Part shown: piece after piece, positions 1 to 64,000 of the stretch
How the letters are laid out: the number at the start of each line of letters is the position of its first letter
How positions within the stretch are numbered: position 1 is the first letter of the stretch
Assembly (NCBI GenBank): GCA_965153455.1
Contig: OZ234493.1
Coordinates: 20,822,213-20,886,212, forward strand
DNA length: 64,000 nt
Reading direction: 5' to 3'
From: Sphagnum compactum
Lineage: Eukaryota
Notes under the pieces: model-generated
What the model saw: only the letters and a program-made list of their open reading frames with translations
Database searches by the model: none
Told to the model about the DNA's origin: nothing
Translations under genes and position numbers: made by a program

Positions 1-98
1 ACAAGACAAAATTTGGAGCTGGAAAAAAATTAGCACTAAATTATGCTTGTAATCAGCAGCATTCAGCAACCATTTTTGAATTTTTTCTTGTAATGCAC

Positions 99-1568
99 CT
101 TGAGGAGTTCAGAAGGTCGAAAGCCACCCATCCACATAAAGCAGCGCTCAGCTGGTGTTCGCCACATTCCTGATACCAGGTGGAACACATCTGCTTTAGC
201 AGCAACAGCCTTGAGGCGGAAGATATCATCATAATGTGCCATTCCCCCATCTACGAGCAAGCGTAACTCATTGTCAGCCACATGCGCGTGCAATGCTGCA
301 CGAAGCTCACACATCTGTCGATGTTGCTCTTCCACCCATCTTCCATATTCCATATCGAAAGCAGCCGCTCCTGCCCACATAACCCATCACAAATACTTGA
401 GATTTATAATGCGCGCCTTGACTGTCGCCATGCATGCAAGGGAAATGTACATTCAATTACACAACTGTGCAAAACACAGGAATCTCATACAAAGATCATA
501 AAAAGTGGGTAACTCAAATGTACCTGGATTCAATGTGGTGACATTCACACCATTCGTGCCACCACCAGAATGAGGATTCTGATCAATACCATACCCAGCC
601 CCACCCATGTAAAGACCCTGAAGCCACAAAACCTCCAGGGGTGGCTTTTCTCTTCTCAGACTCAAAAATACCTTGGAAAGAAGGGACTTATGGAAACAAA
701 TAGGGCATTACTACACCTCCTCCACAGAGTAGAGAATTGTGAAAGATGGAGAAAAACTCACTTGCTGCCGAGCTCTTTGAAGCTCCTGCTCAAGTTGATT
801 CAACTTGATTCGGCTTGATTCAAGTTGTTGTACATATGCCTAACTCACCCACGAAGAACAACTCCCCATGTTTGTCAATTCCCATAATCTTGATCCATGA
901 AATGAACACATGATTTTTATTTTTTTCGCTGTGAATTAAGTTTCTGAAAACAACGAATTTCACTGTGTTGTGGTGGAACATGGGAATTGGAAGAAATAAT
1001 AATAGTAATAATAATCACCTTCTTTCGAAGCCGACTTTTGCGTGCAGCTTCACGATTTTGAGCAAGCCGTCTGAGAGCCTGCACACCAAGAACAACATAG
1101 AATTACAAAGAGCTTCAGAAGTGGCTCCATTTCAAACTAGCACACACAAATTACATAACAGATAGCAGAATTCTCAGCTTCCTGCCCCTGTGCATAGAGA
1201 AATGGGAGGGATGGAAAATGTTGATTGCCAAACCTTGGAGTCACCATTCCTTGTTGCTTCCTGGTCAGATGTAGTTGAAACAACTGTTGCACCATGATGT
1301 CCATCATCTAGCTGCAACACAACAATCCAAAAACCAATCAATGGAATGGAAAATAAGCAAGCAAATACTTTTGTGACAGAACCCAATATGGTGAGTGACT
1401 AAATGAATTTGCACAACTTGAAATGACATAATTTTGCAAGAGAAAAGCAGGGAAAAAAAAGAGAAAAAAGGATAGTAGATAGAGAACTTCTCATATTACC
1501 CAGTTGTCTACCTTCGCATCAGCCTCCAAGTCAGTAGAAGTATCTGTTCTAGGACTGTTGTCTGCCAT
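99..1568 (-). CDS. TGA: TGA-class bZIP transcription factor (bZIP plus DOG1 domain); 3' exons lie beyond position 1
   Basis: GT-AG exons with consistent phases: 1568-1512 (MADNSPRTDTSTDLEADAK), 1311-1234, 1078-1019 (ALRRLAQNREAARKSRLRKK, TGA basic region), 839-762 (AYVQQLESSRIKLNQLEQELQRARQQ, zipper), 617-524, 370-99 (AFDMEYGRW...KADVFHLVSGMWRTPAERCFMWMGGFRPSELLK, DOG1 region). The true start may be further upstream. Confidence 0.93.
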
Positions 1569-2324
1569 CCTGGAATCAATCTCTCTCTGCTTGGTACTTA
1601 AAAGAGGTGGAGTTGAATTTTGGGGCAACCCAAAAACCCACTTGATTCTATGACAATAATGTATGTGCTGGAGAAATCGAGAAAAAATGGAGTGCTTGCT
1701 CGCTTGCTGGAAAGATTGAAAAAAAAAGTGTTGGGTGGTGTCACTTGTAACTGACTTTGGAGAATTTTATTGGCATGATTGCTGTCCCACACAAACCAGG
1801 AAAAAAAAGAAGAATCCCAAGTTGAGAGTTTTATCACTTATAAATGAGCGTGAATTGAGTTGTGCTCTCCTCAATCACTTCAGCATTTTCCATGAGATGT
1901 AAACAATGTTTACTCAGACAACAATGTAGGTGGTTATGGTATCATCATCATCCTCTTCACTTTGAAATTAAACCCAAACAAAAAAATCTAGAAATGAGCA
2001 AACTTTTAGAAAGAAAATCTCTTAGAGCTCGAGTAGTAGAGCCACAGATCAAAATCCACAAAAGAACTGCATCAAGTTCTGGCCTTTTGTCTCAACTGTA
2101 AAGGATTTAGTAGAGAGAGAGAGGAGAAGAAAGAATCAATCGCACATCAAAGCCCTCACATCAAACTCATGTACAGAAATCCAACTATTGCAATCCCTAC
2201 AGAGGAAGTAGGAGAAAAAAAAGGCTGCTGCATTAGTTCTTACTAAGTAAGGGTTGATCAGATTTCTAAATCGGATTTCGACAGGAGACCAGTGTTTCTA
2301 AGTACTACTCCACTCTCTGCAAGT

Positions 2325-2490
2325 CTCAGAGCTCATGGTTAAAGGGAAAAAAAAGCTCTAAGCTGAGGATTGCAGACCTGATGGGTACTCAAAAACAGCT
2401 AAGCTGAGGGTCTGCAGAGCTCATGGGTACACAAAAAAAAAGGCTAAGCTGAGGATTGCAGAGCTCATGGGCCTAGACAAAAAGAAGCTA
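2325..2490. repeat. Degenerate ~40-bp tandem repeat (AAGCTGAGGATTGCAGAGCTCATGGG core), 3-4 copies
   Basis: The core motif recurs at about 2360, 2401 and 2447. Confidence 0.6.
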
Positions 2491-4247
2491 GCTCTACCAA
2501 AACTGATTCCTTCCTGAAAAGAATTTTGCCAGAAACCAGCTTCTTCAGTAGAAAAACAGAAGAAAGAGATGGGAAATAGTGAGCATTCAGCTCCACACAG
2601 GGTGGGTAAGAGAAATGCCAAAAGGGCGCCGGGGGGGGGGGGGGGAGGAAGAATAAAAGAGATCTAGGCAGGATGTAGGAGCTCCTCCACCTTGAGGTTT
2701 TCTTGGTAATAATGACCCCTCTTCTTCTTGCAGCTGTTGTTGCTCAAATTTGAAACGGTTTGGCTGCTGATCAAGCTCTCCTCTACTTGTGCCCATCACA
2801 ACCAGCTAAGAAAAAACAACACCCACCCACTCACTCCCCCAAAGCCAAAAAACAAACCAACAAAAAGACCCACAAACCCAGAAGCTTCTTTTCACTCCAT
2901 CTCCCTCAAAAAGCCCAAGTTTTCAAACTTCTGTCAAACGTCCTGTGAGCCACCAGGAGCTCTCCTGTGAGAAAGCAGCAAGTAGCCATCCATCCACTCC
3001 CACTCTCACTCCTCCCTTGTTGTTGTTCCTTTCCTCCAGGGCATGCAAATGGGTTCTGTGGGGTAACCTCCTCCTCCTCCTCTTCTTCTTCTTCTTCTTG
3101 TCGCTCACTTTAGTCCCACTTCGCACTCTCCTGAATTTTCCTATGAAGAGGAGTAATATACAAAACAGAGAACAGGAAAACAAAAGAAAAAGAAAAAATC
3201 TATCTGCTATTTTACTTACAGCTGCTGCAAATCTGCAACTCACTGGCAACAGCCCACCAACAATTACTCCCCAAGGGAAGGGAATAAGGGGGGAGGATGG
3301 GGGGCACAGCAACAAAGACAAGGGAGAAAAAAGAATTTAAAACAAAAGGAGCAGGAGCACAGGCTCCTACAGGAGCAGCAGGAAGAGGAGGAGGAGGAGG
3401 AGGAGGAGGAGCAGGAACAGCAGCAGGATGGTCAGAAGTACTCAGAAACTTAGAGCTTCATAGTCAGATCTGCTCTGCAACAGAGTTGCTTTTACAGCCT
3501 ACCCACCAAACAAAATCCCTCTTAACCTCCAACGATCCAAAACAGCAACCATATTGGGTTGGCTCCAAATTTGGCTAGGCTACTACTGGAAGCTCTCGTC
3601 TTCTCTCTTCTCTTTCTGTCTCTCTCTTTGTTTGTTTGTTTGTTTGTTTGTATGTCTGGCTGCTCCTGTGGGGAAGGGGAGGGAGTGTGGGGGCCTGGGG
3701 AGGGGAGGGGAGGAAATGGGGAATGGAAGGGGAGGGGAGGGTAGGGTAGGGTAGGGGAGGGGAGGGGAGGGTCCAAGCAAGCAAAAGGAGCACTAGTGTA
3801 CCACGTGATGTGTCTGCCCTAAACTGCCGTACTCTCTATTTCTCATCACAAAATTTGCACTGTAATTAAAGCACCCAACTTTTACCCCCTACCCATTTCC
3901 TCCCCTCCCCCCCCCCCCCACCTTCACTTTTTTACCCTTTAACCCTACCCCCACCAAAAATAATAATACTAATAATATTGTCTTATTATTTTTTATTTTA
4001 AAAAAAAAAAACTTAAACTCAACTCCACTTGACTGGAGTAAACTAGACTCAAGTCAACTAGATTAGACTCAACTAGACTCAACAAAACTTTGATTAGACC
4101 TAACAACTTAGGAGAGGTTTTTGTAGTGGAAATTGAGGAGGGTGCCTTACACAAGGCAATTTGGCTCTGCCCCCTTTGGGAAGAGACTACACATTGATGA
4201 AGGATTTAGGCTCGGTCCCTTGTTACAATTGACATTGTGTTTGTTTT

Positions 4248-4550
4248 TTGGCCTTGCCTATCAAGGCAAGGATATTGTGTTTAGATTCATTATAGAGGTA
4301 TTATTTATTGTAGCTTAAGGTATTTTGGCCCCTAGGTAATAATAATAATAATAGGTCTCTATTTTTATAGGAGGTTTTTTTTTGTGAAAGATGGTCTTTT
4401 GGGTTGTGTTGAAACTTGAGATTAGTTATAATAGAGTTATAATAATATCTTCTTGAAGGAGTTTGGTTTCTTTTAGAGGATTGCTTTGAAGATTATATCT
4501 TTGCATGGTGAAATTATATTTGAGTTTCCATAATTCTTCTTTTGCCTTAA
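4248..4550 (+). repeat. Dispersed repeat, same family as 18140-18395 and 19470-19710
   Basis: Shared colinear blocks TTTAGATTCATT, GAAACTTGAGATTAGTTATA and ATAATTCTTCTT. Confidence 0.7.
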
Positions 4551-6189
4551 GAGACTTGTTAATGTGAATGGCAAGGCCAACGGTGTGACACACACCCCCT
4601 TGTGTTTTTGTGTTTTGGTGGCTTTGCCCATTGTGAAGAGACTGCATATTGGTAAAGAGGATTTGTGCTGGATCCCTTGTGAGGTATGTTTGTTTGTTTG
4701 GTTTGGTTTGTTGGCTGGCTCTCTGCCCATTGGGAAGAGATTACACATTTGTGTGTAAGATTTGGGTTCAGTTTGTTTGGCTCTGGCCACTGGGAAGAGA
4801 CAAAAGAGACAACTTGGTCCTTTATTACAACTGTTTGGTTTGGTTTGTTGGCTCTGTCCATTTGGGAAGAGATTATTATTATTATTTATGCATAAATGGT
4901 GTAAGATTTGGGCACAAAATCTTGGCTCCAATTTCACCACCCAATGTTGTGATTCACATTTAAGAATTTGGCCATCAGATTTTGGTTTGAACTTCACCTT
5001 ATGTGTGCATATGATGGATGGATGCATGGATGGATGGATGGGTATGTTCCTCAAATTGGTCCCAACACCTCCTAAGTCAATTTAACCATACCATATTCCT
5101 AGAGAAGAAATGGATGGGATGAGCCAGGTTTTTTTTTTTTTTTTTGGGGGTTGTGGGGGCGAATTTTCTCAATTCTTTTGGGGGGGGGGGGCGTTTTCTC
5201 AGGAATTTTTTCCTTTATGTAAATTCAAAAAAATTGCTTAAATTTGGGAAAAATAAAACTCTCGGGAATTTTTTTCTTAATGTAAAGTCAAAAAAATTTG
5301 GAAAACAAAAATTCCAAACTTCCAAAACCACAAAACTGAAAAATATTTTTTTATAAAAAAATCCTTATGGATGATGGGATATGTGTAGTTGTTACACAAT
5401 GAATGTGGATGTGTGCGTCGTCGGTCCAGACTTCATCCTGACTTATGAAAAAGAAACGGATTTGAAATGTACTTGAACATGATGGGTCCGTCCCTCCCTC
5501 CCTCCCTCCCGTCTTCTGTCAGTGAGTCGGGTGTCCAGAGTTGAAGCATTTTGTGCAAAAAGAAAGAAAGAAAGGGATGGAGGGATAATGTATGACATGA
5601 TAATTGTCAGTTTAGTCCGGACTCCAGACGGCCAGACAGACCGATCATGGAGAATAAAAATTGGATGGGGATAGATAGATAGATAGATAGATATGTATGC
5701 ACCACATCCGACTCCTACTACAAAGAGAGAGAGAGCCGGACAACAAACAAATCCGTCCAAAAATGCCAAACTTTGTGTGTTCGCCAGTCCGCTAGCTGCT
5801 TACTGGTTACTAACTTGATCAGTCTGAAACCCCAAAATCTGTCCCACCCGAACTGAGATCGACAAAATGCATGTTTGAATGAATCCCCCCCCCCTTCCCT
5901 TTTTCTGCTTCACATTCGGTTTACTTAATTACAACAACCAAACATAAACTTTTTCTCCTTCTTCGGACCGTAAAATTACAATGCCTTTGATCACTCGAAT
6001 CTGATATCCGACGGACGGAGCCCACATATATATATATATTTATAATTATGTGCACTAATATTTATCTAATCATTACCGTAATTTATTTTGCGTATATTTC
6101 ATATTTGAAATTGCTGATATCACAATTTTAAATTTTATTTTGTTGTCAAAATTTAGAAGAAAACATCACATTTTCTTTAATGTAAAAAA

Positions 6190-6470
6190 GGGATGAAACC
6201 ACAAGTTAAGTTTCTATCCATCATTTTTCTGTTCGAAAAAATATATACAAATGGATGAGACCACAAAGTTTCTATTTTCTATCCATCAATTTTTTGGGGA
6301 AAAAATATACAAATGGATGAGACCACAAAGTTTCTGTTTTCTATCCATCATTTTTTTTCACCCATAAAATTTATTTTAAAAAATGGATGAAACCACAAGT
6401 TAAAGTTTCTCTAGCCATCAAAATTTTTTAGGAAAAAATTATACAAAATGGATGAAACCCACAAAAGTCT
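6190..6470. repeat. Imperfect ~60-70-bp tandem repeat (GGATGARACCACAA...TCTATCCATC), about 5 copies
   Basis: Unit starts visible at about 6191, 6254, 6315, 6385 and 6450. Confidence 0.7.
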
Positions 6471-9400
6471 GGGAACAGATGACAAATTGTTCATGTACTC
6501 CATCCAACATCTGTTCAACAACAAGAGGAGGAGGAGGAGGAAGGAGGAGTAGCAGCAACTTTGTACATGCTTTCTTTTATCCCCTTTCCCATTGCTTTTT
6601 CACTTACATATATTTTAGTTGGGCATCTCCAGCACACCAGATCCCACGTGGCTTCTGCTCATTGCCTTTGGCCAGCCAGGAGAAAAAATGATGGATGATG
6701 GATGAGAACTTTTCACTTTTCTGTTCATACTCTCTTTTTTAAATGATGGATGATGGATGAGAACTTTTCACTTTTCTGTTCAAACTCTTTCTTTTTTTTT
6801 TTCTTTCTCAATTTTTAGTTTTGAGTTGTACCTTACACAGAATATAGTGAGTAATAAGTGCATGCAAATTTTTTAATTGGGTTTTTTCCTTTTTTAAATA
6901 TAAAAAAGTTTTTTTTTCGCTTTTTTTTCTTTCTTTTTTTTCCTTTTCTTTTTGGTTCTGACTGACACTTTCAAGTGAGTGTTTTTGGGTTGTTCAGTAT
7001 AATGAGTAGATATTGTTCTTATGTAAAAACAAATTATTATTATTATAAAAATACTTTCTTTTCTGACTGACACTTTCAATATAATGAGTAGATATTGTTC
7101 TTCTGTAAAATGCTGAATTTTTCTTTTCTTTTCTGGCTGACACTTTCAAGTTAGTGTTTTGAGTTGTTTGGTGCAATGAGTAGATATATATTAAAAAAAA
7201 TTTAAAAATTAATTTGGGTTTTCTTTTTTCTTTCATAATAATGCAACGCCCTTTCTTTCGCATGCGGGTTGACCATAATACAAGGGGCAGCTTCAACACA
7301 TGTGTGTAGAATAATTAATAATTTTTTTTGGAATCTTTTGGAGATATTTTTAAATATTTCAAAAAAGGATTCTCTATTTTCCTTCAGAAAATCCAATAAT
7401 TTTGACACTTTTTAAAACATATTTTTAAAATGTCATTATGATTGTAATAATAATATGAACTAGAAAATAGTTTTGATATGATAATTCAAATGATACCTTT
7501 TATATAATAGTTGCACCTTCAAATTAAATGTTTGCTTTCAATCATGTTACAAGTCAACATTCATAACATGAGCTTAAACCCCAAAATATTGAGACAACAA
7601 TTGAACCAAAACTATGCATGAAAGCTTTTCAAACTCATCAAACTTCACTATTTCCACTAAGAAACTAAGAATTTGATGTTGTTTGGGTTGGTTTCTTTTA
7701 ATCCTTTCATTTAGGATCTAGACAAAAACATTCCCACTTTTAATTTCTTTCTCATTAATCCATTGAAGCAATCTTGGAACTTCATCAACATGTGCAATCA
7801 CTATTTGTATGACTATCATTTAGGATCCAACAATAAGGTTTATGCCTCCAAAACTTGACAAGCTTTTCTTCCACGAGGCCGGCATGTTCCACAAACTTTC
7901 AATTGAATGGCCTTAAACGATCTAGTGGAATTGTCTTTGCAAAAAGTATAGAATGTTTTCACATTCTATGGTAACTGGAAGGATATTGACTTAAGAATAT
8001 AATCATCATCAATTCATTAGCCTATGATGCTCCCACATATAATGGGACGAAATTAGTATTAAATTAAGTATTAACCAAATCAATATTTAGATTAAAGGTT
8101 TGAACTTTCATTAATTGATGTTTAGCTTCACAAAATCTAAATACATACTTGATAGATCAGCCTTAAGTCTTTGCATCAATTAATTCATATGAAAAATCTC
8201 AAATGGCCTCATTTATTTATAATCAAGCAAGAATGGGCTTTTCATCTAATAAGGATAGGATGGAGAGCTACAAGTAAAATGTTAAATTGTCATTTTGTTA
8301 CCTTCTAAACATGGCTAATAAATAACTTCGAAGGCCAATCCCACGATTCGATGATGCACTTTTGACGAAATAACAAATTTAATTTAAAATGCAAAAAAGG
8401 CATTCACCACAAAATGTTCGTATGTTTACTTGATAATCAAAATAGAAATGTGTAAATGATTGCTTCTTTGTAATAACCCATTAATTGTGTGGTGAGACAA
8501 ATTATTGTGTACATTTTCAATAGGTTGATGCTCAAATTATGTTTTAAAGATTTCAATTGGATTGAACAATGTTTCATGCTTTGCATTTCTTAAAGCAACT
8601 ATTTATTCAAATGTGAGTAAATATCATTAAGTTGGAACAATAAAAATAATGTAACATGATCTTCATACTCTTATTCCACATGTTACTATATTCAAATTCA
8701 CTATTAACAACTTCAAAAGAAAAATTAAAAATGTCTAGCTTTAACAAATGATATTTCTTAGTATTGTTATTGTTACATAAGTCCAAGGTGAAAAGTTGAA
8801 AATTCAATGTAATTGATTAACTTTATTTGGAAGGAAAAGTTAGATACCTACCTCAATAAGGTGGTTCCAATATGTGGGTTGTACAAGTGAAAAAAATTTA
8901 CAACTCCCATTGTAATTATTTCAACATAATTAAACCCAACAACAAATCAAAATGAAAAAATCCTCCTTGCTTTCAAGCTCTAAATTGTGTGTGTGTATAT
9001 GAAAAATAAAATAAATTCATGTAACAAGAAATAATTTGACTTGTATTTTGACCTATAAGCAATTTAGAAGAGATGATGGAAGCATTCTAATTGCAATTGG
9101 AAAACACATAGAAAATACGTGCATGATCACAAAAAGGAAGATTCCATTTCATCACAAAGGGAAGGAGAACAATTTTCCCATGGTTTTTTTCAAACCAAGG
9201 TTGTTCAAAAATTGTCATTCAAAATGATACAATCTCTTTAAAATAAGGTAAGCCTAATGAGCCAATATATAATGAATTAAACAACTTGTTATATAGCACG
9301 CTCCATATTGAGATTATCAAAAGCCTATTATTTCATCTACATTAATTTGTCCAATATTGATTTAGGAAGGTTTGAAAGTAACACCTTTTCGTAATTACTT

Positions 9401-12400
9401 ACTTTTATGCAAACTTTACATTTGGAAGTGCCAAGTGAAGAAATCTTTGAACCAATTTAACCCATTCTTGGATGACTTCTTGGGCAACTTTAACCCATAT
9501 TTAAATACATTTTGATGGTCCAAGACAAAGTGATGCAAAGGCAATGGGCTTTATGGTTTTTTGACAAAAAAACTCCCTTTTTATGTTTTTTTTTTTAAAA
9601 AAAAGTTTAAGACTTTGTGTAAGTTTCAAAAACTTCATTTTTCCACCCAAAATGTCTCACTATGGATGAAAATAGCACAATCCTTATTTCCTTCATATGT
9701 TTCATGGTCATTTGTGATGTGAAGACAATATTTGGTCCATTGCATCAACTTACATGGTGTCAACATAGTGGAATACGAATGATGGTCATGCTTATATTCA
9801 TTATGTAAGGGATAGTGGTTTTATTGTCAAATTGTGATCTAAGCCAAAGTGGCAATCAAGAACTGGAATATTTAGCCAAATTTGGCTACAAACAAGATAT
9901 GAAAATAAAAATATTAAACATCCTTTTATATTTTAGGCTACCTACTTGAACCAAGTATAAAAATCTGGTTTTTTTGGGTGAATTTCGGTGATTGAAAATC
10001 CCCAAGAAAATCACTTCATTTTGAATTTTGAACATTTGTTTTTTTGGTTGGTAAGGTCCATATAATGTTTACAAGAAAAGGTAGTGTGTCAACAATTTGG
10101 AGGACATTAAATTAGTAATGGGTCCTTGTAAGTACCACATACTCTTTTTTTTCTTGTTTGCCTTTGACCCAATCCATCATTTTGAAAAATGGATGATGAC
10201 CAAATTAAAAAATTGGTTCCTATTATGCATACATTGGGTGTGTAATAGACATTAAGAGGCATAATGTGCCTCCTACTATTCATTACATGCCCAAAATGTG
10301 TATAATAAGACACAAAATTTGTGAATGGGTAGCACCAAGATGTGTCTAGTCATCATCAAACACATCTTGGTCAAACTATTGGGCAATTAGGGGGAAAAAA
10401 AACACAAACAATACTCTTGTACTATCTACAGTAAGGACCCATTGTTTTTAACATCATCATCCAAATTATCATGGTGATTTTTTTGTAGTTCATGCATGCA
10501 TAATGTTGATTTCCAAAATTTTTACATTCTTGTCTAAATTACATTCCACAAACATTAACTTCAATTAACACATGAGAGGAAGCATTTCTACACAAATACA
10601 AGTTATCCTATCTTTCTCAAGGTTAAATAATGGTAATACATTGATTTGATATAATGGTTTTCTTAAATGATTAAAAGTATAACTATTATTGTGAATGTGT
10701 TTTGTATCACAATGACGACACTTGAAACCTTTAATTTTGAACAATTGATAACAAAAATCACAAAGGTTCAAGCTTTACAAGGTTTCGTTATGGTAATCAA
10801 GTTTTCATTCTTGCACAATCTATTGACTTCATATAATACAACAGTTGTAAAAGATATAGTTTTACATTGTTGCAAGGGGTTGCTTGTGTGTTTATCCTTT
10901 TGGTTAGGGAGTTGTATATTTAGATTCCCATGGACACTCAAAGCACAAAGCTTAAAGCATCTTACATGAGGCTTCAAAAGGCTTAATTGGTCTAATATAA
11001 ATTTAAAACTTTTTAGTCTTCGTTTATTTACATTCAATTGACAAATGTTGGGTTTAGGTTTTAAGACTCTCATTTTTGTGGGGCATTTTTCATGAAATTG
11101 GGTTTGATTCACCATAAGGAGAATTAAAAACATGCACATTCAAATAACTTTGGTTTCAATTTAACGTCATTTCATCATTTTGGAATTGTCTTTTTTAACA
11201 AAAAATTATGTGTGCTTTCCATGTTGATTTTTTTTCTTTGGTGCTCTCTTTTTCCACAATGTGAACTTTTCATTCTTAATCATTTTCAGAAAATCATGTT
11301 TGGTGTTAACCCCCTTTGTCCTTCGTTTCCAAATCCTTCCTGAAGCCATTGTTTATGTTTTATTGAGAATAGTCAAAAGAAGGGTGATCAAATGTTATTG
11401 CAAGATATTATTTCAAGTTTCCCCCAGCTTGAAATAAAATATTATCTTATTGAATAATTTGACAACCATTTAATAAATCAATATAATCCTTCATGTTACT
11501 AGCATCATCAACATGAAATTGTTAAACAAATTGTGAAAATCCTTCCATACTAATAACTTGTGTGGATAGGGGACAACAAATAATGGTGAATTATAAACGT
11601 TATTCAATAGAAACAAAGAGACAAAATCATAGTTTGTTTAGTATTCTCCTCCTTTTCCACATATTTTTTAAATGGTTTCCATCTAATAGTTAAGATTGAA
11701 AAACACATGAAAAAATTGTGACAACTCTTGGATCAAACCCAAAAGTTTAGTTTTCATTTTATGTGAATGTTTTTTCCTTAAATTGAGAATTTGGCATCAA
11801 AACAATGCCATGTAATCAACCATTTGACTATTGAATTTTTAGGTTTCAATTTTAATCTGAAACAATTTGAAATTTTAATTGATAGGAATGTTCCATTATG
11901 GCTTAGGTTGGTTTTCAAAACTTCATGTAAAGTGTTTAGCTCACACGTGGTAGAAAGATGTACCACTTTTCCAAAGAAATTTGTTTCATTAATAGTCAAG
12001 CTTACTCACATCAACTAAGCATTTTCCATAAATTGTTGACCTCTTGATGAGGTGGACATTAAATTTCATAGCATCATTAAGATTCATAAAATTTGTGAAC
12101 CAAATATACATGTGGTTTGACATAGCTCTAGGTTTATTGAATGGTATCAACTATCAACACAATAAAATTTTGATTATGCAATAACAAAATTTGGTAAGTC
12201 TATGTTACATACATTAGCTTTTTATGACTTACATGATGGTGTAAAAGTTTTGGGATGACTAGGATGAAGTTGCGACTTGTTTTAGATTCACTTATTGATC
12301 ATCTCAATTGCACAATTAGACAAGGAGGGCGATCGGTGTAATTTGAGCCAAAACTAGATCATAGATTCAACCATGGTCTACACTTTAAATGGGAATGTTG

Positions 12401-15400
12401 ACCTCCCCATATTATATCATGCGTGTCTTCATAGGAACAACATGCTAATGGCATTTTGTCAAAAGTCTCAATTAAGACCCTTTCCCAAAATTGGGACAAA
12501 CCACTAATTGAACATGTAATGCCACTATCTTGTAACCTTCACATAGATCTTTTTTAACTTTGTGTCAATATCTTTAATGAATCACCAATGACAATTTTAA
12601 TCGACATTCTACATGGTCAGAAGTCAATTTGGCACCTTTTGTAACAACCTTTCAAACCTTCTTAACTTCAAAAAATTGTTTGTTTTGAAAATTCAAACTA
12701 GTTAATAATGTCTTTCCAATATATATGATATCAATCTCATTCAATCAAAACATGTTTTGACTAGCAGTGGGTGATGGTTTTCATTTTTTTTAAAAATCAC
12801 TAGTTTTGGTTCTTTAAAATGAATATGAGAAAATGGACGGTTTTTTTTTAAATTTGAAAGATAATCAACCAAGATATCATTTTTTTAATTAAAAAAATTA
12901 GCGCACTCTCAGCTATTTAATAACATTGAAGTATCTATAATTGATATTCTAAATAAAATTTTCAAAAAAAGATTGTAATTAAAGAAAAATTGTAATTCAT
13001 GAAAATATAATGCTCATATATTTCAAAAATATATGTAATTTTTTTTGTTTTCAATTTTTGTTTCTTGTTCAAATTTCATGAACCTTTAAATTTATTTTAT
13101 TCATCTTCTAAATTCAACTTTCATTTTTAAATACCTCCACTAGGTTAGTAAAGACCTCCAACCAATACTAGAATCATTAGGCCAATCTCAGAATCATTAG
13201 GCCAATCTCTACTCACAAATATCAACATTTAAAAATTATCAAATTGAAGTCAGCATCTTTTTAAATTAGTAAATATTTCAACAAGTATTGAAAAGTATTA
13301 TGTCCATTTCAATTTGTGATCCCATAATGCCCATTATTTGACAAGTAAAAAAACTAACAATGGGAATCATAGATCATGTTTCCCCCACCATGGTAAAGGA
13401 CATTGTAAAGGACATTCCTTTACATCCATTTGATATCATATGAATTATATCAACAATTTTTTATTGACAAACTTTTGAGCTAGTTCACTTATGCTCATAG
13501 TTCAATTTGAACCAAAAACTTAGGAGTATTATATGCAAGTGCAAACTTCTAGTTTTATTGAGGTTAATGAAATTTGTTTTGTTTTGACTTGTTATACTAT
13601 TGAGAATTGATTGAAGAGTCACTCCACTACTTGCAAAGATACTTTATGAAGAAACACAATTTAGATAAGCTTTTCGTTGCACATTGGTATGACAATCTTC
13701 ATAAAGTTCAAGGAAGAAGAAGGCTTGTCAAGCTACTTTTGAGGGTATACATGAAGGTTTGACAATACCCAAATTGTTTCATACTTGTTTGTGTTGAAAT
13801 TGCAATTGGTCTTATGTAGAGAAAAAAAAGAGAGGAAAGGTTTATTGCTCCAAAATGATGACCACTTTGAACATGAAAAATAACCCCCCTACATCAATTC
13901 GAGTTCATTAGGGCTTGGCTAGAATTAGAAGTGCACAGATAAATTGGTCTTGTCATTTCCTTCTTCTTGTTAAGGAATATTGATTATCATTAGACAATGG
14001 GTTTTTATTCTTCGTTTCCTCCAATTTTGTGATGTAGCCAACTTGTTATGGCTTCAACTTGTGATGGATGATTCAACAACAACATCATAGGTATATGCTT
14101 GATAATCATAAGAAATGTAAGAAACAATCAAGGAATGATGTTGTGGTATGACATTATGGTGTGTCATGAGGAAGAGGAAGTGAGCAACAAGAGAGTTGCT
14201 GGACTGAGTGTTGGATCCGATGTGACAAATATATGACAACTTTTGACAAAGCCAGATTGAGCGAGAATGCCTCTTCCCCTCAACAATGGCATGACCCATT
14301 AAAGAATTCCTTGATCAGGTTGTATCAGAGTGATGAATTCAATACGAATGTGAAATTCAATTTAGCATATGAATAAATTTATAATTTGATGCTTGCAGGT
14401 TTGCAAATTGTGAGTTATGAGCTGCACACTTGGTGACCTGTGTCGCATGAGCTTCAATTTTCATGGGAAGATTTTATGACTATGACTAAGTATATGGCTA
14501 AATGATAATTCATCAAGGCATGCAATTATAAGCCTTCTAGTCTCAGTGCATTCCTCTTGACATTCAGCATCCCAGGCCATGCTTAAAATTGTCCAAGATA
14601 TTGAAAACAAAAGTTTGAAACCTGCAAGTTATGTGGAAAACACCGATAACATAAATTTGCAATTCTGGAAATTTCTGGTCTATCATCCTTTAACATTTTT
14701 TGCATTTTTTGGCAGTTTGGAATTGCAGCCAGATTTTGAAATGCCCCTGTGACAAAACTATGGGTTGGTGAGATTAGCTTATATATGATCTCCACTCAGA
14801 TTCACTTCTCTGTACTTAGTGAGCATTACAAAACTCAATTCCATAATGTGAAAGTTAACAGAGTTCTTTCAAATGAATTCTTGGTGTATTTCACTCCCAC
14901 ACCGACTACAAAATCTCAATTACACAACTGTGATATCGGCCAAAATAGGTTTACCACTAACAGCTCTCACAATGGCAAGATAATGTACTAAGGTAATGGC
15001 CATTGGGAGGACCCGGCTGATCTGTGAGTGACTGGGAGCTGGGTCTGACCAATGGTCATTATCTGACATAATTGGCACAACTCGGGAGATTCTACCATAT
15101 TGTTAAGAAACTTTGCTGATTATTTGGTAGACCTCACAATGTTCCATATGCCAGTTGCATGCATTTGAAAGAGCAGTTGACCCTAAAAGTCAAGGGTAAA
15201 GGGCAGAATCTCTCCTGAATGACAATTACAAACCTATGTGAGGACAATTTCCAAGCAGTGTCACAACTTCAATCAACAAGATGAGGGATGTTGAAAACAC
15301 CTCTAAGTGTCCAACATTGACCTTGAAGGTATCAACTAACAATGTGAGCCATGTTCATGAAACACAGTGAAGATCTTGGGTTGCCTGATCTTGGGTCCTC

Positions 15401-15602
15401 AACACTCCCCCCCACGAGAAGGTCATGACCACTATAGCACTTTTTTTCTACCTTGATCAAGTCCAGGACTCCTTGGTGCTGCTGATACCAGTAAGAGTGT
15501 TCCTTGTGTTCATTCCCAGTCATCAAGCTTGTTTTTTGATGGAGCCAAAAACAAAAAGGAGAAGAAATGTGGGTCATCAAGACAAGGTGACGACAATCAT
15601 AA

Positions 15603-17767
15603 CTACAGGGTGCTGTTCAGATAGACGAATGTTCCGATCAGGCCAACAATGCCAAATGCAATCGCCACAGGAAGCCCTGAACTGCAAAATCACAAAATCA
15701 ATCAATTTACGTCAGGTTAAACTAAAATAATAAAGTTCCTCTTTGAGAGCCTTAGCTTGAAATGATCTTCCACCTCAGCTCTTAGGTTTGATTACCTCAC
15801 CCCCCTATGGCTTCATTGAAACAAACTGCTGTCTTTCAAAGATCTTGGGGAATAGGACAGGCTCAGTAAAGCTCAACCTCTACTCCATGATGTTGTGCTT
15901 ACAACAACATTAAAAGTTGCAGGGATTTGCGGTACATGTTAGAGAATTGCAGGCAAAAAAATGTGCTCAAAAGGAAGGGCGACACATGTGGAAAAGACTG
16001 CATAGACTGAGTCACAACATATCACTGGCAACTGATATGGTACTATTTCTCTATCCCAAGCTTTTGATTGTGATGAGTGTTTAGAAATCTTGGATTGAAC
16101 ATAGCAGAGCTCTGGTGAACTCCAAAGAAGAAGGAAGACATATAAAGGGAACAAACCCGAGTGCTGAATCAGATTTCTTGAGCTCCTCTTTGCGAGCCTT
16201 CCGAACACGTACATCATTAGCATTCTTGGCCACAGGCAGTTCATATGGTTTGAACCTCCTTTTTGGTGCTGCACATACTGCACACACACAACCCCAAAAC
16301 AAAGATGTTCAGTTGAGTAGCAAAGCAAACTAGTGACTTGGATCAAAAGATGCAGCTCAATTCACAAAGTCAAAAAATCAGACTCTCAAGTGTCTCAGTG
16401 TTTGAAAGCTATTCACCAGCAAATCTTTTCAAGGCAATTATCTATTGATAAAGAACAAGACAGCTGCTGATTACTGGTTCTGTGTATGGCAGTCCTTATG
16501 GGCATAGTCTCGGCAATTGATTAGATTAGACAGTGAAAAAAGTATTCAGGAGAGAGACCAACCAACTGACCTGGGCAAGAGTAATCATTTGGAAGACTCT
16601 CAAAGGGCTTGCGATCAGTATATATGTATCTGTCATGAACCAACATAATTTGCAAAGTAAGTACTAGCAGAAAACAGCATTCCAGGGACGATTCCATGAA
16701 AACCAATATCCGAAAACATCCATCTATCTCCTTAGGACCTAAAACAAGAGCGTCACTGATTATGGAACCCTCCAAGGAAATCAGGATTCTAATAGCATGG
16801 GATGTGACTTCAAGGTTACTAATGAACAAATGCAGAATGTGCATAGATAGATACAAAACATACCACTGATGCAAAATCCTTTCCATTGCATCCTGTTCTT
16901 TGTGTTCCCTATTATCTTTCAATTGGGTCCAAGACTGACATTCATCAAACTCATTGCAGAGTGCATTTTGGAGGGCGTCACCAGGTTTTTGTCTCTTCCC
17001 ACAAGAAGACAATGGTGTGATCCGCCATGCTCTGTCTCTGTCTCTGTGTCTCTCTCAATGTGGTTTCACAACATCTCAATCCATGGGTTTGTGACATGTG
17101 CCAAGGAGGTCTCTCACTCTTCAAAATGCCAATTCCAGATCCACAGTGTCACTCTCAATCTTTTTGTCTCTGAACTGGTGATTACATGATTTGGGGCGGG
17201 GGGGTGGTGTGTGTGCAGAGAACTTCAGAGTAATTGATGGTAGAATTGAGATATTGTAGTGAAAGCACATTGAGGGGAAAACCTTCAAGATGAAATACCT
17301 TGGATGATAGTGGACTTGGTTCCTTAGGAAATTTTCTTCACTAAGAAACTGGGGAGAATTCTGAGCATTTTGTAAGGCAATGGGTACCTATAGCCTGAAG
17401 AATGTCGGATAGAGAGACACAGAGACATAGAGAGAGGGGGTAAATGCAGACCTGATGCTTACCCACAGTCTCTGCAAATGTAAGCGCCCTTGGTTGTTGC
17501 CACCCTCATTGTAACTCTAGAGCGTACAGCAGCGATAGAAGCATCAACTCCCTGCGACCCAATCAGCAGGCCGGATGATCCTCCTCCTCCGCCATTATGG
17601 AATGCACTCTTGAGCGCCATACGGTCGCTGGGAAGACTCAAACCTTCACTCTTGAAAATCCTACCGCTCTGGACTCCACGCGGCTGCTGCTGCTGTTGTT
17701 GTTGCTGTGTGTGAAGCCCTGCTGCTGCTGCTACTGCTTTCACTGACACCAAAGACAAAGCCGCCAT
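15603..17767 (-). CDS. Rubredoxin-like protein, 187 aa, with N-terminal transit-peptide-like region and C-terminal hydrophobic helix
   Basis: Four GT-AG exons with matching phases (17767-17463, 16629-16571, 16277-16157, 15681-15603; 564 nt). They give YICRDCGYIY...YSCPVCAAPKRRF (two CxxC rubredoxin knuckles) and the tail LPVAIAFGIVGLIGTFVYLNSTL*. Confidence 0.92.
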
Positions 17768-18167
17768 ATCTGAAATTTCTGCTGCACAAGAAGAAGAAAA
17801 ACACAGTCCTCCAAATCTTCAATAAACCCAGACCCAAATCTTCCGTTCTAAGCTACGATGAGATTGAATTCCTTGTTGCTGCGATTGTTGATGGGAAGCA
17901 CTTCCTCCGCAGCGGATCCAGAGAGAATCTAAAGAGCACTTCCGCAGAGGAGATAATGAACGATGGGTCGAGCACTTCAGGAATGCAACAACACTAATGT
18001 ATACGCTTGTCGAGTACAAACACACATCTATACGTACACGTATATGATACATGTATGTATATTATATGTATATGAGGTATGTCTTTGTAGTTGTATGTAT
18101 TTGAGATATGTATGTATGTGTGTGTGTGTATGTGTGTGTTGGCCTTGCCTTGGTAGGCAAGGATGAT

Positions 18168-19710
18168 GTGTTTAGATTCATTGTAGAGTAGAGTAGCTTA
18201 AGGAATTTCAGCCCCGAGGTAGTAGGTCTATTTTATATGAGCATTTTTGAAAGATGATATTTGGGCATGTGTTGTTGAAACTTGAGATTAGTTATAGAGT
18301 TATGATATCTTAAAGGATTTTGATTTCTTTTAGGGGATTTTTTTGAAAGATTATGTTGTTGAATTTTCATAATTCTTCTTGTGGTCAAAAGATCTCGCTT
18401 TGAGGTGTTCTTTATACCAAGATGTTTTGTAATGTAAACGATATGATCATAATGTGACATATCGTACCACTTGTTTTGAAACTATCTTTGATGAAAACTT
18501 TTCAAATTAAATTTTGGTAGTGTAATGGCCAAGGAGTGGGGTGTGGGTGTTTCCGAATTTAAGCACCCTTTCGCGCTTTGCTCCTTAGCTTGGAAACACC
18601 TTGCTCCTCAGCCAAAATAAGCGCCCCTTGGCTCCACTCCTTTATCTATCTTTGGAAACACCTCACTCCTCGGCCAAAATAAGCGCCCCTGACTTCGCTC
18701 CTTTTATCTCAAGAACACCTCACTTGTTATCTAGCAGAGGAGATAAGAGGAAATAAGAGGGGAAATGAAAAGATAACATGGTGAAATTGGGCCCAATTAA
18801 GAAGGTCTAAAGTCTAAAGCCCTAGATTTGTTACTAAAGGCTGATGATAAAATACAATGAGACAGAGATTAGAAAATGGCCAGTTAGGGCCTAATTTTCT
18901 GATCTCTGTCTCATTGTTGTCAAAAATTGTAAGCAAAGCCCTAGTAAAATTTCCTTACTTTGTGGATACCACTAAAAGAGGGGTTAGGGGGTGAAAGGAG
19001 GCCCAAAGACAGGGTGACTTTACAGAACTCTAATGTTGACCAAAATTAATTTTGCAAAAATGTGTTCTTAGGGGGTTTAAACTCCAATTTCAAAATACAT
19101 TTTTGATAAACTAAAATTAACAAATTGCCAATTGTTTGGTCCTACTGCTCAAAACCTTCTAAGAACCGGAATTCAATATTGACAAATCATGGCTTTGGTA
19201 AACAAGGAAGCAATTTGAAGTAATTATTACATTCACACAAATGGAAGGTAAACACTAATCACAGACTCCAAATGAGACTTGGCATGCTCGATATTATTTG
19301 GTGTGTTCAAGAAGAATAATGGCATCTGGAATTTGAATTTTGACTTTGATGATTACCAAGAAAATAAGGGCATTTCAAATTCGAATTTTGACTTTGATGA
19401 TTCACAAGAAAGACACCAAATCTAACAAGGGGTGTGTCACACTATGGCCTTGTTGATTACATTAAAAAGGATCGTAAGCCAAAAGAAGAATTATAGAAAT
19501 TCAAATATTTCAAATACATTCAAAAATGTAATCTTCAAAAAATCTCTAAAAGAAACCAAAATCCTTCAAGATATTATAACTCTATAACTAATCTCAAGTT
19601 TCAACACAAGCCAAAATATCAGTCTTCCAAAAATCCTCATATAAAGATAAACCCATTACCTAGGGTCCAAAATCCCTTAAACTACTATACTCTATAATGA
19701 ATCTAAACGA
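18168..19710. mobile_element. Possible non-autonomous TIR element bounded by ~230-bp diverged inverted repeats
   Basis: 18168-18395 is the reverse complement of 19470-19710. No TSD was identified. Confidence 0.4.
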
Positions 19711-20134
19711 TAAAGACATTGACCTATGTCTTCCATTGCACAACATGTTTGCTTTAGCTTGATTCAAAGTTCAATTCCAACAATTGTCAAGAATACATCA
19801 TTCAAAAATGCATGTTTGTAAAAACTTACATTGCATTTCATCACTGTTTTTTCAACAATGAATTCTCCACCAAGTCCATCTCCATGACACTTCCTTCAAT
19901 CTATTTCAATGTTTCCAATATTCATCACTACCCATTATCAAAAATTAAAAACAAACACAAATTTAGAGCTAGTTGTTTGATGCCTACTAAAATAAACAAT
20001 CATAAAGTGCTTGGTCTTGCAACCTGAACTTATAACTTGATGAGGTTATATTACTACTTATGTAATTATTTGATGTTTATTTGGTGATTTATTTGTTAGT
20101 AGGATTTCATAGTTTAATTATGATTTGGTCATAG

Positions 20135-20910
20135 TGCTTGATTTTCACATGCAAATTTATGTGAAAATCATGTGATAAGTTTTTTCATTAAAGTGCATTG
20201 GTTTTCACATGATAATTTATGTAAAAGTCATGTGAAAAACTTTTGACACATTAAGATGCATTGATTTTTACATGATAATTTATGTGAAAGTGATGTGAAA
20301 GGTTTTTTAACACATTAAGGTGCATTGATTTTTACATGATAATTTATATGAAAATCATGTGAAAAGTTTTTAACACATTAAGGTGCATCGATTCATACAT
20401 GATAATTTATGTAAAAATCATGTGAGATGTTTTTAGCACACTAAAGTATATAGATTCATACATGATAATTTATGTGGAAGTCATATGAATTTTTTTTTAG
20501 CACATTAAGGTGCATTGATTCATACATGATAATTTATATGAAAATCATGTGAAAGGTTTTTGGCACATTAAGGTGCATTGACTCACACATGATAATTTAT
20601 ATGAAAATTATGTGAAATTTTTTTTGCACATTAAGGTACATTGATTCACATATTAATTTATGTGAAAATCATATAAATTTTTTTTGACACATTAAGGTGC
20701 ATTGATTCACACATGATAATTTATGTGAAAATCATGTGAAATTTTTTTTGCACATTAAAGTGCATTGATTCACACATTAATTTATGTGAAAATCATATGA
20801 AAAATCTTTGACACATTAAGATGCATTGACACACACATGATAATTTATGCGAAAATCATATGAATTTTTTTTGACACATTAAGATGCATTGATTCACACA
20901 ATAATTTATG
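20135..20910. repeat. Minisatellite, ~58-62-bp unit (CACATTAAGGTGCATTGATTCACACATGATAATTTATGTGAAAATCATGTGAA...), about 13 copies
   Basis: Direct tandem periodicity of roughly one unit per 60-base line. Confidence 0.9.
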
Positions 20911-21778
20911 TTAAATTTTTTTATCATTTTATTATACATGTGAAATCACATGAACAACCATGTGATGTGCAAACATTAAAAAATTTCTTGTTTAATGTTT
21001 TTTGAATAATATATAAATAAATGTTAGTTACCTTTGGAAACATCTTCACTTGATTAAAAATAAATTCTTATATGAATATAAAGTTTTATGAAATATAATT
21101 ATAAAAAATTTAAAAAGTTTTGATATAATTTATGTAAAGTTTATAATAAGAGAATGATGTGACATATTAATTATACATAGACAATAAAAAAATATTTATA
21201 CAAACAAAAACATAAATTTTCATAATTATATAATAAACATATATAATTTCAATCTTAAACCCACATGTGACTTACAAGCCCACCAAAAACTAAAACTTGT
21301 CAAGAACCCATCAAATGAATAAATGACATGAACAGGGCAATAAAAGAAAATTATTTCCAATTTATTCAGTGTAGTGTAATGTTCAAGGAGTGAGGCATTC
21401 CCAAAACAAACATCCACCCAAGATGGAGCTGAGGTGCGCTGATTTCAAGAATGCCTCATTCTCCAAGTGCATTATCTGGAGTATTTGTAATAGAGTTTTG
21501 TATTTGGAGTTCAGTATGAGGAATCTGAAGAGGGAGAGGAGGGGATTTAGAAAAGGGTTTGGGGTCTTGAGGTTTGGATTCAAGTAATAGAGTTTGAAAC
21601 TGTTGGGAAGCTTTGGAACTTGGAAAGAGAGCTTGAAAGATCGAACAAAATAGCTGAGTCCTCTTGTGGGAGACCCTAAACCCCAAACCGTAAAAATGTA
21701 GGTCGTTTTGGTGTTTGTTGTTGTTTGTTGGTGCAGAAACAGAAGAAGAGGAGGAATAGAATTTCGGGAAGTTTGAGA

Positions 21779-23293
21779 ATGGAATTTTCTGAAGAAGAAG
21801 AAGGACCATTCTCGGCAGGGGCATACTACAGCCGGGATTTTGAGTGGGAAGCTTTGCGACAGGAGGTGGAGAGTTCACCTGGGTTTCTGTCTCTTGATAG
21901 GAACCAGAAACCAGCTTCTGTTTCTGGGTCATTGGATCTCAAAGGTCAGAAAGATTTTCAAACCCAGCAAGTCCAGATTGCAGAGCTTGATACCCTAGAA
22001 TTGGGCAAGAGAAGTTTGGAACTTGGGAAAGGAATAGGAGTTCCTCCAAGGCCAAGAAGTTCGCGTTTGATGTCAGTTTCAAAGCTTACGTCCAATGGTG
22101 CAAGTGCAACAGCAGGTTCAAGTTCCAGTTCACAATGTAGCAGCTCCAGTGACTTGAGCTCAGAGTCTAGAGCATGGCAGGCTTTTCACACTCGCCATTC
22201 CAAAAAGTTGTTTTTCAAGGAGCGTCGGTACTTGGTGAAGGAATTTCCAGAGCTTCTGCAGGGAGCAAGCTGTATCCTTGAAATTGGGTGTGGCACTGGG
22301 AGCTCAGTGGTGTCGATTCTCAGAGCAAATCCCCGTGTTACAATGTTTGCCTGTGATTGCAGTGAAGCTGCTTTGACAAAAGCTTCTGAAATTGTCAGCA
22401 GCTTGAGTGCAGAAAGTCGCGCACAATTCTATCCCTTCCTTTGTGATGTCGCGCACGAAAGTTTTCCCTTCTGGCTCCTTTGTTCTTCTTGCAAGACAAC
22501 AGGTTTTCAATCAGATGATATAAGAGCTTCTAAAGCCAGAGTTGGAAGAGAAGGCGGCGAAGTTGGAATTTCTTTAGAACTTGGTATGGAAAAGAGCTCT
22601 CCACAGCTTGATTTCTGCAGTGGAATTGGGATGGAAGCAAGGGAAGAATTAGGGTTTTTTCCCTCTGAACTTTGTAGGGAGCTCAGCTCTTTTGGGGGTA
22701 GCTTTAAGAGCAGATTAGATCCAAAAACTCTGGAAAACCCCACAATCTGCGTTGAAGACACCCAACACTCTAAGCAGGGTGCTTTAGAGTGTGGTATTAG
22801 AGGTGAAATGGCCAGCAGCAACAACAACAACAATGGTCTTCTTCCAAGTTTTTCAGCTCCCAGATGTGAGGAAAAACCACCCTTGATTACACATTGCTGT
22901 GTGGGTGGTGTGGACATTGTTATGTTAATTTTCACTCTCTCAGCAATTCCTGTGGCAAGCATGCCTCACGTATTGGCCAAAGTCCTAGCTGTTCTGAAAC
23001 CTGGTGGTTACCTGCTGTTTCGGGATTATGGTCTGTATGACATGACAATGCTGCGGTTTGCTCCATTTCAGCGGATATCACATGAAGCAGGTGTACCTCT
23101 GTATCAGCGTGATGATGGGACTCTCTGCTACTATTTCTCTGTCAAGACTCTACGGGAGCTTTTGACCACAACAGGATTTGTAGAAGAAGAGTTAGAGTAT
23201 TGTTGTGTGAAGTTGATTAATAGGCGCAAACAAATGCCCATGAAACGAGTCTGGGTTCATGCCAAATTCCGGAAGCCTTTTGCCACAATTTAG
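21779..23293 (+). CDS. METTL6: SAM-dependent methyltransferase, METTL6/METTL2/Trm140 (tRNA m3C) family, single exon, 504 aa
   Basis: First ATG at 21779. Family motifs WQAFHTRH..FFKERRYLVKEFPEL, ILEIGCGTG (motif I), ACDCS, LIFTLSAI, LKPGGYLLFRDYGLYD and RVWVHAKF. Confidence 0.85.
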   Translation: MEFSEEEEGPFSAGAYYSRDFEWEALRQEVESSPGFLSLDRNQKPASVSGSLDLKGQKDFQTQQVQIAELDTLELGKRSLELGKGIGVPPRPRSSRLMSVSKLTSNGASATAGSSSSSQCSSSSDLSSESRAWQAFHTRHSKKLFFKERRYLVKEFPELLQGASCILEIGCGTGSSVVSILRANPRVTMFACDCSEAALTKASEIVSSLSAESRAQFYPFLCDVAHESFPFWLLCSSCKTTGFQSDDIRASKARVGREGGEVGISLELGMEKSSPQLDFCSGIGMEAREELGFFPSELCRELSSFGGSFKSRLDPKTLENPTICVEDTQHSKQGALECGIRGEMASSNNNNNGLLPSFSAPRCEEKPPLITHCCVGGVDIVMLIFTLSAIPVASMPHVLAKVLAVLKPGGYLLFRDYGLYDMTMLRFAPFQRISHEAGVPLYQRDDGTLCYYFSVKTLRELLTTTGFVEEELEYCCVKLINRRKQMPMKRVWVHAKFRKPFATI

Positions 23294-24316
23294 TTAGTGA
23301 TAAATGAATGTAGATCTCAGGCATCATTCCAATCTGCCTGTGTGTACTGTCAATATGGGTGGCTAATCTTTAACTGACAAAGGGACTATGCAACATTAAT
23401 TTCAAGACATCTTTCAGGGTTTAAAGATTGGGTTGCAGGTACGCAATGTCAATTTCAAAACATCTTTTAGGGTTTAAGGATCTGGTTGCAGGTTCTATTT
23501 GTCAGCATAGCATGCAGTTTGTCGTCATCCAGTATCCTTGATAGCCATTCTCATGTAAAGATTTGGTTTGTATACCTATGCACATCTGGTTGAAACTTTC
23601 AGTTTTTTTTTTTGCAGATGAATTTCAAGAGCACAAGCTGGTGAAAATGATACAAGAAACTGCGAGACGAAATTGTAGGACTCAAGAACAGACTGATCAA
23701 AATCTCATTTGCAATCATTGCAAAGGCTGAGTGAATGAGGGAAACCGAAATATAAATTCTTTGACATGTAACCCATTGTGGTGGCCTATGTATTGAGAAG
23801 ACAAAAAGGTTCAGCAGTAAGGAACTGAGCAAATAGTTCTGAAGAACCACTGTGGGTCTGAAGAATCAATCATATAGTTCACAATGACAACAAGAAAGTG
23901 GTTTTTGTCATCTCTTCTTGCACAATTTTGTACTGTGTTTGGGAGAGGGTGCTTTCAGACATGCTTGCAGCTTGGTCATGGACAATCAGGAGGGTGCTCG
24001 CAGACATGCTTGCAGCTTGCTCACCGACAATCAGGTTCATTGCCCCAGGGAAAGGGCGAGCTCTGCTGTATTTATAGATCATGCATGTAATTCTTTTGTT
24101 CCTAGCTAGGTGCCATCTTCTGCAATTGCAGCAAGAATTCAAGCTGCACCTGAAGTTTGTTGATAGCCTAGCCAGTCAGGTTGATGATCTTGCAGGATTT
24201 ATGTTGCATGGATCTGGCCCAATGTTGAAGCACATTGCTAGGGAGAAGAAGAATACAAACAAGGACTCAGTTTTGAGATCAAGCTCCAGTCATGGGCCAT
24301 GGATTTGAACTCTGAT

Positions 24317-24919
24317 CTACTTTTGAATTCTTTTGATTCCTGGCAGATCCACATTGCTGTACAAAGCATAGTTGCGCCATTTGTTGGGTTTCACAGTTGC
24401 GTACTCTAACACAAACTTGGTCTTCATCAATTTGAACTCCTTGAAAGTATTCAACAGATTCCGCTCTTCCCGGACCAGAAAGCCAATCAACAACCATGTC
24501 TTGGTATCACCCTTGCAAACCTCCAGCACAGCACGATGAAGCTCTTCCATGGGTATGTAGAAAAACGGTGGATCGAACACAACCACTCTGAAATTTGTCT
24601 TGCAGCTATGATCTGCAAGTGGCTCTGGGTGCCGAATATCCCAGTACTGAAACCCAGGCAAGTAGGAGAAGCGTCTATCAATATCTAGCAAGCTGACAAC
24701 TTGTTCTGGGTCCTGAAGAAAGTATGCTTGCGCCAGTGATGGAGTTGCAAGACAACATATGTTTGGATTGAAACACAAGGCACGGCATAGACCGCACACT
24801 GTGTTCCTGGTCCAACAGTACTGTTCTAAATCATGACGCTCCACAAAATCATCATTGAACATGTGACGGACATGGTAAGGCCGATGTGTAGTACCTGTTG
24901 TCACTAGTTTGATTGCCAT
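24317..24919 (-). CDS. Putative methyltransferase with DPPF motif (N6-adenine-MTase-like fold, EEF1AKMT1/N6AMT2-related), single coding exon, 200 aa
   Basis: Open frame from ATG 24919. Motifs ERHDLEQYCWT, ICCLATPSL, LLDIDRRF, VVVFDPPFF and YALYSN follow the order expected for the family. Confidence 0.75.
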   Translation of the reverse strand: MAIKLVTTGTTHRPYHVRHMFNDDFVERHDLEQYCWTRNTVCGLCRALCFNPNICCLATPSLAQAYFLQDPEQVVSLLDIDRRFSYLPGFQYWDIRHPEPLADHSCKTNFRVVVFDPPFFYIPMEELHRAVLEVCKGDTKTWLLIGFLVREERNLLNTFKEFKLMKTKFVLEYATVKPNKWRNYALYSNVDLPGIKRIQK

Positions 24920-24957
24920 TGTTTCTACAACCTGCTTCACTTAGACAATGTCTATTG

Positions 24958-25600
24958 CTAGTTCCTTGGGTGACTGACAACCTTGAATGAACTGGAGAAA
25001 AGTAGTTTTGCTCACAGAAGTTAATGCCTGAAGGATCGCAGATAGATCTGTTGCTCTTAAACAAAGAAAAGGATTCAGCTAAGGACCCGAATCAAGATGA
25101 CAGTCAAGTTCTGAGTTCCTTGGGTGACTAAAAAGCTTGAATGAGCTGGGAGAAAAGTTTTGCACAGAGAGTTGATGCTTGAAGGATCACAGATATATCA
25201 GTTGCTCTTGAACAAACAAAGGATTCAGCAAAAGACCAGAAGAAAGATCACAGTTGAGTTCCAAGTTCTTCGCCACTAAAACAAAGGATTCAGCTAAAAA
25301 CTGCAAGCAAGATTGTCACAGTCGAGTTCCAAGTTCCTGACTACTCAAAAGCTTAAGTTTACAAATCAGTTGTAATCAGATTTGTAAGCTGGGAGAAAAC
25401 TTAGACTTCAGATTACAAATCTATTTTATTGCTCCTAACAAACAAACAAATGATTCTATGAAACCGGAAGCGGATGGATGCCGGTTGAATTCCAAGTTCC
25501 TTGGCTACTAGAAAGCTTGAATGAGGTTTTTAGGAAATTGTTGTTGTTGAACAGAGATAGACTGCCGAAGGATCACACTAGAGATCTCTTAAAACAAACA
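24958..25600. repeat. Degenerate ~155-bp tandem duplications upstream of the DPPF methyltransferase (probable 5' UTR intron)
   Basis: GTTCCTTGGGTGACT...CTTGAATGA...GAAGGATC...GGATTCAGC at about 24961 and 25115, with decayed copies at about 25330 and 25495. Confidence 0.6.
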
Positions 25601-27428
25601 AAACTAGGACTTACTCCAATTCAAGCTTTTTGAAAATACCCAAGTGAACAGACTTGAATATTGGCAGGGATCCACACTGGATCACAAAAGAAATGAGATG
25701 CAGACGAAGAAGAAACGACTGCAAATGTAAAACGAATTTGCAAAGATAAATGTTCTTTTGCTTCTCCATCAAGTAGTCTCTACCGACTCTGGGATTGTCG
25801 TCCACGGCGCATCAAACAGGCAGGATCATGGAGCTTGCGCTTTTCTTGCAGCGTGCGCCAAGTGACGCGAGTGGGTGCAGTCGTCGGCGATGCAGGGAAG
25901 ACGCAGAGAAGAAGAGCCGCAAGAAGTCCGTTCTTTGAGGAAATGGTAAAACAAGGGGTTCCCATCAAGTTCCCAAACTGTTCTTCAAGTTCCCAATAGC
26001 ACCGCATGTTTTTTTTAGTCGTGTTTGGCCACGGTTCAACTTTCATGTATATAACTTGTAAAAGGGGAACCAGGGGAACTGAGGGAGCATGACAAAGGGA
26101 TGTTTCTATTTTGACAATGGAAGCCTATTCAGTTTTCTATGTTGGGGAATGCCTCATGTTCAAGAAATATTGGTGATGGGCCAATCAAGTAGTTCCTTCT
26201 AAAAATTTAAAAAAAAAAAAAACTGTGGGTGCACCCCTCACTAATTAATAGAAGCATGTATAAGTACCTGAGGCTATTGGAAGGGGGTTATTAGGCTAGG
26301 GCAAAAATGGTGATGAACAAAGTTAGGAATATAAGTTTTGCTCCACCAATGAGACCCTGCATCATGCACCCAAGAGGAGGAGGTGGGTATTAGATTTTAT
26401 TTGGTTTTTGTTGTTCTTAGTGTAATCACAATATACCTTCCATACATTGTGAAGGGTGCCAAAGGGAAGTATGAATAAATTCATGCCCTTGCCATTAGCC
26501 TAGGCCAGATACGGCAAAGAACAAATGTAGGCAAGAAATTTCTTGCAGTCAGAGGAAGCCTGCATGCACCTTTGGGGTAGGAAGCAAGTTTGGCCAATTC
26601 AGTAAAGCAAAATGTCATTACATATAGTAAAGGACGTCGGGATGAAATGAAGCTTTCCATCCATTTGTTCGTCATCCATCCTGTCATCCATCCCATCATC
26701 CATCCAAACAGAACAAATATATATTTTTAAAAGGGAACAAACTAGAAAAAAAAAAAAAACAGAAAAACACTTTAACAATTAGAAACTTTTTGTAAACACT
26801 TAAACATGAAGCAAAAAGGGAAATACAGTAAAATAATCTTAAAAGAAAATTAAAAAGCATATGACAAAGAATAAGAAACAAAACAGAGAGCAAAAGAAAG
26901 AGAAAAAAAACCATACTTGAAAAAAAAAAAGAGGTTTGTCTTCTTTTTCCAAACTTCAAACCTGCATCTAATCAAACAAAAATAAAAAAGTTTTTAAAAT
27001 TATTTTTATTATAAAATATATTAGAAAAACTAGAATTTTTTTGGACTAGAAAATAGAAACTAAATAAATAAATAAATGCATAAAAATAGGAAAAAAATGA
27101 AGATAGACAAAATAAGAATAGAAAAAATTAAAACATGAAACAAACATAAACAAAAAAAACTAAAAACTAAAAAACTAAAAAAAAGGAATGGTAACAAATG
27201 AAACAAGGAAAGGGAAATACAGTAAAATCATTTTTTTAAAAAATTACAAAAAAGAAGAAACCAAATAAAGAGTAGAAAATAAGAAAAAATACAACTTATA
27301 ATAATGAAGAAAAACCCTACTTGAAAAAGAATGAGGTGTGTTTTCTTTCTCCAAACTTCAAACTTGCATCCAAATAAACAAAAATACAAAGGGGTTACAA
27401 AACCTAACTAACTATATAGAGCGAAACC

Positions 27429-28918
27429 CTAAACCATATCAATATCTATAATCTCGTGTTTAGTTCGGTATGCAGCTATTGCATTTGCAGCCTTTGCTAC
27501 ATGATGAATAGTGTAAAAATGGCGGCGTTGCATCTCAACCTGAACTGTATTGCAACAAATTCTTCCTGTGTTTGGTCCTGAACCCTATAAACACCCAAAA
27601 ACCACCAAATTAAACCCTAACACACCTTAAATGAAATGCGATAAAAAAACTGTAAACATTATTTATTGTTTTTTACCTTCCACAAATCATTCTAAATTCA
27701 TGAAAATCCAAAAATCTACCAACTATTTTGTCCGACTTGATTTACTCAACTCTCGATCCCAATTTTTGACATCCCATGCCGTCTTTAACTGTCGTGCATA
27801 TGCACAACGGGTGGATCGAATCATCCCTTGTAAGTCTTCATCCTTCTCCATCCGTGATGTTGCATCTCGAGGCACACTGCCCATGCCCCAAGCAGTAAGG
27901 CCCAACACCTTCAACAATTGCTTTGAAGCTAATTTGACCAAAGCTAGTTTTGGGAATGTTGGACATTGTTTTGCAACAGCTACTAGGTGATTCCACTCGC
28001 GTTGTGTTTGGCACGAGCGCGACTAGCAACCTTTTGATCATCCGCCCTTGCACAGCCATTGCATTTCCCAAGATGCGAACATTCATTTTGGCATGGTCTT
28101 GATGTCGAGGACCTCCTACAGCAGTTGAAGACCTCCCACGTTTCGCATTTTCTGCCACCAAGCCATGGACCTCCTTCAAATCCTTGGTTAACAACCATTT
28201 GGCACAATATGCGACACTACAAGTGCCAACTTTGCATTTCCATTTCGACCCAACCTTCGTCCATTCTTTGTCCTTCCAAGCCAAATTAGGTGGATAAAGA
28301 AGTGCAAGTGGCTGAAGAGCCTGGTCAGATTCAGGTTCCGGACCCAAACCAAAAAATGAGAGATCAAAAAACAGAATACAAGTATTACAAAACATAAAAT
28401 CACATAATCACATAATCACATACTATTCCTATAAACATGAACTGTTTTTAGGTATTGCAATAGAAAAATTTTGACAGAAAAAATCCCACACCTTCCAAAA
28501 AATGATGGAATGTGCGAATATAATTAAACTTAAAGAGAATTGTATAATTTTTTAAATTAGTATTTAATCTAATGTCCATAAATTCTAAAAAAATCTATTC
28601 CAAACTGTCATCCTTGTGTTTCAATTATGATAGAGCACCATTTTGCTCACCAATTGGCTGAACTAATGCAATACTACTTCGGTCACCAATTGCTTCATCT
28701 AATGCAACAATATTTTGCTCAACAGTTGCCACATCTCATGCAGCAACATGCGGTTCAACAACTGCCTCATCTCCTTCAGCAAAATTTGGTACAAAAATTG
28801 CTTCATCTCACACAGCAACATTTGGCAGAAGAATTACCTCATCTGATGCAGCAACATTTTCCTTCTTGACTTCCAACTCACCACCACCGTTTTTCCTTAG
28901 TCTTCTTTCCCTAGCCAT
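27429..28918 (-). pseudogene. MULE-borne C2H2 zinc-finger gene, copy 1 (disabled)
   Basis: Homologous to 40877-42389. In-frame TGA in exon 1 (~28809), frameshift near 28045 (VQGRMIK instead of VQRRNDQK), and the first finger His replaced by Asp. Confidence 0.8.
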
Positions 28919-29029
28919 TATAACCTCCAACCCTAAAGAAAAAACCACCAGTTATTGTTAAATGTTAATTCTAATGAACTAAACCATAAGCAACAACAAA
29001 GAAAAATAAATCCGCCACCATAGAGGAAG

Positions 29030-30500
29030 TTGACGACATTGCTGCTGTCACCTTCTTCGTAGCAAAAACCACTAAAGAAAGGCGGAGGTCGCCATTTCCT
29101 TGCAGCAAAGCCATTGAAAAAGGTGGCGGCAGTTGTCGTCTTCTTCTTCTTTAATATAAAGTTGCAGCCTTCATTGCTATACTATAAGGGAAAAAAAAGA
29201 AGCAACAAAACAAAAGAAGAAGAAAGGTGATGGCAGCTTTGTTGTCATCGCCTTCTTCTTTGCACCTTCTTGCGTAGCAACAAACAAAAAGGAAGAAGGC
29301 GACGATTTCAGAAGAGGAAGAACAATGCGATGACAGCGTTGTTGTCGTTATCTTCTTTATTGCGCTACGCTCCAGTGTAGCTCCACAACAAGAAGAAGAA
29401 GGTGATGGCAGTTGTTGTTGCCTTCTTCGCTGGGCTGTAGTGCAGCTCCACAAGAGGAAGAAGAAGGTGACGGAAGCTGCCGTCACCTTCTGCTGCGCTA
29501 CAGCGCAACAAAACAAGAAGAAGAAGAAAGGCGATGTCAGCTATGCTGCCGTCACCTTCTTCTTTCCAATTTCTTCTGCTCCACAAAAAAGAAGAAGAAG
29601 GCACAGCTCTGATAGAGAACAAAAGCGACGACAGCCTTTTTTATAGAGCGGCGTTACAACGCAGCTTCAGAAGAGGAAGAAGAACAAGAAGGCGACGGCA
29701 ACGTTGCTGCCATCGTCTTCTTCATTGCGCTGTAATGCAGCTCCATAATAAGAAGATGGCAACAGAAGTTGCCGTCGCCTTCTTCGCTACACTCCATTGC
29801 AGCTCCACAAGAGGAAGAAGAAGGTGACACCAGGTGTCGTCGCCTTTTTTTGCTGCGTTGCAGCATAGCAAAACAAGAGGAAGAAGAAAGTGACGACAGT
29901 TATGGCCTTCTTTTTTGCGAAATCTTATGCTGCACAAAGAAGAAGAAGAAGAAGAAGAAGAAGGTGATGGCAACAACGCTGCCATCGCCTTCTTCTTCTT
30001 CTTTTTTCTTGCAACACAAAGAAGAATAAGAAGGCGACGGCAGCGTTGTTGTTGTTGCCTTCTTTGTTACGTTGCGTTGTAGTGTTGTTCTAGTAGAGGA
30101 AGAAGAAAACAGCGTTGTTGCCGTTGCCTTCTTTATGGAGCTGCGCTGCAACGCAGCTCCACAAGAGGAAGAAGAAGGCGACGGCAGCTGTTGTCACCTT
30201 CTTCGTTGCGTTGCAACGTAGCTCCACAACAGGAAAAAGAAGGCGACGACAAGTGCTGTCGCCTTCTTCTTCTTCTTGTGGAGCTGCACTGCACAAGTTA
30301 CGTTGTTGCCATTGCTTTCTTCTTCCTCTTCTTCTGCTGCGTTGCAGCGCAGCTCCACGAAGAAGCCGACGGCAACATTGTTGTTGTCGCCTTTTTCTTC
30401 CTCTATGGAGCTTTGTTGCAGCGCAGCAGAAGAAGGCGACGGTTGCCGTCACCTTCTTTTTCTTGTTTTTTCTTGCAATGCAAAGAAGGAGAAGGTAAAC
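29030..30500. repeat. Array of short hairpin repeats (GAAGAAGGCGACGGCA...TGCCGTCGCCTTCTTC), eroded copy
   Basis: Same motif as 39540-40790, with many CG to TG/CA changes. Confidence 0.8.
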
Positions 30501-33109
30501 AAACAAACAAGACAAAAGAAAGGATGCATACCTGGGTCCCGTGTGGGTCCTGTTCGAGCTCCAGCCACAGCTCTCCAGCTCCCCAGCTCCCCAGCTCCCC
30601 AGCTCCAATAGCTCCAGCTCTAGGCATGCTTTAGCTCCAACTAGAATTCTAGCTTCAGGCTCGCTCCCAGTCGACGGCTTTGGAGCTCTGGCGATGGAGT
30701 GAGGGTGGGAGGGGGTGGTAGGTGGTAGGTAGGAGGGGGGAGGTAGGTGTTAGGTAGGTTGGGGGAGGAAGATGGTAGGTATGAGGGGGGGGGGTAGGTG
30801 GTAGGTAGGAGGGGGAAAAGTTTTGGGTAGAGAAGAGGTTGAAAACAAAAATACATGCAGGCAGGGAGGATGGGATTTTTGTTCATCCGCAAAACGGCTC
30901 CAATGGGCTCATCTGCAATTGGTGCATTAGTGGCTACTGGTTCACTGTAGCCAATCAAGAGTTGTTTTCAACGAAACTAGTTGGAACCCCATGCCTACTG
31001 CACAGGGGTGTTATTTCAACATTGTTTGGTTCATGTTTTAGCTTTTTAAAAAAAATTTATCTTTCTAATTTTTAATTTTAGGGTGTTTTTTGTTTTATTA
31101 TTATTTTGTATAATAAAAATAAAGTGTTTCTTTTTCACTCTAGTAATTTTTCATGCACCCATTTTTGTACATCTTTTATCAATATAATAATATCTTCTAC
31201 TCACACTTGTTTTATGGGTATATGGTTAATCACATGTCTTCTTTGTCATAATTTTCTTAGTATTTGAGATGTAAAAATCAAACTAAAGATCAAAATGAAC
31301 ATTATGCAATATTTACATCTAATATAATAGGATTCACATCACCTGAAGAGTTTTAAAACAATACACACATTTTAAACATATAATACTTACATCATTTTCA
31401 ATTATAAATTCCATAAGGAGATTTTCAAATATGTAATACCCGCATATAAGTCTTAAAATAGCCGCCTGCATTTTGCATTCATTGCAATACCCGCATATAA
31501 GTCCCATAATTGCCGCTGGCATTTTGCATTCCTTGTAATACTCGCATATGGGCCACAAATAGTTGCTAACATTCTTCATTCGTTGTAATACCCGCATATG
31601 GGTCCCATGGTATTCGTTAGGTTTTTCTAACATTCCTTGCAATACCTGCATATAATTTCCATAATAGCCGCTGGTTTTTTTTTGCATCTCTTGCAATACC
31701 CACATATAAGTCCCATAATAGTTGTTAGTTTTTTTCATTCATTGCAAAACTTACATTTTGTCATAAAATTAATTCAGAATAATAATTAATTTAGGTATTT
31801 AAAGAGACATATTTTGGGTACCCAAAGCACTTGTTAATTATTTTGAAATGACGTTATATGCAGGTATTGCATTTAGGGTTTAGGGTCTTCACATAAGGTT
31901 TGCCTCAATCACCTATGGATTATTTTAGTATGAACTTGCATGTATTGCATGTAGGCCTTGGTCTTCATTCAAAGGCGCACCCAAACTACATATTGGGTAT
32001 TTCAAAGCGATTTTACATGTGGGTATTACATTTAAGGTTGCCCTTTCATTGTAGGTTTTACCTTATTCACCTATGGGTTATTTTGAAATGACCTTGAATA
32101 TGGTTATTGCATTTAGGGTTAAGGTTTCGTATAATTTTGACCCACTATATGATTATTTTAACCAAGAATTTATTTACTATATATCAGAAAAGTATATAAT
32201 AAAATTTCAATCAAACATAGGATTAATATGTTGGAGAGATCATTTTTATTATTATGTGAAACATGAAAGAAAAGTAGCAATTTATGTGCTTTGATTTTTT
32301 TTTAAACATAGTTTAAAATCTTATTAAATTAGAGACTTTATATTATGTTTTTTGAATTCAGTATACAACTTTAAAAGGGGGGGAAAAGAAATGAACACCT
32401 TTGAAGAAATTTTAAGCTTGAACTTTTTATTTTTTGATCTCAACAAACTTTGTATTGCATTCAGGGTTGGGTTTTCACATAAGGTTTGTTTTTTACCTTT
32501 GTGTGATAACTCCAACCTAATTTTCCCAATCTCTTTGAAGAAAATATAGAATGAGATTGTATTGTTTCACATATGTCTAAACCCAAAAACTTTCCCCCCA
32601 ATTTAATATAAAATATTTATGATAATTAATGTATTATCAAGAAATTTTGTCATATAATTAAAAAATTAATAGACCATTATTTCACATAATTTAGATGATT
32701 AATTATCAAGAATTAGATAATCATTTATTTATTTGAAATAATTAACTAATCATTTGGCTTAACTTTATTTACTTGGATAATAAAAAGTTGGATCTAAAAA
32801 TCAGATTGATTAATTTGATATTTGATTGATTAACTTAAGTATATTTTTGTTTTAGTAAGTTATTGAAATCACTATTTAAGATAATTATTCCATGTTATAG
32901 ATTGTAAGTTGAGTTTTTTCATGAAAAATTCCTACACCAAGATAAGCTTGATCACAATTTGTCATTGTATTATTTGTTCCACAAACAAATATAACCTCTT
33001 TTCAAATCCATGAAACAATGTAAGAATCATGGAACTCCTAATCAACAACCCTAACCTCTATACACACCTTTGTTAACATATTAATTTGAAATTAACTAAT
33101 TATTTTGGG

Positions 33110-33535
33110 GTGACCCAAAATGCATGTATTGCATTTAAGGTAGGATCTTGTATAAGATGCTTAAACCCCACATGCGTATTTTTGGTGTGACCTAAAATAC
33201 AGATATTGCATTTAAGGTAGGATCTTGTATAAAGATGTTTAAACCTCACATGCAAACTTTCGAAATGGCCCAAAATGTAGGTATTGCATTTAGGGTAGGA
33301 TCTTCGTATAAAGAAGGCTTAAACCCCACATGCATATTTTTGGTGTGACCCAAAATGCAGGTATTACATTTAGGGTAGGATCTTCGTATAAAGATGCTTA
33401 AACCCCACATGCATACTTTCGAAATGGCCCAAAATGCAGGTATTGCATTTAGGGTAGGGTCTTCGGATAAAGAAGGCTTAAACCCCACATGCGTATTTTT
33501 GGTGTGACCCAAATGCAGGTATTGCATTTAGGGTT
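33110..33535. repeat. ~80-bp subterminal tandem repeat of the MULE (CCCAAAATGCAGGTATTGCATTTAGGGTAGGATCTTCGTATAAAG...), 5-6 copies
   Basis: Direct periodicity of about 80 bp. Confidence 0.85.
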
Positions 33536-34442
33536 TAAGGTAATTAATAGGGTAGCTAGGTTAGTAGGGTAGGTGGTTAGTACAGTAGCTAGGTCAATAG
33601 GATAACTAGTTATTAGGGTAGCTGTGTCAGTAGGGGATAATAAATAAGGTACCAAGGTTGGTGCAGTACTTATGAAGGTAGAAAAGTGAGCACGGTAGCT
33701 ATGTGTGAGGTCAGGTCCAGGGAAAAACGACCAAGAACCAAAAAAAAGAAAGTACAATGGTCAGCAGCAAAAAGAAATGGACTGTCATGAACCCTATCCG
33801 GCACCGAATGAAAAAACACAAGGCATCCAGTGGACAGAATGGCCAATTGTTGCATTGATGGCTGCTAGTTCACTCTGGCCCTCTTGATTCAAGTTGTTAC
33901 ACAAACAAGGGGTGCGTCACACTGTGGATTTTAGGTAGAAGCTTGCAATTTTACTACAGAAATATAAGAGTGATTGTTTAACATCATGGGATAAAGGTCA
34001 TGGGATAAAGTGTGTTGTGCTATTGGGAACATCTTGAGAACTTGGGGAACATATCAGGAATGCATTAGGACACAGTGGGAACTTAATGTGAACATATTGA
34101 AAACTTGATGGAAGCTTGGTGGGAACATATTGGGAACATCAAAATCCAAAAAATCCACTCTTGAAAAACACTTCTTTGAATATATGTGTAATAGAATTCT
34201 CCTTTTGTTATCATTGCATTCACCCAGTCTATTTAACTTGTTGCTAAATGATTTTTTTCATGAAATCATAAAACTTCAAGTGTAAGCAAAGTAGAGTGTA
34301 TTGTGATGCACTTCTTTTCAATGACTTTTATTACCAAAGAAAAACCTATGTTTTCTGCTAATTTCCATTTCTGATATTAAAATTTTCAATTGAATATCGA
34401 ACATATATATATATAATGCATATGCATTTCTCCAAAAGTAGC

Positions 34443-36362
34443 TTACACTATGGTGTCAAGAACAGAAGAAAATGTTGTGAACTCAAGGTCCGGGTACAAT
34501 TCTGTTGCTTGTACATCCTCTGGTCCAAGCTCGAAAAGATTATCTCCCTTCACAAAGTTAGAGAATGCAAAAGCTGGGAGAATAAAATCTGGAAATGGAA
34601 GCTCTGCAAAGTTCACAACCATGTAATGTTTTGCAAGCCATTAAGTTTCCCATTTAGTTTCAAAGGTAGTACTCTCAATGACGGTCCACTTTTAAATCAA
34701 GTTAAAAGAAGATGAAATTTACAACAGAATAATATTATAAAAACTTGCTCCTATCCCAACTTATGTGAGCTAAGTGGTACCTCATATAAATATAAACATA
34801 AATAAATAAATAACAATAAAGTAGATATGCATTTAAAGAATCATCAGCATTATTTCTTACCATCCAACTGTGCTCGTATGATGGATTCGGGGATGTAGTT
34901 TTTCTCAAGGTTGTGACCGATTTTCTTCTCAAACAACTCCACAACCTCATTCAAACTCAAAATGTTGGTCTTTGGACGAATCACAAGTTGTTTATTCAGA
35001 GTCCGGGGATCGTCAATCGCATTGATAGTAGCCAGTGCAACATCATCCTCAGCAACAAAAATTGCTGTGCCAAGAGTAGAAAGTTTAAGAAATTAGAAGA
35101 CATAAATGAATGATTCAAATATCTCAAAAATTAGTGCTATTCCACATAATTTGGAAGCAAATTCATCATTTTTGTTACCTTTCACATTCCCATCACCAAA
35201 TATGGTGACTTTGTCACTTGGCGGCACTTGCAAATTCCCTTTGAAAAACAAGGACACAAAATAGGCAATGAAGCCATTGCTGTTCACAAATGTGTAGGGA
35301 ATTCCTGCCTCCCTTATAGCATTGCGAATCTCAACCTTGGGATGAAACACAGCTTGAACGGCTTTTGTTTTATCAACTCTCTCAACATCAGTCCCAAATT
35401 CTGAAGGCAGAAATCTCTACAAAATCATGCACACAAGACAAATTACATACAACACTCTTAGAAGTAGCTTTGGAAATAGCTTGGAAATGGGTTGTGTTCA
35501 CTTTGTTTGCAATATATTTCACTTTGCTTGGAAATGGGTTGTGTTTCACTTTGTTTGCATATATATGAAAAAGTTGCATTTTCATTTATTTACAAGAGAT
35601 AAGTCATAACTCACAATGATATTGCTGCTGGAAAAAGAACTCACAATATATACTCTATGCACTATCCCACATAGGTTTTCTGAGTTACAAAAATTACAAT
35701 TAAACTGATCTACATCCAACATTATCCTTGAAAGAAAATACATAAATGGAGATTCGTAGACATACCTTGATATGTCCCACTTCCTTGATTGCTTTGATAA
35801 GATTGAGTTGGTCCAACACTTGTGGCATTCCAAGAGCAGAGATTACCACATCGACTTGCTTCAGTGCTGCAACAATGCTCTCTTTGTCTCCAATGTCCCC
35901 CTTTCATTGCCAAGAACAAAATAAAACTAATTTCTATTGGTTTAGATGAAAAACAAAGATCCTAGTCTCGCCCTAATGTTATGGAACACACTCAGAGTTA
36001 GTATAACATATAGTACTCCAATGTTCCCTGTAAGTATGTAAGTTAAGTAATGAAATCAACACAATTTACAAGAATAAACCCACAAAGGATTCAGGAACAA
36101 AAAATTTCCTCAAAAATATGAATAGCCTTGGTGTATACATAGCTTGACAAGAAAAAAAACAAGGGTAATTCCAGGTGTCTCATACATGTAAGATTGTGAT
36201 CCCAGCTGCTGTAAATGAGTCGAGTAGCTCCTTTTTGGAAGTGTCCAAAGTGGCTGGTCGAACTAGAATAAAAGTGGGATGACCCAATTGAGCACTTGTC
36301 TTTGCAATGTACTTCCCAATGTATCCCGTAGCTCCAAGCACCAAAACACGGCTCTTCCCCAT
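34443..36362 (-). CDS. Isoflavone reductase-like / PCBER-like NADPH-dependent reductase (NmrA-like, PIP family), 304 aa
   Basis: Five GT-AG exons with consistent phases (36362-36186, 35900-35766, 35416-35179, 35064-34861, 34603-34443; 915 nt). Motifs VLVLGATGYIG, KQVDVVIS, RFLPSEFG, conserved Lys in FHPKVEIR, IFGDGNVK and DDPRTLNK. Confidence 0.93.
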
Positions 36363-38043
36363 TTTGGCGATTATTCTGTCATCATTGATCCAAGGATTAA
36401 TTTCCAATGAGAAGGATCTGAAAATAACTACATAATAAGTCTTCTTGTATTCCAATCCTCTGATAGTTGCAAGATTCATGAACAAATATCCACCTTCTGA
36501 AGCACACACAAGTTATAATATTAGATGCATCTGCAGAAACTCTTCGGTATGCCCAAGACCAAAGTGCATGACCATTGGAATCTGCCAGAACGCAAACAAC
36601 AAACTCTCTGTTTTCTTTTCTTTTTTTGGTGCTTTCATGAACTGTCTACCAATCCACCATCTAGAATGTAGTATCTACTTGAGAAGCTGATCCAAAGAGA
36701 AGAGAAATTCACCTTTCTTTCACACACTTCAACGTATTGAACTTCTAAGTACAAAAGACGAAGATGGCAGAAGGAATTGTTGAAATCCTGGACTATACAG
36801 ATTAGCTTGTAATTTGAATCCCAATAATGATTGCCCTTTGCTTTTTTTGCTTTCAATATGCTTCTGACTCTGGTAAAGCAAAGCTGAAAGACAGCAGAAA
36901 TAAGATTGTAAACAAAGGATCTGGAAAGAGAAGCTCTAGTGGCCACAACACTTGTGTGTTCCCAATCACCCTGAAACCTCACCTCTTTATACACTCTGGG
37001 TCCTTTTGTGCCTGGGGAAAAAGACACAAAAAACCTGTGTGTGGATTTTTGGACTTTTTTTTTTCACTCGTTTTGTGCGAGCTTTGCACTCTTCTGTTAA
37101 AATCTACTTAGAGATTGAAAATCTTATTGGCCTTGGTGGGTTTTTAAATAATAAACTAGACTTGTGGGTTTTATTCAAAAAAGGGCAAAGAAGGGAATTT
37201 TTATTTATTATTCTTATTATTTCTGGATGAATCTTTTATTTATTTTTCACACGGACCCAAGGAGACCTCACCCACCTTGAAGCTTCAGTCACGCAATAAA
37301 TAAAACATATTTTTTTGTGCTTCGTGAACCTTCATTGCCATTTTCTTGCAAATCAAAATTTCCCTTTCTGCCAGGAAGAATTATTTGCAATCTCTTTGCA
37401 ACCTGCCCCTAAGAGGGTGGGACATCTAGGGAACCGTATTTGAGAACATTTCAGGAACTTGATGTGAACACATTGGGAGCAAGGGCAAAAAACAAAAAAT
37501 CCCTTGTCTCCCCCCCCCTTCGAAAGGAAAAAAAGGACCATTCTCGTTGGCTGCATGAAATTCCTCTTTCCAAAAATGTTCATCACTAATTTTGTGCCTG
37601 GGCTACGCTAATGCCAATTCTTAAGAACTGGGGGTACTTATTTTGTTAGTTTTATTAATTAGTTATGGGGCGTATGTCCAAAGTGATTTAAATATTATTT
37701 TTTGGAGATAGTTTGTGTTCGAGCTTTTTGGATTGGCCCATCACCCCAAAAAAAAAACACCCACACTATGGATATTTGGAAAAGAAAAGACTATGTAGCC
37801 TTTTTCCTTTGGTCTAGCTGTATAGGTTACAAAGGTAGGATTTTGGGCAAAGGAATACAGTGTGGTGCCTATTGGGAACTCATGGGGAACTATAGAATGC
37901 ATTGGGAACAGCATTGAGAACCTGGTGGGAACACCAAAATCCCCCCAAAAGTCACAATTCCTCCCACCTTCAAAGGAATAAGAAAACTGGGCCCTCCTGG
38001 CTGTATATGGAGCCATGTGATTCGATAAGTGAAAATTTATTCC

Positions 38044-38836
38044 TGAAACTGTTTGTCACCAATTTTTGTTGTGGGTAATACACCTGGCCCCTTCCTGAAT
38101 GAGCGTAATACACCCACCCTATTGCCGCTACCCCTTTAATTCGTCTCATGCATTAAAAATACGTGAGGCAGATAGGTGCTTGTTCAATGAAGGTGGACAT
38201 TTTGGGGTCGAAACTGTTGCTGAAATTTCACCTTCGTGCTTCAAGATGCCTTGCTTGCGGCACACGACAGCAAGTGGTATAATATTTTCTAATTCCATGG
38301 GGGCCAATGAAACTGTTTGTCACCAATTTTTGTTGTAGATAATACACCTGGCCCCTTCCTGAATGAGCGTAGTGACCTACCCTATTGCCGCTACCCCTTT
38401 AATTCGTCTCATGCATTAAAAATACGTGAGGCAGATAGGTGCTTGTTCAATGAAGGTGGACATTTTGGGGTCGAAACTGTTGCTGAAATTTCACCTTCGT
38501 GCTTCAAGATGCCTTGCTTGCGGCACACGACAGCAAGTGGTATAATATTTTCTAATTCCATGGGGGCCAATGAAACTGTTTGTCACCAATTTTTGTTGTA
38601 GATAATACACCTGGCCCCTTCCTGAATGAGCGTAGTGACCTACCCTATTGCCGCTACCCCTTTAATTCGTCTCATGCATTAAAAATACGTGAGGCATATA
38701 GGTGCTTGTTCAATGAAGGTGGACATTTTGGGGTCGAAACTGTTGCTGAAATTTCACTTTCGTGCTTCAAGTTGCCTTGCTTGCGGCACACGACAGCAAG
38801 TGGTATAATATTTTCTAATTCCATGGGGGCCAATGA
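38044..38836. repeat. Near-perfect tandem triplication of a 263-264-bp unit
   Basis: Units start at 38044, 38308 and 38571 and differ by only a few bases. Confidence 0.95.
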
Positions 38837-39539
38837 CTAAATACCATAGTACCTTGGCAACTTCAACACATGTTTGTTAAATAATTAATTAATTTTGAAA
38901 TTTTCATTTTCACAAATAAAAAATTCATGATGATTCCATATTTTCCTGGAATTTTTATTTTTCCTTTTGTAGTTTTTCAGGAAACTTTCAACCTTCTTGA
39001 AAATAATTATTGTTGAAGTTAGCCGAGGTAGCAGGGTAAGTAAGTGCAACAAATTAAATGCATCTCAGCAAGGTAGTTTGTTTTGATTTGTCAAGTTGAG
39101 GTCTCCCGAACCATGGCATTTCATGCCAAGCTCTTGATATCAATGGAAAGCTATCCATGAGGGCTGGAGTGAACCAGCAACCACCAATGCACCAGTTGAG
39201 GATGAGCCTGTTCAGCTCGTTTTGCGGATGAACATCCTCCCTGCCCGTGGGGGGTTTTTTTTTTCACCTCCTCTCTGCCCCACCTACCTCCCCCCTCCCT
39301 CCTACCTACCACCTACCTCCCCCCTCCTACCTACCACCTACCAACCCCACCCCCCCTCACTCCATTGCCAGAGCTCGAGCTGTGGCTGTGGAGCTCGAGC
39401 TGTGGAGCGGGAGCTGTGGAGCCGGTGGTTGTGCGGCTAGAGCGGAGCGGGACCCACGCGCCCACAAAGAGGTAAAATGCTTTGAGCTTTTTTTTGGTTT
39501 TTTTTGTTTGTTTTGTTTGAAGAAGGCATTGTTCCCTTC

Positions 39540-40790
39540 TTCTTTTGTTTTTTGCAGCGCAAGAAGGCGCAAAGAAGAAGGCGACGGCAAAGCTGCCGTC
39601 GCCTTCTTCTTATTGTTTTGCTGTGCTGCAGTGCAAGAAGGCGACGACAGCAACGCTGCCGTCGCCTTCTTTTTTTTTTCTTTAGCACCGGAAGAGAAAA
39701 AAGAAGAAAGCGATGGCACTACCGTCGCCTTCTTCTTTGCGCTCTTGTTTTGATGTGCTATAGCGCAGCAGAAGAAGGCGACGGCAGCTTTGCCGTCGCC
39801 TTCTTCTTGTTGTTTTGCTGCGCTGCAGCGCAAGAAGGCGACGGCAGCAACGCTGCCGTCGCCTTTGTTTTTTTTTGGCAACAGAAAAGAAAAAAGAAGA
39901 AGAAGGCGACGGCAATGTCGTCGCCTTCTTCTTCTTTCCTCTTGTTTTGCTGCGCTGTAGCGCAAGAAGGCGACGGCAACAACGCTGCCGTCGCCTTCAT
40001 TTTTTTTTGGCAACAGAAGAGGAAGAAGAAGAAGGCGACAATACTGCCGTCGCCTTCTTCTTCTTCCTCTTGTTTTGCTGCGCTGCAGCGCAGCAGAAGA
40101 AGGCGACAGCAAAGCTGTCGTCGCCTTTTTCTTGTTGTTTTGCTGCGCTGCAGCGCAAGAAGGCAACGGCAGCGTTGCTGTCGTCGTCTTTTTTTTTTTT
40201 TGGGCAGCACAAGAGGAAGAAGAAGAAGGTGACGATAGTGCCATCGCCTTCTTCTTCGTCCTCTTGTGTTGTTGCGCTATAGCGCAACAGAAGAAGGCGA
40301 TGGCAAAGCTGCCGTCGCCTTCTTCTTGTTATTTTGCTACATTGCAGCGCAAGAACGCGACGGTAGCGTTGCTGTCGTTGCTTTTTTTTTTGGCAGTAGA
40401 AAAGAAAAAAGAAGAAAAAGGCGACGGCACTGCCATCGCCTTCTTCTTTTTTTTGTAGCGCAAGAAGGCGCAAAGAAGAAGGCGACGACGAAGCTGCCGT
40501 CGCCTTCTTCTTGTTGTTTTGCTGCTTTGCAGCGCAAGAAGGCGACATGGAGCTTGCTGCTGTGGAGCTGCGCTGCAGCGCTGCTCCAGATTGCCTTGTT
40601 TTTACTGTTGTGCACCTGCGCTGTGCTGCATTTTTTTTTTCCCTTGTAGCATAGCAAAGAAGGCTGCAACGTTGTATTGAAGAAGAAGACGATAGCTCTC
40701 GCCACCTTCTTCGCTTTGCTGCAAAGAAATGGCGAATTTGCCACCTTCTTCACTTTGCTGCAAAGAAATGGCGAATTTGCCACCTTCCCC
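39540..40790. repeat. CG-rich array of short inverted-repeat hairpins, in a putative leader intron of the zinc-finger gene
   Basis: For example 39771-39806 has 16-bp perfect arms and a 4-nt loop. The motif recurs throughout the interval. Confidence 0.85.
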
Positions 40791-40876
40791 TATGGTGGCG
40801 GATTTGTTGTTGCTTATGGTGTAGTTGCTTAGAATTAACATTAAGGTAACTGGTGGTTTTTTTCTTTAGGGTTATA

Positions 40877-42389
40877 ATGGCCAAGGGAAGAAGATCGAAG
40901 AAAACCGCTGGTGGGGAGTTGGAAATGAGTAAAGAACATGGTACTGCGTCAGATGACGCAATTTTTCTGCCAAAGTTTGCTGTGTTAGACGAGGCAATTC
41001 TTCTGCCAAATGTTGCTGTGTTAGAAGAGGCAATTCTTCTGCCAAATGTTGTTGTGTTAGACGAAACAGACGCCGAGCCACACGTTGCTGCAACTACCGA
41101 GCAAAATATGACTTTAGTAGATGAAGCAATTGGTGACCGAAGTAGTGTTGCAACAGATCAGCCAATGGGTGAGCAAAATAGTGCTCTATCATAATTGAAA
41201 GACAAGGATGATAGTTTGGTATAGATTGTTTTAGATTTTATGGACATTAGATTAAAGACACATTTAAAAAATTGTACAAGTCTCTTCAAGTGTAATTATA
41301 TCCGCACCTTCCATCATTTGTTGGAAGGTGCGAGATTTTTTTTATCAATTTTTTTCTATTGCGATACCTGAAAATAGTTCATGTTTACAGGAGTAGTATG
41401 TGATTAAGTGAGTTTATGTTTTGTAATACCTGCATTCTGTGTTTTGATCTTTCATTTTTTGGTTTAGGTCCGGAAGTTGAATCTGACCAAGCTCCTCAGT
41501 CACTTGCACTTCTTTGTCCACCTAATTTGGCTCGAAAGGATAAAGAATGGACAAAGGTTGGGTCGAAATGGAAGTGCAAAGTTGGCACCTGCATTGTCGC
41601 ATATTGTGCCAAATGGTTGTTGACCCAGCATTTGAAGGAGAATCATGGCTTGGTGGCAGAAAAGGCCAAACCTGGGAGGTCTTCAACTGCTACAGGAGGT
41701 CCTCGACATCAAGACCATGCCAAAATGAATGCTCGCATCTTGGGAAATGCGATGGCTGTGCAAAGGCGAAACGATCAAAAGGTGGCTAGTCGCGCTCGTG
41801 CCAAAGCACAACGTGAGTGGGAAAACCTGGTAGCTGTTGCAAAACAGTGTCCACCATTCCCAAAACCAGGTTTGGTCAAATTAGCTTTAAAGCAACTGTT
41901 GAAAGTGTTGGGCCTTACTGCTTGGGATGTGGGCAGTGTGCCTCGAGATGCAGCATCGCGAATGGAGAAAGATGAAGATTTGCAAGGGATTATCCGATCC
42001 ACTCGTTGCGCATATGCACGACAACTCAAGACGACATGGGATATCAAATATTGGGATTGAGAGTCCAATAAAACAAGTCGGACAAAACTATTGGCAGATG
42101 TTTTGGATTTTCATGAATTTAGAATGATTCATGGAAGGTAAGAAATAATAATAAGCAATGTTTATTGTTTTTTTATTACATTTCATTCAAGGTGTGTTAG
42201 GGTTTAACTTGGTGGTTTTTGGGTGTTTATAGGGTTCAGGGCCAAACACAGGAAGAGTTTATTGCAACTGCAGCTCAGGTTGAGCTGCAACGCAGCCATT
42301 TTTACATTGCTCGTCATGCAGCAAAAGCTGCAAAAGCAGCAGCTGCATACCGAGCTAAACACGGGATTATAGATACTGATATGGGTTAG
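40877..42389 (+). pseudogene. MULE-borne C2H2 zinc-finger gene, copy 2 (372 codons, one nonsense mutation)
   Basis: Exons 40877-41168, 41468-42137 and 42233-42389 with GT-AG sites and matching phases. Finger C-x4-C-x12-H-x4-H (CKVGTCIVAYCAKWLLTQHLKENH). TGA at 42058-42060 where copy 1 has CGA. Confidence 0.82.
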
Positions 42390-45227
42390 GGTTTCACTCT
42401 ATATAATTAGTTAGGTTTTGTAGCCCTTTTATTTTTTGGACTACCCAATTTTGAATATCGATCCTTTGATATGTTGTAGAGAACCAACGTTTTTTTTTCA
42501 TTGGGTTCTTTAGTAATTTTTCATGCACCCATTTTGTACATCTTTTATCAATATAATAGTATCATCTACTCACACTTGTTTCATGGGTATATGGTTAAAC
42601 ATATGTCTTCTTTGTCATAATTTTCTCAGTACTTGAGATGTAAGAATCGAACCAAAGATTAAAATGAACATTGTGCGATACTTACATCTAATATAATAGG
42701 ACTCACATCACCTGAAGAGTTTTAAAACAATACACACATTTTAAACATATAATACCTACATCATTTTCTATTATAAATCTCATAAGGAGATTTTCAAACT
42801 TGCAATACCCGCATATAAGTCCCATAATAGCCGCTGGTTTATTTGGCATCCCTTGCAATACCCGCATATGAGCCACAAATAGTTGCTAACATTCTTCATT
42901 CGTTGCAATACCGGCATATCGATCCATGGTATTCGCTTTGTTTTTATAACAATCCTTGCAATACCCACATATAGTTTCCATAATAGCCGCTGGTTTTTTT
43001 TCCTCTCTTGCAATACCCGCATATAGGTCCCATAATAGTTGTTTGGTTTTTTCATTCATTGCAAAACTTACATTTTAACATAAAATTAATTCAGAATAAT
43101 AATTATTTTAGGTATATAAAAAGACATATTTTGGGTACCCAGAGCACTTATTTGTTCTTTTGAAATGACGTTACAGGTGGGTATTGCATCTAGGGTTTAG
43201 GGTCTTCACATAAGGTTTGCCTCAATCACCTTGGATTATTTCAGTATGAACTTGCATGTAGGTATTGCATCTAGGCCTTGGTCTTCATTCAAAGGCGCAC
43301 CCAAACTACATATTGGGTATTTCAAAGCGACCTTACATGTGGGTATTACATTTAAGGTTGCCCTTTCATTGTAGGTTTTACCCTATTCACCTATGGGTTA
43401 TTTTGAAATGAACTTGAATATGGCTATTGCATTTAGGGTTAAGGTTTCGTATAATTTTGACCCACTATATGATTATTTTAACCAAGAATTTATGAACTAT
43501 ATATGAGAAAAATATATAATAAAATTTCAATCAAACATAGGATTAATATGTGGGAGAGATCATTTTTATTATTATGTGAAACATGAAAGAAAAAGTAGAA
43601 ATTTATGTGCTTTAAGTTTTTTTTTAACATAGTTTAAAATCTTATTAAATTAGAAACTTTATATTTATGTTTTTTGAAATCAGTATACAACTTCAAAAGG
43701 GGGGAAGAAAAAATTAACATCTTTGAAGAAATTTTAAACTTGAACTTTTTATTTTTTGATCTCAACAAACTTTGTATTGCATTCAGGGTTGGCTTTCACA
43801 TAAGGTTTGTTTCTTACCTTTGTGTGATAACTCCAACCTAATTTTCCCAATCTCTTTGAAGAAAATATAAAATGAGATTGTATTGTTTCACATATGTCTA
43901 AACCCAAAAATTTCCCCCCAATTTAATATAAAATATTTATGATAATTAATGTATTATTTCGAAATTTTCTCATATAATTAAATAATTAATAGACCATTAT
44001 TTCAGATAATTTAGATGAATAATTATCAAGAGTTAGATAATCATTTATTTATTTGGAATAATTAACTAATCAATTGGCTTAACTTTATTTACTTGGATAA
44101 TAAAAAGTTGGATCTAAAAATCAGATTGATTAATTTGATATTTGATTAATTAACTTAAGTATATTTTTGTTTTAATAAGTTATTAAAATCACTATTTAAG
44201 ACAATTATTCCATGTTATAGATTGTAAGTTTAGTTTTTTCATGAAAAATTCCTACACCAAGATAAGCTTGATCACAATTGTCATTGTATTATTTGTTCCA
44301 CAAACAATACAACCTCTTTTCAAATTCATGAAACAAAGTAAGAATCATGGAACTCCTAATCAACAACCCGAACTCTATACACACCTTTGTTAACATGTTA
44401 ATTTAAAATTAACTAATTATTTTGGAGTGACCCAAAATGTAGGTATTACATTTAGTGTAGGATCTTCATTTAAAGAAGGCTTAACCCCCACATGCGTATT
44501 TTTGGTGTGACCCAAAATGCAGGTATTGCATTTAGGGTAGGATCTTCGAATAAAGATTTGCTTAAACCTCACATGCATGCTTTCGAAATGGCCCGAAATG
44601 CAGGTATTGCAATTAGGGTAGGATCTTCGTATAAAGATGCTTGAACCCCACATGCGTATTTTCGAAATGGCCCAAAATGCAGGTATTGCATTTAGGCTAG
44701 GGTTATTTCAAAGTGACTTTGTGTCTGCATATTCTGTTTAGGGCTAGGTCTTCACTTAAAGGTATCCAAACCATTTAGATGGGTTTTTTTTTAACATGTG
44801 GGTATTGCATTTAGGCTTGTTTTTTCATTTACACTTGTAATGCCCAAACTTGTACTTACCTCTACCAACTGGAATTTTGGGTTTCATCGCAATACCTACA
44901 TTTGTACTTACCTTTACCAACTGGAATTTTGGGGCATAATTGCAATACTTGCACTTGTACTTACTTTTACCAACTGGAATTTTGGGGCCTAGTTACAATA
45001 CTTGCATCTAACAGTAATATGATCATTATCCTTGTGTTTTTGCATTTCACACTTTTTGTGCTTATTACTTGGAAACAATAATAAGCTTTGTGCCATATTG
45101 GACTTCATGTGTGTTTTGAATACATGATGTTCAAAGAATTTGGGCTATGATTTCCTCCATACAAAATTGATTCTAAAAGAAAATTCTTAGCGCCAATGGC
45201 AACAATGTTGAGTAGTAATTGAAACAT

Positions 45228-47924
45228 TTATTTGTGACATCGTTTAGTACGTACATTTGTGTGATTGAACATTGTTTCATGCCAATCATTGAGCCGTTTG
45301 ACACTATTTCCCAATCCATCTTCTACACGGTGTAACACCAATCCTGGGTGTGAAATTGCATTTGCCTTTGTGAGGCGTATGTTACGAATATTACATGCCA
45401 ATACTCTCATGTGTGAGGTGGCATGTTCACAAAGTGTCACATCGCCTTCTTTACATTCATTTGTGATCTCTTGCATTGTAGTGACCAATTGTGCAAGAGC
45501 CCTTTCCATTGGGGTTGATGAATTTATTGTTTCATTAGACCCTACAATGGCACCCATAAGGAGATCATTTTGCTCCATGTTCATGAGCCCATCAAATTCC
45601 ATGATCCCATCATCACCTTCAAGATGATCATCTTCGTCATCATCATTGGACTCCATATCATTTGGAATATGTTGCGGGTCTGCAAACATGTGACCCAACC
45701 CTCCACGATGTGATCCATACCATGTTCCACAGTAATGAATGATATCCTCTTGAGAAATGTCTGTGCATGTGAGAATGACCTTAATTTGGTGTTTACACAT
45801 GTTCCCCCGCAATGCCCATTTGCATGTGCAACAAAACATTTCGGTGAATGGGAATTTCACCGTGTAAATAACATTGGGAAGGCGTTGGCTCCGTACGGCC
45901 CAAGCTCCATCACTCTCAAAGGTTGGTTGGTACACATGGCTGAGTGGAATAAGGGCTGCCATTTCCACACTTCGTGTAATAATGGCCTCCATAACCTTGT
46001 TTTTTATGAAACCCCTCTTTTTCATTTCCAATGTGTGCATGTAGTGGCGTGCAATGGTTGTTGTTAATCGCCACACCAATTGGTCAATTATTACGCCCTC
46101 TAAGGCCTTTTGTGTCAAGAGCAAACCAACGCTTCAATCCACCATGATATGATTCAATGCTCGCTTGGGTGTCTTGGTTGGAATGGGGCACTCTTCGAAC
46201 ACCCACCATCCATAATTCTACAAACATAAACACAATACATAAGGATGAATAACATTATACAAAATAATTTTGAATGCTAAACCATGAAAAATATTATCAC
46301 TTACCAAATTGATGGTAATAAGTCCAGAAATAGTTTGTCCACGCATCACCAGGCTTATGTTTATGAAGGCTTTCTCTCACAGCAACCCTCCCACGTTCTT
46401 TGAAGTCATCAATTGTTTTCCCATGATTGATGGGCATGTACATCACATCATGAATGTCTTGGAAGATTCCACCCCGCACTTCCACATCTTTGATTTTTTC
46501 AGTACCACGTAGGCGCCATGCTTTGAGAACATGCCAACAACAAAGGTAGATGGGAACCTTGTCCATACCCCATACGACCCTAATAAGGACACATATGCAA
46601 TAAAATCTCCATGAGTGGATGGGGTTAGTAACCCATAAAATGCATTTGAAGTAATCAAGAATTTTATGAAAGATATTAAAAAACATTTAAGGAAATAAAC
46701 ACAAAGTCGATACTAGGTATAGAACTAACCGTAATGCTTTCAATTCTTGAGGTGCATCATCAACGAGAAAACATGATGGTTTCCAATGTGGCATGTGTGA
46801 TAACATCTTCTTTTTTAATGGTTTCAACCATTCGATCAAATCTTGCACTGTTTGCCTACTTGTAATGATCCAGGCTAAAGGGACACCCGTGCGATGATCA
46901 TCAAACCCCATCAAGGTGAATAGATGGAATTTCATGTCATTTGTGCCAAATGTGGCATCCATAGAAATGACACCATTGTGACCATATGATAACATGGACT
47001 CGCATTGAGTTGGTGTTTGAATACCAATGGTGAACGGGACTTGAGTTCCATTGATTTCACCAACATCTTGGAAAAAGAACACATCTTCCGGATGTTGGAG
47101 AGCCCAAGACCGAATTGAAATTGCAGGGTTAGTGTGTAAACGCCAACTCCCTCTCTTATGTTTCCGATCCAAATATGTAATGTCTTGAAGCCGAATGAAA
47201 TCATCTCGTGTCATGCTTTGACCCGCATTCACACGTTCCCACCAAATTGCTTTATGCTTGTCATATATTTGTTTGGTCGTGTATCCTAAGCTTAGTTGGG
47301 CCCATATGTGGTCTTTCAATGCTTGTGACATGCGTGGAGCATAACAAGACATACAAGAAATGGACTCTGGGTCATGCTCACCATGTGCGAATGACCCATC
47401 AATTCGTGTATGGGCTTTATGATAAATTGTGATCTCAGCCACATCAGGTCGTGTGTATAGACGTTTGATTGAGAATGACGCTAGGCATCCTCGTTTAATA
47501 GATCGAGTGTGGGTTGAATTTTCTCGATAATCCTCTGGTCCATATCCGCATTGATACCTAAACCAAAAAACTTTCAAAACGTAAATGATTACATCTTTGG
47601 TATATGAATTATAGAAATTAAAAAGATTAATGCCATAAATGTTTACCATGTATGCTCGAGGTGGTTTTTGATAGTTGGTTGCTTGACATCTGTTTGGCTT
47701 GGAAAGTTTTTGTAAATATTCCATTCCATAGGGGTGCTTGTATCCCCTCGTTCACCTTCCAAGAATTTCGAAATGCAAACATATGGAACATAAGCAAATT
47801 GAATGGTCACTTTATTTTGCCCTCCATGGCGTATCCCAAACGTCCACACCAAGTCTTTGTTTGAGAAAGGGGACTTGGTGGGGTTTTGGACATGAATGGA
47901 ATGGCACTTTGGAACCCTTCCCAT
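45228..47924 (-). pseudogene. MULE (Mutator) DDE transposase with SWIM zinc finger, one frameshift
   Basis: Exons 47924-47647, 47557-46730, 46579-46305 and 46217-45228 with matching phases. Motifs MDATFGTN, FLVDDA, CCWHV, IESYH and SWIM CTCKWALRGNMCKH. A net +1 frameshift near 46090 (LRGRNN* versus IIDQLVWRL). Confidence 0.9.
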
Positions 47925-48243
47925 GATTGAAGGAAGTAGGACAAATTCCTGCACCAAGAGAATTTATAATTATCTAAACATTCATCATTGAACAAAAACC
48001 CAAAATGCAATACTACATGGTTCCTTTAAAATCAATGTTGTGACTTGGGATTCCCATTACAACACCCATATCATGATATAAAATACCTACTATTCCAATG
48101 TACATAACGTACAATACTTGCATTATGAACCCATATACTAAAACAAACTTTGGCAATACCCACATTGAGCTATTAAACCTCCCATCATTGAAAAATGTTC
48201 ACATATGCAATACCCGTATTGTACCTTAAACCCATAGTGTCTA

Positions 48244-49023
48244 AAAACCCCATGTAGCAATACCCACATAATGATAATTAATGCACACTGTTTAGAGGTT
48301 CAAAATGCAATACCTACCTTAAGCCATAAAACACACACTGGTTGTGGGTAGTCAATGCATTATTCGCATATGGGTATGAAAAGAAACTACAAAGAGAGAT
48401 TGAATTCAAAATATCCATGTAAAAGTATAAAACCTTTATTTATGGTTGTATATTTCAAGAAACTTGATGCCCTTTCTATATCCAATAACTAGGAAATGAA
48501 AAGAGGTTGAATTGTGAAAATAGAAACAAAAAAACAAAAGAAGTAACAAGAGACAAATGCATACCTTTAAGAATAAAAGATGACGACGTTCCACCAAAGT
48601 TTATAGTCCCAATTGAAAATGCAACCCTAAAAAATCAATATTTTACAAAACCCCATGTAGCAATACCCACATAATGATAATTAATACACACTGTTTAAGA
48701 GGTGCAAAACGCAATACCTACCTTAAGCCATAAAACACACACTGGTTGTGGGCAGTCAATGCATTATTTGCATATGGGTATGAAAAAAAAAACTACAAAG
48801 AGATATTGAATTCAAAATATCCATGTAAAAGTATAAAACCATTATTTATGGTTGTATATTTCAAGAAACTTGATGCCCTTTCTATATCCAATAACTAGGA
48901 AATGAAAAAAGGTTGAATTGTGAAAATAGAAACAAAAAAACAAAAGAAGTAACAAGAGACAAATGCATACCTTTAAGAATAAAAGATGACAACGTTCCAC
49001 TAAAGTGTGTAGTCCCAATTGAA
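48244..49023. repeat. Tandem duplication of ~400 bp upstream of the transposase
   Basis: 48244-48617 is nearly identical to 48647-49023. Confidence 0.85.
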
Positions 49024-49472
49024 GACGATTTAGAATGCAATTGTACTACTTCACATATGTATAAACCCTAAAATTTCCCCCCCAAATTTAGCCTACTTTA
49101 GATTAATTACTATACATTTGTGAAAACTTATTATTGATTTATATGTCGCAGCCCTAAACCTAAACCATAATCCAATAGTACTTACTTATAATAATTACAT
49201 GGAAAGAGTATTGTAATGTCCATTCAATAATAAATTAGGTAAACAAAATTTAGTAGGATTGAGGGGGGGGGGGTGGGGTGGAAAAAATGAGTAGGTAGTT
49301 AATTAGGTATTTGGTTATGTAAAAAACATAGATAGATAGGTAGTTAGGTAGATAGGCAAGTTAGTACATAAGAAACAAATTACATTATCAAGGTGACTAG
49401 GTTTGTAAAATACTTATGTCAATAGGGTGGTTGTGTATGTAGGGTAGGTAGTTAGTATAGTGGTTAAGTTAG

Positions 49473-49665
49473 TGTTATGGACCGACTACAAACAAGTGGA
49501 GAATTACAAGACAAGACAAGCTTTATTGATCCATCAACTGGTGTTGATCTGCTAAAGGGTTGTTCCCCAGACTATCTCCTTTTATAACCCTGAGCCATAC
49601 TAGTCCCAAAATATCCTAGGCCATGATATTGCCAAAAGTATCCCAAAATATCCTAGGCCATGACA
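49473..49665 (-). repeat. 3' LTR (193 bp, TG...CA)
   Basis: Nearly identical to 55352-55581 and adjacent to the PPT. Confidence 0.93.
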
Positions 49666-52600
49666 TTATCCTCTCCTCAAGCGACATCTTCTAGATGGAG
49701 CCGGTTTGTTAGGATATCGTTGGTGAAACCGATTAACTAAGTCTTGGGCATGAACTAGGTTTCCAGCAGGCTCCCAAGTAGCTTCAGAAGGAGGATAACC
49801 TCGCCAAAAGACAAGGTACAGGAGCTTTCCACGAATCTTCTTGGAGTCCAAGACCTCCTGAACTTCAAACTCTTCTTGGCCTTCAATTTCGACTAGAGCT
49901 GGGGGTTCTTGATGATGTTCTGGGATCGGGTTTTCATGATAGGGCTCAAGCAGGGAGACATGGAAAACATTGTGGATTTTGAACTGGGGTGGAAGCTCCA
50001 ACTGGCAAGCCACTAGACCAACCAATTTGGCGATTTTGAAAGGTCCGAGGCGCTTGTAATCCAACTTGGCACATGGGCGAGTGGTAGCAATGTTCTTTCT
50101 GAGAAGCCAGACCTTGTCTCCAACCTTGAAGTTTGGATGGTCCTTGCGTCGGCGGTCTGCTTGCTTCTTTTGCCACTCCTGTGTTAGCTTAAGTTCTGCC
50201 ATAAGGTTCTGTTGAACCTGTCCAAGCCTCGTGGCCCTTTCTTCAGCCGAGGGGTTTACAGAGTCTCCAGGAATTTCAAGGCTGAACCTGGGATGAAAAC
50301 CATAATTGGCAAAGAATGGACTAATCCCGGTCGATGCATGTGTTGTGTTATTATAAGCAAACTCTGCTTGAGATAGTAGGTCCAGCCAGTCGTCCTGTTG
50401 GTAGTTCACAGTGCAGCGAAGGTATTGCTCGAGTGTCTAGTTTGTCCGTTCGGTTTGTCCATCTGTCTCAGGGTGGAAAGCTGAAGATAGCCGAATGTCA
50501 ACTCCAAGAAGCTCGAATAGACGATGCCAGAACTTGGATGCAAACTGAAGACCTCTGTCGGACACAATTTCCTCGGGGAGTCCATGCAGTCGGACGATCC
50601 CGTCCAGAATTAACTGAGCTGTCTCTTCTGCCGTGATTGACTTGGAACAAGGGGTGAAATGGGCCATTTTGGTGAGTCGATCGACCACAACCAGTATTGA
50701 ATTCTTGGTTCTGACAGTAAGGAGGTCCGTGATGAAGTCCATTGCAATAGATCCCCAAGGTCGGCTAGGAATCGACAGAGGCTGTAGGAGTCCAAACGGG
50801 CGATGCCTGGGAGCCTTGGATCGAACACATGTATCACAAGACTTGACATACTCCCGTAGCATCTTGTTCATTTTGGGCCACCAATAAGTCCTTGACACTA
50901 GTTCGTAAGTCCGTGCCATTCCAAAGTGACCTGCCAGGGTGTTGTCGTGGCATTCCCTCAGGATTTTTAGGCGTATAGGTCCTTCGGGTACATAAATCAG
51001 GTTATTTCGAAGGAGAAGTCCGTCTTGCTGCTCAAATTGATCCAAGTCATCACGATTTGGGTTCCTTGGTCGTTCCTGGAGTTCCTTCTTGATGTTGGTA
51101 GCCCAGGTGTCTTCCTTAGTTGCTATCTTGATGTCCCTGACAAGGTATGAGTCTGGGAGGGTGCTGATTGTTGCTGCAACTCGAAATTGCTTGGGGTTGA
51201 GTAAAGTCTGGTTCTGCTGGCCGTAGGCCTCATCCCCCGCTCGAAGTTCATATTCTGAACGATGAGATAGCGCGTCAGCTTTCCCTTGCTGGGTGCCGGG
51301 TTGATACTGAATCTCAAAGTCGAAATCAGCTAGGAAGATAGACCAGCGTGCCTGGCGACGATTTAAGGTCTGAGTAGTTGTGAAATAAAGGAGATTCTTG
51401 TGATCTGTCAGAACTTGGACTCGATGTTGAGCTCCGGCAAGATACGGTCTCCACTGCTCGAATGCCGTGATGATTGCCAGGAGTTCCTTATCGTAGACCT
51501 GGTAGTTGATTTCGGCACTGGTTAACTTCCGTGAATAGAAAGCAACTGGATGCATCAACCCATCTATTCCAAATTGAGATAGAATAGCTCCCAAGGCAAA
51601 ATCTGAAGCGTCCGTTTCCACAATGAATGGCTTGGTAGGATCGGGATGTATCAGGATGGGTGCAGAGGTGAATGCCATCTTGAGAGTATCAAAAGCAACC
51701 TGGGCCGTTGGATTCCACGAGAAGGGCTTGTCTTTGCAAGTCAGGGTTATTAACGGTGTTGTGATCTTGGAATAGCCTTTGATAAACCGACGATAGAAGT
51801 TGGCAAACCCTAGGAAGCGTTGAACGTCCTTGACCGAGGATGGAGTAGCCCAACACTGGATGGTCTCGACCTTTGACTTGTCCATGAAAATGCCATCTGG
51901 AGAGATCACATAGCCGAGGAACGCCACTGAAGATTTGTCGAATTCACATTTTTCCAACTTGGCGTATAAGCCATGCTCCCGCAGCGTCGCAAACACCAAT
52001 CGTACATGTTTGTCGTGGGTTTCCTGGTCCTTGGAAAATATTAAAATGTCATCCAAATAGACCACGACAAATTCGTCCATGTAATCCCGGAAGATATCAT
52101 TCATCAGATGCTGAAAGACTGTGGGTGCATTGGTGAGGCAGAAGGGCATGACCGTGTATTCGAAGTGGCCATAGCGTGTGTGGAAAGCTGTCTTCCATTC
52201 ATCACCAGGGCGAATCCTGAGTAAGTTGTAGGCTCCACAGAGGTCAAGCTTGGTGAAGATCTTCCCGGTACGTAATCGATCTAGGAGACCTGAAATCAAG
52301 GGCAAAGGATATCGATTCTTTTTGGTTATCTTGTTGAGTCCACGATAATCCACACAAAGTCGAAGGGAGCCATCCTTCTTCTCGACAAACAAAATTGGGG
52401 CCCCGGCTGGAGACTTGGAATGCTGAATGAACCCCTTGGCAAGATTTTCAGTAAGGTAATCACGCAGGGCTTGGAGTTCCGGTTCCGATAGGCCATAGAT
52501 AGGACCAAAGGGTGGTGACTGTCCTTCTAGATCAATCGGGCAGTCATATGGACTAAGGGCGGGGAGCTGATCAGCATTAATCTTTTAAAAAACATCAACA

Positions 52601-53420
52601 AAGTCCTTGTACTTCTTGGGAAGTTTAACAGGTGTTGGTTTCGATTGGGGTTTGTGGTGTTGGCTGGGTTGACATGGATGGCGAAGATTTGAAGATTCTT
52701 AGCAGCCCGATAGAAAGGGACAGCTCTATCAACGAAGATCTGGACAGGGTTGGTTTTTTGGGCAGAATTCTTGACAAGATTCTTGACAGGACAAGGTTTC
52801 GTTCTGACCAATCGGGGGTTCTTGACTGCAGGATTTGACATAACAGACTTGATAAAACTGGAATTGGTTCCGACCCTCTTTGGGTTCTCGACCACAGGGT
52901 TCTTGGCAGGACTGGACAAAGTGTTTTTCTGAGCGTGGGGTTCTTGAGAGGTGCATCGTTGTGCGCTGAAGGTGAGGGTTCTAGATCGCCAATCAATGAT
53001 AGGGTTGTGTGCTTCTAGCCAAGGCAGACCAAGGATGATGGGATGGTGAGGGGTGGAAATGATGTTGAGAACAATCTTCTCCGTGTGCTTGCCGATACAG
53101 AGTTCTAGAGGGGTTGTCTCGTGTGTGATTGCACCAGAAGCAATGGTTCTCCCATCAATAACCTCTACCGGAACAGGGGTTGACTTCTTGACCACAGGGA
53201 TGTTGTGTTGGACGACAAATGTTTGGTCGATGAAAGAAGAGGTGGCGCCGGAGTCCACCAAAGCTGACACTTGTGGTATGTCTTCTGGAATACGAATGAT
53301 GTCCACATATTGAGTGAAACTGGGACTGGGACCAACAGCGGAACAGGAGCCTTTGCAAAGGTGGTGTTGGGTGAGATCTAGTCGCACGGCTCCTACTGTG
53401 ACTGGATGTTCTTGTTTTCG
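49666..53420 (-). pseudogene. Gypsy pol (protease, RT, RNase H, integrase, chromodomain), disrupted
   Basis: ALVDSGAT, YLDDILIF, ETDASD, HHCC plus DFIT/DRG/E integrase core, GPF motif, and chromodomain FEVQEVLD...YLVFWRGYPPSEATWEP. Frameshift near 52650, stops near 52585 and at 50437. Confidence 0.92.
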
Positions 53421-54367
53421 AACTCCTGGGGAGTTTCCACAGCTTGTACCTGAAGTTTGACAAGCTTTTGAGGGCATTGACGAGCTATATGCCCTGGGTT
53501 GCCACAGTAAAGACATAGATTGTTTGTCCTTCGGCGAAGTTTCTCGGCTTCTGTCAAAGATTTAAACTTAGCTGTGTCGATCTGCATCGGAGCAGGTCCA
53601 AAAGAGGTAGGTCGGGCAACTGGTGTTGTTTGGGGAACTAAGGGGAGCGTAATAGGCCGACTGTTCCAAAGCTAGGCGTTGGAGGTGACTTTCTTTTCCT
53701 GGCGACGTTCGAACAGACGATTATCACACCGAATTGCCTGGGTGATGGCTTCACTGAAGGAAGAAGGGTCTGCGAGTGTCAACAAAAGATCTTGAACATC
53801 ATCACGAAGCCCACAGCGAAACTGATCAATCAAGGCAGCTTCTCCCCAATTGACGTCACAGGCAAGCTGCCTGAATTCTGAAGCGTAGACGATGGCCGAA
53901 TGTGTCCCTTGCTGGAGGTGACGCAGCTTGTTGGCTGAAGTCCTGGCCTTATCACTGTCCCCAAATACTGCTTCAAATTTTGCCATAAAGGCGTTGAAAT
54001 CTTGTAGAAGAGGGGATGATGTTTCCAGGATGGGAGCAAACCATGCTGCAGCTGTCCCAGTGAGTAGGGTTCCAACGAATCCTACACGAGTGGTGTCATC
54101 AAAATAACGACGGGGGTGTAGTTGCATGATCAGGCGTACCTGGCTGACAAAGCCTTGAAATTTGAGGCGCGTTCCATCAAACTTTTCTGGCAGACTGATC
54201 TTGGGTTCTTGGGTGGCCATTGCAAGAGCAGGAAATACTGGGGCAGGAGGTGGTGGCTGATTCTGTAGGCGGGTCACCGAGTCTCTAAGCACGGCATTTT
54301 CTTGTTGAAGGTGTTGAAGGGCGGCGAGGATTTGAATGAGATCGATGTTGGATTCTGAGTTGTCCAT
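53393..54367 (-). pseudogene. Gypsy gag with CCHC zinc knuckle, premature stop at 53672-53674
   Basis: PEKFDG...QFRCGL capsid-like region, PMQID, and [14 protein letters not shown] in the same frame on either side of a TAG. Confidence 0.88.
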
Positions 54368-54406
54368 GGTGGTAGTTCTCACACTTTTGCGCTTTCAATC
54401 TTCAAA

Positions 54407-55211
54407 CTTGAAACTTCAGATGCTTGGATCTCTCTCAATACAAGTCCAAATGACATGAAATTTCTCTCACACATATATTCCTATATGATCTATAAGATCA
54501 CAAAGTTACAGACCGAAAGAAACTTAAACAAAGGAGATATAACCAAAAAACCAGATCTGCACTTGAAACTTCAGATGCTTGGATCTCTCTCAATACAAGT
54601 CCAAATGACATGAAATTTCTCTCACACATATATTCTTATATGATCTATAAGATCACAAAGTTACAGACCCAAAGAAGCTTACACAAAGGAGATATGACCA
54701 AAAAACCAGATCTGCACTTGAAACTTCAGATGCTTGGATCTCTCTCAATACAAGTCCAAATGATATGAAATTTCTCTCACACATATATTCTTATATGATC
54801 TATAAGATCACAAAGTTACAGACCCAAAAAAGCTTACACAAAGGAGATATGACCAAAAAACCAGATCTGCACTTGAAACTTCAGATGCTTGGATCTCTCT
54901 CAATACAAGTCCAAATGACATGAAATTTCTCTCACACATATATTCCTATATGATCCATAAGATCACAAAGTTACAAACCCAAAAAAGTTTACACAAAGGA
55001 GATATGACCAAAAAACCATATCTGCACTTGAAACTTCAGATGCTTGAATCTCTCTCAATACAAGTCCAAATGACATGAAATTTCTCTCATGTATATTCCT
55101 ATATGATCTATAAGATCACAAAGTTACAGACCCAGAAAAGCTTACACAAAGGAGATATGACCAAAAAACCAGATCTGCACTTGAAACTTCAGATGCTTGG
55201 ATCTCTCTCAA
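54407..55211. repeat. 155-bp tandem repeat in the retrotransposon 5' leader, 5 full copies plus a partial one
   Basis: Units start at 54407, 54562, 54717, 54872, 55027 and 55180. Confidence 0.95.
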
Positions 55212-55351
55212 AACATATCCTTTTCTTTTGAAACTTTAGAGTAGAAGCGTCCTATAGTCTTCTATAACCTTTCCAAGTTTCACTCCAATATACCTCTAGC
55301 TACTTACTGAAACAACAACACAAACAAACAAGAAGAAGGAGAAGATCAAAC

Positions 55352-55581
55352 TATTATGGACCGACTACAAACAAGTGGAGAATTACAAGACAAGACAAGC
55401 TTTATTGATCCATCAACTGGTGTTGATCTGCTAAAGGGTTGTTCCCCAGACTATCTCCTTTTATAACCCTGAGCCATACTAGTCCCAAAATATCCTAGGC
55501 CATGATATTGCCAAAAGTATCCAAAAATATCCTAGGCCATGACATTGCCAAAAGTATCCCAAAATATCCTAGGCCATGACA
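55352..55581 (-). repeat. 5' LTR (230 bp) with TATA box (55465-55459) and AATAAA
   Basis: Matches the 3' LTR except for one extra 37-bp internal unit and a TG to TA change at one terminus. Confidence 0.93.
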
Positions 55582-57904
55582 GTTAGTAGGGTATGTAATT
55601 AATAGGGTAGCTAGGTTAGTAGGGTAGGTGGTTAGTACAGTAGCTAGGTTAATAGGATAACTAGTTTTTAGGGTAGCTATGTCAGTAAGGGATAAGAAAT
55701 AAGGTACAAAATGCAGGTATTGCATTTAGGGTAGGATCTTCGTATAAAGAAGAAGCTTAAACCCCACATGCTTATTTTTGGTGTGACCCAAAATGCAGGT
55801 ATTGCATTTAGGGTAGGATCTTCATATAAAGAAAACTTAAACCTTACATGCGTCCTTTCGGAGTGGCCTAAATTGCAGGTATTACATTTAGGGTTGGGTT
55901 ATTTCAAAGTGATTTTGCATGTGCATATTGTGTTTAGGGCTAGGTCTTCACTTAAAGGTATCCAAACCATTTAGATGGGTTTTTTTGAAACATGGTTATT
56001 GCATTTAGGCTTGTTTTTTCATTTCAACTTGAAATACCCCACCTTATACTTACCTCTACCAACTGGAATTTTGGGGTTTCATTGCAATACCTACAGCCGT
56101 ACTGACCTTTACCAACTGGAATTTTGGGGTATTACTTGCACTTGTATTTATTTTTACCAATTGGGATTTTGGGGCCTAATTATAATACCTGCATTTAACA
56201 CATTATCCTTGTGTTTTTTCATTTCACACTTTTTGTGTTTATTACTTGGAAATAATAATAAACTTTGTGCCATATTAGACTTAATGTGTGTGTTGAATAC
56301 ATGATGTTCAAAGAATTTGGGCTATGGTTTCCTCCATACAAAATTGATTCTAAAACAAAAAATTTAGTGCCAATGGCAACAATCTTGATTAGTAATTGAG
56401 ACATTTATTAAAGTAAAATATTAGTTTTGAAATATATGAACCAAATTCCTATACATTAAATCATAAAACATAACCCTACAAATCCAAATGATATTTTGCC
56501 ATAAGCCTTATTACAACCCTAACTATACAAATTCTAACAAAAAAAAGATTTAGTGATATATGCCCTAAACCCAAAAAACTATACAAACGATACAAATCAT
56601 ATAATATGCAAAATAAACAAATTTAAAAGAACATAGGAAAAAATTTAGAAACCAAAATTCAAAGGTTTTAAATTATAAATATTTATTAATTGAAAGAAAC
56701 TATGTTAATCTTTAAAAATAATCAAATAAATTTCGTACAAAACCAAAAAAGAAGATACGTCTTTTACCTTTATGTGATTTTTCCAACCTAATTTTTCCAC
56801 TCTTTTTGAAGAAGGTATAAAATGCAATTGTATTACTTCACATATGTGTAAACCCTAAATATTCCCCCCGAAATCTAACCTACTTTAAATTAATTACTAT
56901 ACATTTATGAAAAACTTATCAATTAATTTATGTGTCTCAACCCTAAACGTAATGGTTAAGTTAGTAGGGTATGTAATTAATAGAGTAGTTAGGTTAATAG
57001 GGTAGGTGGTTAGTACAGTAGCTTGGTTAGTGGTGTGACCCAAAATGCAAGTATTGCATTTAGGGTATGATCTTTGTATAAAGATGCTTACACCCCACAT
57101 GCGTGTTTTCGAAATGGCCCAAAATGCAAGTATTGCATTTAAGGTAGGATCTTCGTATAAAGTAGCTTGAACCCCACATGCGTACTTTCGAAATGGCCCA
57201 AAATGCAAGTATTGCATTTAGGATAGGGTGTGTAATTAATAGGGTAGCTAGGTTAGTAGGGTGGGTGGTTAGTATAATAGCTAGGTCAATAGGATAACTA
57301 GTTATTAGGGTAGCTGTGTCAGTAGGGGATAATAAATAAGGTACCAAGGTTGGTGCAATACTTATGAAGGTAGAAAAGTGAGCAGGGTAGCTCTGTGTGA
57401 GGTCAGGTCCTGGGAAAAACGACCAAGAACCAAAAAGAAAAAAGTACAATGGTCAGCAGTAAAAAGAACTGGATTGTCATGAACCCCATCCGGCGCCGAA
57501 TGAAAAAACGCAACCCATCCAGTGGACAGAACGGCCAACTGGTGCATTGGTGGTTGTTAATTCACTCTGGCCCTACTCATGGAGGGCCAGAGTGAACCAG
57601 CAGCCACCAATGCACCAGTTGGCCGTTCTGTCCACTGGATGCCTTGCATTTTTTCATTCGGCGCCGGATGGGGTTCATGACAGTCCATTTCTTTTTGCTG
57701 CTGACCATTGTACTTTTTTTTTTGGTTCTTGCTCGTTTTTCCCTGCACCTGACCTCACACATAGCTACCCTCCTCACTTTTCTACCCTGTTCACTTTTCT
57801 ACCTAGCTACTGTACTCACCACCTACCCTACTAACCTAGCTACTGTACTCACCACCTACCCTACTAACCTAACTACCCTATTAATTACATACCCTACCCT
57901 AAAA

Positions 57905-58260
57905 ACCCTACCCTAAATGCAATACCTGCATTTTGGGCCATTTCGAAAGTACGCATGTGGGGTTCAAGCTTTCTTTATACAAAGATCCTACCCTAAATGC
58001 AATACCTACATTTTGGGCCATTTCGAAAGTACGCATGTGGGGTTCAAGCTTTCTTTATACAAAGATCCTACCCTAAATGCAATACCTACATTTTGGGCCA
58101 TTTCGAAAGTACGCATGTGGGGTTCAAGCTTTCTTTATACAAATATCCTACCCTAAATGCAATACCTGCATTTTGGGCCATTTCGAAAGTACACATGTGG
58201 GGTTTAAGCATTTCTTTATACAAAAATCATACCCTAAATGCAATACTTACATTTTGGGTC
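57905..58260. repeat. 80-bp subterminal tandem repeat, about 4.5 copies
   Basis: ACCCTAAATGCAATAC at 57910, 57990, 58070, 58150 and 58231. Confidence 0.9.
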
Positions 58261-61200
58261 ACACCACTAACCAAGCTATTGTACTAACCACCTACCCTAC
58301 TAACCTAGCTACTCTATTAATTACATACCCTACTAACTTAACCATTAAGTTTAGGGTTGAGACACATAAATTAATTGATAAGTTTTTCATAAATGTATAG
58401 TAATTATTTAAAAGTAAGCTAAATTTGGGGGGAAATTTTTAAGGTTTACACACATGTGAAGTAATACAATTGCATTTTATACCTTCTTCAAAAAGAGTGG
58501 AAAAATTAGGTTGGAAAAATCACACAAAGGTAAAAGACATATCTTCTTTTTTGGTTTTGTACGAAATTTATTTGATTATTTTTAAAGATTAACGTATTTT
58601 CTTTCAGTTAATAAATATTTATAATTTAAAACCTTTGAATTTTGGTTTCTAATTTTTTTCCTTTGTTCTTTTAAATTTGTTTATTTTGCATTATATGATT
58701 TGTATAGTTTGTATAGTTTTTTGGGTTTAGGGCATATATCATTAAATCTTCTTTTTGTTAGGGTTTGTATAATTAGGGTTGTAATAAACCTTATGTCAAA
58801 ATATCATTTGGATTTGTAAGGTTATGCTTTATGATTTAATGTATAGGAATTTGGTTCATATATTTCAAAACTGATATTTTACTTTAATAAATGTCTCAAT
58901 TACTAATCAAGATTGTTGCCATTGGCACTAAATTTTTTGTTTTAGAATCAATTTTGTATGGAGGAAACCATACCCCAAATTATTTGAACATCATGTATTC
59001 AACACACACATGAAGTCTAATATGGCACAAAGGTTATTATTGTTTCCAAGTAATAAGCACAAAAAGTGTGAAATGCAAAAACACAAGGATAATGATAATA
59101 TTAGTGTTAGATGCAGGTATTATAACTAGGCCCCAAAATCCCAGTTGGTAAAAGTAAGTATAATTGCAAGTATTGCAATCATGCCCCAAAATTCCAGTTT
59201 GTAAAGGTAAGTACGGATGTAGGTATTGCAATGAAACCCCAACATTCCAGTTAGTAGAAGTAAGTATAAGTTCAGGTATTGCAAGTTTAAATGAAAAACA
59301 AGCCTAAATGCAATACCCACACGTTTAAAAAAAAAACCCATCTAAATGGTTTGGATACCCTTAAGTGAAGACCTAGCCCTAAACACAATATGTAGACGCA
59401 AAGTCACTTTGAAAAAACCTTACCCTAAATGCAATACCTGCATTTTGGGCCATTTCGAAAGTACCCATGTGGGTTTAAACATCTTTATACGAAGATCCTA
59501 CCCTAAATGCAATACCTGCACTTTGGGTCACACAAAAAATATGCATGTGGGGTTTAAGCCTTCTTTAAATGAAGATCCTACCCTAAATGCAATACGTGCA
59601 TTTTGGGTCATTTTAAAATAATTAGTTAATTTCAAAATCATATGCTAACAAAGGTGTGTATGGAGGTTGGGGTTGTTGATTAGGAATCCATGATTCTTAT
59701 TTTTTTTCATGAATTTGAAAAGAGGTTCTATTGTTTATGGAACAAATAGTACAATGACAATTGTGATCAAGCTTATTTTAGTGTAAGAAATTTTCATGAA
59801 AAAGTTGAACTTGCAATCTATAACATGGAATAATTATCTTAAATAGTGATTCCAATAACTTATTAAAACAAAAATATACTAAAGTTAATTAATCAAATAT
59901 CAAATTAATTAATCTGATTAAATCCAGCTTTTTATTTTCAAGTAAATAAATTTAAGCCAAATCATTAGTTAATTATATTAAATAAATAAATGATTATCTA
60001 ATTCTTCATAATTAATCATTTAAATTATCTAAAATAATGGTCTATTAATTATTTAATTATATGACAAATTTTATTGATAATTCATTAATTATCATAAATA
60101 TATTATATTAAATTGGCCGAAATGTTTTAGGGTTTAGACATATGTGAAACAATACAATTTCATTCTATATCTTCCTAAAAGAGATTGGGAAAATTAGGTT
60201 GGAGTTATCACACAAAGGTAAAAAACAAACCTTATGTGAAAATCCAACCCTAAATGCAATACAAAGTTTGTCAAGATCAAAAAAAAAAAGTTCAAGCTTA
60301 AATATTTTTCAACGATGTTCATATTTTTTTTCCCCTTTTAAAGTTGTATATTCATACTAAAAACATAAATATAAAGTCTTTAATTTAACAAGATTTTAAA
60401 TTATGTTTAAAAAAAATTCAAAGCACGTAATTTTCTACTTTCTTCTTTTCTGTTTCACATAATAATAAAAATGATCTCTCCCATATATTAATCCTATGTT
60501 TAATTGATATTTTAATTTATACTTTTCTGATATATAGTAAATAATTTCTTGGTTAAAATATTCATATAGTGGGTCAAAAATATTTTATATTTTATAGATA
60601 TATAACACAAGTCCTTATGTAAACTTTATTTTTTATGATGTATAATATTGGTTTAAATATTGGTCCAAATATATTGTTATTTATAACACCTAATATATAA
60701 ATAATGATATTATGGAATTATACTATTGATCCAAATCAATACATATAATATTTTAGGGTTTAGGGTTGGGTTTTCATAGGTTAGGGTTGGGTAAACCCTA
60801 GAACCCTAATCCCTACAAATATAGCTATTTGTTAAGTAACCTAATTAACTACCTGATAGGCTACCTACTTAATATAGGCCTATTATGTAATTTATTCATT
60901 AATGTAAGCTTTCTAAATTAATATCTTAGATGGTCTATGTAGGTATTGAAGGTGATTGAATGTATTAAGTAAACCTACTAGTCATATAGGTAATATACTA
61001 GCCTAGGCGACGTAAGCCTAATAAACATTTATGATAGTTTAATGTCTAATCCTTATTGTGTTATAACATTTTAAATTTGAACTAAAAGAATTTATCAAAA
61101 AGAAAGCACATTTTTCCATATAATTGTTATAAGTATATACTATTGGAGTATGATTCAAATTTAGAATTTGGGAAACCCTAAATTAATTAACAATTTTTTT

Positions 61201-61834
61201 ACAAATTAATAGTAAATAAAATAAATCTACGGTGCATTATAGGGGGAATTTTATATGTAAAAAAATGCAATACATATTTTTAAAGAAATTGAAAAAGATC
61301 AGCTTGGAGATTAACAAATGGTAAAAGACATACCTTCTTTTGTGTTTTGTCACAAGTTTTATTTAATTATTAAACATTATGGCTAAATTTACAAATGGTG
61401 AAAGTAAGTATGTGTGTGGATATTGCAAAATTATATGAAACCTTAACCCTAAATGCAATAGTCATATTCATGTTTATTTGAAAATAACCCATAGGTGAAT
61501 AAGGTAAAACCTACAATGAAAGGGCAACCTTAAATGTAATACCCACATGTAAGGTCGCTTTGAAATACCCAATATGTAGTTTGGGTGCGCCTTTGAATGA
61601 AGACCAAGGCCTAGATAAAATACCTACATGCAAGATCATATTGAAATAATACGTAGGTGATTGAAGGAAACCATATGTGAAGACCCTAAACCCTCAATGC
61701 AATACTCGCATGTAATGTCATTTCAAAAGTGGCCTGGGTACCAAAATTATGTCTTTTTATATACCCAAAATTAATTATTATTCTAAATTAATTTTATTAC
61801 AAAATGTAAGTTTCATAGTGAATGTAAAAACCAG

Positions 61835-62275
61835 CACCTATTATGGGACCTACATGCGAGTATTGCAAGAGATGGAAAAAAGACCAGGGGTTATATGGGA
61901 ACTATATGCGGGTATTGTAAGGAATGTTTAAAAAACCCAGTGGCTATTATGGGACCAATATGCGGGTATTGCAAGGAATGAAGACTATCAGCAATTTTTG
62001 GGACCTATATGCGGGTATTGCAACAAATGAAGACTATCTGCAATTTTTGGGACCTATATGCGGGTATTGCAACAAATGAAGACTATCTGCAATTTTTGGG
62101 ACCTATATGCGGGTATTGCAACAAATGAAGACTATCTGCAATTTTTGGGACCTATATGCGGGTATTGCAAGGAATGTTTATAAAACCCAGTGGTTATTAT
62201 GGGACCTATATGCGGGTATTGCAACGAATGCAAAATGCATATGGCTATTTTGGACCTATATGTGGGTATTGCATT
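61835..62275. repeat. 49-60-bp tandem repeat with GGGACCTATATGCGGGTATTGCAA core
   Basis: Exact 49-bp spacing at 62000, 62049, 62098 and 62147. Homologous arrays at 31430-31740 and 42800-43060. Confidence 0.88.
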
Positions 62276-62678
62276 TTTGAAAATGGAGTTCATAATAGAG
62301 AATGATGTAGGTATTATATGTTTAAAATGTGTGGATTGTTTTAAAAGTCTTCAGGTGATGTGAGTCGTATTATATTAGATATAAGTATTGCATAATGTTC
62401 ATTTTGATCTTTGGTTTGATTCTTACATCTCCAGTACTAAAAAAATTATGACAAAGAAGACATATATGATTAACCATATACCCATCAACAAGTGTGAGTA
62501 CAAGGTGCTATTATATTGAAAAAAGATGTACAAAAATGGGTGCATGAAAGATTACTAAAGAACCTATTGAAAAAAAAATGTTGGTTCTCTATAACATATC
62601 AAAGGATTCAAGTTCAAAATTGGGTAGTCCAAAAAATGAAAGGGTTACAAAACCTAATTAATTATATAAAGTGAAACC

Positions 62679-64000
62679 CTAACACATATCACTATCTACA
62701 ATCCCGTGTTTAGCGCGGTATGCAGCTGCTGCATTTGCAGCCTTTGCTGCATGACGAGCAGTGTACAAATGTCGGCATTGCATCTTTACTTGAATTGCAT
62801 TTGCAACAAACTGGGCCTTTGTTTGGTCCTGCACCCTGTAAACACCCAAAAATCACAAAATTAACCCTAAACACACCTTGGATGAAATACAATAAAAAAA
62901 CAATAAACATTACTTATTATTGTTTCTTACCTTCCATGAATCATTCTAGATTCATGAAAATCCAAAACATCTCCCAGCTGTTTTTTCCGAGATGTTTTAC
63001 TGGACTCTCGCTCCCAGTTCTTCACATCCCATGCCGTCTTTAATTCTCGTGCATATGCACAACGGGTGGATCGGATCGTCCCCTGTAAGTCTTCATCCTT
63101 CTCCATTCGTACAATTGCATCTGGTGCCACACTGCCCACGCCCCAAGCATTGAAGCCCAAAACCTTCAACAATTGTTCTTGGGCTAATTTGACCAAAGCA
63201 GGTTTTGGCAATGGTGGACACTGTTTTGCAATAACCACCAGGTGATTCCACTCGCGCTCTGCTTTGGCACGAGCACGACCAACAACTTTCTGGTCATTCC
63301 TCCTTTGAATAGCCATCGCATTTCCCAAAATGCGAGCGTTCATCTTGGCATGGTCCTGATGTCGAGGACCTCCTGTAGCAGTTGAAGGCTTACCAGGTTT
63401 GGACTTTTCTGCCACCAAACCATGTGCCTCCTTCAGATGCTTGGTCAATAGCCATTTTGCACAATATGCCACAGTGTAATTGCCGACTCTGCACTTCCAT
63501 ATAGACCCAACCTTTGTCCATTCCTTATCCTTCCGAGCCAAATTAGCTGGACAAACAAGTGCAAGTGGTTGAGAAGCTTGCTCAGTTTCTAGTTCCAATC
63601 CTAAACTCAAAAAATGAAAGTTCAAAAAACAGAATGCAGGTATTGCAAAACATCAAATCACAAAATCACATACTACTCCTATAAACATGAACTGTTTTAA
63701 GGTATTGCAGTAAAAAAAATTTGACAAAAAAATTCCCGCACCTTCCAACAAATGATGGAAGGTGCGGATATAATTAAACTTCAAGAAAACTTGTACAATG
63801 TTATTAATCTGTAATTAATCTAATGTCCTATCTTCTAATGTCCACAAATTCTAAAACAATCTATACCAATGCTATCCTTGTGTTTCAATTTTGATAGAGC
63901 ACAATTTTTTTCACCAATTTCCTGATCTGATGCAGCAACACTTCGATCATCAATTGCTTCATTTAATGTAGCGACATTTTGTTGGGCAGTTGCTGCATTT
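62679..64000 (-). CDS. MULE-borne zinc-finger-family gene, copy 3 (5' part outside the window; visible frame open)
   Basis: Exon 1 end at about 63915, exon 2 63600-62931, exon 3 62835-62679 (VQDQTKAQFVANAIQVKMQCRHLYTARHAAKAANAAAAYRAKHGIVDSDMC*). No stops seen, but the second finger Cys is Tyr. Confidence 0.72.

Follow-up and report, generated by a model that had tools for sequence, protein, structure and literature searches.

The window analysed here, a stretch of DNA 64,000 nucleotides in length, contains a Sphagnum-type MULE, hereafter element A, in which an accessory gene lies a short way inside the left TIR and is convergent with a MULE/SWIM-like transposase gene on the minus strand (47924-45228). 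Three diverged copies of the accessory gene are present in the window: in element A (40877-42392, plus strand), in copy B (about 27380-28854, minus strand) and in copy C (62680 to the window edge at 64000, minus strand). The sequence-only reading had described three MULE copies carrying the same gene, and the three gene copies are indeed there, but the transposase occurs in A only and all three genes are damaged. Because no other stretch of the window matched the transposase region (45232-48000) in a window self-comparison, these are not three equivalent two-gene MULE copies.

Boundaries and layout of the element

The left TIR of element A (39162-39201, plus strand) is about 40 bp long and starts GGGCTGGAGTGAACC...; similarity to 20 independent loci begins between 39159 and 39165, and the left end at 39161/39162 is common to the 20 fetched loci. 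The right TIR (57536-57574) is an inverted copy of the left one. In addition to the left ends of the 20 loci, the ~40-bp repeat was found inverted at the right ends at 57536-57574 and 33844-33883 and in loci L030 and L078. The span of 39162-47924 first proposed for the element is thus correct on the left, where the start is common to 20 loci, but not on the right, where 47924 is the putative start codon of the transposase and the element continues to 57574. When the flanks were checked for a target site duplication of 8-11 bp, the left (TATCCATGA) and right (TACTCATGG) flanks of A agreed at 6 of 9 positions, and those of locus L054 did not match.

The left TIR is separated from the accessory gene by a palindrome array (39540-40550) of about 11 units with stems of 18-20 bp (AAGAAGGCGACGGCA...TGCCGTCGCCTTCTT), with folding energies of -17 to -24 kcal/mol and z values of -6 to -10. 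The intergenic region between the 3' ends of the two genes (42799-45006) contains 53- and 81-bp tandem arrays that bear a 14-mer, TGCAATACC[CT][GA]CAT, and five more copies of this motif lie upstream of the transposase gene (48152-48672, plus strand) in a stretch collinear with L078. In total, the window holds 62 matches to the 14-mer versus 0.14 expected, all of them inside copies of the family. Elsewhere, 12 were counted in locus L027, three of which adjoin a diverged paralogue of the accessory gene, and 10 in L078.

The transposase gene (45228-47924, minus strand) encodes a MULE domain and a SWIM-like CxC..CxH pattern, with introns read at 46729-46580 and 46304-46218 and a putative ATG at 47924. 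The MULE domain was matched by PF10551 (Pfam, window 46687-47751, minus strand; E 3.8e-9, 37.3 bits against a cut-off of 27.6). Translating 45228-46133 reveals the CxC...CxH pattern; the Pfam SWIM model gave no match at E<=0.1. Relative to L078, the gene is frameshifted in A by a 1-bp insertion near 46096. The tail-to-tail arrangement that had been read in A, with the accessory gene pointing inward from the left TIR, recurs in the independent loci L075 and L078, which are two of the six loci with at least 3.2 kb of downstream sequence.

Upstream of the transposase gene, element A is interrupted by a nested LTR retrotransposon of the Ty3/gypsy chromovirus type (49473-55581, minus strand), which is not part of the MULE. 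This young insertion encodes gag, protease, RT, RNase H, integrase and a chromodomain, and the 5-bp sequence GTTAG is duplicated on its two sides as a target duplication (49468-49472 and 55582-55586). Its LTRs (49475-49667 and 55354-55546) are 99.5% identical. Once this insert is removed, the flanks in A rejoin exactly as in L078. A candidate degenerate right TIR at 49530-49572 was rejected, as the site falls inside an LTR of the retrotransposon. The right arm of A (55587-57574, plus strand) begins with 120 bp that align collinearly with the tail of L078. Next comes a block of 1.5 kb (55708 to about 57190) that repeats right-arm sequence of the non-autonomous form, and the last ~380 bp bear the right TIR. 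Alternatively, A may be truncated at 55707 and abut a 5'-truncated non-autonomous copy.

Copies B and C are non-autonomous; within the window the transposase is found in A alone. In copy B (27380-33883, minus strand), which is rearranged, the gene-bearing left arm (27380-30946, its left TIR at 30946) has the opposite orientation to the right arm (31138-33883, right TIR at 33844-33883); the transposase is missing, and the accessory gene carries frameshifts and stops. Copy C (57584-64000, minus strand) is a deletion derivative that has kept the gene, whose exon 1 runs past the window edge, the intergenic arrays and the right end, with its right TIR at 57584-57621. An amplified non-autonomous derivative has retained the accessory gene, and its deletion begins at the transposase stop codon. 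Retention of the gene in derivatives without a transposase would fit a transposase cofactor and a regulator of the element alike.

Structure, transcription and decay of the accessory gene

Exon 1 of the accessory gene (40877-41168, plus strand, phase 1, open from an ATG) encodes a basic N-terminus followed by acidic 12-aa repeats, which were correctly noticed at the outset and correspond to a 36-bp repeat present in 3.4 copies at 40944-41064. Its length varies among loci from 196 to 571 nt. Intron 1 (41169-41467, plus strand, GT..AG) contains one copy of the 14-mer at 41422 and is spliced in RNA: the joint 41168|41468 was crossed by 11 polyA reads from 9 starts, the read depth within the intron was 0.2-1.2, and the same junction is used in a Sphagnum balticum annotation (P0062). 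All 97 stranded polyA reads had their first mate on the minus strand, corresponding to sense transcription of the gene. Exon 2 (41468-42141, plus strand) encodes one C2H2 finger (about 41572-41652) and then a basic helical region. In A, it is interrupted by a private TGA at 42058-42060, a position that reads CGA in B, in C and in 8/8 RNA reads.

A gene of three exons and about 372 aa had been proposed, and the spliced reading in A does give 372 codons and a stop; exon 3 (42233-42389, plus strand, 51 codons and a stop), however, has no read joint, no depth dip and no coding constraint, and is possibly 3' UTR. It is considered unsupported because the second intron of that model is not spliced out in the RNA reads: no polyA read joins exons 2 and 3, and depth continues without a dip across the intron. 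Of the splice sites thought to be conserved, those of the exon 1/exon 2 junction are borne out by RNA and by P0062, but those of the second intron are not used in the reads. If that intron is retained, the exon 2 frame ends at a TAA (42139-42141) present in 60 of 63 copies. The exon 3 frame is open in 30 of the 63 copies, its variants found in at least five copies are 9 synonymous versus 39 non-synonymous, and one annotation from Sphagnum jensenii (P0106) does join it to the gene. Conservation of the exon 3 peptide in diverged paralogues, first spotted by eye, found no support in BLASTP and was dropped.

Most copies of the gene are decayed. Only 6 of 60 ungapped exon 2 copies are without stops, and 22 of 80 loci bear indels or truncations. 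Contrary to what the sequence-only reading implied, none of the window copies is intact: A has the nonsense codon and the transposase frameshift, the gene in B is frameshifted, and C has lost a zinc ligand. As all 5 polyA reads at 41885 carry a 1-nt deletion, the RNA observed may derive from dead copies.

Selection on exon 2 and relatives of the protein

Selection was gauged by variant frequency classes and pairwise distances. The 28-codon comparison of A and C that had suggested constraint (11 codons differing, 10 of them synonymously) proved to be the most favourable stretch; across the whole of exon 2 the A-C dN/dS is 0.25, compared with about 0.8-2.7 in exons 1 and 3. Among window pairs, exon 1 gave values of about 0.9-1.5. 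Over 1770 pairs, the dN/dS of exon 2 was 0.38 overall, declining from 0.84 at dS<0.1 to 0.27 at dS 0.4-0.6, with pairwise wrong-frame controls of 0.57 and 0.75. Singleton variants of exon 2 were 41 synonymous to 161 non-synonymous, and variants present in at least five copies 77 to 98 (Fisher p 8e-7). Part of this frequency signal reflects the mutation spectrum and not selection, since the +1 wrong-frame control also shifts between frequency classes (p 0.009). The omega-like ratio was 0.63 for transitions and 0.33 for transversions in the exon 2 frame and 0.83-5.6 in the two wrong frames. The dS (0.49) exceeds intron divergence (0.13), largely because of hypermutation at C/G sites; non-coding divergence is 0.28 at G/C sites and 0.03 at A/T sites.

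Constraint is also visible at greater depth. The diverged paralogue at L027:3449-3901 retains 39-47% amino-acid identity against 49-52% nucleotide identity, with third positions at 34-39% and a pS of 0.78-0.84, at which synonymous sites are saturated. These data show that purifying selection has preserved the exon 2 protein in the multiplying lineages, as opposed to neutral cargo, and that inserted copies decay mainly through C/G-site transitions. By the same comparisons, exons 1 and 3 appear to be free of constraint and to evolve approximately neutrally.

Exon 2 encodes one classical, TFIIIA-like C2H2 finger and, after it, long basic helices. The spacing C-x4-C-x12-H-x4-H, as first reported, can be read directly in the translation and fits the classical C-x2-4-C-x12-H-x3-5-H. 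The family profile matches TFIIIA fingers (E 6.7e-4), and in Pfam zf-C2H2 matches 4 and Zap1_zf1 2 of 44 family members. An AF2 model, poor overall (pLDDT 62.7, pTM 0.34), places strands at residues 34-39 and 42-47 and a helix at 56-68, a beta-beta-alpha unit, and then a 44-residue helix (pLDDT 85-88). The putative recognition-helix positions, read from the alignment as A, W, L and K, are hydrophobic, whereas base contacts are not usually made by such residues. Copy C and several database copies have Tyr instead of the second zinc Cys. A reading of KPGRPS as an AT-hook was dropped, since the GRP core is not retained in paralogues.

In line with the earlier impression of a protein that could not be recognised, profile, Pfam and Foldseek searches gave no match to a described family. 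Single exons of the gene matched no Pfam family, Foldseek against the PDB with the low-confidence model as query gave 0 matches at E<=1e-3, and an Atlas search returned just unnamed or weak C2H2 clusters, below 0.9. Named database matches come from Sphagnum only, all others being unnamed metagenome fragments, and no longer or fused form of the protein was found in the database protein searches. Copies share 70-93% identity, and further paralogues at 27-45% identity retain the finger and downstream motifs.

These results bear on two further explanations. The first is that it is a captured host gene or fragment, similar to Pack-MULE cargo, or a decayed passenger ORF. The pseudogene state of most copies, the near-neutral evolution of exons 1 and 3, and two loci (L032 and L041) that hold an exon 2 fragment alone in another context speak in its favour. 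Pack-MULE cargo, however, has a host parent gene and evolves neutrally; here exon 2 is under frame-specific purifying selection, protein similarity outlasts the saturation of synonymous sites, and searches of 5.8 billion clustered and 1.84 billion representative proteins turned up no host source gene or paralogue. The gene also has a fixed position and orientation inside the TIR: of the 20 loci with more than 3.3 kb of upstream sequence, 15 have the left TIR 1.4-3.1 kb upstream of exon 2, as do 5 shorter loci. The cargo explanation, already disfavoured, is very improbable.

The second explanation is that of a domesticated gene, in which the TE-borne copies are relics and the selection signal comes from one host locus. 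Databases do contain intact exon 2 ORFs, and some of the 90% clusters are large (P0015, for example, has 142 members). Against this, constraint is spread over variants common to many TE copies and over deep TE lineages, every gene copy with enough flank lies in an element context or is a fragment, and the high copy number at 70-93% identity points to transposition; we regard a host-exapted gene as the least credible of the explanations considered.

Possible function and comparison with known systems

At roughly even confidence, we consider that the gene is not cargo but an accessory gene, restricted to its lineage, of a MULE family of the Sphagnum type. Its product, in which a short basic N-terminus precedes acidic repeats, the finger and basic helices, would be a nuclear regulator that binds nucleic acids and acts in trans on the family encoding it. 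Most likely it would recognise the 14-mer TGCAATACC[CT][GA]CAT, the palindrome arrays or both, sequences with which the non-coding parts of the element are filled. Two modes of action can be envisaged by analogy: (i) the preferred one, held tentatively, is activation or de-repression of the two promoters of the element, as for VANC or Spm TnpA; (ii) in the next, somewhat more doubtful, the protein would recruit the transposase to the element or help it to assemble there, as for MURB or the Myb-like protein of Harbinger. The role in anti-silencing or targeting that was suggested from the start is an analogy, and the 14-mer might just as well be a site for the transposase itself.

A related explanation is that the protein is a cofactor and not a transcriptional or anti-silencing factor, binding the transposase and/or the subterminal and internal repeats and being needed for nuclear import, end recognition or reinsertion. 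The linked, convergent genes in A, L075 and L078, the 14-mer arrays, which lie on either side of both genes and persist in diverged lineages, and the basic N-terminus of the protein would suit such a role, as would the parallel with the roles of MURB (PMC6446971 and PMC9168764) and of the Harbinger Myb-like protein. The acidic repeat domain, however, looks more like an activation module, and a pure cofactor seems possible but rather unlikely. Returning to the regulator, a more far-reaching version would be that bryophyte MULEs independently evolved a self-recognition factor, a single-finger protein that reads its own 14-mer and/or palindromes and switches promoters on or shields them from silencing. 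Such a factor would correspond, in a moss, to VANC/TnpA and would have diversified together with its sites in MULE lineages already saturated at synonymous sites; we offer it as speculation, and as unlikely in this full form.

In the PIF/Harbinger and En/Spm transposons, a small DNA-binding protein beside the transposase (the Myb-like ORF and TnpA, respectively) recognises repeated subterminal motifs. The likeness to a finger protein with 14-mer arrays appears to be architectural only, as these are other transposon superfamilies with other DNA-binding folds. Among MULEs, maize MuDR differs in its long TIRs, versus about 40 bp in the Sphagnum element. In Sphagnum, moreover, the 3' ends of the genes are 2.8 kb apart with motif arrays between them, and the protein has a C2H2 finger and no similarity to any named protein in the searches, profile searches having returned only unnamed relatives from its own family. 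Like the Sphagnum element, MuDR is a MULE bounded by TIRs; each has a MULE-domain, putatively SWIM-type transposase and, at the other end, a convergent second gene of restricted lineage, in MuDR the mudrA transposase and the mudrB helper (PMC6446971, PMC9168764).

The same papers describe mutB of Yarrowia Mutyl, with a DNA-binding role, a C2H2 ORF separate from the transposase in aphid Spectre, and ORFR, convergent with the transposase, in grass Abermu (PMC6446971, PMC9168764). These too are two-ORF MULEs with one small zinc-finger, DNA-binding or uncharacterised partner; their hosts, however, are yeast, insects and grasses, and the searches run detected no sequence relationship.

VANDALs mostly lack TIRs, VAN proteins are associated with DUF1985, and the target motifs of VANC are reported to be short, family-specific and packed in the non-coding DNA of the element. 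VANDAL21/Hiun resembles the Sphagnum family in having an accessory gene inside a MULE, and the Sphagnum non-coding DNA is likewise packed with a short family-specific motif. The Sphagnum family differs in its clear TIRs and in matching no Pfam family of the DUF1985 type (0 of 44 members at E<=1). In Arabidopsis VANDAL21/Hiun, VANC is described as an anti-silencing protein (PMC6446971).

Accessory genes determine Mutator insertion (MURB) or escape from silencing (VANC), and few have been studied; in the literature searched, none was found for bryophyte, moss or Sphagnum MULEs. The present family combines a transcribed, selected protein that has no fold match with cis-motif arrays, an abundant transposase-less derivative that keeps the gene, and diverged sister lineages. 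Because these features occur together, a test of a TE-encoded sequence-specific regulator becomes practical in a moss. The family leaves knowledge of this kind of system as it was before. Two-gene MULEs are not new, second ORFs having already been described as mudrB, mutB, vanB/vanC, the Spectre C2H2 ORF and Abermu ORFR. The accessory-gene family itself is new, within the known kind represented by mudrB, vanC, mutB and ORFR.

Copies and transcription of the accessory gene

The window DNA is eukaryotic, AT-rich and repeat-filled, and its self-comparison yielded three diverged copies of a 1.5-1.8-kb gene unit: A at 40624-42869 (+), B at 27380-29207 (-) and C at 62208-63997 (-), which extends past the window border. 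From sequence alone, all three had been read as carrying a three-exon gene. The copies are real and homologous, but A carries an in-frame TGA at 42058-42060 (CGA in B, in C and in 8/8 RNA reads), B has several frameshifts and stops, and in C the open exon 2 (protein P0001) has its second zinc-binding Cys replaced by Tyr; therefore, each copy is damaged, and the window copies are relics. In A, the 372-codon count was reproduced for exons 1 (40877-41168), 2 (41468-42137) and 3 (42233-42389), all on the plus strand, but the TGA interrupts the model and exon 3 has no RNA joint. The codon comparison over 41701-41784 proved exact (11 codons differ, 10 of them synonymous), and the acidic 12-aa repeat corresponds to a 36-bp tandem repeat of 3.4 units in exon 1, a fast-evolving exon whose length differences are whole 36-bp units. 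The only species named among the gene's relatives are Sphagnum balticum and S. jensenii; the remainder are metagenome proteins.

Transcription was assessed with X12, a stranded polyA RNA-seq run bearing the same species label, and three metatranscriptome contig sets; RNA runs matching parts of the window are labeled as moss or plant metagenome. In all 97 X12 reads on 40700-42600, the first mate lies on the minus strand, consistent with plus-strand RNA of the accessory gene. The exon 1/exon 2 splice is backed by 11 X12 reads with nine start positions that skip intron 1 (41168 to 41468, GT..AG ends), within which read depth collapses, and by the S. balticum annotation P0062, which has the identical junction. 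No joint between 42137 and 42233 was reported in X12 or the three contig sets, and depth does not drop there; with this intron retained, the frame stops at a TAA (42139-42141) found in 60/63 copies. Exon 3, whose frame is open in 30/63 copies, lacks a coding signal (9 synonymous to 39 non-synonymous variants in at least five copies, with one wrong frame doing better). The S. jensenii annotation P0106 does include exon 3 as joined, so exon 3 may still be part of the gene. None of the reads placed on A is at least 99% identical to it, and 5/5 X12 reads lack one nucleotide at 41885; therefore, the RNA shows that the MULE accessory-gene family is transcribed, which is not a demonstration of a working protein.

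Decay of copies and constraint on exon 2

Among 60 ungapped copies of exon 2 (58 loci plus A and C), only six are stop-free, the others carrying one to six stops, and indels or truncation affect a further 22/80 loci; judged by their reading frames, most accessory-gene copies are dead. Change in methylated repeats is expected to concentrate at G/C sites. Non-coding divergence here is 0.28 at G/C sites versus 0.03 at A/T sites, a concentration that largely explains why raw dS exceeds intron divergence. Across 41175-42850, between-copy divergence is nearly all at G/C sites (0.28-0.44 versus 0.01-0.05 at A/T), the signature of cytosine-methylation-driven decay.

The earlier proposal of a selected element gene was borne out for exon 2, where frequency classes, pairwise distances, composition-matched sites and a diverged paralogue, four sequence-based measures, show frame-specific constraint. 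(i) Singleton variants are 41 synonymous to 161 non-synonymous, against 77 to 98 for variants in at least five copies (p 8e-7), the latter with omega-like ratios of 0.63 (transitions) and 0.33 (transversions), where wrong frames give 0.83-5.6; a shift between frequency classes is also seen in wrong frame +1 (p 0.009), and mutation spectrum therefore accounts for part of the signal. (ii) Pairwise dN/dS is 0.38 over 1770 pairs (0.57 and 0.75 in wrong frames), a purifying signal, and drops from 0.84 to 0.27 with rising divergence. (iii) At composition-matched G/C sites, positions 1 and 2 diverge about half as much as position 3. (iv) The diverged paralogue at comparison locus L027 retains 39-47% amino-acid identity despite 49-52% nucleotide identity, with third positions near random. 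This paralogue (L027:3061-3937, -; 41-47% identity) belongs to a separate, neighbouring element and has the 14-mer described below close by.

Element ends, transposase and derivatives

Similarity to other loci starts at 39159-39165 in 20 loci, marking the left end of the element. The ~40-bp left TIR lies 1.4-3.1 kb upstream of exon 2 in the expected orientation in 15 of 20 loci with more than 3.3 kb upstream (one of the other five begins inside the subterminal region), and inverted TIR copies mark right ends. The right end, formerly placed at 47924, had to be moved: that position is the putative transposase ATG, and locus L078 is collinear with A up to 49457. The right arm of A contains a nested Ty3/gypsy chromovirus-type LTR retrotransposon (49473-55581, -; gag, protease, RT, RNase H, integrase, chromodomain), which is young, has LTRs of 99.5% identity and is flanked on both sides by a 5-bp GTTAG duplication. 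A 155-bp tandem array occupies 54406-55170, between its gag and LTR. MULE sequence resumes at 55587, exactly at L078's continuation point, with 120 bp, a 1.5-kb block repeating the right-arm sequence of the non-autonomous form, which may have been duplicated within A or may belong to a second copy that is truncated, and a final ~380 bp with the right TIR (57536-57574). The flanks of A, a possible target duplication, match at 6/9 positions. Two right TIRs stand tail-to-tail at 57536-57621 around a 10-bp spacer, TACTCATGGA (57575-57584), and the 1.5 kb on each side forms a 91% inverted repeat (55707-57227 versus 59605-58067); the arrangement might have come from two insertions into a single site or from aberrant transposition.

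The transposase gene of A (47924-45228, -) has a MULE domain, a SWIM-like cysteine/histidine pattern and, by reading of the sequence, two introns. Relative to L078, whose own transposase gene contains stops, one extra base near 46096 breaks the frame right after the ES.H..LK motif. Self-comparison of the 64-kb window found no second transposase copy, so within the window the two-gene content applies to A only. The convergent arrangement seen in A recurs in L075 and L078, two of six loci with at least 3.2 kb downstream of exon 2; L030 and L032 have no transposase, L026 diverges and L006 stops at the border. One breakpoint, at A 45232 and within a few bases of the transposase stop, is common to C, the right arm of B, the 55707-57574 block and L030 (window 58886 and 56409; L030:5469), and in all four it is joined to ~1.2 kb of right end. 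By its structure, this is an amplified non-autonomous derivative in which the accessory gene remains and the entire transposase gene is missing. Locus L054 is a 4.4-kb gene-only element with a TIR on both ends, and in B (27380-33883) the left arm, with TIR and gene, has been inverted with respect to the right one, with breakpoints mapping to A 42436/42508. L032 and L041 share an identical exon-2-only fragment with two stops in unrelated context.

To the left of the transposon cluster, long ORFs at 21680-23293 (+) and 24317-24940 (-) carry methyltransferase domains (Methyltransf_23/12/25 and an N6-adenine methyltransferase-like domain) and are probably host genes. Two tandem arrays, at 20186-20933 (63-bp unit, about 12 copies) and 38112-38900 (263-bp unit, three copies, two identical), are unrelated to the MULE.

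Protein, repeats and proposed role

Single exons matched no Pfam family, and 44 family members gave weak C2H2 matches only; against PDB, the family profile found TFIIIA fingers (E 6.7e-4) and nothing else credible. The AlphaFold2 model from the 44-row alignment was poor (pLDDT 62.7, pTM 0.34), suggesting at low confidence a beta-beta-alpha unit and long helices (best at residues 92-135, pLDDT 85-88); Foldseek found no match for it in PDB, and an Atlas search gave nothing useful. When 1.84 billion representative proteins were searched with the profile, 396 matched (E<=1e-3), a set made up of fragments and of diverged relatives with 27-45% identity; no longer or fused forms were found. The relatives retain the finger, K..(R/H)PST, QDH..MN, P.LV, WGVGS.P, KDE.L and a terminal ...IHG(R/Q).

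The 14-mer TGCAATACC[CT][GA]CAT has 62 matches in the window, where 0.14 are expected, and every one is inside a family copy. The motif sits in intron 1, upstream of the transposase and, between the two genes, in 53- and 81-bp arrays. L078 has 10 copies of it and L027 has 12, three of the latter next to the diverged L027 paralogue. About 11 perfect palindromes with 18-20-bp stems lie upstream of the accessory gene, between it and the left TIR. The near-perfect arrays (39540-40550, 29200-30080 and L027:4840-7050; folding z -6 to -10) are candidate binding sites, promoter or small-RNA source, and those of the diverged L027 element occupy the equivalent place with different sequence.

The accessory protein, whose N-terminus is basic and is followed by an acidic repeat domain, a single finger and basic helices, and whose predicted target is a conserved short motif saturating the element's non-coding DNA, looks like a family-specific DNA-binding regulator. 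The 14-mer may instead be a site of the transposase itself. For the accessory protein, our tentative preference is promoter activation or de-repression; recruitment of the transposase seems slightly less likely still.

The accessory gene of this moss MULE family is real, selected and transcribed. Full-text literature searches turned up no paper about accessory genes of MULEs in Sphagnum or in mosses. In the parts of the literature consulted, second ORFs of MULEs include mudrB of MuDR, mutB of Mutyl, vanB and vanC of Hiun, a C2H2 ORF in Spectre, a RING ORF in Ghost and, in Abermu, the convergent ORFR (PMC6446971, PMC9168764). The protein family described here is new, and as a MULE second ORF it is of a kind already known.
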